Source of the DNA: a phage
DNA length: 64,000 nt
Sequence record: PZ540767.1
Reading direction: 5' to 3' (one strand)
Position numbers and translations under genes: made by a program. Of the stretch, positions 1-64,000 are shown piece by piece. The notes beneath the pieces are model-generated. The model searched no databases, had not been told where the DNA came from, and worked only from the letters and a program-made list of their open reading frames with translations. Positions within the stretch are counted from its first letter, which is position 1; each line of letters begins with the position of its first letter.

Positions 1-5
1 ATTTA

Positions 6-239
6 TTACTTATCATCATCATCCAGTGATACACCAAGTGCAGCCAGCTGATTCTCCAGCTGCTTCTTGGTGCTGATGTATTCAGCTTTATCCTTCAGCT
101 CTACCATCTCACTGAAGCGCTTGGCTTTGTTATCCGCTACTTCAGCCAGACGTTTACCAGCTGATGCAAGCAGACCAGCAGTATCAATGGTATCAGTGAT
201 AGTCTTGGTTGCTGAGTCATACACTGCGCGAATACCCAT
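6..239 (-). CDS. hypothetical protein (77 aa), helical, acidic C-terminus
   Basis: Complete ORF; ATG at 239 preceded by AGAGGAA RBS-like motif; no recognisable family. Confidence 0.45.
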   Translation of the reverse strand: MGIRAVYDSATKTITDTIDTAGLLASAGKRLAEVADNKAKRFSEMVELKDKAEYISTKKQLENQLAALGVSLDDDDK

Positions 240-456
240 GGTTTAATTCCTCTTAGCTAAGTTATGAATGCATCATTGCATCCAATCAATGAGCGTGCTC
301 AGAGATGTGTAAGAAGAATGGTAATGGACATGAGTAAGAATTCTTTTTTATCGTTCAGCTCCGGGGGTAGATTCCCCTCTGTGTATCAGCCAGGTAGTAA
401 GTACTACCTCCATACCCAAATGAGCGAAAATTCCATATAGCGAGAAAATGTATCAA

Positions 457-639
457 TTATAGGTGAAATAGCACTTTTACTACTGCACCTACTAGTACTC
501 CCACTATCACTACGCCTATAACATCCCCTATAAAGCTGGGTAAAAGGTAGCTAAAACTATAGGACTTAAGGCAGTTAAACCAATAGAAACCTAGTAGCAA
601 AGATGTAGCAACTATGTAGATAATTATAAAGATTGTCAT
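457..639 (-). CDS. small hydrophobic membrane protein (about 60 aa)
   Basis: ORF track 457..669 begins at a non-ATG codon; first ATG is at 639; product almost entirely hydrophobic. Confidence 0.3.
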   Translation of the reverse strand: MTIFIIIYIVATSLLLGFYWFNCLKSYSFSYLLPSFIGDVIGVVIVGVLVGAVVKVLFHL

Positions 640-702
640 TTTCTGTACCCAAATTAGAAAAATTACCACAACCTGTAAGTTGAAACCGAATGCACCTATA
701 TC

Positions 703-731
703 TTGCTTATGTTTTAACTCTCATATATAAA
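703..731 (+). promoter_or_regulatory. candidate sigma70-like promoter upstream of 763..1023
   Basis: TTGCTT at 703..708, then TATATA/TATAAA about 15-17 nt downstream in an AT-rich stretch; by-eye only. Confidence 0.25.
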
Positions 732-762
732 ATATATAAATTTCACTATAGGCGGGTAGGTC

Positions 763-1023
763 ATGTTTACATTCACGAAAGCATTGGAAGAACTTAAAGC
801 AGGTAACAAGGTAGCTCGTAAAGGCTGGAATGGCGCTAATCAGTTTATCTGGTATGTACCTCCTGGTTTATACCCTGCACGTATGGAAGCCATCAAAGGA
901 TACTTTGCTGAAGATAAAGTTCCCTATGCTGGTTACATTGCACTTAAGAATGCTCAAGATCAGGTAGTACCTTGGCTACCATCACAGGGTGACTTACTGG
1001 CAGAAGACTGGGTTAAAGTTTAA
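763..1023 (+). CDS. DUF2829-family small protein, Tad2-like candidate anti-Thoeris signal sponge
   Basis: 86 aa; N-terminal ALEELKAGNKVARKGWNG signature resembles DUF2829 as recalled; followed by hairpin 1036..1054. Confidence 0.6.
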   Translation: MFTFTKALEELKAGNKVARKGWNGANQFIWYVPPGLYPARMEAIKGYFAEDKVPYAGYIALKNAQDQVVPWLPSQGDLLAEDWVKV

Positions 1024-1035
1024 AAGTAAAGACAA

Positions 1036-1054
1036 GAGGGGCTTAATGCCCCTC
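1036..1054. terminator. GC-rich hairpin between convergent ORFs
   Basis: GAGGGGC-TTAAT-GCCCCTC inverted repeat; sits right after the stop of 763..1023 and spans the stop of minus ORF 1053..1229; no clear T-tract. Confidence 0.4.
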
Positions 1055-1229
1055 AGTCAATTGGGAAGTACTTGTTGAAGAAAGGTACATACTTATCCCT
1101 GCACCACTCTGCCACTCTCTGTAACCAGTCACCAAACCACTCCAGTGCATTGCCTATCGCAAACAGTACCCAACAGCAGAAGACAAAGGGAAAGCAGAGA
1201 TAGCGTACTGTCCAGTTAAAATATTTCAT
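1053..1229 (-). CDS. small Cys/Trp-rich hydrophobic protein (58 aa), absent from ORF track
   Basis: Hand-translated minus ORF MKYFNWTVRYLCFPFVFCCWVLFAIGNALEWFGDW...; ATG at 1229, TGA at 1053..1055. Confidence 0.3.
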   Translation of the reverse strand: MKYFNWTVRYLCFPFVFCCWVLFAIGNALEWFGDWLQRVAEWCRDKYVPFFNKYFPID

Positions 1230-1285
1230 GATGTTTACCTAAAGTGACCTATAGCTTAAACTCCAGCTATCAACTGGAGGTGTTT

Positions 1286-1981
1286 ATGTCAAAGATTACG
1301 CTAGAAGAATTTAAGAATGCTTTGCCGAGTAACCTGGGTAAGAAAGCCAGTACCAAACTGGTAGATAAGATTAATGATATCTTAACTAATGACCCTGGTT
1401 TTGCAGAGCAGTATGCAAACAATCTATTTCAGTACACTAATGTACTGTCCAATGGTAAGTACAGACTCAGTAACTATGTAGAAGCTGTGCAGTTTGTAAG
1501 TTATCTGTCTATGGGTATGTCAAACCAGGATGCCTGGATTAAGACTTTCCCTGATCGCTATAAATATTATCTGAGTAAAGGACTGTCTTCGAAGGAGGTC
1601 AGTGCTTATGTCAGTATGTATTCTAACTCTAAACTGGTATCCAGCCTTAAAGAGGTAGCGTATATTCCTGTTCATATTATGTACAGGCATGTATTCCATG
1701 ATGCTGTGATGCATCAGGCATTGCTCATGAAGACTGCCACCAGCGAGAAGGTACAGAGTGATGCAGCAACTGCATTGATGAACTACCTGCGGCCTCCTGA
1801 AGCTAAGAAGGTGGAGCTGGATGTTTCTGTGAAACAGGATACCACCTTAACCGAGCTGAGACAGGTTATGGAAGGTTTGAGCCGTGAACAGCAACAAGTC
1901 ATTGCCAGTGGCATGAGAACAGCCAAGGAGATTGCTGAGGGCCGTATTATCGAAGGTGAGGTAATAGGCGATGACGATTAA
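1286..1981 (+). CDS. hypothetical protein; candidate terminase small subunit by position
   Basis: ATG at 1286 with GGAGG RBS 5 nt upstream (ORF track begins at 1244); immediately upstream of terminase large subunit. Confidence 0.5.
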   Translation: MSKITLEEFKNALPSNLGKKASTKLVDKINDILTNDPGFAEQYANNLFQYTNVLSNGKYRLSNYVEAVQFVSYLSMGMSNQDAWIKTFPDRYKYYLSKGLSSKEVSAYVSMYSNSKLVSSLKEVAYIPVHIMYRHVFHDAVMHQALLMKTATSEKVQSDAATALMNYLRPPEAKKVELDVSVKQDTTLTELRQVMEGLSREQQQVIASGMRTAKEIAEGRIIEGEVIGDDD

Positions 1982-2082
1982 CCAATGGTATGCCTGGTTA
2001 TTTCTAACATACCTTATGTGCTGGATAGCAGTGATTATATTGCCACGTAAGAAGCGCCCAGCACTGGGAGAGGAGAAAGGTT

Positions 2083-3687
2083 ATGAGTAATATTTTTGAC
2101 GTTGAACAGCCAAAGAAAACGGTAATAGATTGGCTAAACGGGGTGTCTTATGCAGAAGATCCTACGTATAAGCCGAGTCTGTTTGCTTTGCAGTTCGTTA
2201 ACTTTATCAAGCTGGTCAATGGTGGTCAGGGCGAGGAGCATAAGACTCCGGTGCTTCACTACAAAATGCTGGACACTGTTGTATCGGGTGATCGGCGTAT
2301 TGCTAATATGGTACACCGTGGTGCTGCTAAAACTACTGTGATGGCTGAATACCTATTCTTGTACTTAGGTGTGTTTGGTAGTCTGCCTGAGTTCGGACGT
2401 ATTGAACTGGCCCTGTATGTTTCTGACTCCGTGGATAACGGTGTGAAGAACATGCGTAAGAACTTAGAATTCCGTTGGGAAAACTCAGAATTCCTGAAGC
2501 GAATGATCCCTAAAGCCAAGTTTACGGATATTCGTTGGGAGTTTACCAACCTGGAAGGTCAAACCACAGTAATCAAAGGCTATGGTGCTAAGACGGGTGT
2601 TCGTGGTACGAAAGAGATGGGTAAACGTCCTAAGCTGGCGATCCTTGATGACCTGGTATCGGATGAGGATGCACGTTCACCTACCATCATTGCTGCTATC
2701 GAAGATACGGTATACAAGGCAGTAGAGTACGCATTGCACCCATCCAATAACATGATGATCTGGTCTGGTACTCCCTTTAACGCAGGTGACCCCCTGTATA
2801 AAGCAGTAGAGTCTGGAGCATGGACTGTCAACGTCTACCCAGTGTGTGAGATGTTCCCCTGTGAAGAATCAGAGTTCAGGGGCAGCTGGCCTGATCGTTT
2901 TGATTATCGTTATGTCAAACAGCAGTATGAGAAAGCATTACTGGGTGGCAAGATTGCCATGTTTAACCAGGAACTGATGCTTAAGATCATGTCTGATGAA
3001 GATCGCCTGATCGCTGATGGGGATATTCGTTACTACTCTCGTGCTGCCCTGTTGAAGAACAAGAGCAACTACAACTTCTACATCACCACTGACTTTGCCA
3101 CCAGTGACAAGCAGTCTGCTGACTTCTCTGTCATCTCTGTGTGGGCACTGAACAATAATGGTGACTGGTTCTACGTGGACGGTATCTGTGAACGCCAGCA
3201 CATGGGGCAAAATATCAGAGACTTGTTCCGTCTGGTTTCTCAGTACAACCCGCAGGAAGTTGGTATTGAAGTTACTGGTCAGCAATCTGGTTTCATTCCA
3301 TGGATTATTGAACAGCAGATCGATAAGAACGTATTCTTTAATCTGGCTTCCAGTAACAACTCAAGCCAGCCTGGTATTCGTCCTACCACTGATAAGTTAC
3401 AACGCTTTAACGTAGTGGTGCCCTGGTTTAAAGCTGGGAAGATGTATTTCCCTTCAGAGCTGAGAACCAGTAAAGCAATGATCGAGATGATGGAAGAACT
3501 TCGCCTTGCTTCATTGGGTGGTTTCAAATCCAAACACGATGATGCCATCGATACCATTTCTCAGCTGGCACTGTTGAAAACCTTTAAGCCAGGAACAGCT
3601 GCACCTGTATACTACAACGAAGAGAAAGACGTGTGGTACGAGCCAGACGTTGAAGTAGATACTCGACTCAGTAGCTATCTGGTTTAA
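2083..3687 (+). CDS. terL: terminase large subunit
   Basis: 534 aa; P-loop-like HRGAAKTT and ILDDLVSDEDA ATPase motifs in N-terminal half, acidic nuclease-type residues in C-terminal half; GGAGAAAGG RBS. Confidence 0.85.
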   Translation: MSNIFDVEQPKKTVIDWLNGVSYAEDPTYKPSLFALQFVNFIKLVNGGQGEEHKTPVLHYKMLDTVVSGDRRIANMVHRGAAKTTVMAEYLFLYLGVFGSLPEFGRIELALYVSDSVDNGVKNMRKNLEFRWENSEFLKRMIPKAKFTDIRWEFTNLEGQTTVIKGYGAKTGVRGTKEMGKRPKLAILDDLVSDEDARSPTIIAAIEDTVYKAVEYALHPSNNMMIWSGTPFNAGDPLYKAVESGAWTVNVYPVCEMFPCEESEFRGSWPDRFDYRYVKQQYEKALLGGKIAMFNQELMLKIMSDEDRLIADGDIRYYSRAALLKNKSNYNFYITTDFATSDKQSADFSVISVWALNNNGDWFYVDGICERQHMGQNIRDLFRLVSQYNPQEVGIEVTGQQSGFIPWIIEQQIDKNVFFNLASSNNSSQPGIRPTTDKLQRFNVVVPWFKAGKMYFPSELRTSKAMIEMMEELRLASLGGFKSKHDDAIDTISQLALLKTFKPGTAAPVYYNEEKDVWYEPDVEVDTRLSSYLV

Positions 3688-3696
3688 GGATCCTGT

Positions 3697-4578
3697 ATGA
3701 AACTGAAATTATCAGATGTGTTAGAGAACCTGGCAGCGGGTGAGTTATCTCACCTCTCCTTGTTTGAGAATGGGGCGGATATCCCATTTGAAACTTTTAA
3801 TAAACGACTGTTGCCCATTATCAATGCTGGTTTAACTGATATCCATATGCGTTTCTTTGTGAAACAGAAAGAGGTATGGCTCAAGCATTGTTGTGGTGAT
3901 ACTAAACTGGTACTGGATAGAAAGAATGCAGCAAGTGCTCACAGACTTCGTGGCAATGCTTTTATTCAGGATTGTGATGATCCCTTTAAGGATGATGTGG
4001 TAGAGATCCTCTCTATCTATAACCGGGATGGGCAACAATACCCGCTGAACATGGACACAGACCACACCCAGCCGAGAGGCTGTGGGTGTGGGCGTGGACA
4101 TGGATGCAACTGTACACCACCAAACTCATGGGCACGATATGACAGCACATTGGACTACCCGGCAACCATCACCACCAGAACCCCCTATGGCAGCTATGGT
4201 AGTTGTGGGCCTGGCTTGCCTGTGCTGTATACTCCTGCTGTTAATGTGATCAGACTGCCGGAGAATATGCCTTCTGGTTTCATGAAGGTATTCTATAAAG
4301 CTGCACCTGCTCGTATTCCTAAGCTGGAGGATAACGGGGTAACTACCTATGATCGTATCGATCTGGATTTACCCTTTACTTATCTGGATGCACTGGTTTA
4401 CTACATCTCATCCCGTCTGACTGCACCTACCAATGGTGGGCTGCAAGCAGGGACTAATGAGACAACCCAGTACTACAATAAGTATCTGTCTGCTTGTGCA
4501 GTGCTTACTGATCAAGGGGTGGATGTTTCTACTCAGGGATCTGGTTACAGCAGGTTTGCTAAGTCAGACTTCAGATAA
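3697..4578 (+). CDS. hypothetical protein with Cys/Gly/His-rich motif
   Basis: 293 aa; AAGGA RBS; contains HTQPRGCGCGRGHGCNC; followed by terminator. Confidence 0.6.
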   Translation: MKLKLSDVLENLAAGELSHLSLFENGADIPFETFNKRLLPIINAGLTDIHMRFFVKQKEVWLKHCCGDTKLVLDRKNAASAHRLRGNAFIQDCDDPFKDDVVEILSIYNRDGQQYPLNMDTDHTQPRGCGCGRGHGCNCTPPNSWARYDSTLDYPATITTRTPYGSYGSCGPGLPVLYTPAVNVIRLPENMPSGFMKVFYKAAPARIPKLEDNGVTTYDRIDLDLPFTYLDALVYYISSRLTAPTNGGLQAGTNETTQYYNKYLSACAVLTDQGVDVSTQGSGYSRFAKSDFR

Positions 4579-4583
4579 AAATA

Positions 4584-4610
4584 AAGCCCCTTAACCGGGG
4601 CTTTTCTTTA
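4584..4610. terminator. rho-independent terminator, likely bidirectional
   Basis: AGCCCC-TTAACC-GGGGCT hairpin followed by TTTCTTT on plus and preceded by A-run; lies between convergent genes 3697..4578 and 4608..5027. Confidence 0.7.
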
Positions 4611-5027
4611 GTACACCATATCAGGAGTATATTCCAGGAACCGTGTGACAATGGTTCGTTTAGTGTACGTCTTGCCCTTCATATTAGCCAAAGCCTCCTG
4701 CAAAGCCTGGCTTTCTAACTCGGACACTTTAATGTAGTTGGGGGTTTCCTTTTCCCGAGGGAACTCATGTTCCACCTTGTGCCCACTAATTACACCATTA
4801 GCTTCTACATAAAGTGAGACAGCGATGCACCCATTACCTTTCTTAAGTGCTTCAATAACAAGAGCACTAGGGTTACGTTTGGTAAAAGGATCTGCAAACT
4901 CATGGGCTAAGAATTGATCAGCTTTTTGCAGCATGTGGTGCATATCAGCAGATTCAGCCATCACTGCTTGGGCAGCATTGAGAATTCGTTCACGAACAGG
5001 CCCATCATTCATTTCTGTAATTTTCAT
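4608..5027 (-). CDS. hypothetical protein (139 aa)
   Basis: ATG at 5027 overlaps the stop of the upstream gene (ATGA); last gene of a three-gene minus-strand operon. Confidence 0.55.
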   Translation of the reverse strand: MKITEMNDGPVRERILNAAQAVMAESADMHHMLQKADQFLAHEFADPFTKRNPSALVIEALKKGNGCIAVSLYVEANGVISGHKVEHEFPREKETPNYIKVSELESQALQEALANMKGKTYTKRTIVTRFLEYTPDMVY

Positions 5028-5335
5028 TTCTGGTTTTCCTCGAACATTTTCTGCTTCAGGAGATAACCTTCTTTCTCCCAGATCTTTTCGAAGGCATTAT
5101 CATAGGCTTCCTTCCGCCCGATAGCTTCATTGTAACGGGAAGGATCCACACAGGCAGAAGTGCCTTCAACCTTGAAACCATTTTCCATGATGATGATACA
5201 GATGGTTACCAGGTTGAGTTCTGCGAGATCACGATCAGTGTATCCACCATTGCTGTTTTTAATGGCCTCACCAGCATTGATGAAGTACACACCACGGATC
5301 TTGGCTTCGATACTGGATTTACTTACGGTAGTCAT
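5024..5335 (-). CDS. hypothetical protein (103 aa)
   Basis: ATGA overlaps with both neighbours; no recognisable motif. Confidence 0.55.
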   Translation of the reverse strand: MTTVSKSSIEAKIRGVYFINAGEAIKNSNGGYTDRDLAELNLVTICIIIMENGFKVEGTSACVDPSRYNEAIGRKEAYDNAFEKIWEKEGYLLKQKMFEENQK

Positions 5336-5580
5336 ATGGATTCCTTTAAATAAATTTCGGGAAGATACTCTACAAAATATCCTAACTTTTGTTTAGTTGA
5401 GGTATCTGTACCTTTTACTAATCTTTCTACTTCAGTCCTTAGATGAGATTCAATCGCCCAAACATCAAGGTCTTCTAAAGAAACACCTTCAGGTGGTCTG
5501 TGAAGAATACTATCTACAGTGATGTAGCCATTGTGAGCAAACACCTTAATGACACTGAAGCCTTGTTTATCTGTATGCAT
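5332..5580 (-). CDS. hypothetical protein (82 aa)
   Basis: ATG at 5580 preceded by GGAGTAAACCA RBS; first gene of the three-gene operon. Confidence 0.5.
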   Translation of the reverse strand: MHTDKQGFSVIKVFAHNGYITVDSILHRPPEGVSLEDLDVWAIESHLRTEVERLVKGTDTSTKQKLGYFVEYLPEIYLKESI

Positions 5581-5596
5581 TGGTTTACTCCAGCTA

Positions 5597-5621
5597 AAGA
5601 AAAGCCCCTCCGAAGAGGGGC
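5597..5621 (-). terminator. rho-independent terminator downstream of tRNA cluster
   Basis: GCCCCTC-CGAA-GAGGGGC hairpin; A-run on plus strand gives a T-tract after the hairpin on the minus strand. Confidence 0.55.
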
Positions 5622-5798
5622 ATCCTAAGCATTTTACGTCTGCTAGACGAGGCAGGCGGTAATAACTAAGTATCTCTTACGAGTAAAGGTTGATAGCCAT
5701 ACTTAGTATTACTAATAACAGATTAGGTTACGGATCATAAACCTTGGTATGACAATTCCATAATCTGTTACACGGTCTTCCGGTAGCGAGTCGGAAGT

Positions 5799-5875
5799 TG
5801 GCTGGAGCATCTGGATTCGAACCAGAGAATGTCGGTATCAAAGACCGATGCCTTAACCTACTTGGCTATGCTCCA
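5799..5875 (-). tRNA. tRNA-Gln (anticodon TTG)
   Basis: Cloverleaf folded by eye on reverse complement: acceptor TGGAGCA/TGCTCCA, anticodon loop CTTTGAT, T-loop TTCGAAT, encoded CCA. Confidence 0.7.
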
Positions 5876-5878
5876 ATT

Positions 5879-5968
5879 TGGTGGAAGGTGAAGGATTCGA
5901 ACCTTCGGGCGCATCTCTGCACCTCCTGATTTCAAGTCAGGTACAATCGGCCTCTCTGACAACCTTCC
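5879..5968 (-). tRNA. tRNA-Ser (anticodon TGA), long variable arm
   Basis: Acceptor GGAAGGT/ACCTTCC, anticodon stem CCTGA/TCAGG with loop CTTGAAA, long variable arm, T-loop TTCGAAT, encoded CCA. Confidence 0.7.
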
Positions 5969-5974
5969 TAAATT

Positions 5975-6061
5975 TGGTGGGGGAAGATGGAGTTGAACCA
6001 CCCGAGCTTCTTAGGCAACAGATTTACAGTCTGTCCCGCTACCTCTACGGTCTATTCCCCC
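5975..6061 (-). tRNA. tRNA-Tyr (anticodon GTA), long variable arm
   Basis: Acceptor GGGGGAA/TTCCCCC, anticodon stem ACAGA/TCTGT with loop CTGTAAA, T-loop TTCAACT, encoded CCA. Confidence 0.6.
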
Positions 6062-6066
6062 GAATT

Positions 6067-6143
6067 TGGTCACCACGTAAGGATTCGAACCTTAGACACC
6101 TTGCTCCCAAAGCAAGTGCTCTACCAGACTGAGCTACGCAGTG
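6067..6143 (-). tRNA. tRNA-Pro (anticodon TGG)
   Basis: D-arm TAGCTCAGTCTGGTAGAGC, anticodon stem CTTGC/GCAAG with loop TTTGGGA, T-loop TTCGAAT, encoded CCA. Confidence 0.7.
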
Positions 6144-6209
6144 TAATTAGCCCTCTACTGTCGCCATCCAGTAATCCAGTTGGAATCGAACCAACACAGA
6201 GGGGTTATT

Positions 6210-6284
6210 TGGCGATGGGACTGGGACTCGAACCCAGCTGTCATAGATTAACAGTCTACCGCTTCACCGTTTAGCTATCCCATC
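6210..6284 (-). tRNA. tRNA-Asn (anticodon GTT)
   Basis: Acceptor GATGGGA/TCCCATC, anticodon loop CTGTTAA, T-arm CTGGG-TTCGAGT-CCCAG, encoded CCA. Confidence 0.6.
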
Positions 6285-6579
6285 TTATTAATTAAGACAC
6301 TCTGTTATCTGCCGATCCGTGTGGCAGTACGGAGTGATAACACATTGAGATTAGGGTATGAACCTGTTCAATGTTGAGTGCCCTAATTAATAAGCCCCTG
6401 TAAAGTAGGGGCTACTCCGAGTTCGATAACCTGGTTCTGGTTCCAGGGTACTCCAGCTTTTAGACCTTTGTACATAACAGGACACTGCCTGTGATCTGAA
6501 ATACCTTGTTGGGGTATGGCAACAGAATCAACATCGCAACACGCTTCTTCTGTTCTAAATACACTCGTGAATGTATTTA

Positions 6580-6605
6580 AAAAAGAAGCCCTAGCGAACT
6601 AGGGC
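6580..6605 (-). terminator. rho-independent terminator after 6660..7280
   Basis: GCCCTAG-CGAA-CTAGGGC hairpin with T-tract on the minus strand (AAAAAGAA on plus). Confidence 0.55.
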
Positions 6606-6659
6606 TAATGCAGGAATCCAATCCGAATCTTCGCTGGATTTAGTTATGCCATAGCTAAC

Positions 6660-7280
6660 TTAGTTAGACAAGTGCATTTGATTAATGATTTTAGCAACAG
6701 ACTGATATTTAGCCGCTTGCTCAGGATCATAGTCAGGAAACAGACTGGAAAAGTCAGGCTCCTTGAAGGTGATCATGTTCTTGAGGAACTTACCTTCTGG
6801 GTACTCCTTACCTTCAATGACAGTGGTTTTAGCTACTTTGATGTAAGCACGAGGGTATTCACCTTCAATGGTGAGTTCATCATCACCAAAGCCCATAGCC
6901 CAGTAGTAAGACAGGGCATCTTCCACTTCATCTTCATGACGAATGAACTTAGTCATATTAGATTCATGAACCAGGTCATAGATCTTATCAGCATCGAAGC
7001 CAGCAACATGAGCCAGACCATAAGCTACGGTAAGAATGTCACCAATAGCATCAGCCAGTTGGATCATGTTTACTGGACCAACATCAGCATTCGTTAGGCG
7101 TTTCTGCAAATGTACCTGTACCATCATGTCAGGATTACTGGCTTCAATGGCTTCAACTGATTCTTCAAGGCACAGCTTTGCCTGTTTTCTGATAGCATTG
7201 ACATTAGGATTGGAGAGATCGCCTTTAGGGTTACCAAAAGCAATATTAAGTTCAGCTACTTTTTCGGCATTGGACTTCAT
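6660..7280 (-). CDS. MazG-like nucleoside triphosphate pyrophosphohydrolase
   Basis: 206 aa; EESVEAIEA (EExxE) and IGDILTVAYGLA motifs resemble MazG-type all-alpha NTP-PPase; AAGAGG RBS. Confidence 0.55.
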   Translation of the reverse strand: MKSNAEKVAELNIAFGNPKGDLSNPNVNAIRKQAKLCLEESVEAIEASNPDMMVQVHLQKRLTNADVGPVNMIQLADAIGDILTVAYGLAHVAGFDADKIYDLVHESNMTKFIRHEDEVEDALSYYWAMGFGDDELTIEGEYPRAYIKVAKTTVIEGKEYPEGKFLKNMITFKEPDFSSLFPDYDPEQAAKYQSVAKIINQMHLSN

Positions 7281-7336
7281 TTGTATGGCCTCTTTCTGGT
7301 TTAATACAACAAATTATTTACTAAGGTTAGAACACT

Positions 7337-9598
7337 ATGAACGATGAAGATCAGAGCGTAAGTGTAGCTTACCATGATCAACCTGTAGGCATCGAGACAG
7401 GATGGAAGAATCCACCTACTCTATCGATTCTTAAACAGGATCTGACCAATGCTACGCCTATTCATGATACTCAGACCGCTAAGATAGCGGAGTGGGAACG
7501 CTACCGTAAAGGTAAGACGACTACCCCTAAAGGTGAGGGGCAATCTAAAATTCAGCCTAAGCTTATTCGTAAGCAGGCTGAGTGGCGTTATGCTGCTTTG
7601 TCTGAGCCATTCTTATCTACCCCGGACTTATACAACATTAACCCAGTAACTTGGGAGGATGTTCCTGGTGCCAGACAAAACAGTTTAATTCTTAATAACC
7701 AATTCCAGACACAAATTGATCGTGTTGCTTTCATTGATGCCTACGTTCGTAGTGCAGTAGATGATGGTACGATCATTGTTCGTGTTGGCTGGGATTTTGA
7801 AGAAAGAGAAGTTCCTAAACAGGAGCCTGTATACTCTTTCTCAGTTGCTGCTGACATGATGGATATCTATCAAAAGATGGCACAGGTTGAGCAGGAAAAT
7901 CCTGTATACCTCTTAAATTATCCTCAGCAATTACAGGATGGTTACGAGATTCTCAAGAGTACAGGGATCCCTTATGCACTGACTCCTATTGGTGTAGCTA
8001 ACACTACCGAGATGAAGACAATTAAGAACTGTCCTACGGTAGAAGTCTGTGATTTAAATAACCTGTATGTAGACCCTTCTTGTAAGGGTGACCTGGATAA
8101 CGCTAAGTTTGTTATCTATTCTTTTGAGACGTCCCTTGCAGAACTTAAAGCAGATGGGCGATACAAGAACCTGGAGCAGATCAATGTCTCGAACAGTTCA
8201 CCTCTCACTGAGCAAAACTATGAAGCACCTAATGACCCCAACTTCCAGCCGGAGGGTAAACCTCGAAAAAGAATTGTTGCTTATGAGTATTGGGGATATT
8301 GGGATACTGATAATTCTGGTTTGTTACGCCCTATTGTAGCAACCTGGGTTAACGGTATATTAATCCGTCTGGAAGAGAACCCTTTCCCGGACAAGAAGAT
8401 TCCGTTTGTCTCAGTTCCTTACCTGCCTGTAAAAAACTCTATCTATGGCGAACCAGATGCAGAACTGCTAAAGGATAACCAGGATATCATCGGTGCAGTA
8501 ACCAGGGGTATGATTGACTTGCTTGGTAAGTCAGCTAACTCTCAAACTGGTTTTGCTAAGAACATGCTGGATGAAACTAACAAGCGTAAATTCCAACGTG
8601 GTGATGATTATGAGTTCAACCCTGGTACTGATCCCCGTGTAGGTATTCATACCCACACCTTCCCTGAGATCCCACAGTCTGCTCAGTTTATGCTTCAGCT
8701 TATGAACACTGATGCTGAATCATTGACTGGGGTTAAATCATTCTCTGGGGCAGAAGGTATTTCTGGTGCTGGTTTAGGTCAAACAGCTGCTGGTGTCCGT
8801 GGTGCATTGGATGCTGCTTCTAAACGTGAGCTTGGTATCCTTCGTCGTTTATCCAATGGCCTCATTAAGATTGGTCGTAAGATCATTGCAATGAATGCTG
8901 AGTTCCTGGATGAGGAAACTGTAGTACGTATTACTGAAGATGAGTTTGTGCCTATTCGTCGTGATGACTTACCAGGTAACTATGATCTTCGTCTTACCAT
9001 CTCTACAGCTGAGGATGATCAGGCTAAAGCTCAACAGCTTGCTTTCATGCTGCAAACCAGTGCTCAGACACTTGGCCCTGACTTCAGTAAGTTGTTCCTT
9101 GCTGAAATTGCACGCCTGAACAAGATGCCTGATATGGTTCGTAAGATTGAGCAGTATCAGCCTCAACCTGATCCGATGCAGCAGATGATGCAGCAGAAAC
9201 AACTTGAACTGCTTCAAGCTCAGATCAACCTTACTAATGCCCAAGCTATGGCTGAAGGTAGTAAAGGTCAGCTTAACCAAGTTAAGCAGGGTACTGAGAT
9301 GGCTAAAGCTGGTCAGATCCAATCCCAGACTGACAAGAATAGTCTCGACTTCTTGCAGACTCAGAATGGTGTCAAACATCAACAGGCTCTGGAGATGGAA
9401 CAAGTTAAGGGTGATACCTTACTTGCTGCCCAAGCTCTTAAACAGCAAGGCACTCTGGATCAGATTCAGGCACAGCATCAATCTGGTTTACTCCAGCAAC
9501 TTGCTAATACCAGGCTGAACCATAATAGCCAGCTTCAGTTGTTAAGAGCACAGAGGGATTTAAATCCTCCTACTCAAAGCACTGGTAATAACTCGTAA
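7337..9598 (+). CDS. portal protein (N4 gp59-like by size and synteny)
   Basis: 753 aa; first gene of the head module, two genes upstream of the capsid gene; Gln-rich C-terminus. Confidence 0.7.
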   Translation: MNDEDQSVSVAYHDQPVGIETGWKNPPTLSILKQDLTNATPIHDTQTAKIAEWERYRKGKTTTPKGEGQSKIQPKLIRKQAEWRYAALSEPFLSTPDLYNINPVTWEDVPGARQNSLILNNQFQTQIDRVAFIDAYVRSAVDDGTIIVRVGWDFEEREVPKQEPVYSFSVAADMMDIYQKMAQVEQENPVYLLNYPQQLQDGYEILKSTGIPYALTPIGVANTTEMKTIKNCPTVEVCDLNNLYVDPSCKGDLDNAKFVIYSFETSLAELKADGRYKNLEQINVSNSSPLTEQNYEAPNDPNFQPEGKPRKRIVAYEYWGYWDTDNSGLLRPIVATWVNGILIRLEENPFPDKKIPFVSVPYLPVKNSIYGEPDAELLKDNQDIIGAVTRGMIDLLGKSANSQTGFAKNMLDETNKRKFQRGDDYEFNPGTDPRVGIHTHTFPEIPQSAQFMLQLMNTDAESLTGVKSFSGAEGISGAGLGQTAAGVRGALDAASKRELGILRRLSNGLIKIGRKIIAMNAEFLDEETVVRITEDEFVPIRRDDLPGNYDLRLTISTAEDDQAKAQQLAFMLQTSAQTLGPDFSKLFLAEIARLNKMPDMVRKIEQYQPQPDPMQQMMQQKQLELLQAQINLTNAQAMAEGSKGQLNQVKQGTEMAKAGQIQSQTDKNSLDFLQTQNGVKHQQALEMEQVKGDTLLAAQALKQQGTLDQIQAQHQSGLLQQLANTRLNHNSQLQLLRAQRDLNPPTQSTGNNS

Positions 9599-9667
9599 TT
9601 TATTTAAAACTATAGGCAGGAAGGGCAATTTGTTGTATTGTCCTCCTGCTTCTTTCATGAGGTTTCT

Positions 9668-9982
9668 ATGAACATCAATAATCTCGACAACGATATAAAA
9701 AAGTATAAGCAACAGGTAGCACTGGGCGAAGCTTTAGAACGTCTGGAGGTTAATCCAGATTTTCGTATGCTCATTGAACTCAACTATCTGGGAACTCATG
9801 CTTTGGATCTGGTTTATTCACGTACTCGTGATATGACCCCAGATAATGAAATCGCTCGTAAGATTGATGCTGTAGCTACCTTTAAGCAATATCTGGATGA
9901 AGTAAAAGATAACCGGGCAACGGCTACTAAATCTCTCAGAGAAGCGGAGCAGACCCGAGATGAATTTTACGACGAGGACTAA
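9668..9982 (+). CDS. hypothetical head-module protein
   Basis: ATG at 9668 with GAGG RBS (ORF track begins at a TTG at 9638); between portal and scaffold candidate. Confidence 0.5.
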   Translation: MNINNLDNDIKKYKQQVALGEALERLEVNPDFRMLIELNYLGTHALDLVYSRTRDMTPDNEIARKIDAVATFKQYLDEVKDNRATATKSLREAEQTRDEFYDED

Positions 9983-9985
9983 CCC

Positions 9986-11146
9986 ATGAGTAATTCAAAT
10001 GAGCAACTAGATCCTAATGACATCTTCTCCATGTCTGAGGATGAATTAAGCAAATTTGATCCTGAACAAGCAGCAGCGGAAGCTGATGCCCTGGCTACAG
10101 CTGAAGAAACTCCTGAAGAACATCAGGAAGAAACCCCTGAGACTGAAGAAGAAACAGAGCAGCCAGAGGAAGAAACCACCACTGAAACTGATCCTGAGCA
10201 GCCGGAAGAAACTTCTGATAATCCAGAAGACACAGATCCTAAAGCACAGCCTCAGCAGACTGATCCTAACTCCAGCAACGAAAACGCACCGGACTACAAA
10301 GCGTTATACGAGCAAATTGTTGGTAAGCCTTTCAAGGCTAACGGTCGTGACCTCACCATTAAATCTGCCGATGAAGCTGTTAAGCTCATGCAGATGGGTG
10401 CCAACTACCATGAGAAGATGGCTGCTCTGAAACCAGTTCGCCGTGTTGCTCAGATGCTTCAGCAAGCCAATGCAATGGATGAATCCACTGTGGCTTTCCT
10501 TCTGGATCTTCATAATAAGAAACCAGAAGCAATTGCAAAGCTCGTCAAGGACAGCGGTATTGATCTGTATGAGTTCGATGTAGCTCAAGCAGATAACTAT
10601 CAAACCAGTTATCAAGCTCCAACTGATGTTCAGATGCAGCTTAATGACACCATTGAAACATTAGCTACTCAACCTGGTTTCCAGGAAATGTTCACTGGTA
10701 TTGCTCAAAGCTGGGATGATGTAAGTCAGAAATTCATTACTGAAAATCCAGGTATTCTGGGTGTGCTTCAGGAAATGAATGCTCGTGGTGAATATCAGCA
10801 GATCATGGATGAAGTTAGTCGTCGTCGGTTGTTCCAACCAGAACTGGCTGCACAACCAATGCTTCAGTTATTCCGTGATACTGAAGTACGTTTACGTGAA
10901 GCTGGCCTTTTAAAAGCTACTGCTACCCCTGAACAAATTCAGCAGGTACAGCAAGCTCAAGCTCCAGCTGTTGCTACTACTACCCAGCTTAAACAGGGCA
11001 CTGCCTCTCAAACTGCTCAAGCACGTCGTGCAGCAGCTGCACCTCGTCAAGCTCCACAAACCAGTCAACGTAAATTAACTCCTGAAGATATCTTTTCCCT
11101 TTCTCCAGAAGAATTTGCTAAGATTGACCCAAGCAAATTTAATTAA
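9986..11146 (+). CDS. putative scaffolding protein (highly acidic N-terminal region)
   Basis: 386 aa; long E/T/P-rich acidic stretch, helical remainder; directly upstream of capsid gene. Confidence 0.5.
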   Translation: MSNSNEQLDPNDIFSMSEDELSKFDPEQAAAEADALATAEETPEEHQEETPETEEETEQPEEETTTETDPEQPEETSDNPEDTDPKAQPQQTDPNSSNENAPDYKALYEQIVGKPFKANGRDLTIKSADEAVKLMQMGANYHEKMAALKPVRRVAQMLQQANAMDESTVAFLLDLHNKKPEAIAKLVKDSGIDLYEFDVAQADNYQTSYQAPTDVQMQLNDTIETLATQPGFQEMFTGIAQSWDDVSQKFITENPGILGVLQEMNARGEYQQIMDEVSRRRLFQPELAAQPMLQLFRDTEVRLREAGLLKATATPEQIQQVQQAQAPAVATTTQLKQGTASQTAQARRAAAAPRQAPQTSQRKLTPEDIFSLSPEEFAKIDPSKFN

Positions 11147-11160
11147 GAGGTTACTGACCT

Positions 11161-12333
11161 ATGGTTATGCAATATAAGGCTCCTGCCCAAGGTAAACCGT
11201 CTAGCATTGGCCCGCAGATTAATACTGCGTATTACCAGCGTAAGGCGATGGAAGATGCTCAGAAAGAGCAATACTTTACTCAGCTGGCTTCTGCTAAAGC
11301 TATTCCGTCTAACTACGGTAAAAAGCTGAAGATGTTCCATTACCTGCCACTGCTTGATGATCGTAACATTAACGATCAGGGTATCGATGCAACTGGTGCT
11401 AAAATCGCTAATGGTAACCTGTATGGTTCCAGCCGTGATATCGGTACTATCCCGGACAAATTCCCTGTACTGGGTGAAAACGGTGGTCGTGTTAACCGTG
11501 TTGGTACTACTCGTATTGAACTGGAAGGTTCTTTCGAGAAGTTCGGTTTCTTCATTGAGTACACCCGTGACTCTCTGAACTTCGATACCGATGCTGAACT
11601 ACTCCAGCATATCAACCGTGAGATCATGATTGCTGCATCTGACATGAACGAAGATGCTCTGCAAATCGACCTGATCAACAACGCTGGTACTATCGTCTAT
11701 GCAGGCGATGCCAACTCTCGTGCTGAACTGGGCCAGGATGACGTCCTGTCTTACAGTAACTTCATGAAGCTGGCTATGGCTCTGGATAAGGCTGATACGC
11801 CGAAGAAAACCACCATCCTGTCGGGTACTCGTAATATCGATACTCGTGTAGTCCCAGCTGCTCGCTATCTGTTCTGTGGCCCTGAACTGCGTCCTACCCT
11901 GGAAGCAATGAAGAACCTGCACGATCAGCCAGCATTCATCTCTGCTGAACACTACGCTGCTGGTACTACTCTGGCTAACGGTGAAGTCGGTTCAGTAGGT
12001 CAGTTCCGTCTGATCGAAAACCAGAAGATGATGAAGTGGTCTGGTGGCGGTGCTACCTTGACTGGTGGTGATGAGTCTGTGTATTACAACGATGGCGAGA
12101 AGTACGATGTATTCCCTCTGCTGTGCGTTGGTGATGACTCCTTCTCTACTATCACCTTCCAGACTTCTGGTAACCGTGTGAAGTTCGAGATCAACAGCCG
12201 CAAACCAGGTGAGAACATCGACCGTACTGACCCGTATGGCGAGACTGGCTTCATCTCTATGCGCTGGTTCTATGGCTTCATGGCTCAACGTCCAGAACGC
12301 ATTGGTCTGATCATGACCACTGCTAAGATGTAA
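11161..12333 (+). CDS. major capsid protein (N4 gp56-like by size and synteny)
   Basis: 390 aa; AGAGG RBS; followed by the strongest terminator in the window, as expected for a highly expressed capsid gene. Confidence 0.7.
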   Translation: MVMQYKAPAQGKPSSIGPQINTAYYQRKAMEDAQKEQYFTQLASAKAIPSNYGKKLKMFHYLPLLDDRNINDQGIDATGAKIANGNLYGSSRDIGTIPDKFPVLGENGGRVNRVGTTRIELEGSFEKFGFFIEYTRDSLNFDTDAELLQHINREIMIAASDMNEDALQIDLINNAGTIVYAGDANSRAELGQDDVLSYSNFMKLAMALDKADTPKKTTILSGTRNIDTRVVPAARYLFCGPELRPTLEAMKNLHDQPAFISAEHYAAGTTLANGEVGSVGQFRLIENQKMMKWSGGGATLTGGDESVYYNDGEKYDVFPLLCVGDDSFSTITFQTSGNRVKFEINSRKPGENIDRTDPYGETGFISMRWFYGFMAQRPERIGLIMTTAKM

Positions 12334-12370
12334 TACTGGTTTATTAAATCAGTTTGCATTAAGCTTAAAG

Positions 12371-12394
12371 CCGGGGAATTCTCCCCGGTTTTTT
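12371..12394 (+). terminator. rho-independent terminator after capsid gene
   Basis: CCGGGGA-ATTC-TCCCCGG hairpin followed by TTTTTT. Confidence 0.8.
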
Positions 12395-12416
12395 ATTAAT
12401 TAAAGGTAGGTAAGAA

Positions 12417-12959
12417 ATGTCACAGTACACTGAACAAGATCGTGAATTATTGGAAGCTCAAGCTAACCAACTGGGTGTAGATTTCCACCCTAATATCAGC
12501 TCTGAAAAACTGGCTGCACGTATTGCAGAAGTTATGGAAGGGCAAGAACCCCAAGAAAAAGAACGCCCTGTTAAAGGGGAAACCAAAGAACAACGTCGTC
12601 AGCGTAAGCATAAAGAAGCTATGGCTCTGGTTCGTTGTCTCATCGTCTGTAATGACCCAAATAAACGTGAGTGGCCTGGTGAATGGTTAGGTGTATCCAA
12701 TGGTGCTGGCGTCCAAGTTCGTAAATTGGTTCCGTATAACCAACCTGATAAACCATTCCACTTACCACGTATCATGGTAAACATGCTTCGTGAAAAACAG
12801 GTTCAGATCTTTGCTTCTAAACCTGGTAAATATGGCACTACTATTCGAGTGCCTAAATCTATTCCAGCCTATACCATTACTGAGCTGCCTCCACTGACCC
12901 AAGCAGAGCTGGATGAATTGGCGCTTAGTCAGCTGCAACGTGGTGCTCTGGACGACTAA
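12417..12959 (+). CDS. hypothetical virion-module protein
   Basis: 180 aa; AGGTAGG RBS; located between capsid and structural genes. Confidence 0.5.
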   Translation: MSQYTEQDRELLEAQANQLGVDFHPNISSEKLAARIAEVMEGQEPQEKERPVKGETKEQRRQRKHKEAMALVRCLIVCNDPNKREWPGEWLGVSNGAGVQVRKLVPYNQPDKPFHLPRIMVNMLREKQVQIFASKPGKYGTTIRVPKSIPAYTITELPPLTQAELDELALSQLQRGALDD

Positions 12960-12968
12960 GGATAAACC

Positions 12969-14198
12969 ATGGCCGATATCACTATTGATCAAGTAGTAGC
13001 TAAAGATCTTCACCTTGAGGATCTGACTACTATTGACCTTCAGGGATCTGGCGTGTGGGATAAGATGCTGCGTAATATGCGTGTTCAACTCAACGATCAG
13101 TTTGAGAAGAATCGCATCACTGGCCCTACTTATGGGCAAGTATACGCAGCTACTTATGAGTCTACTCTTCAAGCTGCTATCACTTTACTTCTGGCTAAAG
13201 AACGTCAGGCATTAGAGATTAAGCAGCTTGAATTGCAGAACCAACTCACTCAAGCTCAGATTGATCAAATCCATGACCAGATGCAGAAGACGCCTTATGA
13301 GATCGAACAGATTAAGGCACAGACAGAGAATATCAAAACTGAGACTGCACAGACGCAGTACAATATTGATCATATTCTCCCACTTCAGGCTACTGGTTTA
13401 GAACTTGAAAACCAGACTCGTGAGTATAATCTCAACACTGTACTGCCTACTCAGGTAGCTCAGACCGAAGCTCAGACTTCACTGACTAAATCTCAGGAAG
13501 AACAGATCCGTGCTGAGATGCAGAAAGTACCATATGAGATTGAAGTACTTCAGTCCCAGGTGGATGAGTCTAAAATCAAGGTTCTGCAAGAGCAATATAA
13601 CCTCGATAACCTCATGCCTGCTCAGCTGGGTCAAATCAATGCTCAGACTGCTGGTGTGGTTAAAGAGACTGAACTTAAGGACTATCAACTGGTTAATCTG
13701 TACCCAGCACAGCTTGCAGGTACATTGGCCCAGACTGAGAATGTCCAACAAGATACTGCTCTCAAAGAGTATCAGGTACAGTTCCTCTACCCTGCTCAAT
13801 TAGCTCAGGCTAATAAGCAGCTTGAGTTAACTGAAGCTCAGATTGCTGTACAAAATAAGCAACTTGATCTACTTCAGGAACAGGTTAACCAGGCTAAAGC
13901 TCAGACTGATTACTATGCTCAGAAGGTTGTTACTGAGAAAGCTCAGACTGATGCTACAGTGATTGGGGATGGGTCAGTAATTAATACCCAGGTTCAGCTG
14001 ATGAATGCGCAGAAGGATGGGTATAAGCGTAATGCTGAACAGCAAGCTGCTCAGATTATGTCTAATACCTGGAATGTCCGTCGTCAAACTGATGAGGATA
14101 CTTCTGCAAACAGTACCAACTTACTGGATGATGCTACTGTGGGTAAAACCATTCAGACCTTGCTGTCTGGTGTAGGCGTAAATGTTAGCCCGTCCTAA
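12969..14198 (+). CDS. virion protein with internal tandem repeats (Q-rich, coiled-coil-like)
   Basis: 409 aa; repeated units such as YNLDNLMPAQLGQINAQT, LVNLYPAQLAGTLAQT, VQFLYPAQLAQANKQL. Confidence 0.55.
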   Translation: MADITIDQVVAKDLHLEDLTTIDLQGSGVWDKMLRNMRVQLNDQFEKNRITGPTYGQVYAATYESTLQAAITLLLAKERQALEIKQLELQNQLTQAQIDQIHDQMQKTPYEIEQIKAQTENIKTETAQTQYNIDHILPLQATGLELENQTREYNLNTVLPTQVAQTEAQTSLTKSQEEQIRAEMQKVPYEIEVLQSQVDESKIKVLQEQYNLDNLMPAQLGQINAQTAGVVKETELKDYQLVNLYPAQLAGTLAQTENVQQDTALKEYQVQFLYPAQLAQANKQLELTEAQIAVQNKQLDLLQEQVNQAKAQTDYYAQKVVTEKAQTDATVIGDGSVINTQVQLMNAQKDGYKRNAEQQAAQIMSNTWNVRRQTDEDTSANSTNLLDDATVGKTIQTLLSGVGVNVSPS

Positions 14199-14217
14199 TC
14201 GACTGGTATACTATATA

Positions 14218-14240
14218 GGGAGCCTTGTGCTCCCTTTTTT
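14218..14240 (+). terminator. rho-independent terminator
   Basis: GGGAGC-CTTGT-GCTCCC hairpin followed by TTTTTT. Confidence 0.7.
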
Positions 14241-14254
14241 ATTATGAGGTCACC

Positions 14255-17002
14255 ATGGGACTCTTTAGCGGAAAGAAGAAAACGTACCGAGACTTTAGCT
14301 ACTCTCGCCTAATTGAAGATGATTACCTGCCTGATGTTATGGGTCAGGCAGTTACTACGTATGTGCTGGATAAAGATAATACCAAATCACTTACTGATCT
14401 GATGCTGGAATATGGGTGGTCAGCTAACAATGTTAAGTGGGATGCTGCATATCGCTGGGCCAAAAAAGGTAAGTATTTTTATGGCCTCCCTACTACCACT
14501 ACTGTTACTGCTACTGACTTCACTGGTTCAGAGTCCTTAGAAGATGTTCTGCAATCACTCACAGGTCGTACAGATCTTACCTATGTATATAGTAAGTTTG
14601 TGCCTGGGAATTTCAGGCATGGTATGTGGCAGCAACTGATCTCAACTCAAAATTATAATGCCACTACTAATATCCTGGGATCTCTGACTTCATCTTTGGG
14701 CACTACGTGCTGGCTTCATAATGCTACTAACTATTTAACCAGTGAAACCAGGGAAGCTGTAGAAGACACCATGCTGGAGCATTGGGGCTTGTCACCTAAG
14801 AGTGGAGCTACCAATATTCGAAGCCAGGATTTGAATGCTGCTGATACTCCTGATGGGGTTAGTGCCACTGGTTCCAATTATGTCCGTGTGGAGTATGCGT
14901 GTAGCTTTGCTGGGGTAGAACGAATTAAGACCGTGGAAACCACTAAGGTAACCACTACAATTAAAACCCCAGATCCCAATGAGGAAGGTAGCTACACAGA
15001 AGAGACTTCATCTACTTCTTCAGATACCACTACTAACACGACTAACTGGAATGGGGTAACTCTACCTAATAACGTGATCAGTGCAGTGGATGTAGGTACA
15101 GGTACTTCAGAGGTTACTGAAAGTGATCCTGTCGATACGCAAACTACAACTGATGAAACTACTGGGGTAATTACAGAAGTCGTTACAGAGGTCACCAGAG
15201 TTATCACAACAAACACTGTTTCGATCAATGTTATTGCTTACTTCAATATGTCGTTTGGGATCTATGACTACAACCCTGATTCTGAAACCATTGACACTAC
15301 CACTGTGTTGGATGACCGAGATTCTGGGGATTATGATCCTACTGCTCCTCTGGTTCCAAGTGGGGAAGATACCGATGATTCCCCAGATTACTTCATGGTG
15401 TGTTATGAATATACCTCAGGGGGTACTCTCCATATTGGTTACTTTACCTATCAATATGGGTCTGGGAATTATCCTGCATTGGATGGGATCACAGGTACTG
15501 AGGTTGCCGACTTCGGACAACACTTCCCTCGTATGTATTTCCGTCTGGATGGTAAACGCCTCATTTCAGATGAGTACTCACAAACTGAAGGCTATAAGAC
15601 CAGTAAAAAGTTAGGTAATAAGCTGGACTTAGGTTGGTTAGATGTAGGAGAAGAAATTTATAATAGCTTGAGTTCTTTGGGCAAAATCAGAGATGTAATG
15701 ATGATTCTTATGGTTCCTGCCAATACTGAAAATGCTATTGAACAGGAATATCTCTATAACTATTTTCATACCCTCTGTATGTTACGTCCCCAGTACACTG
15801 AAAAAAACTGGACAATCTACTCAACTGAGTCTTCACAATCTGGTTCAGCTACAGTACCCCCATCAGATCTGGATACTTTTGATATGCGTTTAGGGGCTTT
15901 CATGGAGTCCTCTGACACATTTATTGCAACATCAAACCAGATGGACTGCCTGGGGTATGCTCGTATCACAGGCTCAATAGGTAACATTGGTGCCGTGGCT
16001 TCAGGGAGGGGTACAGGTAAGCTTCCCTTTAGATATGAATACAGACAGGATAATCAGCTTAAATACCGTTATGGTGTGAAAGATGTAGATTATCATTACT
16101 ACAGAGTTCAGGTATCCAGCACTCAGTATGATGAAGTCAGGGTGTATAACCTAAGCCACCAGGTTCGTGTAGGCGGTAAACAGGTTAACCGGAGTGGTTC
16201 CAGTGATGAACTCATGGTGCCTTTGGATCATGCTTTCAGAAAGCTGTTTAGTACTCATGAAAGAGAAACATTATATGCAAGGGCTGCTCAGATTTTAATC
16301 TGCACTGAGTATACAGTTAAGACTAAGTGGTATCAGACTAGCATTTTCAAGGCAATTACCGTTGTAATAGCTGTAGCTGTTTCTTGGTGGACTGGGGGAG
16401 CTTCTTTATCCATGATTAGTGTGTTAACTGCTGTAGCAACAACGGCAGCAACAATGATAGCTTTCTCACTATTGAGTAAGTATGTGTTCAGTAAACTGGG
16501 AAGTTGGGCTTCTATTCTGGCTACTGTAGTTGCTGTGGTCGCTGCTGTTTATGGGGGATATCTTGCTTATACAGGAACTACAGGCCCATATAGTTTAACT
16601 GCCCAAAATCTTATGCAGGCATCCAATGTTGCATTTAAAACTGCTGATGCTTCCCTAAAAGGACAGCAAATAGCTATGCAGCAAAAGTTTGGATCTCTTC
16701 AGAAAGAGTTAGAAGAAAAGCAGGAAGTACTACAGCAAGCTCAAGATGAGTTAAACCAGGGTTCTAATACTATTTCTGACTGGATATTCCTACAGGCTAC
16801 AAATGGCTATGTTAACTTAGGTGAAACACCTGATCAGATGATAACCCGTACTTTGAATACAAATATTGGAACACTGGCTTTACAGCTACCTGACGTATAC
16901 CTAAGTCAGGCATTGTCTTTACCTTCACCTGTAGAGATCATGCAGTTTATGCAACAAAAACTGTATACTGTTCCAGATGACGAACTCAATCCACTTACAT
17001 GA
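14255..17002 (+). CDS. large virion protein, candidate ejection/channel protein
   Basis: ATG at 14255 with GAGG RBS (ORF track begins at a TTG at 14225); Thr-rich low-complexity linker; long hydrophobic segments near C-terminus. Confidence 0.6.
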   Translation: MGLFSGKKKTYRDFSYSRLIEDDYLPDVMGQAVTTYVLDKDNTKSLTDLMLEYGWSANNVKWDAAYRWAKKGKYFYGLPTTTTVTATDFTGSESLEDVLQSLTGRTDLTYVYSKFVPGNFRHGMWQQLISTQNYNATTNILGSLTSSLGTTCWLHNATNYLTSETREAVEDTMLEHWGLSPKSGATNIRSQDLNAADTPDGVSATGSNYVRVEYACSFAGVERIKTVETTKVTTTIKTPDPNEEGSYTEETSSTSSDTTTNTTNWNGVTLPNNVISAVDVGTGTSEVTESDPVDTQTTTDETTGVITEVVTEVTRVITTNTVSINVIAYFNMSFGIYDYNPDSETIDTTTVLDDRDSGDYDPTAPLVPSGEDTDDSPDYFMVCYEYTSGGTLHIGYFTYQYGSGNYPALDGITGTEVADFGQHFPRMYFRLDGKRLISDEYSQTEGYKTSKKLGNKLDLGWLDVGEEIYNSLSSLGKIRDVMMILMVPANTENAIEQEYLYNYFHTLCMLRPQYTEKNWTIYSTESSQSGSATVPPSDLDTFDMRLGAFMESSDTFIATSNQMDCLGYARITGSIGNIGAVASGRGTGKLPFRYEYRQDNQLKYRYGVKDVDYHYYRVQVSSTQYDEVRVYNLSHQVRVGGKQVNRSGSSDELMVPLDHAFRKLFSTHERETLYARAAQILICTEYTVKTKWYQTSIFKAITVVIAVAVSWWTGGASLSMISVLTAVATTAATMIAFSLLSKYVFSKLGSWASILATVVAVVAAVYGGYLAYTGTTGPYSLTAQNLMQASNVAFKTADASLKGQQIAMQQKFGSLQKELEEKQEVLQQAQDELNQGSNTISDWIFLQATNGYVNLGETPDQMITRTLNTNIGTLALQLPDVYLSQALSLPSPVEIMQFMQQKLYTVPDDELNPLT

Positions 17003-17010
17003 GGTGACTA

Positions 17011-17436
17011 ATGGCTGGATTATCGATGTATCCAAGTCTGTGGGATCAGGGGTCTATGTCCCCATCTCTAGACTCTCTGAGTTCTGGTTTTACCAACTCA
17101 GCAAATACTTTTAACAATACGGCCCTTACTGGTTCAGGTGGTTCAGGTAGTTTCCTGGATAGTATCCTGGGAGGCTCTGGTGAAATGTCTGGTTTGCAGA
17201 TGGGCCAGCTTGGTCTGGGGGGTGTAACCAGTTTGCTTAATGGTTATCTTGGTTTCCAGAACCTGGGCCTTGCTAAGAAACAATACCAGTCTCAGCTTGA
17301 CCAGTTTAATAAGCAGTGGGATGCCAACAAGAAGTTAACCAATGCTTCTCTGGCAGACCGTCAGGCTGCTCGTGTTGCAAGTAACCCTAATGCATATCAG
17401 TCTGTTGATGACTATATGAAAAAATATGGGATCTAA
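17011..17436 (+). CDS. Gly/Ser-rich virion protein
   Basis: 141 aa; GAGG RBS; low-complexity G/S/L-rich composition. Confidence 0.5.
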   Translation: MAGLSMYPSLWDQGSMSPSLDSLSSGFTNSANTFNNTALTGSGGSGSFLDSILGGSGEMSGLQMGQLGLGGVTSLLNGYLGFQNLGLAKKQYQSQLDQFNKQWDANKKLTNASLADRQAARVASNPNAYQSVDDYMKKYGI

Positions 17437-17439
17437 ACC

Positions 17440-18516
17440 ATGGCTATTAGACTGCAACAAATTGCTGCACCTAACTTTGCTGGTTCTAACCAATTACTGC
17501 TGGCAGCAAACCAGCAGATTGGTAATGCTCTCCAGGGGCTACAAGGCACCCTGGGGCAGTATCGTGATGAAGTAGTACGCCGTAATACAGCTCAGGCTGT
17601 AGGACTGCTTACTGGGGCTACAGATGCTAATGATCTGGCCCAGCGTCAACAGCAAGTAGCACAGTTGGTTCAGCAAGGGGATATTGACCCCACTCGTGTA
17701 TCTGAAGTGGCAGCAACCATGCCAGATACTTTGTTAGGACGTCAGACTAATCAGCTAAAGCTGAACCAGATTCAGACTGCACAGCATGATGCACCATTAA
17801 TGGGTGCTTATATGCAAGCTGTTATGTCTGGGGATCAGAATGCAGCTAAAGGTATTTTGTCGCAATTCCAGGGGGATGCTTCAGATGCTCTGAAGTTTGC
17901 CTCTGATTGGGATATCAAAAACCAGCAGTTGAATCTTCAACGGTCTGAACTGGCACAGCGTCAAGCTCAGTTTGCTGCAACTCAGGCAGCAGCTAAGGCA
18001 AGAGCCGGGCAGAGTAATGCACTGCTTAAAGCCTTACCTGGTTTGCTTAACACAGGTAATGATATTCAGGGGAAGGCTGAAGCCAGGGATTTACAGGCTA
18101 ATGCTCAGGATGCTCAACAACGTGTTGCTATGGATCCTATAAACAACCCTAAGCTTAATGTTGCTGGGTGGGCTGATGCTAACAGTGATGTTTGGTTTAG
18201 GGGCTGGGGAAGACAGGCAGACTCTGACAGAATTTTTAATGCTCTGAAGGATCAACCAGCTTTTAAAGCACTTAATCCTCAACAGCAGATAAATATCCTA
18301 GACGGTGCCCTTGCTAATGAAAACTCCCGCGAAGATAAGGGAAATGTTTCTACTGTAAATGCTGCTACTAAGTATCTGACTGATGCAACGAAGCGCTTAA
18401 ATACCCTGAAGATTACTTCACGGCAAGCAGAGGATGCAAAAGATCAGCAATCTGTTATGCAAGAGCAAAGGGATCGTTTAAATAAGCTGCTTCTGCCCTT
18501 ACTTTTCCAACAGTAA
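17440..18516 (+). CDS. virion protein (Gln/Ala-rich)
   Basis: 358 aa; immediately upstream of the giant polymerase gene. Confidence 0.5.
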   Translation: MAIRLQQIAAPNFAGSNQLLLAANQQIGNALQGLQGTLGQYRDEVVRRNTAQAVGLLTGATDANDLAQRQQQVAQLVQQGDIDPTRVSEVAATMPDTLLGRQTNQLKLNQIQTAQHDAPLMGAYMQAVMSGDQNAAKGILSQFQGDASDALKFASDWDIKNQQLNLQRSELAQRQAQFAATQAAAKARAGQSNALLKALPGLLNTGNDIQGKAEARDLQANAQDAQQRVAMDPINNPKLNVAGWADANSDVWFRGWGRQADSDRIFNALKDQPAFKALNPQQQINILDGALANENSREDKGNVSTVNAATKYLTDATKRLNTLKITSRQAEDAKDQQSVMQEQRDRLNKLLLPLLFQQ

Positions 18517-18560
18517 TGAGGTTACAATCTGGGTACTCCACAATACTAAGGAATACTCAG

Positions 18561-21500
18561 ATGGCTGGTAACTCATCTCCTCTGGACAAGTTTCTTGTCC
18601 CACAACAGGTAACAGGTCAGGAAGCTGCTCAGGCACTTCCTGCACCTACCCAACCAACTATCGCCCAGCGTGTGAATGATGCTTCTACTCGTATCCTGAA
18701 TAACCTCACAGGACAGGGTATGTATCCTACAGAAGAAGGCGAGATTGCTCGACTCAAACGAATTAATAACGAACAGTCGGCATATGCTAAAGAAGTAGCT
18801 GCAAAAGATTCAGATTACGGTTGGTCTTCTACCAACTTCTTAGATCCTGAAACGTCTTCATTGACTGATCGTACAGCTTCTACCTTTGTTAACTATGGCA
18901 AAGCTCTTACTGATGCTGTTAATGGTCTTGCAGGCAAAACAGATAAGACTTTCAAAACACTGGGTAATGTGCTGGATCAGGCTTCTATTCCTAACGATGC
19001 ACTGGATGCTTATCGTCGTGTGCAAGCTGGTAAAGGCACCGAAGCTGATAATGCCCTGTTAGATCGTCAGGGTGCCTGGTGGACACAGCCTATTGAAGTA
19101 AATCAATATGGTGTACCAGAGATGGGTAACCAGACTCTTCGTCAACGTCTGGATGCTATCAACGAACGTCAGAAAACCCAAAACCAGAGTAGCTATGACA
19201 ATCTTGAGAAACTAGCTAACCCTGTTCAAATGCAGCAAGCTGCTGCTGATATTGAGAAATCAATTGAAGGTAAATCAGGACTTGATAAATTTGCTGCTGG
19301 TTTAGCTGCTATTGCTCGTAACCCTGGTGCTGCTGGTCAGACTATGGTGGAGTCTGCTCCATACATGGTTGGTGGTATCCCGGGTATGCTTGCTTCCTCT
19401 GCTATGCAGGGTGGCTCAGTATTGTCTCAGTATCTGGATACCCAACGTAAAGCTTCTGATGGTCAGATCCCTACAGCTAAAGATGTAGCTATCGGTACTG
19501 GTTTGGGTGTTGTTGATGGTGCTCTGAACTTTGCAGAAAGTATCATTAACCGTACTGCTATGCTTCCAGGATCTAAAGTATTACCTGCCGGAGTTGCTGA
19601 TCGTCTGGTGAACGCAGCACAGCGCATCGCACCACGCAGCTCTACGGCTGCTGCTGCTCTTGCGCGTGTGACTGCTCCTACCCTTGACCTTGCTAAGAAT
19701 GCCTTAACTGAAGGTCTGGTATCTGGTGCTCAAAACCAGATTGAGGAGAACTATGCGAAGGGTAAAAATGAATGGGATACCAAAGGTAATGATGTTGCTT
19801 TCTTCCAGGGGATTGCTGCTGCTACTGGTTTTGGTGCTCCTCGTGCTGCACTTAGTACTGCTGGTGAAGTAGCTAATACTGCTGCTCAGGCTATGCAGAA
19901 ACGTACTGAAGCACAAGATCCTGTAGGCCAAGCTGCTCGTAATACCACCCCAGAAGACTTAATGAATCCACAGTCAGAAGGATATAACCCAGCTGCTGCA
20001 ATTCGTCGTGCTGGTATGGAGTGGACTCGTAACACTGATGCTACTACTGATGAACAAAAGGCTGAGATTCAATCTCAGGCTCAGTCAGCTATGGATGCTG
20101 CACAGAATGATCACCAGAATAACCTGGATATGATTAACCAGAGGGCTACTGCTGAACGTACTCTTGCTGACGCTGGTAAGTTTATTCCTGCTATTCAGGA
20201 GAGACTGGATCAACTTAGTAATGATCCTAATGCAGATCCTGATGCTGTTAATCAGTTACAAACCATTCTGGCTCAACAGACTGAAGCTCGTGATGCTGCA
20301 CAGCAACAACTGGATGCTATGCCTTCTCAGGAGGAACTGGCACAGTCTGCTACCCGTTCTGCTGAAGTACTGGATCAGGCTAAGTCTGAGTTTGGTAAGT
20401 TCTCGTCAGCTACTGGTATGAATACCAATACAGCTAAACCAGAGAACCCAACAGCTTCTGACATTATCAGCCACCCAATGTCTTATACCAATGAAGACCT
20501 GCAAGAGTTTGTGCGTAATGCTCCTGCTAATGCTACCCCTGCTGAATTGGGTACGCTTCGTGCATTAGCTGATGCCAAAGTTGCAGAGAATGCTGTTAAG
20601 ACTGGTTCTAAGGTTAATAGTGAGATCTTCAAATCCACTTCTAATAACCTGTCACTGGGTGATTACCAACAGGGTATTAACACTGCTGTACAAGCTGGTG
20701 ATACTAACCGTATCCAATCCCTGATGACTGGTATCAACAACTTTGAAACTTCCCATACTGCTAAAGCAGATATTGCTCAACAGTACCTTAATGAAGCTAA
20801 ACAGAATGGTAAGTCTTACCAGATCCTGAAAACTTCTAATGGCTGGGAGTTAAATACTGGCAAACGTCTGGATGCTAAAGCACAGGCTAAGAATGGTGGC
20901 TTTACTATCCACAAAGGCTCTACTGGTCTGGTTAACAATATTGTTAATGAGGCCAAAGCTATTACAGCCACTCGTCAGTATATGGAAGGCATTGCTACCC
21001 CATCTACTAACCAGAATGTGACTGGCTCGACTGAGCAAGTAGCAAGCCCGGAGGCGCAGCCCGAGGGTGCAGCTACTGTAGCAGGAGAGACAGGAGCACA
21101 AGAACAACAAGCACAACCAACAATCAGCCCACTGACCACACGAGATATTCGTGCAATGGATCAGGCAACGCTGGAAAAGGTTATGGCTACTACTCAGCAG
21201 GCTATGTCTTCTGACACTAATCCTGTACTGGCTCGTAACCTGGATGCACTTGACCGTGAGTGGACTCGCCGTGCTGATGTGGCTACTAACCAGAATCGTG
21301 GTGTTGATGCTCCTCACCGTAAACTGGATGACTCCTTTAAGCCTAAAGCTCAGGAGAATGAGATCCAGCGTTCACAGGCTGAGACTACTACTCAAACTGA
21401 GCACACCCAGGCTGACATTGACAATGAGTCTACTGGTTCAGAATCTCAACAAACTGCCCCAGTTAACGTAGATGATGTTGTTACCAACACTGATACTTTG

Positions 21501-24500
21501 ACTGAGACTCAACAAGATAATGTAGCTCATGGTGCTCTGAGTATCTTTGGTAAAGTTGGTGAGTCCCTGAAAGCTCTGCGTGAGAAAGCTTTGGCTGAAC
21601 CTAAAGGCTTACAGAACCTTGTGCTTACTGGTTTCAACCAGCGAGTTCGTCCAGGTTTTGGTAGCCCACTGGTAGCAGTGAAAGACTTTATCAATACTCT
21701 GAAAACTGCTGTGGATACTGGTAGCTTCACTGAAGTTAACCGTTTCCTGAAACAGCATATCAGTGAGTCGAAAGCTGAAGGTGCTAAACAGAAAGCTCTG
21801 CTGAAACAGTTTGTGGAATTCCATGATCACATCACAGCTAACCTGGATAACATCATCCGTACTAAAGCCCCTGAGTATCGTTATCAGGACTTTGCTCAGT
21901 TTATCTTGGATGAGAATGGTAACTTTGACTCCAATACTAAAACTGGTATTGCAGCAGGTATCTTCTCCTGGCTTGGTGAGAATGGGGATAAGATGTTCCT
22001 GAACCAGAGTGAAGTAGCTAAAACTCTGCGTATCAAAGAAGATCAGTTAACTCCACAAGCCATGTCTCGTATGGCTGATATTGGCTATCGCCAAGACTTG
22101 ATCATGTCCCAACTTGGTCAACGTATTTATCAGGCTATGGGCTTTGCTAAACGTGCTGACGTTGATCCTAACCGTGCCAGCAAATTGCAGAATGCTCTGG
22201 GTGCTTATGCTCTCCATGCCATGTATTCCAATGGCTATATGGAACAGTCTTTAATGACTGCTAAAGAGTACTTCGATCTGCAAACCATGGGTCTGGATGA
22301 ACAATCAGCTAAAGAAGCTGCACAAGCTTTCCAGAATGACTTTGGTGTTTCCCCTAACGATGCCAAGCACAAGATTGTGTTTAGCCGTCCTGCACGTAAC
22401 TTTGATGCAGAAGGTAAACCAGTAGCTATTGAAGCTATCTCTGACATTAAGAATGGAATGAAAGATACCCGTTCTCTCATGTCTAAGCTGTTCGGTTATG
22501 ATCCTGCTGTACGTGAGGTTCTGACCACTAAGCCTGCTGGTTTCAAACAGAAAGTCTTCGGTAAAATGAATCGTGAAGTTCCTTCTGTTTTGGCTGCTCG
22601 TATCAGCAAAGCAATGCAATATGACTACACCATTGATCAGGGTGTAGTGAATGCTATGCGTACTATGTCCACTGTAGATAATGCTGCTCTGCAACATATC
22701 TTTGGTGTACGTACTGATGCTGATGTGCCCAATGAAATGGAGATCTTCAAGAAAGGACGTGAAGCCAAGAATGCTGATATCCAACGTTCTATGGAAATGG
22801 GTTTAGACTTTGCTAACCGTAGGGGTACTAACCCATTCTGGATGCCTATGGAAGTCTGGACTAACCAACGTATTGGTGATCTGGCTTCAGAGTTCAACCC
22901 ACAGGGTTCCAAAGTACACCGTGCTATGGGTGGCTTGAGTGCTCACCAGGTAGAGATTTCTGTAGCCCGTAATGCTCCTGTGCTGGACGCAGATGGTAAG
23001 CCTACTCAGTATGGCCTGTTCCTTGTATCCCTGGCTCAGGGTATGGAAGAAGCTCCTGTAATTGGTGCTGATGGTAAGAAACTGAAGTCTGTTGATAAGC
23101 AGACCTATGCTACCTTCTTACCTGCTTTCCAGAATTACCTGCGTAAACCAGAGAACATTAAGGCTGTACGTGCTATGCAGAAAGTGATCGCTGGTTCAGC
23201 TACTACTGCTGATACCAACGTCATTAAGAATGCTGTGGCTGAGTATGGTATGAATGGTCAGTCTTTTGCTGCCCTGCATAACCTGGCTCAGTATGCTACT
23301 GCTCTGGAATCTGGTAAGTCTTCTGTTAAGCTGCTGGCTCAAATGGAATCGGACGGTGTTACTAACGGCCCTATCCTGACTAACATCCTGAATGGCTCTG
23401 CTGACTTCGATCTACTGAAGCGTGGTGGTATTTATCGTGAAGGTGACAATATTACCAACATGCCTACTTATCGTGAGTTGGGTGGTCAGGATTACTACGA
23501 GCTGCTGGGTGATGCTATGCGTCAGCATTGGGCTGATTACAAAACCAATGCACCTGCTAGTCAGCAAGGTCAGATTCAGGCTCTGGAATATTTCTCTACT
23601 GGTTATGGTGCTCGTTCTAAGGCCAAGACTCTGGCTACCCCATTCAACTACTCTGCTGGTATTCCAGCACTGAAAGCTGCTATGGGCCGAGCTACTGTAG
23701 AGGATGTTTACTCTAAGATTGGTTCCCTGATCCCACTGGCTAAAAGCAATAACAAAGCAGACTTTGCCAAGGCTTATGCTGAGGTGAGTAAAAACCTTTC
23801 TGTACTCCTGGGTCAGAAAGTAAATCTGCCACGTACTGCTGATGGTCTGGTTAAGTTCAGCCTTAACCCGGCTCAAACTAAACGCATCATTGATGTGGAT
23901 TCTCAGACTCGCGGTGTTGCTACAGAGACTGCTGTTAATGAGGTTGCTGCTGACTTCATTGCATCTCGTGATGCTAATACCAGTCTGGTTAACACAACCT
24001 TTACCCTGGCTAACCTTCGCTACAATGCTGCTAAAGCTGCACTGCTGAAGAAGCGTATTGCTGAGGGTAAAATCCCTGTGGATGCTAAAGGTGCTCCATT
24101 GGAAGGACTCACTCAGGCAGATCTGGATAAGCTATCCCGCATGATTCCTAACATGCCTTCTGCAACTGGTGTTCTGTCTGAGAATACCAAAGCTTCTGGT
24201 TACCCAATGGCTAAGGTGGAGAAAGCTTTTACTGCTAAGTCTCCTGCCACCAGCATTGATATCTACTTCAAAGAAGCTGCTAACCCTAAACCAGCAATGG
24301 ATGCTAATGGGATGCTGCTGAGTCAAGGTCTGGTAGGTGGATACAAATCTACCCAGTCTACTGTGACTGAGACTAAGCTGACTAACCCTGGTGTTGCTAT
24401 GGGTGCTAACGTTACTCAGGGTACTGATGCTGCAATCAGCTCTGATGTAATCAGCAAGATCGAAAGCCAGAACGTGCATGATGCTAACATCCTGTCTCCT

Positions 24501-27500
24501 GACAATGTGCTGAAAGGTGCTCGTATCCAGAACAAAGCTATGTTTGATGCTGTGGTTTCTTATCATCCTCAACATCTGGCTGCTTCTGCACTGCTGACTG
24601 AAGTTCGTAGTCTGGCTGGTGCTAACCTGTCTACCAACGACAAGGTTGCAGCGAAGAAAGCTCTGGAAGCCATGAAGACTAAGATCCTGGGTAAAGACTT
24701 CAAGGGCAACATGAAAGCTGCTCTGAACACTATCCTTAACCAGGCATATGATCGTGACATTAAGAAACTGGAGACTCTCTCTGAAGTCTATGCTGTTAAC
24801 CAGTATGGTACTGAGGGGGGTGAATACCTGATCACTGATACTGATCGTAAGAAAATTGGTGATGAGATTGCACGTCTGAAACGTAGTCGTGCTGCTGGCT
24901 TACAACGTATCTCTGCTATGTTCTCTAAGGGTAATGCCCCAAAGGCTGAGGCCAACCAGTATCCTGATAAGATGAGACAATACCTGTATGAGGCTTCGGC
25001 CTCTACAGGCTCTGTGTCAGCTTCTGAGGTGATGGCTCGTACCAAAGGTAAGTTTGCTAACCCAGTATATAACGAACTCCACAATCTCATTTCTGGTTTG
25101 ATTCCAGCTGATGCTGTGGTGAACGTACTGGATGGGCAGACTATGCCTAAGAATGTTAAGGGGCAGTCACTGCCCCAGAACCGTGATGCCATTGCATGGT
25201 CTTATCAAGATAAAAACACTGCACAGGTTAACCTGTCACTCAGCAAAGAGGCTTCACCTGAAGTCTTGCTGCATGAACTGACTCACATTGCTCTGGGACG
25301 TGCAATTGCTACTGCTGATTCAAATCCAAAAGTAAAAGCTGTACTGGCCCGTACAGAGAAGCTAATGGGTAGAGTGACCAAGCTGGTTTCAGCTGATCCT
25401 CAATTGACTCAGAAGTTTGCCCCTGCTTTGGCTAACGTGGATGAATTTATCTCCTGGGGTATGACTAACCCAGAATTCCAACGTTACCTTGATACCATCA
25501 CTGGTGTGCCTGAAATCTCAGGTCGTAACCGTGGATGGTTGGGTACTGCCTTTAAACAGTTTGTGGATCAAATGTCAGGCATCTTTGCTGCTGTAACTGG
25601 TCGAGCTATTAATGCTCGGGTTACTACTGCTCTGGAAGCTCTGACCTTCGATACTGCACATCTGGTTCAGGCTATTAATCCTACTGCTATTGAGAGTCCT
25701 GTATCTTCTATCAGCCACCCTATGAGCAACACTAACAGTGCTGCTGATCAGGTAGCTAAGTTTAGCCATGTGGATATCTTTGATAACCTGGCTTCAACAG
25801 GTGGCAAGACTAACTCAGCACAGTTCACAGGTAACCTCCGTAATGTAATATCCACTGTGGCGGATCAGCTTTACGGTGCTTTAGGCTCCAGAGTCACCCA
25901 GAATGCCAATGAGAATTATACTCCTGGTCAAGTCTGGAATGAGGCTGTAGCCACTGGGAAAGCCCCTGTCAGCACCGAAGCACTGAGCAATGGGTTTGTA
26001 CTGACTAATCAGGAAGCCTTTGCTGTGGAGGCCATTGAGGCTGCTGTATCTGAATCTCTGGCTTCTGGTTTCACTTCACCAGTTAACCGGGAGATTCGTC
26101 GTACTTGGCAAGCTGCTAAACAATCCCTGAAACCAGAAGACTTCCATAATGGAAACTGGAATCAGGCAACTCAAGCAGAAAAACGAGCTGCTCAACAGAA
26201 ATGGAATTATCTGTTTGATGTAACGAATGACTCTGGTGAGTCCCAGCATCTGTCTCGTTTCGTTGCTATGGCTATTGGGCATGAAGACACCAGTAACTTA
26301 CTTGGCTTCCAGATGGAAGATGGTAAGGACTCTGGTAATACTGCCTTTGAACAGGCTACTGCTTACTTTAACCAGGCTGTTAATACAGTCTCTGGCATGT
26401 TGACCAATACCCATCAAGGACAAGCTGCAAATGCTCGTGCTCAAGCACTAGCTGAAAAGCTGATCCAGATTGAACTTAAGAACCGTGATACCACCATGAA
26501 TATTCTTACTGGTGGGATCGACAAAGTAGAGAATGCCTTAGATACGGCTGCTGCTAAGTCTAAACAGTTCCTGGGTAAAATCGTTAAAGCTACTGGTATT
26601 GATCAGTCCTCCAACAATGCTCTGAATGCTATGGGCAAAGTTGCAGGATTGGCTGCTCGTGATCAGCTGGGTAGCCTGAAAGAAACTATTAAAGAGTTCC
26701 GGGACTTTAATGCCCCTAGTACTCCAGAAGGTTCTCTGGCTTCCATTCTGACTGAAGCAACGAATGCTGATGATGTTCGTGCTCTGCATGAATCTCTGTT
26801 ACGTTCTACTAAACGTATTGAACAGGATCGTGCAACCTTAGCTGCTGTTACTGCTAAGAACTTAAATGAGATGTTTGATAACAATGGTCAAGACCTGACT
26901 AAAGAAGATCGTACAGCAATGACTTACTCACTGCTTCGTACTGATCTTCAGTCTGTGTTGCACATTGAAGGTATGAACCTGAATAACTTACATAAACTGG
27001 TTTCTAATACTGGTTATCGTAAGCAGCAGATCAATAACCTTGAGAAAACCATTAGCCAGTATGCTAACGGTAATGATAAGATCATTCGTGCCAAGGCTCT
27101 GGGATTCTGGATGGCTACTGGCAGAAATACCCTGGGACGTGATTTAGTTCTGAATGCAAAAGCTATTGCTACCGGAGCTGCTACTCACTATTCCACAGTA
27201 GGTATCGAACCGACTCTTGATGAAGTGAACGCCATTGATGCTCTGGCTTCAATGTACGCTCTAAGCTACACCAAGACCGAAAACCGTGTTCGCACTGCTG
27301 CTGTAATGGAACGTGAGCTTGCACGAGGTAAAGACAATGGCATTAAAATGCTGATGGCTACTTATGCGAACCTGATTGAGGATTCTGCTAATACGCTGTT
27401 TGCTGGTAACCAGTTGTCTCGCATTAAAGGCTATTTGCCTGAAGATACCAATCCTCATCATGACTTACGTGCGGTTGAGTCGGGGAGTGCAGATGAAGCA

Positions 27501-29198
27501 GCACTGGTGAACATGGGATACCAAAAAGTATCCCCACTGTCCCAGGACTCTTTGTCAAAACACTCTGGACGTGTACTGTATGTGACCAAAGAGAATGGGT
27601 ATCAACGAACCGTCTCTGGTACTTTCAGTTTAACTGGAAGCCAGCGTAAAGGTTCTTCCCTAAGTGGGGATCGTGCTGTTGCTGATCGTGTTCGAGCTGA
27701 CGAGTTAGAACAGTTAAGGCAAGCGTCCTATGCAGACGTGCGAGGGCGTGAAGCACTGTCCCACACTGCCTTTGATCCTACTCAGATCCAGGATAACCAT
27801 GTAGTGCCTGTATTAAGCACTGATGGTCATATCATGGACTTCCGTTACATGGCTACCCACAATACTCGTGACACGTTCCTTGATCGTAATAATGACTTTG
27901 CTGACCTTGTTGGTCGTCTGGCTGGTCAGAATATCGATAAGGGTGATGCCCCAAGCCAGAATGCTAAGATCCTGGAAGCTCTGCATGAAGACTCTAAGGC
28001 TAATATCCTGAAGAATCCTAATGCTTACTTTGAGATTGGGCCTAATGCACCTACTGAGCGAGGACGTGAGATCTGGGCAATGATGCCTTATGAAGCACGT
28101 ACTAAAGCTACTTCTCTGTGGGGTGCTGATCGTATGTATATTCGAAACGATCTGGTTAACCTTACTTTTGGCTTCCGTAAGTATTCACTGGCTAACATTT
28201 TTGATGTTGATCCAGAACAGCGTAATATTGCTCAGGGTGTTGCTGCTGGTTTACTTGAAGCTGCTTTTGGTGATAAGGCTAAAGCTTATGTAATTAAGGG
28301 TGAGCGTGGCATTCAGGAATTTATGCAGTCCTATAAGGACGTGATCGTTATTCGTAACCTGAAAACCCAGTTCAGTAATATTATGTCTAATACTGCTCTA
28401 CTGGCTGCTTATGGCGTTAACCCGGTACGTATGGTTAAAGATATCCGTACTGCTCTGGTTGCTGGGATTGACTACCGTAAACAGTACTCGCTGCTACTCA
28501 AGTATCAGCAACAGCAACGTGCTGGTATTGGTAACTTTGCTCAGATGGAGTCCCTGATCAATGAGACGCAGGATCGCTTGAATGCTAACCCTCTGGCTAA
28601 GTTTATTCAGGCAGGTATGATGCCTACCATCGTAGAAGACGTTCAGCCTGATGCTGATGGTTACACTTATGGTTCTAAGATCCGTAAGAAATTTAATGAG
28701 GTATCTGCCCATCTGCCAGCTTCTGCTGTAACAGCTGCTCGCTGGGCTGTGATTGATAAAGGTACTGCACCTCATAAATTCTTAAGTGATGCTGCTCAGT
28801 TCAGTGACTTTGCTGCTAAGTATGCTCTGTATAAGCACCTGACAGAACATGCCCGAGATCGCCTGAGTCATACTGAGGCTTTACAACGTGCATCTGATGC
28901 TTTTGTTAACTATGACATTCCAGCTACAGCTACTCGCCAATATCTGGATGATATGGGGATTACCATGTTTACGAAGTATCGTGTTCGTATCCAACGTGCA
29001 ATGTTCTACTTGATGGATAAACGTCCAGCATCTGTTATGGCACATATGGCAATTACAGGGCAGTTTACTCATGCACCTGATGCTATGGAGCCACTGTTTG
29101 CACGTAACTTAGGTAACCCATTCACACCTTCAGTATTGCAGGGTGGGAGTTTGTTGAATGTCCCAATGCCTTGGAACTTATTCAGAATGGCATACTAA
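18561..29198 (+). CDS. virion-packaged RNA polymerase (N4 vRNAP-like giant protein)
   Basis: Single uninterrupted ORF of about 3,550 aa; ATG at 18561 has an AAGGA RBS (first in-frame ATG at 18516 lacks one); followed by terminator. Confidence 0.85.
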   Translation: MAGNSSPLDKFLVPQQVTGQEAAQALPAPTQPTIAQRVNDASTRILNNLTGQGMYPTEEGEIARLKRINNEQSAYAKEVAAKDSDYGWSSTNFLDPETSSLTDRTASTFVNYGKALTDAVNGLAGKTDKTFKTLGNVLDQASIPNDALDAYRRVQAGKGTEADNALLDRQGAWWTQPIEVNQYGVPEMGNQTLRQRLDAINERQKTQNQSSYDNLEKLANPVQMQQAAADIEKSIEGKSGLDKFAAGLAAIARNPGAAGQTMVESAPYMVGGIPGMLASSAMQGGSVLSQYLDTQRKASDGQIPTAKDVAIGTGLGVVDGALNFAESIINRTAMLPGSKVLPAGVADRLVNAAQRIAPRSSTAAAALARVTAPTLDLAKNALTEGLVSGAQNQIEENYAKGKNEWDTKGNDVAFFQGIAAATGFGAPRAALSTAGEVANTAAQAMQKRTEAQDPVGQAARNTTPEDLMNPQSEGYNPAAAIRRAGMEWTRNTDATTDEQKAEIQSQAQSAMDAAQNDHQNNLDMINQRATAERTLADAGKFIPAIQERLDQLSNDPNADPDAVNQLQTILAQQTEARDAAQQQLDAMPSQEELAQSATRSAEVLDQAKSEFGKFSSATGMNTNTAKPENPTASDIISHPMSYTNEDLQEFVRNAPANATPAELGTLRALADAKVAENAVKTGSKVNSEIFKSTSNNLSLGDYQQGINTAVQAGDTNRIQSLMTGINNFETSHTAKADIAQQYLNEAKQNGKSYQILKTSNGWELNTGKRLDAKAQAKNGGFTIHKGSTGLVNNIVNEAKAITATRQYMEGIATPSTNQNVTGSTEQVASPEAQPEGAATVAGETGAQEQQAQPTISPLTTRDIRAMDQATLEKVMATTQQAMSSDTNPVLARNLDALDREWTRRADVATNQNRGVDAPHRKLDDSFKPKAQENEIQRSQAETTTQTEHTQADIDNESTGSESQQTAPVNVDDVVTNTDTLTETQQDNVAHGALSIFGKVGESLKALREKALAEPKGLQNLVLTGFNQRVRPGFGSPLVAVKDFINTLKTAVDTGSFTEVNRFLKQHISESKAEGAKQKALLKQFVEFHDHITANLDNIIRTKAPEYRYQDFAQFILDENGNFDSNTKTGIAAGIFSWLGENGDKMFLNQSEVAKTLRIKEDQLTPQAMSRMADIGYRQDLIMSQLGQRIYQAMGFAKRADVDPNRASKLQNALGAYALHAMYSNGYMEQSLMTAKEYFDLQTMGLDEQSAKEAAQAFQNDFGVSPNDAKHKIVFSRPARNFDAEGKPVAIEAISDIKNGMKDTRSLMSKLFGYDPAVREVLTTKPAGFKQKVFGKMNREVPSVLAARISKAMQYDYTIDQGVVNAMRTMSTVDNAALQHIFGVRTDADVPNEMEIFKKGREAKNADIQRSMEMGLDFANRRGTNPFWMPMEVWTNQRIGDLASEFNPQGSKVHRAMGGLSAHQVEISVARNAPVLDADGKPTQYGLFLVSLAQGMEEAPVIGADGKKLKSVDKQTYATFLPAFQNYLRKPENIKAVRAMQKVIAGSATTADTNVIKNAVAEYGMNGQSFAALHNLAQYATALESGKSSVKLLAQMESDGVTNGPILTNILNGSADFDLLKRGGIYREGDNITNMPTYRELGGQDYYELLGDAMRQHWADYKTNAPASQQGQIQALEYFSTGYGARSKAKTLATPFNYSAGIPALKAAMGRATVEDVYSKIGSLIPLAKSNNKADFAKAYAEVSKNLSVLLGQKVNLPRTADGLVKFSLNPAQTKRIIDVDSQTRGVATETAVNEVAADFIASRDANTSLVNTTFTLANLRYNAAKAALLKKRIAEGKIPVDAKGAPLEGLTQADLDKLSRMIPNMPSATGVLSENTKASGYPMAKVEKAFTAKSPATSIDIYFKEAANPKPAMDANGMLLSQGLVGGYKSTQSTVTETKLTNPGVAMGANVTQGTDAAISSDVISKIESQNVHDANILSPDNVLKGARIQNKAMFDAVVSYHPQHLAASALLTEVRSLAGANLSTNDKVAAKKALEAMKTKILGKDFKGNMKAALNTILNQAYDRDIKKLETLSEVYAVNQYGTEGGEYLITDTDRKKIGDEIARLKRSRAAGLQRISAMFSKGNAPKAEANQYPDKMRQYLYEASASTGSVSASEVMARTKGKFANPVYNELHNLISGLIPADAVVNVLDGQTMPKNVKGQSLPQNRDAIAWSYQDKNTAQVNLSLSKEASPEVLLHELTHIALGRAIATADSNPKVKAVLARTEKLMGRVTKLVSADPQLTQKFAPALANVDEFISWGMTNPEFQRYLDTITGVPEISGRNRGWLGTAFKQFVDQMSGIFAAVTGRAINARVTTALEALTFDTAHLVQAINPTAIESPVSSISHPMSNTNSAADQVAKFSHVDIFDNLASTGGKTNSAQFTGNLRNVISTVADQLYGALGSRVTQNANENYTPGQVWNEAVATGKAPVSTEALSNGFVLTNQEAFAVEAIEAAVSESLASGFTSPVNREIRRTWQAAKQSLKPEDFHNGNWNQATQAEKRAAQQKWNYLFDVTNDSGESQHLSRFVAMAIGHEDTSNLLGFQMEDGKDSGNTAFEQATAYFNQAVNTVSGMLTNTHQGQAANARAQALAEKLIQIELKNRDTTMNILTGGIDKVENALDTAAAKSKQFLGKIVKATGIDQSSNNALNAMGKVAGLAARDQLGSLKETIKEFRDFNAPSTPEGSLASILTEATNADDVRALHESLLRSTKRIEQDRATLAAVTAKNLNEMFDNNGQDLTKEDRTAMTYSLLRTDLQSVLHIEGMNLNNLHKLVSNTGYRKQQINNLEKTISQYANGNDKIIRAKALGFWMATGRNTLGRDLVLNAKAIATGAATHYSTVGIEPTLDEVNAIDALASMYALSYTKTENRVRTAAVMERELARGKDNGIKMLMATYANLIEDSANTLFAGNQLSRIKGYLPEDTNPHHDLRAVESGSADEAALVNMGYQKVSPLSQDSLSKHSGRVLYVTKENGYQRTVSGTFSLTGSQRKGSSLSGDRAVADRVRADELEQLRQASYADVRGREALSHTAFDPTQIQDNHVVPVLSTDGHIMDFRYMATHNTRDTFLDRNNDFADLVGRLAGQNIDKGDAPSQNAKILEALHEDSKANILKNPNAYFEIGPNAPTERGREIWAMMPYEARTKATSLWGADRMYIRNDLVNLTFGFRKYSLANIFDVDPEQRNIAQGVAAGLLEAAFGDKAKAYVIKGERGIQEFMQSYKDVIVIRNLKTQFSNIMSNTALLAAYGVNPVRMVKDIRTALVAGIDYRKQYSLLLKYQQQQRAGIGNFAQMESLINETQDRLNANPLAKFIQAGMMPTIVEDVQPDADGYTYGSKIRKKFNEVSAHLPASAVTAARWAVIDKGTAPHKFLSDAAQFSDFAAKYALYKHLTEHARDRLSHTEALQRASDAFVNYDIPATATRQYLDDMGITMFTKYRVRIQRAMFYLMDKRPASVMAHMAITGQFTHAPDAMEPLFARNLGNPFTPSVLQGGSLLNVPMPWNLFRMAY

Positions 29199-29203
29199 TA
29201 AAA

Positions 29204-29229
29204 AGCCCCTCAATGAGGGGCTTCTTTTT
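29204..29229 (+). terminator. rho-independent terminator after polymerase gene
   Basis: AGCCCCTC-AAT-GAGGGGCT hairpin followed by TCTTTTT. Confidence 0.75.
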
Positions 29230-29235
29230 GGCTCT

Positions 29236-29408
29236 TATGAGTCACGCTTTTCCTGGATGACTGCTCCAATGAGGCAAGCAATAAAAATTACAGCCACAAA
29301 GAACCAGAAGAAGCTAAGTAACCAGAAAGCTACCTTCATTAAAGCCAGTACAGCAATGGCTGCAATCACACAGAACAGGCCAATAAAGCCATTAATAACG
29401 TGTCTCAT
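29236..29408 (-). CDS. small membrane protein (57 aa), absent from ORF track
   Basis: Hand-translated MRHVINGFIGLFCVIAAIAVLALMKVAFWLLSFFWFFVAVIFIACLIGAVIQEKRDS; AGGTGA RBS; 10 nt downstream of 29419..30123. Confidence 0.35.
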
Positions 29409-29418
29409 AGATCACCTG

Positions 29419-30123
29419 TTAGTCGAAGTTAGCAAATGGGTCGTCTTCAGTATCTGCTGGTTTAGCAAAGCCAGCCTCACTGGTTTCAACTACTTTGGTT
29501 ACCGGAGTATCTGCCTGAGCAAACAGCTCGTCACCTTCAGATGAAGCCAGCCCAGCGTCTGCGAATGGATCGACTTCTTCTGCTACAGCAGCATCTTTGG
29601 CTTCTGGCAGCAGTTCATTTTCAGCACGCAGGTTTGCACCTTCGTCAATGTCGAATGGGGCAGCATTGTCTGCATCACTGGTTTCAGCAAAGAGATCTTC
29701 TTCACTTTCAGTTTGAGTTTCTGCTTCAGCTTTTACTTCAGCCTGTGCTGCGGCTTCTTCGGCAGCTTTATCAGCTTCGATTTCAGCTTTAGTACGACGT
29801 TTACGACGCTTAGGCTTATCGTCACCAGGTTCGTTACTGGTTTCCTCAGCTGAATCTTCTTCAGCCTCTTCCTCTTCCACTACTGGAGGCTCTGCGAAGA
29901 GTTGTTTAGCAACTTCAGACACAGAACCAGAACTAAGAGGGCCAGTTAAATCAGCAACAGATTTCAGGCGGAAGTTATCTTCGCCTACAGCTACAGCTGC
30001 CACGATCTGACCATCCAGAATACCTACTGTAACATCAGCCCCTTTAGCTGTAGGTACGAGACTGGAAAACGCATGTTTGGTCACCAGTTCGATCAGATCT
30101 TCAGTAGAAAGCAAAATACGCAT
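29419..30123 (-). CDS. acidic hypothetical protein with DDPF-type C-terminal tail
   Basis: 234 aa; AAGGA RBS; E/A-rich, basic KRRKRR patch, ends DDPFANFD. Confidence 0.55.
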   Translation of the reverse strand: MRILLSTEDLIELVTKHAFSSLVPTAKGADVTVGILDGQIVAAVAVGEDNFRLKSVADLTGPLSSGSVSEVAKQLFAEPPVVEEEEAEEDSAEETSNEPGDDKPKRRKRRTKAEIEADKAAEEAAAQAEVKAEAETQTESEEDLFAETSDADNAAPFDIDEGANLRAENELLPEAKDAAVAEEVDPFADAGLASSEGDELFAQADTPVTKVVETSEAGFAKPADTEDDPFANFD

Positions 30124-30125
30124 AG

Positions 30126-30689
30126 TTAATCCTTAGTAGCTAACATGGTTAGCATTTTGAAAGTTTCAGTTTTAATTCCAGCATGTACGGCTGCTACAGC
30201 GTCTGCCATGTGCTCTGCTTTACTGGCAATGATCTGGCCATTAAGTTTGGGCCAGTTAGCATCAGGATATAAACCAGATGCCCAATCAATACCTTGCTGC
30301 TTTGTTGCAGAGGATTTACCAGTGATTTCCATTCTGGTTTCAGTAGCATTTACACAGATCACAGGTTTAGCACCATGACTGTTTCGTATGGCTGCTATTA
30401 ACCCAATACAGGCACCTGCACCCAGTGAAGCTCTGGCATTCTGACTGCCATGAGGAACTTCAATACAGATGGCATCTATGTAAGGCATATAGCTCATTAC
30501 CTTCTCAAACAGGTATTCAGCTCTGGCTAAGTCCTGAGAAGATTTCCGTACTTGCTTGGAATTATCTTTGGGTGGTTGGATAACATCCAGCTTGGCAACA
30601 CTAAGAGATCTGGCTTCAGTGTCATATAACATTGCAGCCAGTCCCCAGTTACTAAAGCTTGGATCCATCCCCAGCAGTTTGAGTTTCAT
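30126..30689 (-). CDS. RuvC-like Holliday junction resolvase
   Basis: 187 aa; N-terminal LLGMDPSFSNWG resembles the RuvC motif I; later acidic residues (EVPH, HMADA) in expected order; GAGGA RBS. Confidence 0.55.
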   Translation of the reverse strand: MKLKLLGMDPSFSNWGLAAMLYDTEARSLSVAKLDVIQPPKDNSKQVRKSSQDLARAEYLFEKVMSYMPYIDAICIEVPHGSQNARASLGAGACIGLIAAIRNSHGAKPVICVNATETRMEITGKSSATKQQGIDWASGLYPDANWPKLNGQIIASKAEHMADAVAAVHAGIKTETFKMLTMLATKD

Positions 30690-30975
30690 TAGGATCCTCT
30701 TCCATGGTGAAGGGCAGTTTTAAGAACTGGTTCAGAGCATACTCTACACCCAGTTTAAATAAAGCACGTTCACGAGGATCAGTAATCAACTCAGGTTGAT
30801 CAGCACCATCGAATTGGACGTTAAGATCGATATCGTCCGGGGCTTGAATTACAGCCAACAGGTGATGGCCAATGTTACGATGCCAATCTGCTACCAGGAA
30901 ACCTAACTGAAGGTGGTTCTCTACTGGCAGAATGTTTTCAGGTTGATCCTGTACTACGGTTGAATCTTGGGTCAT
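30652..30975 (-). CDS. hypothetical protein (107 aa)
   Basis: ATG at 30975 with GAGG RBS; 3-prime end overlaps the resolvase start by 38 nt. Confidence 0.4.
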   Translation of the reverse strand: MTQDSTVVQDQPENILPVENHLQLGFLVADWHRNIGHHLLAVIQAPDDIDLNVQFDGADQPELITDPRERALFKLGVEYALNQFLKLPFTMEEDPNETQTAGDGSKL

Positions 30976-31017
30976 GGTAACCTCAGAATAAGCCCCCTGG
31001 TTTAGGGGGCTAAGTTA

Positions 31018-31758
31018 TTACATGGTAAATGGATCATCACCAGTGGTGGCATTGTCAGATCCTGGGTTGAAACCAGCACCTGCAAAGTTACCACCCGGAG
31101 CACCAGCGTTACCCTGACCAGTCACTTCTTTGAAGCGATCCCATACCTGGCCTTTGTTAGCTTCGAGCCACTTATCTTTGAAAGTAGCGACTTCCTGCTT
31201 ACCACGAATTTCCTGTTCAGTCTTATCGTCTTTACTACGGAAGACTTTTGCAATGGCATTGATCTCACGAGCTTCATTGATCGGCTCATACTGACCATCA
31301 TCGTTGCGTTTCTGCTTGTTCTCTTTAATACGCTGGATAGCGAAGGTGATCGGTTTACCACACAGATCCACCAGCATAGGAACATCAGTCGGAACTTCGG
31401 CTTTCTTCTCGAAGTTATACAGGTTGATGGTTTTGGTTTCTGGTTCCAGTTTAACCAGAGGCTTACCGCAGGCCAGCAGGCAGATCGAGTTTGCTTTCAG
31501 GAAGTTCTTGGTGTACTCGCCTTTATCGTTGACGACTTTACCCTGACCGTTCATGAACCAGATCTGCTCTTTGTAGATGCCGTGATCATCTTCGAATTCG
31601 ATGTTCATGGCTTGAGCTTTGGACTTTTCCGACTTGGTGATGTAAGCCAGTTTGATGATGCCCGGATAGACGTCAGTGTCACGAATGCGCATACCAGTGC
31701 CCAGGGTATCTTTCTCTACTGCTTTTTCTGCATCATAGTTAAAATCAAAATAAGACAT
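31018..31758 (-). CDS. ssb: single-stranded DNA-binding protein
   Basis: 246 aa; C-terminal Gly-rich linker ending in acidic GDDPFTM tail, like bacterial/phage SSB tips; AAGGTAA RBS; N4-like position. Confidence 0.6.
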   Translation of the reverse strand: MSYFDFNYDAEKAVEKDTLGTGMRIRDTDVYPGIIKLAYITKSEKSKAQAMNIEFEDDHGIYKEQIWFMNGQGKVVNDKGEYTKNFLKANSICLLACGKPLVKLEPETKTINLYNFEKKAEVPTDVPMLVDLCGKPITFAIQRIKENKQKRNDDGQYEPINEAREINAIAKVFRSKDDKTEQEIRGKQEVATFKDKWLEANKGQVWDRFKEVTGQGNAGAPGGNFAGAGFNPGSDNATTGDDPFTM

Positions 31759-31759
31759 G

Positions 31760-32290
31760 TTAGTTACCTTTTGTTTCTAGGCCATGGTTCTCATGGAAGC
31801 CTAATTCAATTAATTTCTCAGCCCGGCAGATAGCTGCTTCATTGGCTGTTTTGAAGGTACGTTGCCATACCTTCTTACGGTTCATCGTGATTTCTGCTAC
31901 ATAGCGATCACGACGTTTGCAGTACCAAATACCTTGGTGTCCAGTAATGGTATTGCTGATTGCACCCCTGTTTCGCATATTCTGAAGCATCGTAGTGTCC
32001 TTCAGATTTACTGCCCTGTTGTCATCACGAATATGGTTATCGTGGTCTACGTGCCCTTTAGGCCACTGCCTGTTGTGCATGTAGTAACAGATGATATGCT
32101 CTCCATAGGTAGTGCCGAAGATTGTTATATGGCGGTAGCCGCTAGCCTTGTGGAGACTCCCAGCGCGACTACCGATAACAATTCTCTTATTACAAGACTT
32201 GCTAATCCAAGTAAGATGTCCAGTAAGAGCATCATATTTTAGTACCTTTTCAAGCATTTCAAGGGTGAGATCTTTTTTGGGAATTTTCAT
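31760..32290 (-). CDS. HNH homing endonuclease with AP2-type DNA-binding domain
   Basis: 176 aa; HVDHDNHIRDDNRAVNL HNH motif followed by AP2-like GIWYCKRRDRYVAEI...ANEAAICRAEKL. Confidence 0.7.
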   Translation of the reverse strand: MKIPKKDLTLEMLEKVLKYDALTGHLTWISKSCNKRIVIGSRAGSLHKASGYRHITIFGTTYGEHIICYYMHNRQWPKGHVDHDNHIRDDNRAVNLKDTTMLQNMRNRGAISNTITGHQGIWYCKRRDRYVAEITMNRKKVWQRTFKTANEAAICRAEKLIELGFHENHGLETKGN

Positions 32291-33018
32291 GCGTAATACT
32301 CATGCAAACGGTCTAAGACCAACTGCATGTCATTATCGATGAAGGTTTCCTTGATATCAAATAAGTCCTCTGGGCCACGTAAACGCTCGTTAATGGTGTT
32401 CTTAGTAACCTGGGTCTGGTAAACATGCTTGTACCCGAGCATCTCCTCGCGCTCGTTAATGTGAAGTAACCCGTTCTGGTATTCTTCCAGATCCGTAAGC
32501 TTCACTTTCTTACAGGCAATAACCAGACTGAAGTATGACTCAATGCCCTGGTTCTTCAGTGCCCCTTTAACAGGTACACAGGTTTCACGAACCATGTCAT
32601 CGTTAACTTCATCCTTCGTGTGAGCTAAGAAGATCACGTTCTTGGTAGACGTGGCTACCAGCACCTGCATCAGGTGTTTGAACTGCTGGGCAAATTGGCC
32701 CCATGCAGCTTGGGTATTCGAGCTAGTAAGTACGAGCTGGCTCTCTACCATGTCCATGTAGTACGTCAGTGAATCAACTACAATGGTGTGAATATTCGGC
32801 TGGGTTTCAGCCCACTGAAACGCTTTAGGGAGGATATCCCAACGTGCAATGGTACGTTCCAGGAAACCTGATTTGAACGGCAGCTTTTTACCTGATTCAC
32901 AGTTAAGGTACAGCACACCTTCCGGGTTCTTCAGGTTCTTCAGTGACCGTGATTTACCACTTGCTGATTTACCTACAAGCAGTACAAGGTTGTCATTAAC
33001 GCTGATTTGATCGGACAT
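32287..33018 (-). CDS. P-loop ATPase, probably RecA-like recombination/replication ATPase
   Basis: Walker A GKSASGKS near N-terminus; ATG at 33018 with AGAGGT RBS (ORF track begins earlier at a non-ATG codon). Confidence 0.55.
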   Translation of the reverse strand: MSDQISVNDNLVLLVGKSASGKSRSLKNLKNPEGVLYLNCESGKKLPFKSGFLERTIARWDILPKAFQWAETQPNIHTIVVDSLTYYMDMVESQLVLTSSNTQAAWGQFAQQFKHLMQVLVATSTKNVIFLAHTKDEVNDDMVRETCVPVKGALKNQGIESYFSLVIACKKVKLTDLEEYQNGLLHINEREEMLGYKHVYQTQVTKNTINERLRGPEDLFDIKETFIDNDMQLVLDRLHEYYA

Positions 33019-33087
33019 AATTACCTCTTTTGAAATGCCCCCGAAGGGGCAAACCCACAAAGGGAACGGAAGTTCCCCAACACACAA

Positions 33088-35247
33088 TTACTTAACTTTC
33101 TTGGCAATGGTGAGCATGATGCTGCCATCAATTTCACTCTCGTCCAGCTTACCGGGAAGCTTGTTGTTCAGTTCCTTCACCTGGCTTCTGATACGATCCA
33201 GAGAGAACCCTGCATCTACCAGTACCATGGCATAGTTGAACAGCTGCTTATTACGGTTACCATCACCAGTGTTGTTAAGTACCCAACGTTCCAGATTATC
33301 CAGTTGATGCTGATCAGTAAGCATTTGCTTACGATCCTCGTTCTTACTGGTTTTAGGAATGAAGGGGAGCACATCGAATAGCTGACCATCCGTATACTCA
33401 TAATGCCCTTTATGTGTTAACCATTTCTTAGAACGGTGTGAACACTGGTCATCAGCTTTAAATGGCAAGCCTTCAAGGACGTTGTTATAAAACTCCTTGT
33501 AGTCTTTGGCATCCAGCTTCAGCTCATAGTTAATAGGCAAAATGATACGGAAACGGTTAGTCTCTTCGGTATGTCGTTTAGTGGTGTAATACAAAGCCCT
33601 GTAGTCTTTCAGCAGTAACTTAGCTGTAGACAACTGACAGGTTCCATCCACATCAATAACCAGAAGGTTAAAGCCAGGAATGGCATTCTCTTCATTACGA
33701 TAACCGTTCATCACTTTATGGGTCAGCCAGTGAAGATCAGGCTGATTTACCAGTCTGTGCAGTTGATCGAATGGTACGTCTTTAGGTACGAAACCAGTGG
33801 TTAAATCCTTGCTGTATGACAAGATCATCTCATCAAGGTTAGTTGGTTTCAGAGATTCACCACTCAGGAATAAGATGCCATCAGTGTAGCTTCGCTTCAC
33901 AATGATGTTGTTTTTATAACCATAAGCAATAGCCAGGTTAATCATCTCATCCTTCTGGTTTTTACCACCACGGAAATAAGGCAGATCCTCATCCATGTCA
34001 GCCAAAGTAACGTCTGTGCCTACATCAGCTAAATACTTAGCCAACTTGGCATAGTTACGTTCAGGCGTAAGCAGCTTGGCAAAAGCTTCACCACATTCTT
34101 CAGTAAGCTTAATGGCGTTCTCCAGATGATCCTGAGAAAGCACAGGTGAACCATCTACGAAAGCATAAGCAGCAGCCAACTTCATGCACTTAAAGTAACG
34201 GTTCTCAAGTTCACCCTTTTGGATAGTTTGATACTCGTTTAAGTGTTTGGATTTGGCTTCGCAGTCCAGACGGTACTGCAAGATGTTACGTAGTACTTCG
34301 CGTGGGATAGTGATAGCTTTACGAAGGTTAGAGATATCTGCCAGCTTCTCCAGCTTCTTACCTAGATCGGTAATGAAGGTATCAGCATTGGCATCAAACA
34401 TCTGCTTCATAATGTCATCAGCTGTAATCCCTTCTGGTTTCTTAGCTTTCAGCAGGAAACCAAAGTGACAACGACGTGCATAGCCCATCTCCAGCATGTC
34501 ATACAGACGACGTTCAGTTACATCCCCATCAAACAGCTTGGTTGGAGTACCAAACAACAACATGTTAGTTGGAGTACTACCTACCAGCTTCTCATGGCGA
34601 ACGTTTTCAGCAGACGATTTGATCAGCTTATCTTTTACTAAACCGAGGTCATAGAGTTCCAGGAAAGTATCCAGTACCTCAGTCTGACCTACCAGGTTTG
34701 CACCGATTTCATCAATCTGCAAGTTAACAGCACCTGCATTACCCATAAGCAGTTTATGACGCATCTGCTTAACTGCTGGGGTAGTACCAGAGTCAAAGCT
34801 AAACAGAAGACTGCCTAAGCTTTCAAACTCTTTACGCACCTTCTCCAGCTCATCTTCTGGGTCAACCAGATTAGACGCTGTGGATTTACGTTGAGCACGT
34901 TTCTGAGCAAGCTCAAACATGTTCTGTTCAGCTACTGTAGGGAAAGTTACTTCCAGGAATCGTTCACGGAATCCTGCAAGCAATTCACGTTCGATCAGGC
35001 TGGTGGAATAGCCTTTACCAGTACCTGACGGAGACAGGTTCAGAGCGTAGATATTGATAGGCAGATCGTTACGATCATATCCTTTAATGACTGCTCGCAT
35101 AGACGAGGCCATTACACCCCAGTAGTAAGCCAGAACTACCCTGAAAAAGAGTCGTTCTTCGTTAAGGGTTTTAGCATTGAGAAAATCAACGATCTTCTCA
35201 CTGGTGGGATGATATTTCATCTCACTCACTGGTTTGATGGAGATCAT
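33088..35247 (-). CDS. primase-like replication protein (N4 gp43-like by position)
   Basis: 719 aa; N-terminal P-loop-like SPSGTGKGYS, C-terminal acidic LLVIDVDG motif; AAGGA RBS. Confidence 0.5.
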   Translation of the reverse strand: MISIKPVSEMKYHPTSEKIVDFLNAKTLNEERLFFRVVLAYYWGVMASSMRAVIKGYDRNDLPINIYALNLSPSGTGKGYSTSLIERELLAGFRERFLEVTFPTVAEQNMFELAQKRAQRKSTASNLVDPEDELEKVRKEFESLGSLLFSFDSGTTPAVKQMRHKLLMGNAGAVNLQIDEIGANLVGQTEVLDTFLELYDLGLVKDKLIKSSAENVRHEKLVGSTPTNMLLFGTPTKLFDGDVTERRLYDMLEMGYARRCHFGFLLKAKKPEGITADDIMKQMFDANADTFITDLGKKLEKLADISNLRKAITIPREVLRNILQYRLDCEAKSKHLNEYQTIQKGELENRYFKCMKLAAAYAFVDGSPVLSQDHLENAIKLTEECGEAFAKLLTPERNYAKLAKYLADVGTDVTLADMDEDLPYFRGGKNQKDEMINLAIAYGYKNNIIVKRSYTDGILFLSGESLKPTNLDEMILSYSKDLTTGFVPKDVPFDQLHRLVNQPDLHWLTHKVMNGYRNEENAIPGFNLLVIDVDGTCQLSTAKLLLKDYRALYYTTKRHTEETNRFRIILPINYELKLDAKDYKEFYNNVLEGLPFKADDQCSHRSKKWLTHKGHYEYTDGQLFDVLPFIPKTSKNEDRKQMLTDQHQLDNLERWVLNNTGDGNRNKQLFNYAMVLVDAGFSLDRIRSQVKELNNKLPGKLDESEIDGSIMLTIAKKVK

Positions 35248-35255
35248 ACTTGTCC

Positions 35256-36230
35256 TTATACTTCGAGATGACCAGAACGAATTAGCTCATCTTTTTGTTT
35301 ACAGATTGGAAAGGCTGGGCAGTATGCACAAGCTTTAACTTGACCAGGGTTATGTACGATCATACCCACGTTGCCATCGTCAGCTAGACGCTTATAAGCT
35401 TCAGCCTCAGTGTCAAAGTTTTTGGTTGATCGGGTCATGTTTGCCGGGTTCTTGTAGTACTTCCAGACCGGAGCATCACGCCATAACTCTTCATCGGTAC
35501 ATTCAGGAATGTCTTCGTCTTTGGCCTGTTTATATTTCTCATACAGGGCAATACGACCTTCAACATACTTCTGAGTTTCTTCCAGAGAGAGCAACTGATA
35601 ACGCTTGGTTTCAGTCTTTCGCTGTGGGTAGTTAGGGTTAGCTCTGGCTTGAGCACGTTGCCAGTCAGTAAAGATAAACTGGATAGACATTACATCTTTA
35701 GTAATGATATCCGGGTTAAGCCAGCGATAGATACTACCTTGCAGGGCATAGTCCAGATCCTTACTACCCTTCATATAGCTGAAGGTTGAGGTGGACTTAA
35801 AGTCCTCTAAGGCACCATTACCTACAAAGTCAAACTTACCAGTAACACGGTAACCCATGACTTCTTTCTCAGATCGGATTTCCATATACACTGGGATATC
35901 CCCAGCCTTCAATTCCCATGGTTTAGGGTTCACCTTAACCTTGGCAATCAGATCAGGTGAGTAACCTAGCTTCTCCATAGCTTTAGGGAAGTTTTCCGGT
36001 GACCAAGCCAGCTCAATACCCGAGTGAATAGCTGTACCCATACGAGACGCTACCAGGTCTTCCAGGTCAGCTGTTTGCAGCTCTGGAGGAACACGGGGAG
36101 TCAGTATCAACTGACGAATAGGCTTCAGCAGTTTGGTTGCTGAGAAGGTTCCAGGGATATAATCGTAATGATCAGTAGCCAGGAACACTGCCATAGATAA
36201 TGGGATCTTAGTGTTGTTTGTGTAAATCAT
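35256..36230 (-). CDS. PD-(D/E)xK family nuclease with C-terminal Cys cluster (Cas4/RecB-like)
   Basis: GKFDFVGNGALEDFK resembles a D...E.K nuclease core; C-terminal CAYCPAFPIC cluster; first ATG at 36230 (ORF track begins at a GTG at 36239). Confidence 0.5.
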   Translation of the reverse strand: MIYTNNTKIPLSMAVFLATDHYDYIPGTFSATKLLKPIRQLILTPRVPPELQTADLEDLVASRMGTAIHSGIELAWSPENFPKAMEKLGYSPDLIAKVKVNPKPWELKAGDIPVYMEIRSEKEVMGYRVTGKFDFVGNGALEDFKSTSTFSYMKGSKDLDYALQGSIYRWLNPDIITKDVMSIQFIFTDWQRAQARANPNYPQRKTETKRYQLLSLEETQKYVEGRIALYEKYKQAKDEDIPECTDEELWRDAPVWKYYKNPANMTRSTKNFDTEAEAYKRLADDGNVGMIVHNPGQVKACAYCPAFPICKQKDELIRSGHLEV

Positions 36231-36341
36231 AACAACCACCCAGTAAGGTTTGTGATCAGTTTAGCTACACCAAAGTACATGAAGAAACCTGCTGTAGCTC
36301 CCCAGGCTGCAAATGCTGCAAACACAAAGGTAGACATTAAC

Positions 36342-36809
36342 TTACTTAGCATTGGCTGATTCCTCGCCCCATAAGGCTGCATATGCTGCCAGATCTTCAA
36401 AGTTATCCAGCTTAAATTCACCCTGGTTTGCACGGACAATTTTCAGTAGGACTTGAATGAGCCACCCATCAGCCGGGGTAAGATCCTTACCACGAATCTT
36501 ATTGAACAGCTCAATGACCAGTGGAATGGAACGTTCACCTTCTGCATTATCATAGGTAACTGCACGATCCTCTAAATGCCCAGCAGCAGCCAGTAGTACC
36601 TTGTGGGCACTGACTGTTGTATCTACTGGTTTAGGTTTAAGATCTTCAAGCTGTGCCTTTAGGTCAGTTATAGCTTGCTCATACTTTTTAACCTGGTTTC
36701 CCCAGTAAACTTTTTTATGCTCTGCACAAGACATACCTAAGTAGTTCTTAGCCTCATGCAGACACTTTTCTGCATAAGCAAGAGAGCGTTTTAATGATCT
36801 TTTACTCAT
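36342..36809 (-). CDS. hypothetical protein (about 156 aa)
   Basis: ATG at 36809 with AGGAAA RBS (ORF track begins at a GTG at 36866). Confidence 0.45.
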   Translation of the reverse strand: MSKRSLKRSLAYAEKCLHEAKNYLGMSCAEHKKVYWGNQVKKYEQAITDLKAQLEDLKPKPVDTTVSAHKVLLAAAGHLEDRAVTYDNAEGERSIPLVIELFNKIRGKDLTPADGWLIQVLLKIVRANQGEFKLDNFEDLAAYAALWGEESANAK

Positions 36810-36866
36810 TTGGATTTCCTTTGCAAAGAATTCACAGAGTGCCCGGAAGGGCACCCCACAAAACAC

Positions 36867-38597
36867 TTAAGCCTGACAGCTTAAGCATTCATCCTTAACA
36901 ACCACACCACTTCGTGAGTAGACGTAGTAAACAGACAGGATTTCTTCATCCAGTACACAACGAGTCATCAACTCTGAGATCAGATCTTCTGATCCATCTT
37001 CAGGTACGAAGAAGTTCAGGGACTGACCTTGGCAGATATGTTTCTGACGTAAGCTGGCACGACGTAACAGGACTCGCTGATCCATTTCAAAGGCAGTCTT
37101 AAATACCTGCTTCTCGTGGTCATCAAGCCAGTCAACGTGTTGTACTGAGCCTACATGGTTAATGATATCGTTGATGGTTTCTGCTGAGTACACTCCACGT
37201 TCCTGCATGAGTTTGTAAATCTCAGGCACGATACGACTGAGCTGCCCAGCAGCAGAGCTGGCTTCAAATACCATTCCAGGATCCGGGAACCAGGATTCAG
37301 ATACACCACCCATTAACAGGGCTGTGCTCTTGGTAGGTGCAATGGCTGTACGGTGAGTATTACGTACACCATGACCTTCACACCATTCTGGTTCACCCAT
37401 GACTTCTGCCATCCACTGAGAAGCTTTGAGGCTTTCATCATGGATATGCTTGAAGATCTCTTGGTCGATAAATTGAGCTTCCAGTGACTCGTAGGGAATA
37501 CGCTTCGATTGGAAATAGGTACTGAGTCCCATTACACCTAAGCCAATTGCTCGGCCTTTGATGGTAAAGTCTCGTACTTTTTCTAAGCCCTCAATACCAT
37601 CACTAACTTCGATGAACTCTGAGCACAAGCAGTCCAGGAAAATAGTGGAATAGAATACTGCTTTGCTGGTTTTAATCTTATCCCAGTGAACCAGGTTCAA
37701 TGAGGACAGAATACAGCTATAGGTCAGATCCTTGGATGAATGCAGCATGATTTCGGTACACAGATTGCTTGCCTTAAGCATCAGGTCACGGTCTTTGTAC
37801 ATTGCAGGACGATGGCGGTTAGCCTTGTCTATGAAGTACAGATAACCCTTACCTGTCAGCATTTTGACATGCACAGCATCTTCGAATCGCTGGTTTGCTT
37901 CTGCATCACCAGCTTTCAGTTTCTCAACGAAACTATCTTTAATGATCCAGCCATAGTTCTTACCATTAGGATCGGTCTTCAGTGAGTTAAGGCACTCATA
38001 GAAATCCCCATGCTCGATATCGAGATAGGCACCAACAGAACCACGTCTGTTACCTCCCTGGCTTACCTTGCTGGTACAAGTGAAGAAGTCATCAATAACT
38101 TCCTTAGCACCATTAGCAATGCCACCAGTGCTGATCTTGGCACCACGAGGTCGGATATCCGAGAAGTCTGCTGAAGTACCAAATCCATATTTGGACAGGA
38201 TTGCAGTCTCTCGTAAGGCTGAGTAGAAGCCATCAATGCTATCTGCCACTACCTGCCCAGAGCAGGACACAGGCATACCACGATCGGTTCCTGTATTAGC
38301 CAGTGCTGGTGTAGCGGGTGACAAGATGCCATTCCACATAAGATCGAAGAATGCTTTTTCAAGTTCACCACGATAAAGCTGTGGTACATGACGTGCCAGA
38401 GTGTGTGCAATCTTCTGGTGACGTGCTCTTAATGAGCCTTCACTCTCGACGATGTACTTACTCTTGAACATTTGCCATGCTTGAGTTGTATACCAATCAG
38501 GGAGTAATCCCTGTGCTTGTAACTTCTTACGCTCGGCACTAAGTGCTTCGAACTCAGTAGCGACTGAAGTTTCTACTCCTGTAGGTTTAAACGACAT
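36867..38597 (-). CDS. nrdA: ribonucleotide reductase large subunit
   Basis: 576 aa; NLCTEI active-site region, IAPTKS motif, C-terminal ECLSCQA cysteine pair; AGGAGAG RBS. Confidence 0.85.
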   Translation of the reverse strand: MSFKPTGVETSVATEFEALSAERKKLQAQGLLPDWYTTQAWQMFKSKYIVESEGSLRARHQKIAHTLARHVPQLYRGELEKAFFDLMWNGILSPATPALANTGTDRGMPVSCSGQVVADSIDGFYSALRETAILSKYGFGTSADFSDIRPRGAKISTGGIANGAKEVIDDFFTCTSKVSQGGNRRGSVGAYLDIEHGDFYECLNSLKTDPNGKNYGWIIKDSFVEKLKAGDAEANQRFEDAVHVKMLTGKGYLYFIDKANRHRPAMYKDRDLMLKASNLCTEIMLHSSKDLTYSCILSSLNLVHWDKIKTSKAVFYSTIFLDCLCSEFIEVSDGIEGLEKVRDFTIKGRAIGLGVMGLSTYFQSKRIPYESLEAQFIDQEIFKHIHDESLKASQWMAEVMGEPEWCEGHGVRNTHRTAIAPTKSTALLMGGVSESWFPDPGMVFEASSAAGQLSRIVPEIYKLMQERGVYSAETINDIINHVGSVQHVDWLDDHEKQVFKTAFEMDQRVLLRRASLRQKHICQGQSLNFFVPEDGSEDLISELMTRCVLDEEILSVYYVYSRSGVVVKDECLSCQA

Positions 38598-38599
38598 GC

Positions 38600-39664
38600 T
38601 TACTCTCCTGGTTTCAATAAAGCTGACAGATCACGGGCACCAGATAGCTCAGTAGCTAAGTTCTGGTTAAAGCCTAATTTATGCTTGGCCCAGTTACGGG
38701 TGTACTGCAACTGAGTACCAGCAAAGAAATCTGCAAACTTATAGGAAGACAAGGAGGTATAGAACCAACTGGAGATAACGCCTGATTCCTGCTCGAACAT
38801 GTTCGGCATACCCAGACGATTCAGCACCACGTTCACACGATCACGAATGAAGTGCTGCATTTCTTCTTTGGTTACTACACGGATGGTTTCAGGAGCCTTG
38901 GCAAAGATACGTTCGATCATAGCGAACTCATGATCATGAACATCTTTAGCCATCTTCCAGATAGCATCAGCTAATGCTTCCTGTTTGGCTTCATCCATAT
39001 TGCCAGCTTCAATACGTTCCTTTTTACAGGTGTTATGAAGCCAGGCAGAGAACATGCTGTGATAGTTTTCATCTTTGGCTGAACCGTCGATACCTGCCAC
39101 AAAATGGGGGATCAACTTAAAGCCAGGACGGCTGAATGATTTGAAGAATGCAAATGCTGAGAACAGCATCACACCTTCGAGGAATGCTAACGCTGCTGTA
39201 GCTTCCAGAGCATCACCAGAAGACGCTTGTTCGTCGATCCATGCAATATGCTTGGACAGGTCTTCGTCACGCTTCCAGGTGGTGTAGAACTCATCTGTAG
39301 CCAGATCCAATGACTGATTAATCAGATCATAGAATGGGGCATGAGAGTTAAGCTCAACCATAGCGAATACAGCACAGGCACGTTGAACGTGAGGACGAGG
39401 GAACAGACGCTGGATACGTCCACCCCACATCTCTTCACCACCGATCATTAACTCATACTGAGTCAGGACGGTCTGGAGAGTGAGGATACCTTCACGTTCA
39501 CCTTCAGTTAGTTTGTTGTGGAAGTCACCAACGTCTTCCTCTACACCCAGTTCTTCAGCAGGCCAGAAGATAGCCATCTGGCTAGTGGCTGCTTCGATAG
39601 CTTGGGGGTAGTCGATGACGTAAGACTCTGTTGGAGTCTCAATACGTGAGAGAGGTTTAGTCAT
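38600..39664 (-). CDS. nrdB: ribonucleotide reductase small subunit
   Basis: 354 aa; ferritin-like di-iron carboxylate protein pattern; 2 nt downstream of nrdA. Confidence 0.8.
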   Translation of the reverse strand: MTKPLSRIETPTESYVIDYPQAIEAATSQMAIFWPAEELGVEEDVGDFHNKLTEGEREGILTLQTVLTQYELMIGGEEMWGGRIQRLFPRPHVQRACAVFAMVELNSHAPFYDLINQSLDLATDEFYTTWKRDEDLSKHIAWIDEQASSGDALEATAALAFLEGVMLFSAFAFFKSFSRPGFKLIPHFVAGIDGSAKDENYHSMFSAWLHNTCKKERIEAGNMDEAKQEALADAIWKMAKDVHDHEFAMIERIFAKAPETIRVVTKEEMQHFIRDRVNVVLNRLGMPNMFEQESGVISSWFYTSLSSYKFADFFAGTQLQYTRNWAKHKLGFNQNLATELSGARDLSALLKPGE

Positions 39665-39750
39665 AATTTACCCAAAGAATATTGAGTTGGTTGAAAAGGG
39701 TAGTGAGCATAACTCACTTCCCCGGATTCTGTAATCTGGTTATTTAACCA

Positions 39751-40509
39751 TTATGACTTGGTGAGTGCTGCCCAGCTAACCGGGAACAGAGGTTCCACAA
39801 TAGCTGCTACAGCATGGGCCAGATCCTGAATTTCCTGCTGTGCATGAGAATCAGAACGCTTGTTGAAGAAATTAGCAAAGGCCAGCAAGTTACCTGTCCA
39901 AATCCAGTTAACCATAGCACCTTGAGGCAGTACGAAACGTGCTTGCTCAGGGGCAACACCATCTTCAATCATCTTCTCATAAAGAGCTACTGCCTCTTGA
40001 GTATGGTAGATGTATTGGCGTTTCCAGTAGTCGTTTGCTTCATGGATACCAGCACTACCTTGCTTGATTGAGCCTTCTGGTTTCTGGCGGAATTCAGGGA
40101 TGAAGATCTCAGGAGTACTGCTGATATAACGACGAGACTCTTCATTCTCAACCAGTCCCTGCTTATGTTTGAAGCACTGGGTACGGATAGGAATTGGAGC
40201 CTTCATACGCAACGTGATTGCAGTATGGGCAAATGGTGTCCAGTGAACAGCCTGATGACGGATACGATCATAAAGCCATTCTGCTTCTTCTTTGCCAGAA
40301 GTAGAGTAGTTATCTGATCCCTCTTGGATCATGTTGATAATTACAGCTTTATCTTTACTGGTTACACCATTAGCCAGGAAACGGATAAGACTGGCATCCT
40401 GTTCAGGGGTAGTGACCTTTTTCAGTGGGCCAAATGAAATACGAGCTACATCTACTACACGTTGATCATCACCCATGTGATCAATGTACTCTGCTACTTG
40501 TTGGATCAT
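39751..40509 (-). CDS. thyX: flavin-dependent thymidylate synthase
   Basis: 252 aa; ESRRYISS and FFNKRSDSHAQQEIQDLA segments match ThyX signature regions; GAGGTAAG RBS. Confidence 0.7.
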   Translation of the reverse strand: MIQQVAEYIDHMGDDQRVVDVARISFGPLKKVTTPEQDASLIRFLANGVTSKDKAVIINMIQEGSDNYSTSGKEEAEWLYDRIRHQAVHWTPFAHTAITLRMKAPIPIRTQCFKHKQGLVENEESRRYISSTPEIFIPEFRQKPEGSIKQGSAGIHEANDYWKRQYIYHTQEAVALYEKMIEDGVAPEQARFVLPQGAMVNWIWTGNLLAFANFFNKRSDSHAQQEIQDLAHAVAAIVEPLFPVSWAALTKS

Positions 40510-40591
40510 TATACTTACCTCAGTAAAGGGCTATGCTGCCCATTGTTTAAAAAACAGTTATCATGTCTGTATTCATATACAGGAGACTCCC

Positions 40592-41311
40592 ATGAATATT
40601 CGAACCACTAAGGTAGATGTGTACCTGGTTAATCCAGATGGATCGCCAGCTACTAATTTACGTTTTTACGTTAAACCATTGCGAGCAAGCTTCTGGTCAA
40701 CCTACCCAGGGGTTGCTATAGATGTGGAGCTTTGTGAAACTACGGACAGTACAGGGCATTGTATTTTAGATCTCGTTGCTCTGCCTTATCCATATGAGCT
40801 TACCTATGATGACTCTGATGATTCAATCCCTGGTAGCTTCTTGTTCTATGTCCCGGATGTAGACTTCACAGTTAATTTCCAGGATCTGATCGTTACCCGA
40901 GCTGATTCTCAGGATAAGTATGTAGATAATGCTCTTAACCAGATTATTGATGGTGTGGTTAAATCTAAGCATTATAGCGAAGTGGCTCAAGCAGCTTCTG
41001 AAGCTGCGAAGCAAGCGGAAGAAGCCATTGAGACACAAGCTCAAGTACTCGCACCACAGATTACACAAACTGAACAGATGTTAACAGAAGCTCAAGAGGC
41101 TTTGACTGAAGTTCAGCAAGCCAAATCAGACTTTGAAAGTACCAATGCTTCCATTGTTACTGCTGCGGGTATTATTCAAAACAGTGCTATTACTGGAAAG
41201 TTACCTATTGGGGAATACACCCTCTGGGTTGATGCTGATGGATTACTTCGTATTATCCATGGCAACCCAACAGGGGACAAAGATGGGGTTGTTGTGGGAT
41301 CTCAATCATAA
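40592..41311 (+). CDS. hypothetical tail-associated protein
   Basis: ATG at 40592 with AGGAG RBS; ORF-track start at 40484 would overlap thyX on the other strand; first gene of the plus-strand island. Confidence 0.5.
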   Translation: MNIRTTKVDVYLVNPDGSPATNLRFYVKPLRASFWSTYPGVAIDVELCETTDSTGHCILDLVALPYPYELTYDDSDDSIPGSFLFYVPDVDFTVNFQDLIVTRADSQDKYVDNALNQIIDGVVKSKHYSEVAQAASEAAKQAEEAIETQAQVLAPQITQTEQMLTEAQEALTEVQQAKSDFESTNASIVTAAGIIQNSAITGKLPIGEYTLWVDADGLLRIIHGNPTGDKDGVVVGSQS

Positions 41312-41389
41312 CGGGTAATTTCGATAGCCTTATAGTAAGATCTTCCATTAAGATTAGGGTAGTGACTTATTTTTGATGGGAGATCTTCT

Positions 41390-43627
41390 ATGTCTTGTAA
41401 TTGCACCAACAATTGCAATTGTGGTGATCCATGTTCAGATACCCAGATTCGTCGCATTGTTGATGATGCTGTAGCAGACCGCGTAGAGGACTTGGAAGGT
41501 ATTGCTTCTGACGCCCAAGGTTCTGCTACTGCTTCTGCAAACTCTGCAAACCAATCTGCACAATCTGCTACACAATCACAGCAATTTGCAACCACTGCTG
41601 GTAACAATGCCACTTCTGCTGCCCAGTCAGCACAGCAAGCTGCTGTATCTGCTACTGCTGCGGCTGAATCCGCGTCAGCAGCTGTTCAGGTTACTACTGG
41701 TTTAAAACAAGTAGCTGATGAGCTGACTGCTACTGCTTCTGGTTTATCTTCTAAGGTTGATCAGGCAAACCAGAATGCTGAATTAGCTGAGACTGCTCGT
41801 GATGAGGCTGTTGCTGCTGCTTCCAGTGCTCAAAATAGTGCTGCTACTTCCACAGCATCTGCCAGTGCTGCTAATGTGGCTGCTTCGGCTGCTGCTTCGT
41901 CGTCAGGCACTGCACAAACTGCTGCGGGTCAAGCAGGTGAGTACGCTGTACAAGCTGCTGAGTTAGTTTCTAATCTTGATACTAAGATTGATACTGCTGT
42001 ATCTACTGCACTGGATAATGCAACCGAAGATGTAATTAATGCTGCTACTGAACAGGCTACTTCAGCTGCAAACTCTGCATCTGCTGCTGCCAGTTCTTTA
42101 GAAACTATGTCCAGCACTCTCGCAGCTGCAACTACTAGTGCGGTTGCTCAAGCTACTGAAGATGCTGAAGCTGCACGAGATGCTGCTGAGTTAGCTCGTG
42201 ATCAGGCTAATGCAATAGCAACCTCTGTGGGACTGGTGCCTGATGAGGCTACTGGTTTAGCAAATACCACTGAAGGGCAGTATTTTACTGTAGGTCAGGG
42301 TACAGAATCTGATGCTGCAACTATCACCTACCGTAATGTTGGCGGGGTTGCTGTGCCAGTATTTACTTCTGTGGGTACGGCTGCTTTTACCAAACTGTCT
42401 ACTAAGTTCTTAAACCTGGTAACCCAGGTAGACTATGGAAATGCTGTTGCTGGTTTTATCGATGATGCAAACATGTCTCCTCTGTTTATTAATCCAGAAG
42501 GGTATGTGATCATTAACAACCTCAATTTCCTTGAGCAAGTGCAAGCTCTGCTTAATAAAATTGATGCTTTCTATAACTTCTTTAATAGCTATCCATCTGA
42601 TGAGTATGTCCAGAAGGGTGGCTTTATTGATGATGAAGGCAAACTTCCCCTGTACTTTGACCAGTATGGGGATGTTTGGTTGGGTGATGGCCCGGTTAAC
42701 CTCAGCAAATTTGTGCAGGATTACTCAGCACTGGTTACTAAGGTTAATGATGCAGTTTATGAGATCAATGGAACAGGTAATATTGTCTGTCATGGTGACT
42801 CATTAACTGCTGGTGCAGGTTCTGCTACAGGTCGTGGGTATGTTGAACGTTTACGTACTCGTCTTGCCCCACAGGGTATTACTGTAACTAAACGTGCTGT
42901 AGGTGGGCAGGGTGCCCAGGCTATCGCTACTCGACAAGGTGGTTATGTTAACCTGTTAACGCTGGAGAATAACATTCTTCCTGCTGCTGTTCAGCCAGTT
43001 AACATTGTATCCAGTTCCCAAAATCCAATCACCAGCCAAGGTGGTGGGCCTATCTCAGGTATGCTTAATGGTATTCGTGGTACTGTAGCTGCTACTTTCA
43101 ATGGCACTACCCGCCTTACTTATACCTTTACCCGAGCAGAGGCTGGAACTGCTGATGTCTATATTGATCCTGAATCTCCGTTTATCAAAACTGAAGACGG
43201 TCATGAATACGATATTGACATTATCTGGCTTGGTCGTAATAACACCTCAAGCCCTGACTTGGCTCAAATTTGTTTAGATGCTCTGGATGCTTGTGTTAAG
43301 CATCTTAAAGCTAAAAATAAACGTTTTGTGGTAATGTCCATCCTCAATGGTGCGTACTCCACTGAGTACAAGGGAGGCGAGGTTTACCAGCGTATTATTA
43401 ATGCAAACAATGCCATTAAGTACAAATACCCTGAGAACTATTTGGAAGTTCGTGGGCCATTGGTGCGTTCTTATAACCCATCTGTTCCTCAAGATGTGGT
43501 TGATTTTAACAATGATATTGTTCCTTCAAGTCTCCGTAATGATGCTATCCACTTAAATGACAGTGGGTATGATATCCTTGAAGAACTGGTTTACAACTTT
43601 TTGAAAAGTAAAGGATGGGTAGCCTAA
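41390..43627 (+). CDS. tail fibre/spike protein with C-terminal SGNH (GDSL) esterase domain
   Basis: 745 aa; Cys-rich N-terminus, long Ala/Ser/Thr-rich helical repeat region, then IVCHGDSLTAGAG GDSL block with downstream D/H residues. Confidence 0.7.
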   Translation: MSCNCTNNCNCGDPCSDTQIRRIVDDAVADRVEDLEGIASDAQGSATASANSANQSAQSATQSQQFATTAGNNATSAAQSAQQAAVSATAAAESASAAVQVTTGLKQVADELTATASGLSSKVDQANQNAELAETARDEAVAAASSAQNSAATSTASASAANVAASAAASSSGTAQTAAGQAGEYAVQAAELVSNLDTKIDTAVSTALDNATEDVINAATEQATSAANSASAAASSLETMSSTLAAATTSAVAQATEDAEAARDAAELARDQANAIATSVGLVPDEATGLANTTEGQYFTVGQGTESDAATITYRNVGGVAVPVFTSVGTAAFTKLSTKFLNLVTQVDYGNAVAGFIDDANMSPLFINPEGYVIINNLNFLEQVQALLNKIDAFYNFFNSYPSDEYVQKGGFIDDEGKLPLYFDQYGDVWLGDGPVNLSKFVQDYSALVTKVNDAVYEINGTGNIVCHGDSLTAGAGSATGRGYVERLRTRLAPQGITVTKRAVGGQGAQAIATRQGGYVNLLTLENNILPAAVQPVNIVSSSQNPITSQGGGPISGMLNGIRGTVAATFNGTTRLTYTFTRAEAGTADVYIDPESPFIKTEDGHEYDIDIIWLGRNNTSSPDLAQICLDALDACVKHLKAKNKRFVVMSILNGAYSTEYKGGEVYQRIINANNAIKYKYPENYLEVRGPLVRSYNPSVPQDVVDFNNDIVPSSLRNDAIHLNDSGYDILEELVYNFLKSKGWVA

Positions 43628-44403
43628 TGGGTAACTTCATTAAAATGGGCACTACGCTGAGTAATGCCAACCTGACTAAATTAACTGCTGATGCGACCAT
43701 CGATAACAGCACTGTAATGCTGATTGACTTTGGGCGTAAAACTTCAGTGCCTAACCAAACAGATCTGGTTAACGGTGATACTGTTGGCAACCTGGTTGAA
43801 GGTCAAGCAGGGGGTTCTGTAATTACCGGAACCAAATTCCTCTTCTCTGCTGCTGGTAAGTACATTACTAAGCAAGAAGGCGATATCTCAACCCGAATCC
43901 AGTTGCCTGATGTTTGTAAGGTTAAATCTACTGATCGTAGCTTCCAATTTAGCCTGTGGTTTACCCACATTGATAAAACGGATACTCAGGGTAGCCAAGC
44001 ATTGGGTGGTTATGCATCTAACTCCAGTAACCAGATGCCTTTTGCATTTTACTGGTATGATGGTCAATACAACTTGGGTTGTGCTGGTTCACGTACTGCA
44101 TTTGCTACTCCAGCGGCGGGAACAGTACACCAGTTGTCTGTTGCTTGTGACCTAGATCTGGGTATTCGTAAGTTCTATCACAACAATGAACTGATCCGTA
44201 CTGAGACTAATATTGGTCTTAGTGAAATGACTCAGCCTGCTGCTGGATCTCTGCCTTGGTTGTTCTACCTGGGTGGTGGTTTTAACAGCCGTGGTAACGT
44301 TAAGATGCACCGAGCATGGCTTGATATTAACGGTGGTGGTGCTAAGTTCGATGCAAAAGTAGCTGCGGACTACAACACCAACTACAGCCGATTTGCGGCT
44401 TAA
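43627..44403 (+). CDS. tail fibre-associated protein, possible receptor-binding jelly-roll domain
   Basis: ATG at 43627 overlaps the upstream stop (TAATG); Gly/aromatic-rich beta-type composition; followed by terminator. Confidence 0.45.
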   Translation: MGNFIKMGTTLSNANLTKLTADATIDNSTVMLIDFGRKTSVPNQTDLVNGDTVGNLVEGQAGGSVITGTKFLFSAAGKYITKQEGDISTRIQLPDVCKVKSTDRSFQFSLWFTHIDKTDTQGSQALGGYASNSSNQMPFAFYWYDGQYNLGCAGSRTAFATPAAGTVHQLSVACDLDLGIRKFYHNNELIRTETNIGLSEMTQPAAGSLPWLFYLGGGFNSRGNVKMHRAWLDINGGGAKFDAKVAADYNTNYSRFAA

Positions 44404-44420
44404 GTTAGTAACTTAGAACT

Positions 44421-44446
44421 AAGCCCCTTTATTAGGGGCTTTTTTA
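44421..44446 (+). terminator. rho-independent terminator
   Basis: AAGCCCCT-TTATT-AGGGGCTT hairpin followed by TTTTT. Confidence 0.8.
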
Positions 44447-44461
44447 TATATGAGGTTTATT

Positions 44462-44950
44462 ATGAAAATGTCGAATGAAGGACGCAAAGTAACTAAGTAT
44501 TTTGAGTCCCTTAAATTACGTGCTTACCCTGATCCTGCTACTGGGGGTAAACCATGGACTATTGGGTATGGTCATACTGGCCCAGATGTTTATCCTGGTT
44601 TGGCAATTTCGCAAACCAGAGCTGAACAGTTGCTTGATGCTGACCTTGCTAAGGCTGAAGCAGAAGTAAACAAGTATGGGCATAACCTTACCCAAGGTCA
44701 GTTCGATTGCCTTGTGGACATGGTATTTAATATGGGATCTGGTTTTATCCGGCCTGACAACATCAAGGGTGATTTTGATGACTTTGTTGCATCGGGTAAT
44801 ACTGCTGAGATGCGTAAACGTATTCCTCAATTCCGTATGGCCAACGGTAAAGTTATGAGAGGTTTAGTACGTCGTCGTGCTGCTAACCTTGCTACATGGG
44901 ACGGTAAGTCTGGTGATGAAGCAATTAAAATAGGGGTAAATGCTGCATGA
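44462..44950 (+). CDS. endolysin, GH24 T4-type lysozyme
   Basis: FESLKL...YPDPATGG...TIGYGHT catalytic E/D/T triad pattern and DCLVDMVFNMG motif; GAGG RBS before ATG 44462. Confidence 0.85.
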   Translation: MKMSNEGRKVTKYFESLKLRAYPDPATGGKPWTIGYGHTGPDVYPGLAISQTRAEQLLDADLAKAEAEVNKYGHNLTQGQFDCLVDMVFNMGSGFIRPDNIKGDFDDFVASGNTAEMRKRIPQFRMANGKVMRGLVRRRAANLATWDGKSGDEAIKIGVNAA

Positions 44951-45168
44951 AACTTGTAGAAAACTGGAAGTCAGCATGGAAGTGGTATTCTGTGCATATT
45001 ATGGTAGTGATCGTTGCACTTCCTGAAATCTGGAGTTACTTTCCACAGGAGTTTAAGGATTCATTACCTCCACATGCTCTTGCTGGATTAACAACTTTCC
45101 TGGGTATCTCAGCGATTGTTGCTCGTCTGGTTTCTCAGGAGAAACGTAATGATCAAGGATCTAATTAA
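44947..45168 (+). CDS. small membrane protein, candidate holin
   Basis: 73 aa; start overlaps endolysin stop (ATGA); two hydrophobic segments; inside lysis cassette. Confidence 0.45.
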   Translation: MKLVENWKSAWKWYSVHIMVVIVALPEIWSYFPQEFKDSLPPHALAGLTTFLGISAIVARLVSQEKRNDQGSN

Positions 45169-45658
45169 ACAGTATGCTGTTTTGTTAGGTTCTGTTCTGG
45201 CCCTGGCTTTACTTGCCGGGGCTTGTTACTTAACCTATGTTGTAACAGATAACCACTGGTCTGCTAAGTATTCTGGATTAGAACAGAAGTATAGTGATGC
45301 TTCTGCCAAAGCTACTCAGGAGGCCAGAGTCAAAGAATGGGAGTACCAAAACAATGTTGATGCAATCGCACAGCAAGGGGCTAAAGACCTCGCACAAGCT
45401 CGCTCTGACGCTGATATTGCCAATGCTTCTGTTAGCAGGTTGCAGCAACGGATCAACCGTTTACTTGCCAACACCAGCTCCGAAGATTCCGGCACTACCC
45501 AAAGAGGCAAGACAGCCAGAGAAGCCCTCGATCTGCTTGCCAACGTGCTCGAAAAATCTCTCGAACGAAACAGACAGTTGGCTGACTACGCCGACAAAGC
45601 CAGTAGTGCTGGATTCACCTGTGAAAAAGCCTACGACGCCATCCAATCAGGCAAGTAA
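45149..45658 (+). CDS. i-spanin (Rz-like)
   Basis: AGGAG RBS before ATG 45149; N-terminal TM helix then periplasmic coiled-coil region; an o-spanin-like ORF overlaps in another frame. Confidence 0.6.
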   Translation: MIKDLIKQYAVLLGSVLALALLAGACYLTYVVTDNHWSAKYSGLEQKYSDASAKATQEARVKEWEYQNNVDAIAQQGAKDLAQARSDADIANASVSRLQQRINRLLANTSSEDSGTTQRGKTAREALDLLANVLEKSLERNRQLADYADKASSAGFTCEKAYDAIQSGK

Positions 45659-45683
45659 TACTAAGTTGGTTTATTTCGTATAA
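45354..45683 (+). CDS. o-spanin (Rz1-like outer-membrane lipoprotein), out of frame within and past i-spanin
   Basis: Signal peptide ending in lipobox LLAGC, Pro-rich mature region; start is my best guess among in-frame ATGs. Confidence 0.5.
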   Translation: MLMQSHSKGLKTSHKLALTLILPMLLLAGCSNGSTVYLPTPAPKIPALPKEARQPEKPSICLPTCSKNLSNETDSWLTTPTKPVVLDSPVKKPTTPSNQASNTKLVYFV

Positions 45684-45734
45684 ACCAGTAGAATGATGTA
45701 CATTAACTAGACTTTTCATGAAGAGGAAACACCT

Positions 45735-46178
45735 ATGTCTAAAGTCCCCTCTATCGGTGCTGGTGTTATCACTACCGATGATGTGCTGGCACAAGGCTAT
45801 GATTTTATCCCCCTGAAAATGGGTGGTATGGCTAAAGTGCCTGCTGATGTAGCCGCTGCTCAATCTAAAGACGTCACTGGTGCTGCTTATACTAAACCAG
45901 CAGCTCTGAGTCTGACTACTGATCTGACTGCTACTAAATCTGTTGCTGAAGGTGCTGCCCTGGAACTGAAAGTAGTTCCTGCTGGCGGTGTTGCACCTTA
46001 CAGCGTTACCTGGTTTAAAGGTGGCTCTGCTATCCAGACTCTGGGTAGTTCTACCCTTAACCTGGGTGCAGCTACTCTGGATATGGCTGGCTCTTACCAT
46101 GCTGAAGTCTACGACGCAGCTGGTAAAGAGATTCAGTCTACTACCTGCGTAGTGACTGTCACTGAAGCTGGTGGTTAA
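45735..46178 (+). CDS. Ig-like domain capsid decoration protein (N4 gp17-like)
   Basis: 147 aa; GAGGAAA RBS; beta-sandwich-type pattern YSVTWFKGG...GSYHAEVYD...CVVTV; followed by terminator. Confidence 0.55.
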   Translation: MSKVPSIGAGVITTDDVLAQGYDFIPLKMGGMAKVPADVAAAQSKDVTGAAYTKPAALSLTTDLTATKSVAEGAALELKVVPAGGVAPYSVTWFKGGSAIQTLGSSTLNLGAATLDMAGSYHAEVYDAAGKEIQSTTCVVTVTEAGG

Positions 46179-46196
46179 TAGCTACCAGCATGAATA

Positions 46197-46220
46197 AGCC
46201 CCCATTTGGGGGCTTTTTTA
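46197..46220. terminator. rho-independent terminator, likely bidirectional
   Basis: AGCCCCC-ATTT-GGGGGCT hairpin followed by TTTTTT; lies between convergent plus and minus genes. Confidence 0.8.
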
Positions 46221-46406
46221 TTACCCTGTTAAACCTAAAAGGTTATCAGGATCCTTTACCGCCGTATCTTTGATAAAGGCAAAGGGAACGATGATCTTCC
46301 CGAAATGGAAGGCATTAGCACTTTCTACAATTTTATTTGCTTTGAAAGTGAGTGCACCATTATTTCTGAAAAAGATAGTTATCTCAGCTGGAATTTTGTC
46401 TGTCAT
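46221..46406 (-). CDS. small hypothetical protein (61 aa)
   Basis: Translationally coupled (ATGA overlap) to the upstream small ORF. Confidence 0.35.
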   Translation of the reverse strand: MTDKIPAEITIFFRNNGALTFKANKIVESANAFHFGKIIVPFAFIKDTAVKDPDNLLGLTG

Positions 46407-46633
46407 AGAGAGGCAATCCTGTGAGTTGCAGCCCTGATACGACTAATACGCTTAGTGTGTATTGTCTCATTTCTGTCGTAGCCTCGGGCATTTCTACGAA
46501 TGGTTTCACACTCTGCCCTATAGGCAGGAGTCTGAGTTTGTTTTTGTAGGATCTTAGAACATTTAGAGTGAACTCGTTTATTTCGTAAGATCCCACAGAT
46601 TGGACATACGTTAAATGTTGGACTGAAAATCAT
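46403..46633 (-). CDS. small basic Cys-containing protein, possible zinc ribbon
   Basis: 76 aa; CPICG near N-terminus, Arg/Lys-rich; start overlaps methyltransferase stop (ATGA); competing frame 46384..46596 judged less likely. Confidence 0.4.
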   Translation of the reverse strand: MIFSPTFNVCPICGILRNKRVHSKCSKILQKQTQTPAYRAECETIRRNARGYDRNETIHTKRISRIRAATHRIASL

Positions 46634-47436
46634 GGTTTTAGTACAGCAATGATATCTTTGGCTACTTCTCGTGATTCAGCTTTAGCTGAGATGCTACGAG
46701 TTGCAGTTAATGGGTGAATGTCAAAACCAGCTTTGGTATAGAGATCAACTAAACGTGGAGCACTACTATTTGTAATGACCACTCTTACACCTCTGGCTTT
46801 AAGCTCAAGAGCTTTACCTACCAGACGTTTCTGATCTCCCCACTTAAAGCTGGTGCCACTATAGCTTGTGAACCCCTGATGTTTAGGCATAGGCTCATAA
46901 GGTGGATCACAAAATACAACATTACCTTCCTCAGCAGTGTTCATAAATAACATGAAGTCTGTATTTGCTACTGTTGGTTTCAAACCAGAATTGATGAAAT
47001 CTCTGAGTTCCTGTTCAGGGAAGTAAGGTTGTTCTTTCTGGCCCCAAGGAACATTGAATTCCTTTTTCTTGTTGTAACGACACAGGCCATTAAAGCCAGT
47101 ACGATTGAGCACCAGGAAGAACACGGCTTTAGACAGGGAATTGAACTTACCACTGTTAAAGTTAGCCCTGAGCTGATTGTAGCGAGCTTCTGAGTTACAC
47201 CACTCATGCAGTTTCTTTGCCTGGTTCAATACATAATCACCATTATGGATGAGGGCTAAGTAGAGCTGGCATAGATCAGGATTTACATCATTGATAGCCA
47301 CCTTATCGAAACCAGCATTCATAAATACTGATCCTGCACCCACAAAAGGTTCAATGAGACGATTACCAACTAAGAATGGTTGGATTTGAGGAAGCTGGCG
47401 ATACTTGCCACCTGCCCACTTAAGCCAAGGTTTCAT
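46630..47436 (-). CDS. dam: Dam-like N6-adenine DNA methyltransferase
   Basis: 268 aa; N-terminal WAGGKYRQL, FVGAGSVF AdoMet-binding motif and catalytic DPPY motif. Confidence 0.85.
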   Translation of the reverse strand: MKPWLKWAGGKYRQLPQIQPFLVGNRLIEPFVGAGSVFMNAGFDKVAINDVNPDLCQLYLALIHNGDYVLNQAKKLHEWCNSEARYNQLRANFNSGKFNSLSKAVFFLVLNRTGFNGLCRYNKKKEFNVPWGQKEQPYFPEQELRDFINSGLKPTVANTDFMLFMNTAEEGNVVFCDPPYEPMPKHQGFTSYSGTSFKWGDQKRLVGKALELKARGVRVVITNSSAPRLVDLYTKAGFDIHPLTATRSISAKAESREVAKDIIAVLKP

Positions 47437-47545
47437 TTGAGCACCAATGCTAACAGGTTCATAACGAGTTCATTGGCTTGATAGGCCAAGAACCAGAAGG
47501 CACCCAGCAGTATTGCCAGTATGCACCACACTTTTCCGCGAAAGC

Positions 47546-47884
47546 TCATAAAATTCCTATCCTCTTTTTGAGTAAAATTTCAGCAGTTAAAGGGACTGAT
47601 ACTTGAACTTTGATGGGTAATACAACATCATCATAGATATCCCAGGCATCCCCTTCAGTAAGTGCTATCGTCCCTTCCCCTAACTCATTTAATACAATGA
47701 CTTGATCATGAGGGCAGTACCAGCTATCACTACGTTCTCGGAACATAATTACTGTTTTTTCTACTTCAATGAATTGGTCATTGAATATTGTAAAAGTGTC
47801 GTCTACCTCTACTCCTACTTCCCTGTTATTTAGCAGGATGATAATACCTGTAATAGTAGTTAGATCCATTGCAGTAATCTGCAT
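47546..47884 (-). CDS. hypothetical protein
   Basis: ATG at 47884 with GGAGGGG RBS (ORF track begins at a TTG at 47896). Confidence 0.45.
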   Translation of the reverse strand: MQITAMDLTTITGIIILLNNREVGVEVDDTFTIFNDQFIEVEKTVIMFRERSDSWYCPHDQVIVLNELGEGTIALTEGDAWDIYDDVVLPIKVQVSVPLTAEILLKKRIGIL

Positions 47885-47896
47885 GATCCCCTCCAA

Positions 47897-47920
47897 TGAA
47901 AAAGCCCTCCGAAGAGGGCT
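47897..47920 (-). terminator. rho-independent terminator
   Basis: AGCCCTC-CGAA-GAGGGCT hairpin with T-tract on the minus strand. Confidence 0.55.
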
Positions 47921-47925
47921 TGAGG

Positions 47926-48249
47926 TTACTTAGGTGAACCTGTGTAGGACGTCTTGCCTTCAAACAGCCTTTCTACATACTGGAAGATCTTAATCCCCAG
48001 ATAGGCAGATGCTGAAGTGAATATGGGTTGCGTAATCCCAGTAGGCAACTGACTTGCCACTACAGGGTAGGCATCCCATGCCAAATAGCCTGCGAGTAGA
48101 GCTGCTGACATTTCTGTAGCTGCTGCAACGAAGGTTACCTGACCATAGCGTAGGATTCGTCTCCCAACGGAGATTGCACCACTGACAGTACTAATCAGGA
48201 GAGCACCCAGTAGCTGAACATAAAAGTTCTGTTGCTGATCTGGGGTCAT
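47926..48249 (-). CDS. membrane protein with three predicted TM segments
   Basis: ATG at 48249 with GGAG RBS; hydrophobic segments throughout. Confidence 0.45.
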   Translation of the reverse strand: MTPDQQQNFYVQLLGALLISTVSGAISVGRRILRYGQVTFVAAATEMSAALLAGYLAWDAYPVVASQLPTGITQPIFTSASAYLGIKIFQYVERLFEGKTSYTGSPK

Positions 48250-48294
48250 GACACTACTCCAATTCACTTACATGAAATGGATTGTAACGTTAAT

Positions 48295-48669
48295 TTACTT
48301 TGAATGCTCAGAATTATCTGACCATAAACTAGCAAATTTAGCGTTGATCGCTTTCATGAACCCTTTCTGGTTATGGTTACGAAGACGTAGACGACTAAAG
48401 TTAATCTCATGAAGACCTTTAGTAATCCCTTTAAGGTTCTCAACAAAGATAGCCTTGTCAGGTTCTTCTTGTACCAATGTGACTTTCTGGTTTAGAAAGT
48501 ACAACTGACCATTAAGCAACGTCCAGAAACCAGTGCATTGATACACACTCTCAGCCACTGGAGCACCCATAATTATCTGGCTTGCCAGTGATGTGATGCT
48601 CTCAGGGCATTCAAGGTATAACCCTACCTCTGGTTTAAGGTACTTGAGTTCAATGTTAAGTTTTACCAT
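48295..48669 (-). CDS. hypothetical protein (124 aa)
   Basis: GAGGA RBS; start overlaps stop of the HAD-like gene. Confidence 0.45.
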   Translation of the reverse strand: MVKLNIELKYLKPEVGLYLECPESITSLASQIIMGAPVAESVYQCTGFWTLLNGQLYFLNQKVTLVQEEPDKAIFVENLKGITKGLHEINFSRLRLRNHNQKGFMKAINAKFASLWSDNSEHSK

Positions 48670-49163
48670 GGATCCTCTACGCTAAACTTGGGCACCAAGA
48701 TAGCGCTGACGTTAGGCAGGTATTTTCTGACTTTATTAATGACAGATTTGTCATCATCGATCAGGAAAATTTCTACTTTATCCATCGTAGTCATGGCACC
48801 CATGCAAAACATTGGGATCAGTGACAGCAATGCTTCCAGTTTGAAGTTAGCTGCACTTCCACCCAGATTTTCACTGCGGTTATGGAGTAAGTCGAAGATA
48901 AGATTACCTTCTTCTTTGAAACGATCGTTTGTTTCTTTATCCAGAACTTTGCTACGGTTAGACAGACTAATCAGAACTGAATCCTGATTAATCAGCGATT
49001 TAACCATTTCAATACCTTTATGGTTCAAAGGCTCTAAGATCCAGGCTTTATGCCAATCAAGCCACTCGTGCTGGTTTGATGGGTCTTTGGGGATGTACTG
49101 CTTTCGAAACTCACTGTTACCGTTTAGAACTCCGTCCAGGTCACAGAAGATCAGTCTACGCAT
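48663..49163 (-). CDS. HAD-superfamily phosphatase, possibly deoxyribonucleotidase-like
   Basis: N-terminal IFCDLDGVLNG matches HAD motif I (DxDGV); AGAGG RBS; start overlaps DNA polymerase stop. Confidence 0.55.
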   Translation of the reverse strand: MRRLIFCDLDGVLNGNSEFRKQYIPKDPSNQHEWLDWHKAWILEPLNHKGIEMVKSLINQDSVLISLSNRSKVLDKETNDRFKEEGNLIFDLLHNRSENLGGSAANFKLEALLSLIPMFCMGAMTTMDKVEIFLIDDDKSVINKVRKYLPNVSAILVPKFSVEDPW

Positions 49164-51780
49164 GTGATGCCTCTTTTTGTTTTAGCTTATCCAGTGCTTT
49201 AGCCACAAAGGGCTTTATATCATCTTCTGCGAGGTTGTTAGGCAGAGTGATAGCATTGGCCCAGTTGGGATAATACAAGTCCAGTTCAGCTGGCAGAGGG
49301 ATTCGTGGATCAGCAATTTCAGGTAAACCTTTCCATGCCATACACTCGATCAAGTTGTCATTAACAAACTTGATTACCCTTACGTTGTTACGCATCAGCA
49401 CATAGATAGCATCATGAATCAGAGCCACAGGCAGAATGTCATAACGAAACTCTGAAGCCCACACACGCTCCATGAACTCATTAGCAGCACGGTTGGTTAA
49501 CAGACCATAAGACTGACCTGAGATAGCATTGCCTAATGTACGTCCCTCAGCTTCAGCTTCACGTAGCGTCTTGGTGGTATCCAGGATCGAACGTGCAAGG
49601 AGCGGGGTACGAATACGCAGCCCAAAGGCAGCAGTGGCATAGCCGTCATTACAGGCTTGTCTGATGCGTTCTTTAACCCATTCACCCGATACAGCATAGA
49701 GTGCATGGAAACTGGCTTCAGTTTCTTTGGCTTCCTCTTCAGAGAAACCACAGTTCTTAACCAGGGTAATCCAGGTGCCTTGATACTGAAGTGCAAAGCT
49801 TGGTGCTTTAGACTTATTACGTAGCGGGTAGTATGGGTGATCCTTTTCAGCTATCTGGTTTACAGAAGCTGGATCATTAATGTCGATATCCGGCATTAAC
49901 TTGGCACCCCAATAGCCCACAGCACGTAACGAGTGACCGTCGAAGCCATCCGTGAACACTTTGACCTTGTTAGGATCTTGTGTTAACAGTGCATTGATAC
50001 GATCTTCCAGAGCATTAAAGTCTGCTCCACCGAATACCCAACCATCGGGTGCAGCAAAGCATTTCTTGATGAGTTTACCGAAGGTACTCCCAGAAGGTAG
50101 CTGCTGTAGGTTTGGATCCGATGAGCTTAATCGCCCTGATACTGTACCACCCAGGTTGAAGTTACCATGAAGGTAAGATCTTCCATTACCTTTGTTGAAG
50201 GCATTTTTAAAGGTGGGTATAAAACTGGTGAGGATCTTCTCACCGTCTCCAAACTCACGAAGAGTTTTGAGTACTATCTTTCCACTTTCAGTAGCATGGT
50301 TTTCCAGCTTCTTAAGTGTTGCACCAGCCGTAGATGGCTGCTTGGTTTTGGTTCTGTCCAGCACAGGAAGTTTCATCACTTCATAAAGTAAAGTGATCAG
50401 ATGGTTGCCACTATTAGGGTTAAACTTAAGGTGACTGAAAGCACTGAGAGGGTACTGTTTAGTCTTCAGAGTGGCATTCTTAGCTTCCATTGCTCTGGTT
50501 TGAATAAGCAATTCTGCTTTCTGAACCAGGGGGTGTGCATACAAAGTTTTAAGACTTCGATCATGCAATTCCTGTAATTGCTTCTCTGCCTTATCCACCA
50601 TAGCGGGGATCATAGGCATACCAGTAAGTTCAATCTGGGTGATTGTCTTCTGGCTTGGCATCATCAGGTATTTATACAGCTCAAGCTGCATATCACGAAC
50701 CATAACAGGGTAATACTTGTTATAGACGTACCAGGTAGACATGGTATCGATGATGTTATAGCGGAGCAGTTCAGGCAGGGGGATCACCAGGATATTGGTA
50801 ATATCAGACATAGCCCAGTTACCTGCAAATTCATGAGCAAGCTGTTTCAAGCTCAGTTCATTTTTTGCAGTATTGTTCAGTGCGAGATAAGCAATGATGC
50901 GAGTATCATCACAATCTCGATAGAGACAATCCAGGCCACGCAGTAAACCTTCATTATCCAGGGGATCTTTCATCCAGAGGTTATAGATCAGGACTTTGGT
51001 ATCAAAGTTAGCCCTGTGGAATTTCAGGTTACCCTTATATTCCTCAAAGAACTTACGCAGCTTAATACGAAAGCCTTCGTTAAACCAACGGTAGTTTTCC
51101 CCTTCACTTACTGCAAGGTCACAGGTAAATGCTATACCGCCTGTATTATCAGGGCTGAAAGCAATAGTACCAATGCCAGCAGTAAAGATATCAAGACTGA
51201 AAGTTTCGATATCACAGGTCAGCTTAGGGTAAGACATTAACTTGGCAAATGCCTCGTCAATTTCCTTTTCAGTCTGGGGATACAAAGCCCATTTCAGGAT
51301 ATCAGCACCCAAAGCTTTATAGCTGTTGGTTACCTTACCTGCTAAGGCTTGCACAGACATTTCCAGTTTATCTGCCTGGTTTGGGTTATAGAGTAGAGCC
51401 TGATAGTTAATACCTACCAGTATTTCAATATCCTCGTACCCCGGTATTGAACAGGGAGTGCCATAACCGATCATTGCATCGATCTTGGCATTCTTAACCA
51501 GACACTTAAAGTAAGTGGAGTCAGCACAGTAAATGTACTTAACACCCATCTTCTTAAGCTGAGGGAGAATTTTAGCCAGATAATCCTTACAGAACTTGGC
51601 TGGAGCTTTACCATTGGATTCATACTCTAGCGAAAACGCCAGAATGTTCTCTTTGGCATAGCCAGCTTCGACTAAAGGATTAACGTAGTGACGCTCAATC
51701 TGATCCTGATAGAAAGCAGACTCTTTGATGAGTATTGCTGTCTCGAATTCAGGTTTATGAGCGAACATGATATGACGCAT
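49156..51780 (-). CDS. DNA polymerase, family A
   Basis: 874 aa; exonuclease-like CDIETFSLD near N-terminal half; polymerase-type FGGADFNALEDR, KAPSFALQYQG and HDAIY in C-terminal half. Confidence 0.85.
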   Translation of the reverse strand: MRHIMFAHKPEFETAILIKESAFYQDQIERHYVNPLVEAGYAKENILAFSLEYESNGKAPAKFCKDYLAKILPQLKKMGVKYIYCADSTYFKCLVKNAKIDAMIGYGTPCSIPGYEDIEILVGINYQALLYNPNQADKLEMSVQALAGKVTNSYKALGADILKWALYPQTEKEIDEAFAKLMSYPKLTCDIETFSLDIFTAGIGTIAFSPDNTGGIAFTCDLAVSEGENYRWFNEGFRIKLRKFFEEYKGNLKFHRANFDTKVLIYNLWMKDPLDNEGLLRGLDCLYRDCDDTRIIAYLALNNTAKNELSLKQLAHEFAGNWAMSDITNILVIPLPELLRYNIIDTMSTWYVYNKYYPVMVRDMQLELYKYLMMPSQKTITQIELTGMPMIPAMVDKAEKQLQELHDRSLKTLYAHPLVQKAELLIQTRAMEAKNATLKTKQYPLSAFSHLKFNPNSGNHLITLLYEVMKLPVLDRTKTKQPSTAGATLKKLENHATESGKIVLKTLREFGDGEKILTSFIPTFKNAFNKGNGRSYLHGNFNLGGTVSGRLSSSDPNLQQLPSGSTFGKLIKKCFAAPDGWVFGGADFNALEDRINALLTQDPNKVKVFTDGFDGHSLRAVGYWGAKLMPDIDINDPASVNQIAEKDHPYYPLRNKSKAPSFALQYQGTWITLVKNCGFSEEEAKETEASFHALYAVSGEWVKERIRQACNDGYATAAFGLRIRTPLLARSILDTTKTLREAEAEGRTLGNAISGQSYGLLTNRAANEFMERVWASEFRYDILPVALIHDAIYVLMRNNVRVIKFVNDNLIECMAWKGLPEIADPRIPLPAELDLYYPNWANAITLPNNLAEDDIKPFVAKALDKLKQKEASHA

Positions 51781-51803
51781 AGCCTACCTCTCTAGTGGCA
51801 TAC

Positions 51804-51827
51804 GAAAGAAAAGGGGCCGAAGCCCCT
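51804..51827 (-). terminator. rho-independent terminator
   Basis: AGGGGC-CGAA-GCCCCT hairpin with T-tract on the minus strand. Confidence 0.55.
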
Positions 51828-51832
51828 CGGTA

Positions 51833-53710
51833 CTACTTAAGCCAGGTTTTCAGTTCATCACTGACTTTCGGATCAAGTCCGAATGCTTTTGGCCCTTTCT
51901 TACGAGAGGACATGAAGAACTGGAGTTCCCCTGCTGCATCTTTGGTGTCAGCACGGTTACCTTTGGCTTTAGTCTCTTTGAAGACACGATACAGCTCTTG
52001 TGCCTGCTCTTTGACTGTCATAGCCTTACCTTCTGGTTTAGCTGGAGATTCAGCTTTTGTTTCAGGAGTAGTGACTTTGATATCACTGGCTTCACGAATG
52101 GACAGGATCAGCTCTGCATCTTCATCAGAGATGCCCAGTTTAGCCCAGCCTTTCTTAGCTTTCTGTTTGGCAGAGATTAATTCCTCTGCAAACTTCTGGG
52201 CAGTAGCCAGATCTTCAGCCAGATAAGCAGCTTCAAATTGCTCCCAAAGGAGGTCAATTTTAGTCTTCTTGATTTCAGGGGCAATAACTGGGGCAGGTTC
52301 TTTCAGATCAGCAGCCAACACTGGCGATACTTTTTCAGTAGGTGCTGCTTCTGACAGATCAGATTGTTCCAGTGTTTCCTTAACCAGATCTACTTTTACT
52401 TCTTCAGCTTTTGCTGTTTCAGTATTTTCGACCTTGGTATAGGTTACATTGCTGCCATTGTGACCACCCACTTCAACCAGTTCAGTAATGCCCACATGAG
52501 CACCACGCAGAACTTTGTTCAGCAGCTCTTTACCCTCTGGGATAGAAGAAATAGAGCCACCACTGTTAACGTGGTTACGCAGCGATTCAGGCAGTACAGC
52601 AAGGATGTGGTAACCACATACACGCATTTTAGTGCGGCTGTATTCTGGTACAGCAAAGACGTCTTCAGGACGTACTTTAGCCATCACAGTGACGTTACCA
52701 GGGAAGCTGCTGAGATAGCCCAGGGAAGCTACATGGAGGCCATTAGAGCAGTCCTGACGGCGGTTAGGATCTACCAGACCTGGTTTCATGAAGACATAGG
52801 AACCCACATTCTGTTTGATGTTCCCGGAATGAACATCCACGAAAGTTCCATGCTTCTCTTTGAGACGTTTGTAGATAACGATACAGCCGTCATCTGCAAT
52901 AGGAAGATCACCATGTTCGATGAACTTCATCAGGTCTTCAGCAGAGTGACCACGATCTTTCAGAACAGGTTCCAGACGGTTCAGGAAGTTTACGAAGCCA
53001 CGGAAATCCTTCAGCTTACTTGCTGCTTTCATCTGAGATGATAGCTTGTGAGCATGAGGAATCACACTACCTGTCTTGGTGTTGACTGCCACAATGGTAT
53101 CAGGATCTTCATCCGTGATAGGTTTGTGGAAATCAGGATCATCAACAGTACTACCTTTGCCTGCAAGCTCGCGCATACGGGCTGTAGCCAGATCGATTTT
53201 CTGATCATTGGTGAGTTCTGCTGGTTTGGTTACCTCATTTGCAGGGGCTTCAACTACTTCTTTCAATGCTTCTAGGGCTTCTTCTGCTTCTACTGCCGCA
53301 GATGGAGCTTCCAAAGCATAAGTGAGGTCATCAGCTTCCTCTACATCCAGAATGGTCTGGCCTGGCTTGATACCCAGTTCCAGTGGCGAGATGTGAGCAA
53401 CACTCTCATCCACCTTTTCAGGGGATTCAGTGTCGATGAACTTTTTGACGAAACTTTTGGCAACACGGAAGAACTTGATAAGTCCCCCAGTGCCTTCTTC
53501 AGTTTCTTTGAACTCATTGCGTACCTTGATAGGTTCTGCAATGTCTACAACCGCAGAGCCATCCACAGGGATGTACTTTTTGGCTGTTTCGACGATGTTC
53601 GGCAAACGAGGATCACCCTGTGCAATGGTCACAGTACTGCCATCCTCTAAATAGAGGACAGCATTCTGAGCATCGACAGAGATTCCTACGATGGTCACTA
53701 GTTTTTTCAT
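51833..53710 (-). CDS. rIIB: rIIB-like protein
   Basis: 625 aa; start overlaps stop of rIIA-like gene (ATGA); assignment by position and pairing, no diagnostic motif recognised. Confidence 0.45.
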   Translation of the reverse strand: MKKLVTIVGISVDAQNAVLYLEDGSTVTIAQGDPRLPNIVETAKKYIPVDGSAVVDIAEPIKVRNEFKETEEGTGGLIKFFRVAKSFVKKFIDTESPEKVDESVAHISPLELGIKPGQTILDVEEADDLTYALEAPSAAVEAEEALEALKEVVEAPANEVTKPAELTNDQKIDLATARMRELAGKGSTVDDPDFHKPITDEDPDTIVAVNTKTGSVIPHAHKLSSQMKAASKLKDFRGFVNFLNRLEPVLKDRGHSAEDLMKFIEHGDLPIADDGCIVIYKRLKEKHGTFVDVHSGNIKQNVGSYVFMKPGLVDPNRRQDCSNGLHVASLGYLSSFPGNVTVMAKVRPEDVFAVPEYSRTKMRVCGYHILAVLPESLRNHVNSGGSISSIPEGKELLNKVLRGAHVGITELVEVGGHNGSNVTYTKVENTETAKAEEVKVDLVKETLEQSDLSEAAPTEKVSPVLAADLKEPAPVIAPEIKKTKIDLLWEQFEAAYLAEDLATAQKFAEELISAKQKAKKGWAKLGISDEDAELILSIREASDIKVTTPETKAESPAKPEGKAMTVKEQAQELYRVFKETKAKGNRADTKDAAGELQFFMSSRKKGPKAFGLDPKVSDELKTWLK

Positions 53711-56184
53711 GGTTTAGTTCCGTTTTTGAGTGCACTTAAAACGATGGTTTTCAGAGCAGAAGCTCGCTCTGGGTATTGAATGAGCCACTGAAGGACACTT
53801 CCGTCACCATGCCCAAGGGCACGTAACATAGGGTCTTTACGCAGCACTTTCAATTTCTTGATAAAGGGTAACTCTTCCAGCCTACCCCGCATGATGGTTT
53901 GGATAGGATCCCAGTTTTCATCTGCGTTGAGTTTCTCATACTCTTCTGGAGTATAAGCATAGACAGCCACCACAGACGGAGTAAGAGTGAGAATACGCTC
54001 AAAGTAAGGATCATACCGTAGTTTCTCTAAACCAGGCAGTTTAATGCCGAGTTTAGTACACAGCTTGATATCCTGAGATGAGATACGATGCTGAGTAGCC
54101 AAGGCTTTCTGGCGTTCTTTGGTAACATACTTTGCAAATGCTTTACTCAATACCACTTGTTTAACACGCGGTATAAAATAGGCATCTACATCGATAGCAC
54201 CACGGTTCTCAGCCATACGGCGTTCGATACCATTACGAACAACTACCCCATCAAACAAGTCCTCTGGTGTAGCATCCTTCAGATGAATAAAGCTTCCCAG
54301 CATACCCCCATGGATATCATCAATAGAGATGAAATACTTAGGGTTTTGGTTCACCTGGGTTGGCTCTTTACAGGCAGTAATTTCACCTTTAAGTTTCCAG
54401 TTACCGTTTTTCAGATAAGCAGAGACAGTACCCAGATTATTGCCTGGTTTTTCAGCTTTAATCTTGGCTTTTTTCTCACGCTTTTCCTTTGCTTCAAGGA
54501 TTTCTTGATAGGCAGGATCCCATTCTACACCTGGGGTTAGATCCACTACAGTAAACCCAAGCTTTTCCAGTTTTGCTGTGACAGCAGCAATCTCAGGAGC
54601 TTTAGCTCGTGGATCCACTTTCAGTGCCCATGCAGCATTGGAAGTTCCCTGAACATAACCCTTATATGCTGACTTACTCGCAGCAATACCTTTCAAACGG
54701 GAAGTAAGAAACACTACCTGGTTTTCAAGGTAAGTTACGATTTGAGTTCCTGAGAATGGAATACGACGCATAAAGCCATCGCTATAGACATTACGGCCCC
54801 ACCAGGTATTTTCCTGGGTACTAAAGCGTAAACTCTTAACCGAGATAAAATCAGCCCCAGCAATACCTCGCATAATACGTTTGATAGTATGTTTGCGAAG
54901 GAATGCATAGATAGCTTCACGGGTTCTGTGAGTGCCATATGTGGTAGCTTTACGTAAATCCCACAGAGCCTGGTTAGCATATAGCCATTCTGGATTAGTA
55001 AACTGGTATAACTTTTTGAAGCCAACATGTTCGGCTTCTTTGAGTTCTTTCCAGTACTTCATACGAATAGAGGATCCCAGGTTACTACCAAGATAGCGTT
55101 TAACTACGTTAGGTTGGATTTCCTCCAGAATGTTGGCAGTACTGCCAATAGCAGGTTGTCCCTTATAAAACTTACCTTCACGCATACGCTTGCAAGTAGC
55201 AGCAATAGAAGAAGGAATCTGAGCAATGATATCCTTTTCCATGGTTGCAACTAATTGCACACAGAGATCGGTAAGACCATCTTCAGTCAGTTTCTGACTG
55301 GAGAGGGCTTCACGAGCTGGGGTTAATGCCAGAGTATCAGGGGCTGCTTGAACCAGCAGACGTTGAATACCAACGATCTCCATAAACTCTGAGAGCATTC
55401 CAGTGGCTTTGCTGGTGGCTTCTGTAAACAGCATTGGGTAGATGACAGCACCATAACGCACAAAGATTCTGTGGTTACCCATGTACTTGTTGTACCAGAC
55501 TTCATCATCTGTATTCCATGAACCAGGCTCCTGGGACATACCCAGTTTAGCCATAGGCTCAAATTCGCCACCCATCCAACTGAGTTCTGCATTCATTTCA
55601 CCATGCATAACCAGATACTTCAGGTAGGTATGAGCTGTCTGGGCCTGATCCAGGGTTAAACGAAAGCTGACAGTTAAACCAGAGCGGGTAGTAGGGACGC
55701 TAACCATAGGTGTAATACCTGGTTTGCCCCGGTTCTCTACTACTGAACGAGCCATGTTATAGACTGTCTTCGTTCCGTTGTGCTCAGAAGTCACACGGAA
55801 GGCATCCACAAGTGCCCATGGAGCTTTACTACCCAAACCAAAGCCACCGGTAGTCTTACTGTCGTTACGCTTGGTGGAAGCACCATAGGTGCCATAGATT
55901 TGGGCGATCTTCTCCGGGGGAATACCCAGACCGTTATCCTGAATGATCAGTTCACCATCAGTGGTGATGGAGATCTTCAGGGGTTGATCGGTAGTACCAG
56001 CTTCGATATTAGCATCCCATGCATTACACAGTGGCTCACGAATAGCTGCCAGCAGCTGGTTTGAATACAGGTTAGATGACAGCATCATCAGAAATGCAGC
56101 ATCCTCTACCATAGATACAGCGAGAGTTTCCCCAGCACCCAGAGAGGCAGAGGTCGATTTGTTTTGCATATCCGCAACTTGCAT
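53707..56184 (-). CDS. rIIA: rIIA-like protein with GHKL (histidine kinase-like) ATPase domain
   Basis: 825 aa; N-terminal EPLCNAWDA (N box), DNGLGI (G1) and GGFGLGSKA (G2) ATP-binding motifs; GAGGA RBS. Confidence 0.7.
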   Translation of the reverse strand: MQVADMQNKSTSASLGAGETLAVSMVEDAAFLMMLSSNLYSNQLLAAIREPLCNAWDANIEAGTTDQPLKISITTDGELIIQDNGLGIPPEKIAQIYGTYGASTKRNDSKTTGGFGLGSKAPWALVDAFRVTSEHNGTKTVYNMARSVVENRGKPGITPMVSVPTTRSGLTVSFRLTLDQAQTAHTYLKYLVMHGEMNAELSWMGGEFEPMAKLGMSQEPGSWNTDDEVWYNKYMGNHRIFVRYGAVIYPMLFTEATSKATGMLSEFMEIVGIQRLLVQAAPDTLALTPAREALSSQKLTEDGLTDLCVQLVATMEKDIIAQIPSSIAATCKRMREGKFYKGQPAIGSTANILEEIQPNVVKRYLGSNLGSSIRMKYWKELKEAEHVGFKKLYQFTNPEWLYANQALWDLRKATTYGTHRTREAIYAFLRKHTIKRIMRGIAGADFISVKSLRFSTQENTWWGRNVYSDGFMRRIPFSGTQIVTYLENQVVFLTSRLKGIAASKSAYKGYVQGTSNAAWALKVDPRAKAPEIAAVTAKLEKLGFTVVDLTPGVEWDPAYQEILEAKEKREKKAKIKAEKPGNNLGTVSAYLKNGNWKLKGEITACKEPTQVNQNPKYFISIDDIHGGMLGSFIHLKDATPEDLFDGVVVRNGIERRMAENRGAIDVDAYFIPRVKQVVLSKAFAKYVTKERQKALATQHRISSQDIKLCTKLGIKLPGLEKLRYDPYFERILTLTPSVVAVYAYTPEEYEKLNADENWDPIQTIMRGRLEELPFIKKLKVLRKDPMLRALGHGDGSVLQWLIQYPERASALKTIVLSALKNGTKP

Positions 56185-56223
56185 TTGAATATCCTCAAGT
56201 AAGATTTACTAAGACTTTTAATA

Positions 56224-56248
56224 AGAAAAAGCCAGAATAAATCTGGCT
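56224..56248 (-). terminator. rho-independent terminator
   Basis: AGCCAGA-ATAAA-TCTGGCT hairpin with T-tract on the minus strand. Confidence 0.5.
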
Positions 56249-56390
56249 TATTTGTTAGGCAGCTTGATTTAAGGCTTCAATACCTTGTGGTGTGAGGTGC
56301 CAGCCATACATCTGATTAAACTTGATAAGGCCAGCTTTAGCTAAAGCAGTCCCTGTACGGTTTTTATTAGAACGAGGGGCAGTACCAGAC

Positions 56391-56759
56391 TTAGCCATCT
56401 TGAGGAAGACGACTTGTTGCTTCGAGAGCGGCATTTCTTTTCCTTTCAAAACGTAGGTTTTTGAGTCCTCCCGGATAGCTATCAGCTATACGTCTGGCAA
56501 GACGATGGGAGATATTAAAGTGAGCTTCGGCCTGTTCCAGCGTGTGATCAAAGAGATAATCCAGGATTTTAATTCTGGTTTCATCTCTGATCTCTTTACG
56601 CAATTCAGAAAGTCCAAGCACCCTGATTGCAGAGTCTATTGAGTTAATAGATCTCCCCAAACAGACAGCAAGTCTTTTAATGGGCATACCTCGTAGGTAG
56701 TTATCAATCAGGAAGCTTTTTTCTTCTTTAGTCCATGGCCTCCTAATTGATGAGGCCAT
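56391..56759 (-). CDS. putative DNA-binding regulator (helix-turn-helix)
   Basis: 122 aa; WTKEEKSFLIDNYLRGMPIKRLAVCLGRSINSIDSAI resembles an HTH module; 3-prime end overlaps the uncertain ORF 56255..56449. Confidence 0.4.
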   Translation of the reverse strand: MASSIRRPWTKEEKSFLIDNYLRGMPIKRLAVCLGRSINSIDSAIRVLGLSELRKEIRDETRIKILDYLFDHTLEQAEAHFNISHRLARRIADSYPGGLKNLRFERKRNAALEATSRLPQDG

Positions 56760-57124
56760 TAGTCAGGCTCTTTAGGCAACTTGCTTGCCATAGCTTGCAG
56801 GGTGAATACAGCCATATCAGATGCCTGATCATCGCTGATTTCAGCTAAATCAAAGTCCCAGGATTCATCCCACTCTTCAGCGATTCGTTGAACTTCACCT
56901 AGACCGGCATTCACCATGTCTTTGGTAGGCTCTATCCAGAGCTTTTCCAACTGTTCAATACGATCCAGCAAGACTGTGATCATTGCTGGTGAAGTGAGTT
57001 CACGCCATTGACTGATAGCTGTAACACGCTCATCCAGTTTCATGGTTTGAGTACTCAATGCCTGTTCAGCTACTGGAAGCAGCTTACGAAGGTCATGCAT
57101 AACATCTTTGACTACTGGTTTCAT
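56759..57124 (-). CDS. hypothetical protein (121 aa)
   Basis: Acidic helical protein; translationally coupled to both neighbours. Confidence 0.45.
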   Translation of the reverse strand: MKPVVKDVMHDLRKLLPVAEQALSTQTMKLDERVTAISQWRELTSPAMITVLLDRIEQLEKLWIEPTKDMVNAGLGEVQRIAEEWDESWDFDLAEISDDQASDMAVFTLQAMASKLPKEPD

Positions 57125-57642
57125 ATGATTGATCCTTTGTTAACCCCAATGCTTTCCATCGTTTTACGACGTTTAAACATTGAGATTGCTTTTGCATGTT
57201 CTTTACGGAATTCTACGATTTGCTCTGAAGATACCGAAGTGGGTTCATCATGAGCTTTTAATCCTATTGACCTGATAGTTTCATGCATAGCTTCAGGCAG
57301 AAGGACAAAAAAGTCAGATAGACTGCCACTATTAGCTACGAGATCCCTCAGAAGGTATTCGTAGTAATTACCCTCAAGTTCTTCCATTTGACGTAACTGG
57401 TCATACCGTTCGTCAAAGGCTTCACATAATGAAGGGTGTAGTTGAACTACAGGGGCATCCTCTATTACGTAAGTTGGGTGATGCTCCCCATTTCTGGTGA
57501 AATACTTAGAACCTGTTAAAGCTGTGTGTTTAGGCACTATCTCTTCGAACACCCAAACTTTAAAGTCTGTTTTGGCTTTATCAAACATAGCCTGTTTGAA
57601 ACACCGACAAAAAAGATCCATTTCAGTGGTCTTAATTATCAT
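57121..57642 (-). CDS. hypothetical protein (about 173 aa)
   Basis: ATG at 57642 overlaps helicase stop (ATGA); ORF-track start at 57729 would overlap the helicase. Confidence 0.45.
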   Translation of the reverse strand: MIIKTTEMDLFCRCFKQAMFDKAKTDFKVWVFEEIVPKHTALTGSKYFTRNGEHHPTYVIEDAPVVQLHPSLCEAFDERYDQLRQMEELEGNYYEYLLRDLVANSGSLSDFFVLLPEAMHETIRSIGLKAHDEPTSVSSEQIVEFRKEHAKAISMFKRRKTMESIGVNKGSII

Positions 57643-59036
57643 GGTATATCCCCCGTAAGTACTACCTGCAAACGAGCACGAGAAATAGCTACGTAGAGCA
57701 GGCGACGAAGCTGATCGATATCCCGGCAACGATTGAGGTCACCCAAGTCCACATAGACACGACGGAAGGTGGAACCTTGTGCTTTATGGATAGTGCATCC
57801 GAACACTGGACGTAGATCGATCCAGGTACTTTTAACCTTATCCAAGGCATTTTTGATTGCGGTGAACTCTTCTGGGTTTTCTGCGAAAACCATTCCCTGA
57901 AGCTTCTTGGAGTAACGTCTTAACAGCTTATCTTTGGCCTTTTTATCATTAGGCATAAAATAAGCTTGAACTTTCTCACCTGATTTAAAATCCTTTGAAC
58001 CTTTACGGTTACGGTCGGTATAAACCCAGTGCCCTTCTTCCCCCAACTGTTTACCTCGTTCTAAACCAGTAAGGTAAACGAGACGGTCTGTGCCAATAGC
58101 AGGTAGGACATTCTTAATGCCCCCTACATAGCTGTTACAGATCGCATAGTCACCTTCTCTGAGCGTCTGAGAGCCAGTAACCTGAGAATAAATCTTATGG
58201 TTTACTTCGTTCACACGCTTGTTGGTAAAGGCCAGGAATTTGCTGGTGGAGTATTCCCATTCATCACGGGACATATCCCTGATCATCCCTGCTTCGAACT
58301 TACTACGTTCTACCCAGATGATGTTCTTACCGTCCACATTACATGGAGGAGTAGGGCCACCTTCAAGCACCCATTGACGAAGACGCTTAGATAACGCCTG
58401 TACAGGGTTATCGTCAGACTGTCTCATGATCTGGGTTAACTCGACCATGGGGAAGCGTCCTTCTTCGAATACAGGCAAGTCACCTTCAGCAGTCTTACAT
58501 TGGGCTTTGTCACCCATGAAGATTACTTTGGTGCCTTTACCCAGCTTCATATAGATATGCTCTAACAAGGTCATATCGATGTAGCTGGCTTCATCAACAA
58601 AGACGAAGGTATTCCACAGCAATTCATCTGGTTTATGGGATACGAGAACATCCTTATAAGTCTTAGGATCTTCTTCCATACCCAACCGAAGCAAGCTATG
58701 GATCGTCTTTGCAGTACAACCCATAGCATGTTCGAAGGCTTCAGCAGCCTTATTGGTGGTAGCTGTGAATTCGACGCGGGGATTACGCTGTACTTTAATC
58801 CCCAGTGCTTCCATCGTCTTTTGTACTTTTTCCAGATGTTCAAGCACATACTTAATGACGGTGGTTTTCCCTGTACCAGCAGCACCAGATAAGACCATTA
58901 CCTGATTACTGTTGAATATCATGGGATCTTCATCCCCCTTAAAGCGGGGGACATAGATATCATGAGGTTGATGTTTGTTAAGCAGAAAGTCCGTGATGAA
59001 CTCACAGGCTTTCTGTTGACCTTGGGATAGCTGCAT
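57639..59036 (-). CDS. Dda/RecD-like superfamily 1 DNA helicase
   Basis: 465 aa; Walker A SGAAGTGKTT, C-terminal CTIHKAQGSTF motif typical of RecD/Dda-type helicases; AGGAG RBS. Confidence 0.8.
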   Translation of the reverse strand: MQLSQGQQKACEFITDFLLNKHQPHDIYVPRFKGDEDPMIFNSNQVMVLSGAAGTGKTTVIKYVLEHLEKVQKTMEALGIKVQRNPRVEFTATTNKAAEAFEHAMGCTAKTIHSLLRLGMEEDPKTYKDVLVSHKPDELLWNTFVFVDEASYIDMTLLEHIYMKLGKGTKVIFMGDKAQCKTAEGDLPVFEEGRFPMVELTQIMRQSDDNPVQALSKRLRQWVLEGGPTPPCNVDGKNIIWVERSKFEAGMIRDMSRDEWEYSTSKFLAFTNKRVNEVNHKIYSQVTGSQTLREGDYAICNSYVGGIKNVLPAIGTDRLVYLTGLERGKQLGEEGHWVYTDRNRKGSKDFKSGEKVQAYFMPNDKKAKDKLLRRYSKKLQGMVFAENPEEFTAIKNALDKVKSTWIDLRPVFGCTIHKAQGSTFRRVYVDLGDLNRCRDIDQLRRLLYVAISRARLQVVLTGDIP

Positions 59037-59060
59037 AAATGCTCCTGGTTAAGGGGGCTT

Positions 59061-60242
59061 CTATACAAGCCCTTCCATTGTAAAGTGAACCACTTTGCCA
59101 AATTTTGGTACAAAGTTGGGGTTATCATAAACGAACCAGATTACAGGACGTTTAGGATCTACCAGATTGTGCTGGCTGAGGTAACCATCAGTCAGGATAA
59201 ACATCCCCAGTGATGCTTTATCACGGGCGAAGTCTTCGATGGTACTGTCGATGCAAGTACCGCCACCACCACTGAATTTAACATTGAGCAGATCACGTAC
59301 TGTACATATACGAGAGATATCCTTGATATCAGTATCAAACTGATACAGCTTTATCTCGTCTGGTTTAAACAGTTTCAGTACCTGATAAACACCACCTAAG
59401 AAGATGGTGAACTCTTTCTTGCCAATGGAACCAGATACGTCAATAGCCCATGAAATACGTCCCAGGGACTTACCACGGCGTTCTGGAGCAGTGATATCGT
59501 GTACCAGCATACGACGACGAAGACGTGACCATGTACGGCCAGGCTTACGTGTGACCTTCTCACAGAAGATCTTCAGATAGTGCTGCCAAGGAATTGGAGG
59601 ATTCAGGAGATCCTCAATACGGCGAGCCATATCCTTAGTACCACGCCCAAACTGTTTACCAGTCTGGTTTGCCTCAGCCATTTCAGCTGCCATGTTAGCA
59701 CCCAGTAAGATGCTATCAATTTGCTGCTTCTGGCTATCCTGTTCTTCTTGGGTCAGGGACTGTTTATTGAAATCAGGCATAGGGTTTTTACCCTTGTGAG
59801 TGCCTGGTTTCTTAGCCTCTTCCTGTTGAAGAATCCGGTATACCTGCATGGTGGTCATACCATCAAAGCGGGAGTCTACCAATACCTTAATAGTTGTAGG
59901 CATTGGCATTCCAGACTTTTTCAATTCCAGGTTGATTACATAGTCACCAGCCTGGTTCCACAGATCTTCATCCAGATCGGCAGGGAAAGTAGTGCAGTGT
60001 TCATGCACAATATGCCCAACTTCATGAGCCACCACAAAAGGGTGTTCAGCAGGTTTGAGCATCTCCATGAATTTCTGGTTGTAATACACGGTTAAAGAAT
60101 CCGTGTAAGCAGAATCACAAGGGTGCCCAGCGGGCACTTCCTTATGTTTTAATCTGAGGATCATTGAAGCCCAGAACACATACTTCTCATCCAAAGCCAG
60201 GGTAGTAAAGGCTTTGTCGAGGATCTTCTCAAGTGGTGACAT
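59061..60242 (-). CDS. metallopeptidase-motif protein with probable VWA-like C-terminal domain
   Basis: 393 aa; HExxH-type motif AHEVGHIVHEH in N-terminal half; adjacent to AAA+ ATPase; AAGGAA RBS. Confidence 0.5.
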   Translation of the reverse strand: MSPLEKILDKAFTTLALDEKYVFWASMILRLKHKEVPAGHPCDSAYTDSLTVYYNQKFMEMLKPAEHPFVVAHEVGHIVHEHCTTFPADLDEDLWNQAGDYVINLELKKSGMPMPTTIKVLVDSRFDGMTTMQVYRILQQEEAKKPGTHKGKNPMPDFNKQSLTQEEQDSQKQQIDSILLGANMAAEMAEANQTGKQFGRGTKDMARRIEDLLNPPIPWQHYLKIFCEKVTRKPGRTWSRLRRRMLVHDITAPERRGKSLGRISWAIDVSGSIGKKEFTIFLGGVYQVLKLFKPDEIKLYQFDTDIKDISRICTVRDLLNVKFSGGGGTCIDSTIEDFARDKASLGMFILTDGYLSQHNLVDPKRPVIWFVYDNPNFVPKFGKVVHFTMEGLV

Positions 60243-60251
60243 TGTAATTCC

Positions 60252-61304
60252 TTAGAAAAGTTCGTCAGCGTGGCGAGTACACCAGTTGCTTACCTCAGCA
60301 TTACTGCCGAGTTTAGGGTTACGTGCAATGATGCTGCGCATTGAGATTACCTGGTAGGACGCTGGCATACGCTCAATGAAGGTCATTGCTTTAGCAATGT
60401 TATCTTCAGCTACACCACGAGCCAGTACACCAGTCAGCGCATACATCCAGGATGGTTCATTAGTAGGGATACGAGCACCTTCAGGATCTTTGAGGATCTG
60501 TTCCATAGTTACTACTTTAGAGAAGTAGGTAACGAAGGTACGGAAGCTACGTCCAGTGGCTACACCTACAGTGCCGTCGATCATCGGTTCCCAGCCTTCA
60601 ATAGATTCCAGCGGGGTGATGAGCTTGGACAGCATAGACCAGGTACGAGCACACGCATGGGTATACTCGTTGGCATCCGGGTTGAATTTGTTGAATGCAT
60701 CTGGCTCGTAGTTGAGGAATGCCACAATACGAGGATCCAGAGTTGCAGTGAACAGTTTCAGCCAGTACTTCAGGTTTTCTTTGATGGTCAGGTTGACCAC
60801 ACGAGAACCCAGAGCAGTACCCAGAGAGGATGCAATTGCACCATCATCTTCACGGTTACCAGCAGCCATGATCCACATACGTTTGTGTACGTGTTTCTGG
60901 CCTACTTTCTTGTCCAGAATGAACTTGTAGCTTGCAGCTTTGGTGTCGTCAGCAGCAGAGGTCAGTTCGTCCAGCAGTACCAGGAAACCAGCGTACTGCT
61001 TGCCAGTTTTAGGGTTAACCGGGATAGGATCACCTTCCAGCGGGATTTCATCCAGAGGGATGTATTTACCCTTGGTTTTGTCATCGTTGAAGCCCAGTAC
61101 GCCATTCATGTCTACTGGTTCCATACCAGCCAAACGCAGGTCGATCAGCAGCAGGTTGTAAGTATCAGCTACTTCCTGCGCAATAGAGGATTTACCGAAG
61201 CCAGGAGCACCATACAGCATTGGTACAAGACCCTGCTTCATGATGTGGGCTACGGTAGTAGCAGCTTTGGAAATGTCGAGCGGAGTTGTCAGAGTCGTTG
61301 CCAT
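60252..61304 (-). CDS. AAA+ ATPase, MoxR-like
   Basis: 350 aa; Walker A GAPGFGKS, Walker B-like LLLIDL and LVLLDEL segments. Confidence 0.65.
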   Translation of the reverse strand: MATTLTTPLDISKAATTVAHIMKQGLVPMLYGAPGFGKSSIAQEVADTYNLLLIDLRLAGMEPVDMNGVLGFNDDKTKGKYIPLDEIPLEGDPIPVNPKTGKQYAGFLVLLDELTSAADDTKAASYKFILDKKVGQKHVHKRMWIMAAGNREDDGAIASSLGTALGSRVVNLTIKENLKYWLKLFTATLDPRIVAFLNYEPDAFNKFNPDANEYTHACARTWSMLSKLITPLESIEGWEPMIDGTVGVATGRSFRTFVTYFSKVVTMEQILKDPEGARIPTNEPSWMYALTGVLARGVAEDNIAKAMTFIERMPASYQVISMRSIIARNPKLGSNAEVSNWCTRHADELF

Positions 61305-61305
61305 G

Positions 61306-61545
61306 TTAGATAGTCTCTACTTTAGATGCGGTGAATTTAATACGGTCGCCTAAGCTACCGTCTTTATTGATCATATAACCAATACCCTTACCACCTTGGG
61401 CAAGGATCTTGTTTGATACAGCAGACATTACTTCAGCAGTAATGACTTGAGGATCCATGATAGGCACACCATCAAGGATCACTTGAACAGTAATTTCTGG
61501 GGTAGTGTCGGTAGTGACACCGATTGCTAATGCAACATCGAACAT
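61306..61545 (-). CDS. hypothetical protein (79 aa)
   Basis: AAGGAA RBS; tightly packed with neighbours. Confidence 0.4.
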   Translation of the reverse strand: MFDVALAIGVTTDTTPEITVQVILDGVPIMDPQVITAEVMSAVSNKILAQGGKGIGYMINKDGSLGDRIKFTASKVETI

Positions 61546-61554
61546 GTGAATTCC

Positions 61555-62238
61555 TTAGCAGGAGCAGGAGAAGAAGTTAGGTTTCTCAACATTAGTGAGA
61601 TCACGATTAAGCAATACAGACATTGCTTCCCAAAATTCAGCAGAAGGTCGTTCACCTTCCATAGAGGAACCACCCACCAGGTAGTTATATCCGTTAGGAT
61701 CCTCAATGGCTTCTAACCCCTGATCAAAAAGTTGTTCAGCAGTTATGTCACCCTCATAGTCTGAGAGTTCTTCAGCATAGTTTTCCATGAACTCCCATGC
61801 TTTACCTAACTCAGTACCGATAGCTACATGGGTTTTACGTTCAGCATCATTGAGATCATCCCATGCTTTGGATACTGCTACTTCATGGCTGGTTTCACGA
61901 GAATCAGGAAAATCAGGATGTTCCCAGACGTGGCGAAGGGAAGTGATCATACGTGGGGCCATGACGAACCAAAACGCTTCCCCTGGTAATGGGCCTTTAG
62001 GAAGGAATGGGTCAACAATACCGTGATACGGTACAATTTTACCATCCCATTCAATACCAGTGGCATATGCATGACCGTCAATAATGCCAATACGCTGACC
62101 TGGGTATAGGCCAGCACTTGCTGCTATTACTGGCTCAACACCCAAGTGAATAGCATCACGTTTTTCATCGTGTTGATGGATCATGCCCAGAGTTTCCAGA
62201 GCATCAGTATGGGGAGTACGTTTGTCATTATGGGACAT
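61555..62238 (-). CDS. hypothetical protein (227 aa)
   Basis: AAGGAA RBS; acidic, ends in CSC; no recognisable family. Confidence 0.5.
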   Translation of the reverse strand: MSHNDKRTPHTDALETLGMIHQHDEKRDAIHLGVEPVIAASAGLYPGQRIGIIDGHAYATGIEWDGKIVPYHGIVDPFLPKGPLPGEAFWFVMAPRMITSLRHVWEHPDFPDSRETSHEVAVSKAWDDLNDAERKTHVAIGTELGKAWEFMENYAEELSDYEGDITAEQLFDQGLEAIEDPNGYNYLVGGSSMEGERPSAEFWEAMSVLLNRDLTNVEKPNFFSCSC

Positions 62239-62262
62239 GATTAATTCCTTAATAGGTTGAAG

Positions 62263-62448
62263 TTACTTAATAGGTTTAAACGCATTAGCAGGTAATTTTT
62301 TAGCTCCTGCTACAGCATTCTGAATTGCTTTGATTCTCCCAAATAGGGTGTCAGGTTCACCTGGATAGGATCGGGCAAATTCAAAGCCAGAATGTTCAAG
62401 TTGCCCCTCTTTGGTAACAACCATGTATCCGAATTTAGTTACGATCAT
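62263..62448 (-). CDS. hypothetical protein (61 aa)
   Basis: Strong GGAGGA RBS before ATG at 62448. Confidence 0.45.
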   Translation of the reverse strand: MIVTKFGYMVVTKEGQLEHSGFEFARSYPGEPDTLFGRIKAIQNAVAGAKKLPANAFKPIK

Positions 62449-62532
62449 TAATCCTCCAGATTTTCTGAATAATTAGGGAATAGTGTGAATAACTTTCACA
62501 AACCTGGCTTACATGAAACCAGGTTTAGGAAG

Positions 62533-63369
62533 TTACTTAACAGGGACGAAAGGTACAGAAGCACCTGGCACCATAGTGGTAGGCATTACACCGTTCCACT
62601 TAGCAATGGCATCCAGTTGAATTACGTTCGGGTTAGCAGCGAGTGCTTCACCACGCAATTTGATAGCATCAGCTTCACCTTGGGCACGGATACGTGCAGA
62701 GTCGGATTCACCACGAGCTTTCGCACGTTCTTTCTCCGCTTCAGCTTCAGATTGTTTGATCTCTTGTTCACGCTGCAATGTAACCTGGTTTGCAGTTACT
62801 TTGGCGTTAATGGAAGCAATGACGGTTGGTGGGTATTCAGGCTTGCCCACATAGGACAGACTGATCACCTCAATACCAACTGGGGTCATTTCAGCCTGGA
62901 TCATACTGAGTGCTTGGGTCAAGAGATCAGATTTACCACCATCAATGAACTTGTCAGTAGTCATACGTGAGGCCAGACGGTTCAGGCTGTCAGCAATCTT
63001 CTGTTGCAGATCGCTGTCGGTGATTTCATCCACACCTTTACGATAGGTCTGGAAGACTGTCGCTACTTTAGTCGGGTTGACTTTATAAGCCACACCGATG
63101 TGATAGCCGATGGTTGTACCGTCAGACATTTGGAACGTAAAGATCCCGTCGTAGGTTTTCATCTGCTTGAAGGTCGGGAACGTGTACAGGTCTTCGTTCC
63201 AGCCGATCCAGTAACGGCCTACACCTTTCACTTGCTGTTCAACACCCTTCTCGTCACCGAGACGGTTAACGATAATACCCACGTTACCTGGTTCGACACG
63301 CTCATAGCAGCCTGTCAGCGAGGTCATTGCAACGACTGCCAGAATGCAGCCCATGATAAATTTACGCAT
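62533..63369 (-). CDS. SPFH/band-7 (stomatin/prohibitin-like) domain lipoprotein
   Basis: Signal peptide MRKFIMGCILAVVAMTSLTGC with lipobox LTGC, then SPFH-like core and C-terminal Ala/Glu-rich coiled coil; ORF-track start at 63510 is a non-ATG extension. Confidence 0.55.
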   Translation of the reverse strand: MRKFIMGCILAVVAMTSLTGCYERVEPGNVGIIVNRLGDEKGVEQQVKGVGRYWIGWNEDLYTFPTFKQMKTYDGIFTFQMSDGTTIGYHIGVAYKVNPTKVATVFQTYRKGVDEITDSDLQQKIADSLNRLASRMTTDKFIDGGKSDLLTQALSMIQAEMTPVGIEVISLSYVGKPEYPPTVIASINAKVTANQVTLQREQEIKQSEAEAEKERAKARGESDSARIRAQGEADAIKLRGEALAANPNVIQLDAIAKWNGVMPTTMVPGASVPFVPVK

Positions 63370-63565
63370 GTTTGATCTTCTTTTTGATTTGACGATAAAC
63401 GAAAGTGACCACCAGAGCAGGCCACACCAGAGCACCAGCAATGCCGATGAACACGAGGATGGTATCTTTAGCTGATACCAATGAAGGCAATATGCCTCCA
63501 TACAGGACACCTGACAGGAGTAAGATCACTACTCCATACAGGTAGAGTTTCAGATATTTATTCAT
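63362..63565 (-). CDS. small two-TM membrane protein, possible partner of SPFH protein
   Basis: 67 aa; two hydrophobic segments and basic C-terminus; 8-nt overlap with SPFH gene start. Confidence 0.45.
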   Translation of the reverse strand: MNKYLKLYLYGVVILLLSGVLYGGILPSLVSAKDTILVFIGIAGALVWPALVVTFVYRQIKKKIKHA

Positions 63566-63884
63566 CTGTTTTGCGATTCCTTAAACCAGGGATTGTGTAG
63601 GCTTTGGAGATATACTCCCCAATATAGAAATACTCATGAATTTCACTTTCAATCATTCGTACTTCAGAGCCTGCATCAGTCAGTACGGTGTAACAGGGTT
63701 CTGGCTTAAAGTCGGCAATGCTCATTGTGGATCCGATTTTGGTAATGAAAGCATTACCTAACCGACGTCCATCTTTTGTGCATAGCTGACGATGTAATTC
63801 CAGAGTCCCGGACGGATCGTAACGTTCAGCCCAGTCAGGCAGGACTTCACGTTTAAACTGTTCGTCATACTCTTCGTCTGTCAT
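63558..63884 (-). CDS. hypothetical protein (108 aa)
   Basis: Strong AAGGAGG RBS; start overlaps stop of a partial upstream ORF (ATGA). Confidence 0.45.
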   Translation of the reverse strand: MTDEEYDEQFKREVLPDWAERYDPSGTLELHRQLCTKDGRRLGNAFITKIGSTMSIADFKPEPCYTVLTDAGSEVRMIESEIHEYFYIGEYISKAYTIPGLRNRKTDE

Positions 63885-64000
63885 GAAGCCTCCTTTAAAG
63901 CTTTGTCACGACGCTTACAGTTTTCTTTCTGGCTTACCATTTCCAGATGTGCAGGGTTACAGCACAAGCGATTACGACACTTATGGTCTATCTGCTTCTT
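63881..64000 (-). CDS. partial ORF (C-terminus only), Cys/His-rich nuclease-like motif
   Basis: Hand-translated ...KKQIDHKCRNRLCCNPAHLEMVSQKENCKRRDKALKEAS; truncated by window edge. Confidence 0.3.
   Translation of the reverse strand, partial: KKQIDHKCRNRLCCNPAHLEMVSQKENCKRRDKALKEAS

Follow-up and report, generated by a model that had tools for sequence, protein, structure and literature searches.

In N4-like phages the timing of gene expression is set by the strand, and late genes are transcribed by the sigma-70 RNA polymerase of the host, which the phage single-strand-binding protein redirects. In N4 itself, the adsorption and lysis genes gp60-gp66 (Rz, endolysin, holin, gp64, sheath gp65 and appendage gp66) lie on the late strand, directly adjoining the genes for terminase and portal in the late operon, while the decoration gene gp17, coding for a Hoc-like protein, is on the early/middle strand at 6759-7598, distant from the capsid cluster. 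A different arrangement has already been published for phiKp27, Possum and LUZ7/LIT1. The phiKp27 preprint describes a "cluster F" of opposing orientation that unites tail/host-binding and lysis genes. For Possum, a set of seven tail-fibre and lysis genes in reverse orientation is in print (PMC9569702), and tail and lysis genes have been reported as rearranged in LUZ7 and LIT1 (PMC3715699).

Here we analyse a phage sequence of 64,000 nucleotides (PZ540767.1; hereafter the window), which belongs to an N4-like Klebsiella podophage of the genus Efbeekayvirus (Schitoviridae) with about 94% identity to Klebsiella phages P184 and cp20. Its segment 30000-54999 aligns to seven Efbeekayvirus records at 92.5-94.6% nucleotide identity and 82-83% coverage, and homologues of N4 TerL (57%), portal (49%), major capsid protein (51%), and vRNAP and SSB (33%) are encoded. 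Between minus-strand thyX and dam, the ORF map shows a plus-strand run of seven to eight genes at 40592-46178, coding for a virion adaptor, an SGNH-esterase tail fibre (a predicted activity), a 258-aa lectin-fold protein, an endolysin, a holin, Rz/Rz1 spanins and an Ig-like Hoc-type protein (Table 1). The run shares its strand with the virion structural operon (1244-29544), opposite to that of the surrounding replication (middle) genes. An earlier sequence-only reading had described a self-contained island carrying a lysis cassette and an Ig-like gene, and in this it was borne out by the ORF map and by family matches for endolysin, holin, Rz, Rz1 and the Hoc-like gene. It had also counted several tail fibre genes, of which one is a fibre and the second codes for the lectin-fold protein, which is no fibre. 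We consider it highly probable that 40592-46220 is the late-strand tail fibre-lysis-Ig-like block of Efbeekayvirus, inherited in its position, with only the receptor-binding cassette replaced recently.

Table 1. Features of the late-strand block and its borders in the window.
Feature	Position	Strand	Evidence
thyX, flavin-dependent thymidylate synthase; left flank, middle/replication strand	39751..40509	-	Pfam Thy1, E 6.5e-37
thyX-adaptor divergent intergenic region, 82 bp; candidate late promoter	40510..40591		alignment with P184, GADU21, BM327-1.2, Nepra
Tail adaptor/connector protein, 239 aa	40592..41311	+	phrog_20500 (tail protein), E 5e-34
Long hairpin, 3' arm over fibre ribosome-binding site up to ATG	41334..41389	+	RNA fold of 41312-41389
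Tail fibre, 745 aa	41390..43627	+	phrog_11419 tail fibre, phrog_19652; Lipase_GDSL_2
258-aa accessory protein, predicted concanavalin-A-like beta-sandwich fold	43627..44403	+	phrog_19357 (function unknown), AlphaFold model
Intrinsic terminator between fibre and lysis genes	44421..44446	+	terminator scan (44421-44441) and RNA fold
Endolysin, lysozyme family	44462..44950	+	Phage_lysozyme, E 8e-30; phrog_7
Holin, 73 aa, two hydrophobic segments	44947..45168	+	phrog_1356 holin, E 5e-23; DUF7940
Rz-like i-spanin	45149..45658	+	phrog_312, E 2e-40; DUF2514
Rz1-like o-spanin lipoprotein, +1 frame	45354..45683	+	phrog_11621, E 5e-23; LLAG/C lipobox (LAGC)
Ig-like protein annotated Hoc-like head decoration	45735..46178	+	phrog_4069, Hoc-like, E 5e-20
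Intrinsic terminator closing the block	46196..46220	+	terminator scan (46196-46215) and RNA fold
dam, Dam-type N6-adenine methyltransferase; right flank, middle strand	46630..47436	-	MethyltransfD12, E 3.3e-47

The closest described phages are those of the same genus, the type species phiKp27 (vB_KpP_FBKp27), P184, GADU21, Tribble and BM327-1.2, which are about 92-95% identical in nucleotides over the flanks and lysis genes, with the block in the identical position and terminators at equivalent sites. They differ in carrying two large spike/depolymerase genes (with pectate-lyase-type notes in FBKp27) where the window has one putative esterase fibre and the lectin-fold protein, and their adaptors share 45% identity with the adaptor here, except for BM327-1.2 with 86%. 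Cbunavirus (Pectobacterium phages Possum, Horatius, Nepra and CB1, and Kosakonia phage Kc283) has the same gene order on the strand opposite to the replication genes, namely thyX, adaptor, fibre(s), endolysin, (holin), Rz, Hoc-like gene, small ORFs and dam, and shares the concept of an adaptor plus an SGNH-deacetylase fibre. However, protein identity to the window phage is just 50-72%, the SGNH domain of the Possum fibre is central and followed by a separate C-terminal binding domain, unlike the distal SGNH module here, and the 258-aa gene is without a homologue in Possum. In Litunavirus and Luzseptimavirus (LIT1, PEV2, PA26, DEV, LUZ7), the exonuclease/primase and rIIB/rIIA blocks flank embedded late-strand genes for fibres and lysis, but the endolysin type differs and neither an Ig-like gene nor thyX or dam is present at the borders. 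Their N-terminal virion-docking domain is homologous to the adaptor here, although it is fused to the long fibre, whereas the window phage has a separate adaptor.

The embedded block was found at the same place in every Efbeekayvirus examined (P184, GADU21, FBKp27, Tribble and Erwinia phage MIF8), in Cbunavirus Nepra and Kc283, and in PA26 and LUZ7, and an independent Logan contig is colinear with it at 95.3% nucleotide identity over 7.7 kb. In N4, Achromobacter phage Axy10 and Vibrio phage SBP1, fibres and lysis genes instead lie between the gp67-like gene and portal, and the DNA polymerase-exonuclease-primase run is unbroken; the replication module is likewise unbroken in DFL12phi1 and S6. 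In a neighbour-joining tree of primase and exonuclease (11 taxa), a single bipartition, with 94% bootstrap support, unites the taxa that bear the island, and island-free SBP1 is their sister (91%). Since N4, Axy10 and SBP1 retain the genes between the gp67-like gene and portal, a single ancient move of the block, on the stem lineage of the Efbeekayvirus/Cbunavirus/Litunavirus/Luzseptimavirus clade, is the most likely course; midpoint rooting of the tree suggests that the move started from an N4-type layout. The proposal that adsorption, lysis and decoration functions moved as one block away from the portal/capsid/terminase cluster is thus tenable only as an old clade-level event, with the Ig-like gene left out of the relocated set, because N4 gp17 is located elsewhere and the Litunavirus and Luzseptimavirus islands are without such a gene.

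Two other accounts of this relocation have been weighed. In the first, the late operon and the middle region swapped segments in one reciprocal exchange, which would have produced both the island and a minus-strand insert at 4608-7280 that carries MazG, five tRNAs and small ORFs, each segment keeping its strand and hence its timing. Indeed, the insert lies exactly at the fibre/lysis site of N4-type genomes, the same site holds MazG and tRNA-Gln in Nepra and two small opposite-strand ORFs in PA26, and orf103 of the insert has an N4 homologue in gp48, a middle-strand gene. What the insert carries varies by genus, however, the gp48-like gene of PA26 stays in the ordinary middle region, and tblastn of the sampled SBP1 and N4 middle regions detected no MazG homologue. 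Independent insertion at a permissive gap accounts equally well for these data, and we regard the exchange as unlikely. The second account, which we hold to be quite unlikely, reverses the direction: Schitoviridae would have had the embedded layout first, and the N4-type layout, with fibres and lysis genes in the late operon, would have come from it. In principle the tree has no root, and rooting it on the branch that leads to the island clade makes both states equally parsimonious; moreover, lysis cassettes have clearly changed place at least twice within the family, and in a Pylasvirus-like contig (L023) the cassette is on the opposite strand, between fibre genes and portal. Against this, the fibres and lysis genes are part of the late operon in three sampled lineages (N4, Axy10 and SBP1), SBP1 among them being the nearest neighbour of the island clade, the replication module is unbroken in all five sampled island-free lineages, and the endolysin of roseophage EE36phi1 is in the N4 position (Ceyssens et al.).

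Within the inherited position, change has been uneven. Taken literally, the sequence-only reading implies mosaic boundaries at the outer edges, and synteny spoke against them, as close relatives are identical in organisation and blastn homology, put at about 88-92% or 90-92%, is continuous across both edges. That the whole block of fibres, lysis genes and decoration gene recently moved or was acquired as one mobile island is very improbable: it would fit the sharp strand switch, the terminator at the right edge and the somewhat greater divergence of the edge-adjoining thyX (86-92% aa identity to Efbeekayvirus homologues) and orf76 (80-82%) relative to other flanking genes, but the placement is identical in at least 10 genomes of four genera, homology is unbroken over the edges, the lysis and Ig-like genes are 90-96% identical to those of genus members, close to and slightly under the 97-100% of most flanking genes, GC is flat (0.446 in the island vs 0.447 in the whole window), a search for flanking repeats, integrase and transposase found none, and the Ig-like gene is absent from some islands and located elsewhere in N4. 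Identity per gene falls only from the adaptor to the 258-aa gene. The left breakpoint is at 40952 (adaptor codon ~120) or 41782 (fibre codon ~131), and the right one coincides with the 44421 terminator, homology with FBKp27, Tribble, P184, GADU21 and BM327-1.2 resuming at 44414-44443. These alignments place the recent change in a predicted receptor-binding cassette inside the block, made up of the distal fibre and the 258-aa gene.

The proteins of this region have diverged to different degrees. The adaptor is 57% identical to that of P184 and 95% to that of BM327-1.2 in its N-terminal half, and 44% and 78% in its C-terminal half. From residue 5 to residue 127 it matches the long tail fibres of Litunavirus in their N-terminal part (33-35%), and its N-terminal ~120 aa is assigned as the virion-docking domain; DEV gp53 docks to the head-to-tail adaptor by a barrel at its N-terminus (PMC11445570). 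Upstream of the fibre gene, 41312-41389 folds at -27.1 kcal/mol (z -4.6), with none of 200 shuffles equally stable, and the counterpart hairpin in BM327-1.2 has an identical stem and a different loop. The fibre consists of an N-terminal anchor (aa 1-131), an Ala/Ser/Thr-rich repeat shaft (imperfect repeats at 41515-42213) and a distal SGNH/GDSL module (aa ~271-745), predicted to be an esterase solely from a Pfam match at aa 467-515 (33.3 bits, cut-off 32.9; motif CHGDSLTAGAG). At the level of this motif it resembles the N4-like receptor-binding proteins G7C gp63.1 and Possum gp66, for the latter of which polysaccharide deacetylation has been demonstrated, and for G7C by citation (PMC9569702). 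Its nearest relatives are uncharacterised fibres of Pylasvirus-like and Ahphunavirus phages, and N4 receptor-binding proteins are not homologous to those of the window. Residues 1-139 are 81% identical to BM327-1.2.

The start of the 258-aa gene overlaps the fibre stop codon (ATGA), and an SGNH fibre adjoins it in every instance found. A model of medium confidence (pLDDT 70.5, pTM 0.77) gives its product a predicted lectin fold, with Foldseek matches to the Hc lectin-like subdomains of clostridial neurotoxins and the lectin domain of trans-sialidase (E ~1e-7, TM ~0.5). Relatives of both cassette members are found at the classical position in L023 (76% aa identity for fibre residues 271-745 and 83% for the 258-aa protein) and in the T7-like Autonotataviridae coliphage Ptacy1537 (49% and 64%), where the gene next to the fibre is annotated "pentraxin-like". 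By this comparison, the SGNH-esterase module at the distal end of the fibre and its lectin-fold partner of 258 aa travel as a pair between unrelated phages.

Downstream of the cassette, the endolysin is 94-95% identical to genus members, and the Rz1 gene overlaps Rz, ending 25 nt past the Rz end. A second holin-family gene (phrog_6854) is found outside the island on the minus strand, at 47926-48267. The Ig-like protein, 90-91% identical to genus members and 53% to Nepra, has Pfam Ig matches that are all under gathering scores (Ig_3 23.4 bits vs a cut-off of 30), and its similarity to N4 gp17 is weak.

Strong terminators had been read as bounding the island. Both are GC-rich hairpins with a T-run after the stem, folding at -14.2 kcal/mol (z -2.9) at 44421 and -18.4 kcal/mol (z -3.7) at 46196, but the former is internal and the left edge has no terminator. 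Hairpin and T-run at the 44421 position are kept in all relatives compared. The 46196 terminator lies between the Ig-like gene and a convergent minus-strand ORF of 61 aa, and terminators are annotated at the equivalent site in FBKp27; two small minus-strand ORFs separate the block from dam, which is 98% identical to genus members. At the left edge, the thyX-adaptor intergenic region holds a conserved CTGCCCA motif, a TAnnAT -10-like hexamer (40559-40564) and then a GGAG ribosome-binding site, and may contain a late promoter; a sigma-70 consensus scan found no match in this region, and overall gave fewer sites than shuffled sequence (9 vs 14.9).

Since the block is on the late strand and timing in N4-like phages is set by strand, it would be expressed late, presumably starting from this intergenic region, with the timing carried over from LUZ7, LIT1 and N4. 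A homologue of the N4-like single-strand-binding protein is encoded at 31018-31758. The lysis genes would probably be reached by read-through of the 44421 terminator, because there is no room for a separate promoter between it and the endolysin start, and the 46196 terminator would end the transcription unit. In LUZ7, experiments show that Crick-strand genes are all strictly late even if embedded, and that middle antisense transcripts cross them (PMC9163698).

The suggestion that the block bears on host range stands, with the signal in the internal cassette up to the 44421 terminator and not in the island as a whole. The architecture is already known, and the exchange of receptor-binding genes within it is ordinary modular exchange.

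Three strand domains make up the window in the ORF map, namely a plus-strand virion module (1244-29544), a minus-strand replication module that begins at 29419, and a plus-strand run (40592-46178) lying inside the latter. An ORF of 3560 aa at 18516-29198 is homologous to N4 gp50, and over its C-terminal part the giant virion RNA polymerase matches N4. Identity to the N4 proteins is 57% for TerL, 51% for the major capsid protein, 49% for the portal, 46% for the primase, 44% for DNA polymerase, and 33% for SSB. When 30000-54999 was searched with megablast, seven Klebsiella phage records, including P184, cp20, P19-618, and pKP-BM327-1.1, matched at 92.5-94.6% nucleotide identity with 82-83% query coverage, and the records of P184, pKP-BM327-1.1, and pKP-BM327-1.2 are classified in the database as Schitoviridae, genus Efbeekayvirus. 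The combination of a virion RNA polymerase, N4-type core genes, and high nucleotide identity places the window in the same family and genus.

The sequence-only reading had described the plus-strand run as fibre, lysis, and Ig-like genes set between minus-strand thyX and dam and bounded by two strong terminators. The gene run is confirmed by the ORF map and profile searches, and the description is correct. Both hairpins are also real, being more stable than shuffled sequence in RNA folding, but only that at 46196 stands at an edge of the block, on its right; the hairpin at 44421-44446 is internal and divides the fibre genes from the lysis genes. On the left, the block is bounded by a divergent intergenic stretch of 82 bp.

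Features of the window discussed in the text, with strand and basis of assignment
Feature	Coordinates	Strand	Basis or remark
Three small ORFs	within 4608-7280	-	
orf103	5024-5335		homologue of N4 gp48
Five tRNA genes (Gln, Ser, Tyr, Pro, Asn)	5799-6284		
MazG-like pyrophosphatase	6660-7280		
SSB	31018-31758		phrog_743
thyX, left flank	39751-40509	-	
Tail adaptor	40592-41311	+	phrog_20500
Fibre, 745 aa, C-terminal GDSL/SGNH motif	41390-43627	+	profile search
258-aa protein, family not assigned	43627-44403	+	profile search
Intrinsic terminator, GC-rich hairpin and T-run	44421-44446	+	terminator scan; folding
Endolysin	44462-44950	+	Phage_lysozyme
Holin	44947-45168	+	phrog_1356
Rz (i-spanin)	45149-45658	+	phrog_312
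Rz1 lipoprotein (o-spanin), overlaps Rz	45354-45683	+	phrog_11621; lipobox seen in sequence
Ig-like "Hoc-like" protein	45735-46178	+	phrog_4069, E 5e-20
Intrinsic terminator, GC-rich hairpin and T-run	46196-46220	+	terminator scan; folding
orf76	46403-46633		
dam, right flank, beyond two small minus-strand ORFs	46630-47436	-	

Endolysin, holin, i-spanin, and o-spanin together form a predicted canonical Gram-negative lysis cassette. The Ig-like domain of this candidate capsid decoration protein matches "major tail protein" families equally, with Pfam Ig matches under the cut-offs, and its similarity to N4 gp17 is weak and confined to the domain level, on which account orthology with gp17 was rejected. 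The hairpin at 46196 was likewise rejected as a bidirectional terminator, its minus-strand version having no T-run; the annotation of FBKp27 has terminators on both strands at the equivalent site. A second holin-family gene (47926-48267, minus strand; phrog_6854, E 1e-28) lies outside the block on the replication strand. Its product is 100% conserved across Efbeekayvirus loci and in Nepra, LUZ7, and PA26 homologues lie beside the island; the gene may serve in early lysis or as an antiholin.

The gene order running from thyX (minus) through adaptor, fibre(s), endolysin, holin, Rz, and Hoc-like gene (plus) to small ORFs and dam (minus) is common to two genera, Efbeekayvirus (P184, GADU21, FBKp27, Tribble, and Erwinia phage MIF8) and Cbunavirus (Nepra and Kc283). 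The independent Logan contig ERR2718575, near-identical to the window, is colinear with it from thyX to dam in a single 7.7-kb alignment at 95.3% identity. In this contig, ribonucleotide reductase small subunit is called at 7215-8280 as two pieces of 166 aa and 192 aa, and in the window it is one intact 354-aa ORF (38600-39664); the split could be a frameshift or assembly error of the contig. In Litunavirus PA26 and Luzseptimavirus LUZ7, a late-strand fibre/lysis block lies between the exonuclease/primase and the rIIB/rIIA blocks, and, unlike that of the window, it comes without Ig-like gene, thyX, and dam. Our synteny sample comprised about 16 genomes, while some 470 Schitoviridae genomes gave a primase hit; in the window and in 10 comparison genomes of this sample, the block is on the same strand as the structural genes and has primase/exonuclease on one side and DNA polymerase/rII on the other. 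N4 (Enquatrovirinae), Axy10 (Rothmandenesvirinae), and SBP1 (Electravirus) possess an uninterrupted DNA polymerase-exonuclease-primase run and carry fibres and lysis genes inside the late operon, between a gp67-like gene and the portal; the replication module is likewise uninterrupted in DFL12phi1 and S6.

In a small, midpoint-rooted neighbor-joining tree of primase and exonuclease (1021 ungapped columns, 200 bootstraps), all island-bearing taxa (Efbeekayvirus, Cbunavirus, and Migulavirinae) fall into one group with 94% bootstrap, and SBP1 is their sister with 91%. The simplest history suggested by these data is one relocation on the stem of the island-bearing clade, its direction being inferred since it depends on the position of the root. 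Adsorption, lysis, and decoration functions had been proposed to have moved as one block away from the virion genes. A relocation is indeed probable, albeit ancient, clade-defining, and already documented, but the Ig-like gene was not part of it, N4 gp17 being on the early/middle strand and the Litunavirus islands having no such gene. In L023, a Pylasvirus-like Logan contig of a Klebsiella phage, a lysis cassette of two holins, lysozyme, and an Rz-type protein (12943-15237) lies between fibre genes and portal on the strand opposite to the late genes, so that Schitoviridae have seen more than one rearrangement of lysis cassettes.

The embedded layout itself has been published several times, and our result is confirmatory. 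Rearranged tail and lysis genes in LUZ7/LIT1, and also deletion of the N4 endolysin region, were noted by Ceyssens et al. (PMC3715699), seven tail-fibre and lysis genes were reported as reverse-oriented in the replication region of Possum (PMC9569702), and the phiKp27 preprint defined a "cluster F" of tail/host-binding and lysis genes among clusters of opposing orientation. The window adds one genome to this known architectural class of N4-like phages.

Recent horizontal acquisition of the block finds no counterpart in its edges. In blastn comparison with five relatives, homology of about 88-92% runs unbroken across both outer edges, and the block occupies the same site in all close relatives examined. 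An acquired genomic island or moron was rejected, as absence from close relatives at the site, deviant base composition, flanking repeats, and mobility genes were not found. GC content is 0.446 in the island vs. 0.447 in the whole window and is flat (range 0.437-0.456), deviating neither in the island nor in the swapped cassette it contains. The repeat search detected no boundary repeats, only short matches at chance level and coding repeats of the fibre shaft, and neither integrase nor transposase was found among the ORFs by the ORF map and Pfam and phrog profile searches. Amino acid identity to genus members is 94-96% for lysis genes and 90-91% for the Ig-like gene, and reaches 97-100% for most flanking genes (RNR, exonuclease, primase, dam, and DNA polymerase). 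Two flanking genes, thyX (86-92%) and orf76 (80-99%; 80-82% to most members, 99% to BM327-1.2), are more diverged than the others, which points to additional small patches of recombination next to the block. Related genomes organized identically and free of mosaic boundaries, which the sequence-only reading had named as evidence against itself, are what the comparison shows at the outer edges, and its interpretation is overall partly supported.

Homology is lost only inside the block, from 40952 in comparison with P184 and GADU21 or from 41782 with BM327-1.2, and resumes at 44414-44443 in all five relatives (blastn). The N-terminal half of the adaptor shares 57% amino acid identity with genus members and 95% with BM327-1.2, its C-terminal half 44% and 78%, respectively, and the fibre N-terminus matches BM327-1.2 at 83% and no other genus members. 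The rest of the fibre and the 258-aa gene had no match in any sampled Schitoviridae genome, against an identity of 92-100% in the flanks. At the right junction lies the terminator hairpin, and a hairpin with T-run is present there in every relative, whatever gene stands upstream; in BM327-1.2 the hairpin sequence differs. The left junction with the distal module is near aa 271, at the end of the shaft repeats (41515-42213), which are imperfect direct repeats rich in GCT/GCA/TCT codons that encode an Ala/Ser/Thr-rich, coiled-coil-like stretch.

In the phage collection, fibre residues 275-744 best match Escherichia phage Ptacy1537 (Autonotataviridae, genus Ahphunavirus) at 49% identity, and the 258-aa protein has its sole match, at 64%, in the same phage, where the gene adjoins the fibre gene. 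The large protein database yielded, as closest partial relative, a 715-aa fibre of L023, a 70-kb contig that shares 94% identity with Klebsiella phage KpCHEMY26 and 93% with Pylas. There the 258-aa gene directly follows the fibre gene, the pair being 76% and 83% identical to that of the window and located at the classical position between gp67-like gene and portal. Other contigs, of 76 kb, join the same fibre N-terminal ~140 residues (81-86%) to SASA-type esterase domains. The distal SGNH-esterase module and the 258-aa gene are always adjacent (window 42200-44403; L023 10001-12924; Ptacy1537 5386-8414), on three unrelated backbones, those of the Efbeekayvirus window, the Pylasvirus-like contig, and the Autonotataviridae phage. 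Given that the pair recurs in unrelated backbones with lineage-specific anchors, the exchangeable unit is the distal fibre with its small partner, recombining on the left at the fibre anchor/shaft junction and on the right at the conserved terminator hairpin. A retained N-terminal anchor, an unrelated distal part, sharp breakpoints, and the same cassette elsewhere all point to ordinary modular exchange of a receptor-binding protein. What is new is the presence of this particular esterase-fibre and lectin-fold cassette on an Efbeekayvirus backbone, a combination of familiar type that can already be found in public read sets.

The fibre matches Lipase_GDSL_2 at 33.3 bits against a cut-off of 32.9 (aa 467-515), contains the motif HGDSLTAGAG, corresponding to GDSL block I with the catalytic serine, and has homologues carrying PF13472; it is predicted to be an esterase of the SGNH/GDSL polysaccharide esterase tail fibres. 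The Pfam scan gave nothing significant for the adaptor and the 258-aa protein, and the structure of the latter was therefore modeled. AlphaFold returned a beta-sandwich with a C-terminal helix at medium confidence (pLDDT 70.5, pTM 0.77) that matches concanavalin-A-like lectin subdomains in Foldseek (E ~1e-7, TM ~0.5), and a carbohydrate-binding accessory role is plausible from this model. This small family comprises 11 clusters among 5.8 billion proteins and lacks a Pfam domain. In tblastn, residues 5-127 of the adaptor, the first gene product of the block, align with the N-terminal ends of Litunavirus/LUZ7 fibres at 30-35% (E about 1e-6), and we infer that its first ~120 residues are homologous to the virion-docking domain with which Litunavirus long fibres begin, a domain forming a collar round the head-to-tail adaptor in phage DEV (PMC11445570). 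The adaptor C-terminal half co-varies with the fibre N-terminus, as is expected if both parts bind each other, and an adaptor-fibre arrangement of the same kind was proposed for Cbunavirus by the Possum authors (PMC9569702).

It is known that host sigma-70 RNA polymerase, activated by the phage SSB, transcribes the late genes of N4 (PMC3715699, PMC9163698, PMC11445570). ONT-cappable-seq of LUZ7 placed every Crick-strand gene strictly in the late phase, those inserted among earlier genes included, and revealed middle transcripts running antisense over late cassettes (PMC9163698). In the window, an SSB homologue is encoded and the block shares the strand of the virion genes, and by analogy the block would be transcribed late by host RNA polymerase. 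The sigma-70 scan of 39500-47500 found fewer sites than expected (9 vs. 14.9), none of them in the thyX-adaptor intergenic region, and therefore offers no usable promoter evidence; this region, a putative late promoter, has a CTGCCCA motif and a TAnnAT hexamer whose conservation extends to Cbunavirus. About 7 nt separate the T-run of the 44421 terminator from the start of the endolysin ribosome-binding site, so that the lysis genes are probably reached by read-through, and their dosage would thereby stay under that of the fibre genes. Between adaptor and fibre, a hairpin at 41334-41389 (-27.1 kcal/mol, z -4.6) pairs the fibre ribosome-binding site with its 3' arm up to the ATG, and BM327-1.2 has exactly this stem but another loop; the hairpin may exert translational control of the fibre.

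One could imagine that middle-phase transcription of the flanking minus-strand replication genes runs antisense over the block and holds back adsorption and lysis genes, and that the 44421 terminator, which abuts the endolysin start, together with the 41334-41389 hairpin would determine when fibre and lysis proteins are made and in what proportion. The clade might further have been founded by a reciprocal exchange, of which the island and a minus-strand insert at 4608-7280 would be the two products. In N4-type genomes, fibres and lysis genes occupy precisely the place at which this insert interrupts the plus-strand virion module; the five tRNAs of the insert were the only hits of the Rfam scan of the window. 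At the corresponding site, Nepra has MazG and tRNA-Gln, and PA26 two small opposite-strand ORFs. When MazG and small ORFs of the insert were sought in the middle regions of island-less genomes, only orf103 matched, to N4 gp48, which is too little support for the exchange. That the embedding is functional, through antisense hold-back and this tuning, and also arose by such a founding exchange seems to us unlikely as a whole.

For genome scans, these results mean that an "island" marked by a strand switch and terminators can have been passed on vertically throughout a clade. The supposed bearing of the island on host range is real as a link, but it belongs to the smaller internal cassette, the unit of relevance to host range, and not to the island. 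Recognition of this cassette would be of use in host-range prediction for Klebsiella N4-like phages, and in engineered swaps of receptor-binding proteins, for which the conserved adaptor N-terminus and the terminator are natural junctions.

Follow-up and report, generated by a model that had tools for sequence, protein, structure and literature searches.

We set out to clarify what is encoded between thyX and the lysis genes of a Klebsiella-type N4-like phage and whether the GDSL motif of a 745-residue protein at this locus belongs to an esterase located at the tip of a receptor-binding fibre. The window, i.e. the complete stretch of 64,000 nucleotides that was analysed (record PZ540767.1), is an N4-like (Schitoviridae) genome in which a typical structural module and an ORF encoding a virion RNA polymerase of 3560 aa are present. 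Its first 25 kb share 93-94% nucleotide identity with Klebsiella Efbeekayviruses (pKP-BM327-1.2, FBKp27, HS106, P184 and others), and a 76-kb metagenomic contig is 97.7% identical over the fibre locus.

Layout of the fibre gene

The ORF at positions 41390..43627 of the plus strand begins with ATG, encodes 745 amino acids plus stop and is preceded at a distance of 8-12 nt by the ribosome-binding site GGGAG. When the fibre locus was scanned for sigma-70 promoters, the signal was no higher than in shuffled sequences. In searches against PHROG, the product matched phrog_11419, a 'tail fiber protein' family (E 1.9e-42), and phrog_19652 (E 2.6e-50). A Cys-rich cap, an Ala/Ser/Thr-rich amphipathic helix, a short beta/alpha shaft and a C-terminal SGNH domain follow one another along the chain:

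41390..43627, plus strand: tail fibre gene, 745 aa (matches to phrog_11419 and phrog_19652)
41390..41437, plus strand: Cys-rich N-terminal cap, aa 1-16, MSCNCTNNCNCGDPCS
41438..42289, plus strand: Ala/Ser/Thr-rich amphipathic alpha-helical shaft, aa 17-300 (composition and periodicity)
42290..42769, plus strand: beta/alpha shaft region, aa 301-460 (motif scan and AlphaFold2 secondary structure)
42770..43624, plus strand: SGNH/GDSL esterase domain, aa 461-745 (Pfam, AlphaFold2, Foldseek and alignments)

An earlier note on this DNA had described a Cys-rich N-terminus, and indeed five cysteines lie within residues 1-15 (positions 3, 5, 9, 11 and 15). The same Cys-rich cap (MSCNCINQCNCADPCSD) is present in the receptor-binding protein (RBP) of phage pKP-BM327-1.2, and RBP1 of phage P19-618 has a version with three cysteines (CGGSCNPCTS). 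It may be speculated that the cap serves as a trimer staple, a metal site or a docking element. The Ala/Ser/Thr-rich helical repeats claimed in the same note were confirmed with regard to composition and helix periodicity. Residues 31-300 consist of 30% Ala, 13% Ser and 11% Thr (54% together), and proline is absent from residue 15 to residue 283. Hydrophobic periodicity at 3.5-3.6 residues reached a power of 83-86 as compared to a 95th percentile of 26-34 for shuffled sequences, and this signal was absent from the SGNH region when tested likewise. Such strong periodicity indicates that the 'repeats' are a heptad-type amphipathic helix and not repeated sequence. An origin from DNA tandem repeats was rejected, as TRF gave only two trivial arrays of 9 and 21 nt. 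Comparison with the PDB yielded weak matches of the shaft to coiled-coil fibres (T7 gp17, reovirus sigma1). Residues 17-300 thus probably form a trimeric coiled coil, which would extend over about 40 nm given 284 residues and a rise of about 0.15 nm per residue. In the following beta/alpha shaft, a 'GFIDD..P(L)...G.V' hairpin motif occurs twice, at aa 355-373 and at aa 411-429, with a helix after each copy. Additional copies are found as an insertion of about 90 aa in phage Ptacy1537 and in the relatives P0008, P0010 and P0011. When modelled as a monomer, this region reached pLDDT values of only 37-75.

The C-terminal domain is a predicted SGNH hydrolase with a complete catalytic set

The GDSL block that had drawn attention to the C-terminal third of the protein is located at aa 465-477 of the fibre ORF (IVCHGDSLTAGAG). 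The Pfam match to Lipase_GDSL_2 is marginal (33.3 bits with a cut-off of 32.9) and covers aa 467-515, i.e. block I only. It is because of structure prediction, fold searches and conservation of all SGNH blocks that the assignment stands above chance. An AlphaFold2 model of aa 300-745, built on an alignment of 34 sequences, reached pLDDT values of 93-97 from about aa 460 to the C-terminus and exhibits the three-layer alpha/beta/alpha flavodoxin-like fold by which the SGNH superfamily is recognized. The top Foldseek matches in the PDB were all GDSL/SGNH enzymes. The fold foreseen in the earlier note was therefore recovered.

All blocks with catalytic residues could be located. Block I is G469-D-S471-L (Ser codon 42800-42802), block II is G506 (codon 42905-42907), block III is G615-R-N617 (codon 43238-43240) and block V is D718-A-I-H721 (Asp codon 43541-43543, His codon 43550-43552). 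A beta-rich insertion of roughly 80-100 residues (about aa 521-600) separates blocks II and III. In 25 homologues, no exchange is seen at G469, D470, S471, L472, G506, G615 or N617, and conservation of D718 and H721 is at least 90%. Among 178 representatives of the family, S471 is kept in 144 of 149 aligned sequences, the block II glycine in 155 of 168, G615 in 176 of 176 and N617 in 175 of 176, while the block V aspartate is present in 169 and the histidine (H721) in all of 174. Taken together, alignments and model identify residues 461-745 as a predicted SGNH hydrolase with a complete catalytic set. In such an enzyme, His721 and Asp718 would activate Ser471 as the nucleophile, and the oxyanion hole would be formed by Gly506 and Asn617. 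The beta insertion probably constitutes a glycan-binding lid specific to the family.

An exhaustive phmmer search detected 3259 clusters (50% identity) at E<=1e-3 and 1725 at E<=1e-10. The SGNH domain is C-terminal in 162 of the 178 representatives, and the proteins that carry it comprise 160-1040 aa. This near-constant position at the extreme C-terminus is characteristic of a receptor-binding tip that can be swapped. The tailspike of Salmonella phage epsilon15 is the only relative of solved structure that sequence searches detect. With phmmer, the structures 9sij and 9sim of this tailspike were matched over fibre aa 600-743 (E 1e-9), and a profile search extended the match to residues 97-369 of the 371 in chain 9sij_A including the beta insertion (E 4.2e-31). 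The family HMM recognized aa 781-1068 of epsilon15 gp20 with an E-value of 9.5e-42, and this part of gp20 is referred to as 'a protruding esterase domain' in the title of a 2026 preprint (bioRxiv 10.64898/2026.07.31.742079). A homologue in Rhodococcus phage ReqiPoco6 was annotated in GenBank in 2010 as 'similar to epsilon15 tail fiber Esterase, SGNH hydrolase domain'. On these alignments, the SGNH domain of the fibre is placed in the epsilon15-tailspike esterase subfamily.

Both epsilon15 gp20 and the fibre have a C-terminal SGNH domain with the block I serine and the DxxH of block V. However, block I reads GHSF in epsilon15 and GDSL in the fibre. In epsilon15, the domain is appended to a barrel-shaped tailspike of 1070 aa which, according to the preprint, also binds O-antigen at several sites (bioRxiv 10.64898/2026.07.31.742079), whereas here it is the only enzymatic domain of a coiled-coil fibre and is located at the tip. 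Furthermore, epsilon15 gp20 is followed by a terminator and not by a partner gene, while a gene for a 258-aa protein is located downstream of the fibre gene.

Which reaction would such a domain catalyze? Based on sequence and analogy, the tip is very probably a sugar-deacetylating SGNH esterase, which would bind a capsule or O-antigen carrying O-acyl groups (most likely O-acetyl) on an enterobacterial host and would hydrolyze the ester, leaving the glycan chain uncut. Alternatively, the domain could attack lipids as a lipase or acyl-hydrolase, with acyl chains of lipid A, phospholipids of the outer membrane or lipoproteins as candidate substrates, and would then loosen the outer membrane at the attachment site, which we hold to be improbable. 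The proposal that the domain is catalytically silent and serves as a lectin-like module merely binding the receptor gains some appeal from the fact that receptor-binding tips often derive from enzymes. However, the four SGNH blocks including the nucleophilic serine and the Asp-His pair are conserved across the 178 diverged representatives, as is expected under selection for catalysis and not for binding alone, such that we consider this proposal very improbable. A peptidoglycan or cell-wall O-acetyl esterase (Ape-like) or an acetyltransferase that aids wall penetration appears more doubtful yet and is a remote prospect in our view. Ape-like enzymes come after generic and carbohydrate esterases in rank, the distal tip of a fibre has no access to Gram-negative peptidoglycan until DNA is ejected, a transferase would depend on an extracellular acetyl donor, and the phage has an endolysin of its own (44450..44950). 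Hence, deacetylation of a surface glycan is the reading that we retain.

The receptor-binding locus and exchange of its distal part

The fibre gene is the second gene of a receptor-binding locus with the following additional features:

40592..41311, plus strand: 239-aa tail anchor/adaptor, first gene of the locus (PHROG, identities and synteny)
41783..44442, plus strand: exchanged cassette, without nucleotide similarity to the nearest relative pKP-BM327-1.2
43627..44403, plus strand: partner gene (phrog_19357), 258 aa, predicted ConA-like/LamG-type jelly roll
44421..44448, plus strand: intrinsic-terminator-like hairpin, AAGCCCCTTTATTAGGGGCTT followed by a T run

The 239-aa protein matches N-terminal parts of PHROG tail-protein families only (phrog_20500, positions 2-186 of 1365). 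It has 86% identity with a protein of pKP-BM327-1.2 and 40-45% identity with the 'tail protein' of N4-like phages that infect Klebsiella, Pectobacterium and Kosakonia. Its gene occupies the same position as in P19-618, where thyX is followed by the adaptor and the RBPs. As judged by analogy, the protein probably lies proximal to the virion and would provide the docking site of the fibre. A related arrangement occurs in N4-like phages of Pseudomonas (Migulavirinae) such as KPP21, in which the virion-proximal, N-terminal ~170 aa of ORF096, an 'SGNH hydrolase-type esterase domain protein', are homologous to the anchor (anchor residues 5-177 align with residues 2-169 of this tail fibre, 32% identity, E 7.5e-15). 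In KPP21, anchor and esterase reside in one polypeptide of 1056 aa, whereas they are encoded by two genes here. Membership of the KPP21 SGNH domain in the same subfamily was rejected, since the family HMM gave an E-value of 0.007 and matched block I only.

In P19-618, thyX precedes the genes for an anchor of 232 aa, for the beta-helix protein RBP1 (924 aa) and for the pectate-lyase-like RBP2 (722 aa), after which come a small ORF and the endolysin gene. In the window, thyX is followed by the 239-aa anchor, the SGNH fibre, the 258-aa gene, the terminator and the endolysin gene. Thus, the fibre gene is syntenic with the beta-helix tailspike genes of P19-618, and like the RBPs of Efbeekayviruses it lies between thyX/anchor and the lysis cassette and encodes the common Cys-rich N-terminal module. 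RBP1 and RBP2 of P19-618 match Beta_helix and Pect-lyase families. In Pfam searches, no beta-helix (pectate-lyase-like) depolymerase body was found in the 745-aa fibre, the distal part of which is the SGNH cassette. Other Efbeekayviruses have beta-helix tailspikes at the fibre locus.

Over residues 1-140, the fibre shares 81% identity with the BM327 RBP, which comprises 1140 aa and was left unannotated because it adjoins the origin of the record. From this comparison, the N-terminal ~140-200 aa of the fibre emerge as a lineage-conserved module comprising the cap and the start of the coiled coil, predicted to be virion-proximal. Nucleotide similarity to pKP-BM327-1.2 ends at position 41782 (85% on the left side) and restarts at 44443 (92% on the right side). 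The left recombination boundary near nt 41783 (aa ~131) falls inside the low-complexity coiled coil. On the right side, the terminator-like hairpin closes the adaptor-fibre-partner unit and similarity to BM327 restarts directly 3' of it. The break in similarity indicates that the exchanged unit comprises the fibre distal to about aa 131 together with partner gene and terminator, and on the basis of sequence comparison this unit is a foreign cassette. It represents a natural experiment in which the beta-helix tailspike module of a Klebsiella Efbeekayvirus was apparently replaced by an esterase-fibre cassette with a breakpoint in the coiled-coil shaft, and may be of use for the prediction of host range and for the engineering of receptor-binding proteins.

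Among named phages, the closest one to carry the cassette is Ptacy1537, a T7-like Ahphunavirus of E. coli, the tail fibre of which has 49% identity over aa 275-744. Closer relatives of the fibre stem from metagenomes (73-77% identity over aa 300-745) and include P0002, encoded on a 70-kb contig with an SU10-type portal. As a side observation, host signals diverge, the backbone pointing to Klebsiella and the closest named carrier of the cassette being an E. coli phage. Other members of the SGNH family are encoded at the position of P2 gpH or 3' of baseplate genes, some have the N-domain of T7 tail fibres (PF03906) or that of lambda stf, and the PHROG families matched carry the name 'tail fiber'. 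The idea that the 745-aa protein is a soluble or secreted esterase outside of the virion, encoded beside the lysis genes, is scarcely credible given the N-terminal module in common with a sister-phage RBP, the coiled-coil shaft, synteny with tailspike genes and relatives in the tail modules of at least five phage types. None of the alternatives considered is better supported than a fibre with a predicted esterase activity. The tail fibre with a C-terminal SGNH domain that the earlier note had proposed is thus backed by fold, conserved blocks and position in an RBP locus, and we conclude with good confidence that the 745-aa protein is the tail fibre by which an N4-like phage of the Efbeekayvirus type binds its receptor, with a putative SGNH esterase as the tip.

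For the assembled fibre, we infer by analogy that three chains trimerize into a long coiled-coil fibre which would dock with its N-terminus to the 239-aa anchor on the tail and present three SGNH domains at the distal tip. Hydrolysis of O-acetyl or other short acyl esters on capsule or O-antigen by the distal SGNH domains would provide for specific, processive attachment. Repeated cycles of binding and deacetylation would render the attachment specific yet reversible, as was shown for gp63.1 of coliphage G7C, and would allow the virion to work its way down to the cell surface.

Comparison with known esterase receptor-binding proteins

SGNH esterase domains are already well documented in phage RBPs, also in Schitoviridae and in Klebsiella phages. 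The tailspike gp63.1 of G7C (PDB 4qnl) is reported to be an SGNH protein that deacetylates O-antigen (Prokhorov et al. 2017, as cited in PMC11654681 and PMC13123978). Orthology with this protein was rejected, the fibre having no sequence homology to gp63.1 in either the SGNH or the N-terminal attachment domain. The tailspikes of the N4-like Shigella phages Moo19 (gp82) and B2 (gp48/49) hydrolyze 4-nitrophenyl acetate, and infection depends on O-acetylation of the O-antigen (PMC11654681). Like the phage studied here, Moo19 and B2 belong to the Schitoviridae, but they represent a different genus with a different RBP architecture. Their resemblance to the fibre is a weak structural match (B2 gp48/49, 9d84_A, had rank 25 in Foldseek) without a match in sequence. 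A precedent for an active SGNH RBP is also provided by gp41 of Acinetobacter phage Aristophanes, which is covered in a review (PMC11058221).

In Klebsiella prophages, tail fibres 164_08-KL2 and 174_38-KL55 are active on pNP-acetate when made alone, and the SGNH fibres of these prophages have a 'brush-like' architecture with C-terminal SGNH domains and were proposed to be capsule deacetylases that predict K-type (PMC13123978). Fibres 164_08-KL2 and 174_38-KL55 resemble the one described here in architecture, and they stem from temperate phages whereas the backbone in the window is virulent, N4-like and of a kind that normally carries beta-helix depolymerases. The pair of epsilon15-type SGNH domain and partner is also found in Klebsiella prophages (L013). 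SGNH esterase fibres are a common alternative to depolymerases for passing capsule or O-antigen, and in this respect the phage studied here adds no new principle.

The gene downstream of the fibre gene

The start codon of the partner gene overlaps the stop codon of the fibre gene (TAATG). A start at 43615, as given in a mechanical list of ORFs, was rejected because the homologues begin at the ATG at 43627. Homologues of the partner are encoded by the genes that follow the fibre genes of Ptacy1537 (64% identity) and P0002 (83% identity). In a P2-like prophage (L005), SGNH fibre and partner homologue occupy the positions of gpH and gpG, and in an E217/Pam3-like prophage (L007) both genes follow the baseplate genes. 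The same succession of SGNH member and partner homologue is present in Klebsiella phage JZBo1, Pectobacterium phage PEAT2 and a K. pneumoniae prophage as well as in a Sodalis prophage, the fibre of which has a side-tail-fibre N-terminal domain (phage_tail_N). Partner homologues of distant SGNH members are encoded directly 3', usually with overlapping stop and start codons. All of the homologues in these contexts belong to phrog_19357, a family of 'unknown function'. The partner sits at the Tfa/gpG position in P2-like and lambda-like contexts.

None of the partners passed the threshold in Pfam searches, and when eight downstream genes were examined, four gave sub-threshold matches to Laminin_G_3 (E about 1e-3). 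Pentraxins and sialic-acid-binding modules of the CBM40 type came up for the partner as well. Among nine SGNH contexts reached via the SGNH domain, the partner is detectable in six. Stenotrophomonas phage C121 and ReqiPoco6 (two of the nine) possess an overlapping downstream gene of the same size for which homology to the partner is not demonstrable, and epsilon15, the ninth, has no downstream partner. Comparisons of the partner by BLAST, HMM and hhalign with the downstream genes of C121 and ReqiPoco6 and with a Laminin_G_3 domain fused to SGNH in P0027 were not significant. These three links rest only on size, position and sub-threshold Laminin_G_3 matches plus a PHROG link, which connects the downstream gene of ReqiPoco6 with the C-terminus of a 1057-aa minor tail protein.

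We tentatively propose, with somewhat less than even confidence, that the moved unit is a two-component receptor-binding cassette consisting of the epsilon15-type SGNH tip, an obligate and translationally coupled ConA-like partner of ~260 aa and a terminator of its own, the pair of tip and partner being intact in N4-, T7-, SU10-, P2-, E217- and lambda-like phages and prophages. The co-inherited lectin-fold partner could be a hitherto unrecognized second, carbohydrate-binding subunit of the tip (an adhesin) or a new, dedicated tail-fibre assembly factor located where P2 gpG and lambda Tfa sit. The literature that we searched held no description of a linkage between an SGNH tip and a lectin-fold partner, and its occurrence across podo-, myo- and siphovirus contexts is mildly new. 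As SGNH fibres from Klebsiella prophages were active on pNP-acetate when made by themselves, a partner is probably not needed for chemistry on small substrates. We suggest that the lectin-like partner be included whenever such fibres are expressed or transplanted. The best phage structural match of the partner is a virion protein.

A conserved partner gene follows the SGNH fibre

The gene immediately downstream of the epsilon15-type SGNH fibre gene belongs to phrog_19357, and the stop and start codons of the two genes usually overlap. This order of fibre and partner was found in N4-like, T7-like, SU10-like, P2-like, E217-like and lambda-like phages and prophages.

Window 43627..44403, + strand: partner gene, phrog_19357, about 260 aa, predicted ConA-like jelly roll
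Partner homologues in comparison loci: L002 6641-7414; L004 8148-8924; L005 (P2-like prophage) 7575-8372; L007 (E217/Pam3-like prophage) 7875-8687
Further homologues: L010 4289-5098; L011 4346-5170; L013 (K. pneumoniae prophage) 5001-5816; L014 5001-5813
Window 44421..44448, + strand: strong intrinsic-terminator-like hairpin directly 3' of the partner gene

The partner matched no Pfam family and may be a lectin subunit or an assembly factor. Similarity to the Klebsiella phage pKP-BM327-1.2, the nearest relative, resumes only at window 44443 and therefore the terminator moves as part of the exchanged cassette. Further downstream, just 3' of the lysis genes, lies a 147-aa Ig-like-domain protein (45735..46178, + strand) whose PHROG matches are Hoc-like head decoration or Ig-containing tail proteins and whose position is conserved with P19-618.

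In the Rhodococcus phage ReqiPoco6 the partner position is taken by gp004.

L012 4349-5209: ReqiPoco6 gp004, 3' of the SGNH fibre, PHROG match phrog_36751

No homology of gp004 to phrog_19357 could be demonstrated. It matches the C-terminal 270 aa of phrog_36751 ("minor tail protein", 1057 aa), a likeness indicating that in actinophages the partner-position gene can be fused into a tail protein.

The SGNH subfamily itself comprises two block I variants, both of which retain the Ser and DxxH: GDS[LM], present in the window, L004, L005, L007 and ReqiPoco6, versus GHSF, present in L008 (epsilon15 gp20), L010, L011, L013 and L014, that is, in epsilon15, JZBo1, PEAT2 and Klebsiella and Sodalis prophages.

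Cap, shaft and anchor of the fibre

Window 41390..41437 (aa 1-16): Cys-rich cap MSCNCTNNCNCGDPCS, extreme N-terminus of the fibre
Window 42452..42508 and 42620..42676 (aa 355-373 and 411-429): two copies of the hairpin motif GFIDD..P(L)...G.V
Window 40592..41311, + strand: 239-aa anchor protein, counterpart of the KPP21 ORF096 N-terminus

The Cys-rich cap is common to the window and pKP-BM327-1.2 (MSCNCINQCNCADPCSD), and RBP1 of P19-618 bears a three-Cys form, CGGSCNPCTS. Because a C-x-P-C-[ST] core recurs, the cap may serve the primary receptor-binding proteins of Efbeekayvirus as a docking element or as a staple held by metal or disulfide bonds. In the window fibre each hairpin copy is followed by a helix. 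Additional copies form an insertion of about 90 aa in the T7-like E. coli phage Ptacy1537 and the fibre homologues P0008, P0010 and P0011; judged from these relatives, shaft length appears to vary with the number of hairpin units.

N4-like phages of Pseudomonas carry an SGNH tail fibre of 1056 aa (KPP21 ORF096), and the anchor protein is a free-standing counterpart of its N-terminal ~170 aa. Anchor and distal parts form one polypeptide in that lineage, whereas they are separate genes in the window lineage. L006 holds an identical anchor copy with the precomputed label PF26986 "Cap_depo"; this label was not reproduced by the Pfam scan.

An unannotated receptor-binding protein gene in pKP-BM327-1.2

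L001 6987-10405 together with L016 (OP413827.1, region of the record origin): 1140-aa receptor-binding protein gene

GenBank record OP413827.1, which is written as a circle, leaves this gene unannotated; the gene ends at the record's origin. A short duplicated stretch is also present there, suggesting terminal redundancy in the assembly.

Follow-up and report, generated by a model that had tools for sequence, protein, structure and literature searches.

Positions 44462–45683 of the window, the whole 64,000-nucleotide stretch analysed (record PZ540767.1), hold an ordinary four-gene lysis cassette of the standard kind, composed of a soluble endolysin, a probable holin and a pair of spanins whose reading frames overlap. 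It is very probable that this represents the late-gene lysis cassette of a Klebsiella N4-like podophage, predicted to act by the canonical three-step Gram-negative pathway. The gene structures and family memberships listed below are established directly, whereas signal and TM segments were called by hydropathy (Kyte-Doolittle) and pattern matching.

44421–44449, + strand, intrinsic-terminator-like hairpin and T-run (8-bp stem, 5 GC pairs, TTTTTATATAT)
44462–44950, + strand, soluble GH24 (T4/P22-type) endolysin, 162 aa (PF00959, phrog_7)
44947–45168, + strand, two-TM membrane protein and probable holin, 73 aa (PF25612 (DUF7940), phrog_1356)
45149–45658, + strand, i-spanin (Rz-like), 169 aa (PF10721 DUF2514, phrog_312)
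45354–45683, + strand, o-spanin (Rz1-like) in the +1 frame of the i-spanin, 109-aa precursor (phrog_11621, lipobox)
45735–46178, + strand, Hoc-like Ig-domain head-decoration gene, non-lysis (phrog_4069, E 4.8e-20)
47926–48249, − strand, second membrane protein labelled 'holin', 107 aa, three-TM-like (phrog_6854), 2.3 kb from the cassette

Source and organisation of the cassette

The window DNA shares about 92% nucleotide identity with the Efbeekayvirus phages FBKp27, P184 and GADU21, and the source phage is a Klebsiella N4-like podophage of the Schitoviridae, genus Efbeekayvirus. The gene order of the window (endolysin, holin, Rz-like spanin) is also that annotated in the Efbeekayvirus records. 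An earlier note on this DNA had described a four-gene lysis cassette here, and all of its parts were recovered in place, each with a family match; in PHROGs, four of the four products fall into lysis families. The genes are tightly packed for translation, as the endolysin stop and the holin start share the sequence ATGA, holin and i-spanin genes overlap by 20 nt and the o-spanin gene is nested in the +1 frame.

Immediately 5' of the cassette, the hairpin at 44421–44449 closes the upstream tail-fibre genes, and a terminator is annotated at the equivalent position in FBKp27. No sigma-70-like promoter was found on the + strand upstream of the cassette, in a scan that does not cover N4-type late promoters. 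The Hoc-like gene follows the spanins in relatives as well, and since the next terminator (46196–46215, terminator scan) comes only after it, it is probably co-transcribed with the cassette.

In the pathway that we propose, the 73-aa two-TM protein would accumulate in the inner membrane and trigger at a set time, opening holes that would pass a folded protein of about 18 kDa. The signal-less GH24 muramidase, accumulated in active form in the cytoplasm, would exit through these holes and degrade the peptidoglycan. The i-spanin, which an N-terminal TM segment would hold in the inner membrane, and the o-spanin, a lipoprotein at the outer membrane, would form a periplasm-spanning complex, probably disulfide-stabilised through conserved Cys residues, which would fuse or disrupt the outer membrane once the wall is gone. 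Each functional step in this scheme is a prediction.

The endolysin and its probable holin

The endolysin matches PF00959 Phage_lysozyme with an E-value of 7.7e-30 and 104.2 bits (cut-off 22.3, the gathering score) and phrog_7 with an E-value of 1.6e-41, which confirms its earlier assignment to GH24. Among solved structures, 8hp8 (endolysin mtEC340M, E 6.9e-25) is the closest, and the two align from end to end. The start at 44462 is preceded by the SD GAGG 6 nt upstream; an alternative start at 44450 was rejected, as it lacks an SD and all relatives are annotated at 489 nt. From the sequence motif YFESLKLRAYPD...WTIGYG and knowledge of the T4L and P22 lysozymes, we take E16, D25 and T34 to be the putative catalytic triad, with E16 and D25 separated by eight residues and T34 placed in TIGYG.

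Nowhere in the protein does the 19-residue Kyte-Doolittle mean exceed 0.63, so that it carries neither a TM nor a SAR nor a signal segment, and its N-terminus MKMSNEGRKVTKYFESLK is hydrophilic. The absence of an export signal, already remarked on in the earlier note, is thereby observed directly and extends to SAR segments. Being soluble and without a hydrophobic N-terminus, the enzyme needs a large-hole holin to leave the cytoplasm. Sister phages possess a near-identical cassette with a 94.5% identical holin, but with a soluble endolysin of the lambda-R type.

The candidate for this holin is the 73-aa product of 44947–45168. Its two hydropathy peaks, at about residues 13–32 and 43–62 with a 17-residue mean of 1.7 each, agree with the two-TM protein previously noticed behind the endolysin; the first, which includes His, Pro and Glu, is of only moderate hydrophobicity. 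The C-terminus reads RLVSQEKRNDQGSN. Small size, two TM segments, a charged C-terminus and a gene adjoining the endolysin gene are all holin-like traits. The predicted topology is class II-like, N-in/C-in, and no dual-start motif was found in this protein. It matches PF25612 with an E-value of 3.7e-22 and 79.1 bits (cut-off 27) and phrog_1356 'holin' with an E-value of 5.1e-23; a literature search under 'DUF7940' returned nothing. Both families also include gp62 of phage N4 (3.5e-13 for PF25612, 9.7e-28 for phrog_1356), and a direct tblastn comparison aligns the two proteins with 27% identity over 79 aa (E 2e-5), so that by sequence the 73-aa protein is a homologue of N4 gp62.

In a recent preprint, N4 gp62 is termed a 'lysis regulator' that is non-essential and whose holin activity is slow but can be triggered: it makes lethal, CCCP-triggerable lesions and releases the soluble lambda R endolysin, yet alone it acts late (about 2 h) and it is dispensable in N4, where the main holin is the pinholin gp63 (bioRxiv 10.1101/2025.11.12.688109). 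As gp62 is slow and dispensable there, holin potency is not established for the gp62 family. A search for gp63 by sequence similarity only gave no tblastn match better than E 2.3 across the 64 kb. Because the window thus appears to have no gp63 homologue, the gp62-like protein is probably the sole canonical holin. The earlier proposal that the small membrane protein is the likely holin therefore stands as the best reading and gains the matches to phrog_1356 and PF25612, qualified by the name 'lysis regulator' that its N4 homologue bears. In the non-N4 phages Vi II-E1 and RpY1, a DUF7940-like protein is the annotated holin beside the endolysin. For the relative HS106, whose o-spanin is 96% identical to that of the window, a latent period of 10 min has been reported (PMC10466807), so that this phage shows no lysis inhibition of the N4 kind.

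The 107-aa protein encoded at 47926–48249 offers another candidate. The gp62-like protein could then be an accessory regulator, with this product or another unrecognised protein acting as the true large-hole holin, an arrangement that we regard as quite unlikely. Its matches to phrog_6854 'holin' (E 1.4e-28) and phrog_785 'holin' (5.9e-4) speak for it, but the family is essentially confined to N4-like phages, the protein has no Pfam match, and the 'holin' label appears to be an unverified annotation. The protein is lambda-S-sized with hydrophobic stretches, although its hydropathy peaks are weak except for the first. In FBKp27, cp20, pKP-BM327-1.1 and Tribble_ER49, the closest relatives listed, it is conserved at 100%, yet its gene lies on the opposite strand within the early/middle replication gene block. 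In LUZ7, the one case inspected, the homologue is likewise an early/middle-block gene with rIIA/rIIB-like neighbours; the lysis cassette is close by but read from the other strand, and no endolysin gene adjoins the homologue. The gp62-like gene instead overlaps the endolysin gene at its stop codon, and the protein that it encodes is the only membrane protein of the cassette in every relative examined. The authors of the N4 study did find gp62 slow and non-essential and named it accordingly, but they also found that it lets soluble lambda R through (bioRxiv 10.1101/2025.11.12.688109). We thus retain the 73-aa gp62 homologue as the probable holin.

The overlapped spanin pair

The i-spanin gene is preceded by the SD AGGAG, and its product matches PF10721 DUF2514 (E 2.8e-25) and phrog_312 'Rz-like spanin' (E 2.1e-40). 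These matches and an N-terminal TM segment at about residues 9–29 (19-residue Kyte-Doolittle maximum 2.29, reached at residues 10–28), with no second hydrophobic segment in the protein, bear out the earlier description of an i-spanin with an N-terminal TM helix. It is predicted to be an inner-membrane protein with this single TM segment and a periplasmic domain. Near its C-terminus, Cys157 in the motif TCEKAYD is kept in all eight aligned sequences. We also considered the i-spanin as a lipoprotein because of the sequence LLAGAC in its TM segment; this was rejected, as that Cys is conserved in the N4-like subgroup only, is absent in RpY1 and Vi II-E1 and has surroundings that fit a lipobox poorly.

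The o-spanin gene comes directly after the endolysin and holin genes, in an open frame (45282–45683) offset by +1 from that of the i-spanin. It likely starts at the ATG at 45354, which has the SD GGGAG 10 nt upstream and yields 109 aa; starts at 45294 (GTG), 45297, 45357 and 45360 were set aside, since 45354 has this SD and gives a signal of 29 aa. Within the long ORF, the match to phrog_11621 'Rz-like spanin' (E 6.4e-23) does not begin until residue 32. The predicted lipoprotein signal ends in LLAG, followed directly by the Cys encoded at 45441, and by pattern matching comprises a positively charged n-region, the hydrophobic stretch LALTLILPMLLLAG, the Cys and a Ser at +2. Given that Ser, not Asp, follows the Cys predicted to be lipidated, the lipoprotein would be sorted to the outer membrane. 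The mature protein would have 80 aa, among them 13 Pro (16%) and two further conserved Cys (CLPTC), so that both the LLAGC lipobox and the Pro-rich body of the earlier description hold. These two Cys and Cys157 of the i-spanin would be available for intermolecular disulfides, whose formation is predicted from the sequences. The o-spanin stop (45683) lies exactly 25 nt past the i-spanin stop (45658), leaving 305 nt dual-coding; it had been correctly recognised that this gene begins inside the i-spanin gene in another frame and overruns it by 25 nt.

Length alone is weak evidence for such a frame, as 4.4% of synonymous-codon shuffles of the i-spanin gene leave the +1 frame free of stops for 133 codons or more, and we rely on conservation instead. 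Searches by tblastn recover o-spanin homologues from 159 phage records, the most distant at about 42% identity, and both the lipobox Cys and the core CLPTCSxNLSxExDxW are kept. The core is common to Klebsiella, Pectobacterium, Enterobacter, Erwinia and Salmonella phages, is looser in Ralstonia phage RpY1 and persists even where i-spanin identity falls to 38–50%, while the C-terminal tail of the o-spanin is variable. The conserved overlapped frame is a direct observation: the frame is open and +1 in all nine relatives examined, each with a lipobox Cys in the form LAGC, LVGC, LSGC, LTGC or LMGC. For RpY1 (LMGC) and Vi II-E1 the lipobox was read from the translations, as the pattern missed the first and took an upstream site in the second. 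Among close relatives the o-spanin is 98% conserved and the i-spanin 96%, and of 10 distinct variants in the dual-coding stretch only 2 alter both proteins versus 53% expected, a sign of selection, although these numbers are small.

This conservation also bears on the notion that the +1 ORF is no gene but a side effect of the codons that make up the i-spanin, outer-membrane disruption being achieved otherwise or unneeded. The shuffling result would agree with it, as would the fact that the ORF is unannotated in the records of all closest relatives, but missing annotation is a known bias of gene callers against nested genes (PMC6139136). Set against the phrog_11621 match, the 159 records, the lipobox Cys, CLPTC pair and NLSxExDxW retained next to diverged i-spanins (more loosely in RpY1), an SD at the right distance from the start and an o-spanin more conserved than the i-spanin that it overlaps, the by-product view is hardly credible and effectively refuted already. 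We accordingly treat 45354–45683 as the o-spanin gene.

Relatives of the window's spanins show both embedded and overlapped forms. Salmonella phage E1 and Edwardsiella phage eiAU-183 belong to the 'Bcep176' spanin family of Kongari et al. (2018), which was catalogued as embedded-only; that survey found an embedded to overlapped transition in no family. Homology to E1 is detectable for both spanins of the window, and to eiAU-183 for the o-spanin. The o-spanin stop precedes the i-spanin stop by 47 nt in MIF8, 47 nt in E1 and 14 nt in RpY1, all of them embedded, whereas the o-spanins of the window, Possum and SABI overrun the i-spanin stop and are overlapped. A recent nonsense mutation in the o-spanin of Erwinia phage MIF8 was considered and dropped, as the likeness beyond its stop (PVKEVTIP versus PVKKPTTP) is explained by constraint in the i-spanin frame and is evidence neither way.

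Relation to known lysis systems

A close counterpart is found in Pectobacterium phage Possum and CB1-like phages (Schitoviridae, Cbunavirus), which infect another host genus and share the gene order lysozyme, holin, Rz and Rz1. The Possum record annotates all four genes, including the o-spanin homologue as Rz1, which is overlapped in the +1 frame with an overhang of 22 nt versus 25 nt in the window. Compared with the window, the endolysin is 86% identical, the holin 54% and the i-spanin 50%, and the core of the o-spanin 69%. As holin and spanins are far more diverged than the endolysin, these values suggest a horizontal exchange of the endolysin.

Phage N4 belongs to the same virus family, and its gp62 shares DUF7940 and PHROG 1356 with the 73-aa protein. 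Its lysis system otherwise consists of the gp60 and gp60a spanins, the gp61 SAR endolysin and the gp63 pinholin. In contrast, the window has a soluble GH24 endolysin in place of gp61, a SAR N-acetylmuramidase, no gp63 pinholin, and overlapped spanins of phrog_312 and phrog_11621, while N4 gp60 belongs to phrog_6197 and the N4 spanins are embedded. The cassette follows the tail-fibre genes in the window, whereas that of N4 lies between portal and tail genes. We considered the window's spanins and endolysin as homologues of gp60 and gp61 and found no homology; the best tblastn match to gp61 in the window has an E-value of 0.22.

With lambda S/R/Rz/Rz1 the cassette has in common the three-step logic and a Pro-rich o-spanin lipoprotein in the +1 frame of the i-spanin, and with P2 lysB/lysC the overlapped architecture (definitions in PMC6139136). 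It differs from lambda in that its genes have no sequence homology to S or Rz/Rz1, the endolysin precedes the holin, the holin is class II-like (2 TM) with no dual start, and the endolysin is a GH24 muramidase and not a transglycosylase, the lambda type being found in the sister phages.

The practical value of these findings lies mainly in annotation, as none of the closest Klebsiella phages has the o-spanin in its record. Several of these phages are under study as therapeutic or biocontrol agents, and the o-spanin coordinates and start can be transferred to them. A gp62-family holin paired with a soluble GH24 or lambda-R-type endolysin, in the absence of gp63, also provides a comparative handle on gp62 in the N4 model of lysis and lysis inhibition; a second, small point is the occurrence of embedded and overlapped arrangements within a single spanin family. 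Neither the gp62 pairing nor the spanin arrangement alters the understanding of phage lysis. Taking both together, we lean slightly towards the view that this N4-like clade relies on the gp62-family protein alone, as a fully competent large-hole holin, to release a soluble endolysin, and that a shift of the o-spanin stop within a C-terminal tail that is dispensable is all it takes for the spanin family to cross the boundary between embedded and overlapped forms. If the gp62-family protein is indeed the only competent holin in the clade, the 'lysis regulator' gp62 of N4 would be a retained canonical holin, and the gp63 pinholin, SAR endolysin and lysis inhibition of N4 would be a derived overlay.

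Composition and setting of the lysis cassette

The lysis cassette comprises four genes, and the membrane and signal features of all four products were assessed by hydropathy and pattern matching.

44462-44950, plus strand: endolysin, 162 aa, with SD sequence GAGG 6 nt upstream
44947-45168, plus strand: 73-aa ORF, its start overlapping the endolysin stop (ATGA)
45149-45658, plus strand: i-spanin ORF, ATG 45149, SD sequence AGGAG, sharing 20 nt with the 3' part of the 73-aa gene
45354-45683, plus strand: o-spanin ORF in the +1 frame, open over 45282-45683, with best start ATG 45354 and GGGAG 10 nt upstream

The endolysin matches PF00959 Phage_lysozyme in Pfam (E 7.7e-30) and phrog_7 (endolysin) in PHROGs, which establishes it as the GH24 enzyme that the earlier note had placed here. 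Its nearest solved structure is 8hp8, endolysin mtEC340M (E 6.9e-25), and it carries a putative T4/P22-type motif, E16-x8-D25 plus T34 in TIGYG. It contains no hydrophobic segment (maximum 19-residue Kyte-Doolittle mean 0.63) and no export signal was seen by hydropathy, as expected of the enzyme without signal sequence that had been proposed. The 73-aa product shows two moderate hydrophobic segments at about residues 13-32 and 43-62, in line with its description as a two-TM membrane protein.

The i-spanin features a single strong N-terminal hydrophobic segment (19-residue mean 2.29) and matches PF10721 DUF2514 (E 2.8e-25) and phrog_312 (Rz-like spanin), bearing out its assignment as an i-spanin with N-terminal TM helix. 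The +1-frame product matches phrog_11621 (Rz-like spanin, E 6.4e-23), and its precursor displays a basic n-region and the hydrophobic stretch LALTLILPMLLLAG, followed by Cys30 with Ser at +2. The predicted mature protein of 80 aa contains 16% Pro and two further Cys, so that the lipobox and the Pro-rich body noticed earlier are both found. The o-spanin gene starts within the i-spanin gene and stops exactly 25 nt past the i-spanin stop (45683 vs 45658), as had been read from the DNA, leaving 305 nt dual-coding. The i-spanin TM segment also holds a cysteine, Cys26 (window 45224), in a lipobox-like LAGAC within the motif LLAGAC; it is kept in the N4-like subgroup (AGACY or ALGCY), absent from Ralstonia and Salmonella homologues, and probably just a TM cysteine that could mislead lipoprotein predictors.

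A megablast search with the 1.35-kb cassette region matched 16 Klebsiella phage records, eight of which span at least 96% of the region at about 92-93% identity; named among these are vB_KpnP_Tribble_ER49, P184, pKP-BM327-1.1, pKP-BM327-1.2, GADU21 and FBKp27. The matched phages are N4-like podophages of roughly 76 kb (Schitoviridae, genus Efbeekayvirus), and the rest of the window fits this identity. Its replication genes lie on the minus strand, while the cassette closes a short plus-strand late block with tail-fibre genes at 41390-44403.

5799-6284, minus strand: cluster of five tRNA genes (Gln-TTG, Ser-TGA, Tyr-GTA, Pro-TGG, Asn-GTT)
18516-29198: virion RNA polymerase ORF, 3560 aa
41390-43627, plus strand: tail-fibre-like protein, 745 aa
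43615-44403: next ORF, 262 aa, whose sole match is a weak one to a PHROG without assigned function
44421-44441 and 46196-46215: terminator-like hairpins flanking the cassette (terminator scan)
45735-46178, plus strand: Hoc-like Ig-domain head-decoration gene directly 3' of the spanins

The 745-aa protein has a Cys-rich N-terminus (MSCNCTNNCNCGDPCS), followed by a long Ala/Ser/Gln-rich low-complexity region. Its C-terminus carries a GDSL/SGNH esterase domain (PF13472, E 8.9e-8), and deacetylation of capsule or LPS is a possible function.

The strong upstream hairpin lies only about 20 nt 5' of the endolysin start (44421-44461). No sigma-70-like promoter was found by scanning between this hairpin and the endolysin start, nor nearby on the plus strand, and the cassette may be transcribed by read-through or from an N4-type late promoter. 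As the Hoc-like gene directly follows the spanins and precedes the next terminator, this structural gene appears to share a transcription unit with the lysis genes, and its synteny is kept in Klebsiella, Pectobacterium, Erwinia and Enterobacter relatives.

Conservation and architecture of the overlapped o-spanin

The length of the o-spanin ORF is by itself not decisive, since 4.4% of 5000 synonymous-codon shuffles of the i-spanin gene yielded a stop-free +1 run of equal or greater length. Its 109-aa product, however, was found by tblastn in 159 phage records at identities from 98% down to about 42%, with hosts including Klebsiella, Pectobacterium, Enterobacter, Erwinia, Salmonella, Edwardsiella, Ralstonia and Pseudomonas. 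The o-spanin lies in the +1 frame of the i-spanin and carries a lipobox Cys in all nine loci extracted (LAGC, LVGC, LSGC, LTGC or LMGC), those of RpY1 (LMGC) and Vi II-E1 being read from the translations, as the pattern missed the first and picked an upstream site in the second. A CLPTCSxNLSxExDxW core is likewise kept in the nine loci, more loosely in Ralstonia phage RpY1, and distant loci sharing this core have i-spanins only 38-50% identical. Among close relatives the o-spanin is even better conserved than the i-spanin (98% vs 96%), and in the dual-coding stretch two of ten distinct variants change both proteins against 53% expected, albeit on small numbers. This conservation across sequences settles the question, marking the overlapped ORF as a real gene.

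According to Kongari et al. 2018 (PMC6139136), no spanin family mixes embedded with overlapped or separated members. Aligned relatives depart from this rule: the o-spanin stop lies 25 nt past the i-spanin stop in the window and its close relatives and 22 nt past it in Possum and SABI (overlapped), but 47 nt before it in Erwinia MIF8, of FBKp27's genus (locus L007, 1986-2243), 47 nt before it in Vi II-E1 (L005, 1414-1680) and 14 nt before it in RpY1 (L009), all three embedded. As the o-spanin sequence 3' of the ...ExDxW core is variable, a change in the length of the poorly conserved C-terminal tail is enough to switch the architectural class. Salmonella phage E1 (Vi II-E1) has relatives of both spanins and Edwardsiella phage eiAU-183 a relative of the o-spanin, whereas neither spanin is related to the N4 gp60 family (phrog_6197); this is relatedness to a survey family rather than formal membership, as the family limits in PMC6139136 depend on its clustering threshold. 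The mixed architecture is a small correction to the 2018 survey and no new mechanism.

Holin assignment and endolysin exchange

Within the earlier interpretation, confirmation was sufficient for everything but the holin. The 73-aa protein matches PF25612 DUF7940 (E 3.7e-22) and phrog_1356 (holin), and N4 gp62 matches the same models (3.5e-13 and 9.7e-28, respectively). Direct tblastn aligns the two at 27% identity over 79 aa (E about 1e-5), and they share the N-terminus M-KLVxNWK..wkw.S, an LP motif in the loop and, towards the end of TM2, an Arg, which identifies the 73-aa protein as a gp62 homologue. N4 itself lyses with gp60 and embedded gp60a as spanins, gp61 as SAR endolysin and gp63 as pinholin, while gp62 is a non-essential 'lysis regulator' that nevertheless makes lethal, CCCP-triggerable lesions and slowly lets out the SAR endolysin as well as the soluble 17.8-kDa lambda endolysin (bioRxiv 10.1101/2025.11.12.688109).

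No homologues of gp63, gp61 or gp60 were detectable across the 64-kb window, whose endolysin is soluble in contrast to gp61, and the gp62-family protein is the sole membrane protein of the cassette in every relative examined. Unrelated siphophages and podophages, among them Salmonella Vi II-E1 and Ralstonia RpY1, also have DUF7940-like proteins adjoining their endolysins. A dual-start motif is absent from the 73-aa gene, with no in-frame start upstream and the next Met within TM1. Phage HS106, whose o-spanin is 96% identical and whose DNA matches the window at 96% starting with the holin gene, has a reported latent period of 10 min (PMC10466807), compared to the hours-long lysis inhibition of N4.

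One other protein is labelled 'holin' in PHROGs.

47926-48249, minus strand: 107-aa protein, phrog_6854, E 1.4e-28

That this protein is the holin instead is improbable: it has hydrophobic stretches and shows 100% conservation among the closest relatives listed, yet its gene belongs to the early/middle block, on the strand opposite to the cassette, as does its LUZ7 homologue, which sits near the lysis cassette beside rIIA/rIIB-like genes. Its family scarcely extends beyond N4-like phages (121 records, mostly Pseudomonas LIT1/LUZ7-like), Pfam gives no match for it, and we found no support for the label beyond the annotation itself. From the phrog_1356 match, the gp62 homology, the soluble endolysin and the missing gp63 we infer, in keeping with the earlier proposal, that the 73-aa gp62-family protein most likely acts as the canonical holin here.

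For five close relatives (cp20, P19-618, HS106, K17alpha62 and Halo_KS_7), the megablast match to the query begins only at the holin, with 93-96% identity. The endolysin slot of P19-618 (locus L006, 2544-3017) encodes a 157-aa protein that lacks any similarity to GH24 and matches the lambda lysozyme structures 1am7 and 3d3d (E ~6e-46), i.e. a lambda-R-type transglycosylase, and phages with this enzyme have holins and spanins 94-96% identical to those of the window. Conversely, the GH24 endolysin is 86% identical to that of Possum (L004, 1513-2007) vs only 50-54% for the holins and spanins of this pair. The slot swap and these identities point to the endolysin gene as an exchangeable module adjoining a vertically inherited holin and spanin block. 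Both endolysin types are soluble, consistent with a large-hole holin.

Lysis pathway and annotation in related phages

The analysis itself demonstrates the gene structures, the family memberships, the lack of an export signal on the endolysin and the conservation of the nested frame. Lysis by holin, endolysin and spanin in succession is an established pathway. With the predicted topologies, the holin would trigger in the inner membrane at a set time and form holes large enough for the cytoplasmic GH24 muramidase to escape and degrade murein, and the complex of i-spanin and o-spanin, the latter presumably lipidated and sorted to the outer membrane, would then disrupt that membrane. This complex probably has disulfide links that involve the conserved Cys157 of the i-spanin and the likewise conserved CLPTC pair of the o-spanin.

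Close Klebsiella relatives annotate the endolysin, the holin and one 'Rz-like spanin' or 'endopeptidase Rz', while no o-spanin annotation appears in their inspected records or in the feature lists of the tblastn matches, as explained by the known bias of gene callers against nested genes (PMC6139136). Pectobacterium phage Possum (Schitoviridae, Cbunavirus) has all four genes annotated and arranged alike, its Rz1 extending 22 nt beyond Rz compared to 25 nt for the o-spanin in the window, and as such both this kind of feature and essentially the same cassette are already on record. The overlapped, frame-shifted spanin cassette is thus real and was interpreted correctly, and, as a routine example of a familiar kind, it already has annotated counterparts in related phages. 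Its remaining value lies in an o-spanin annotation transferable to relatives, together with the observations on the holin, the spanin architecture and endolysin mosaicism.
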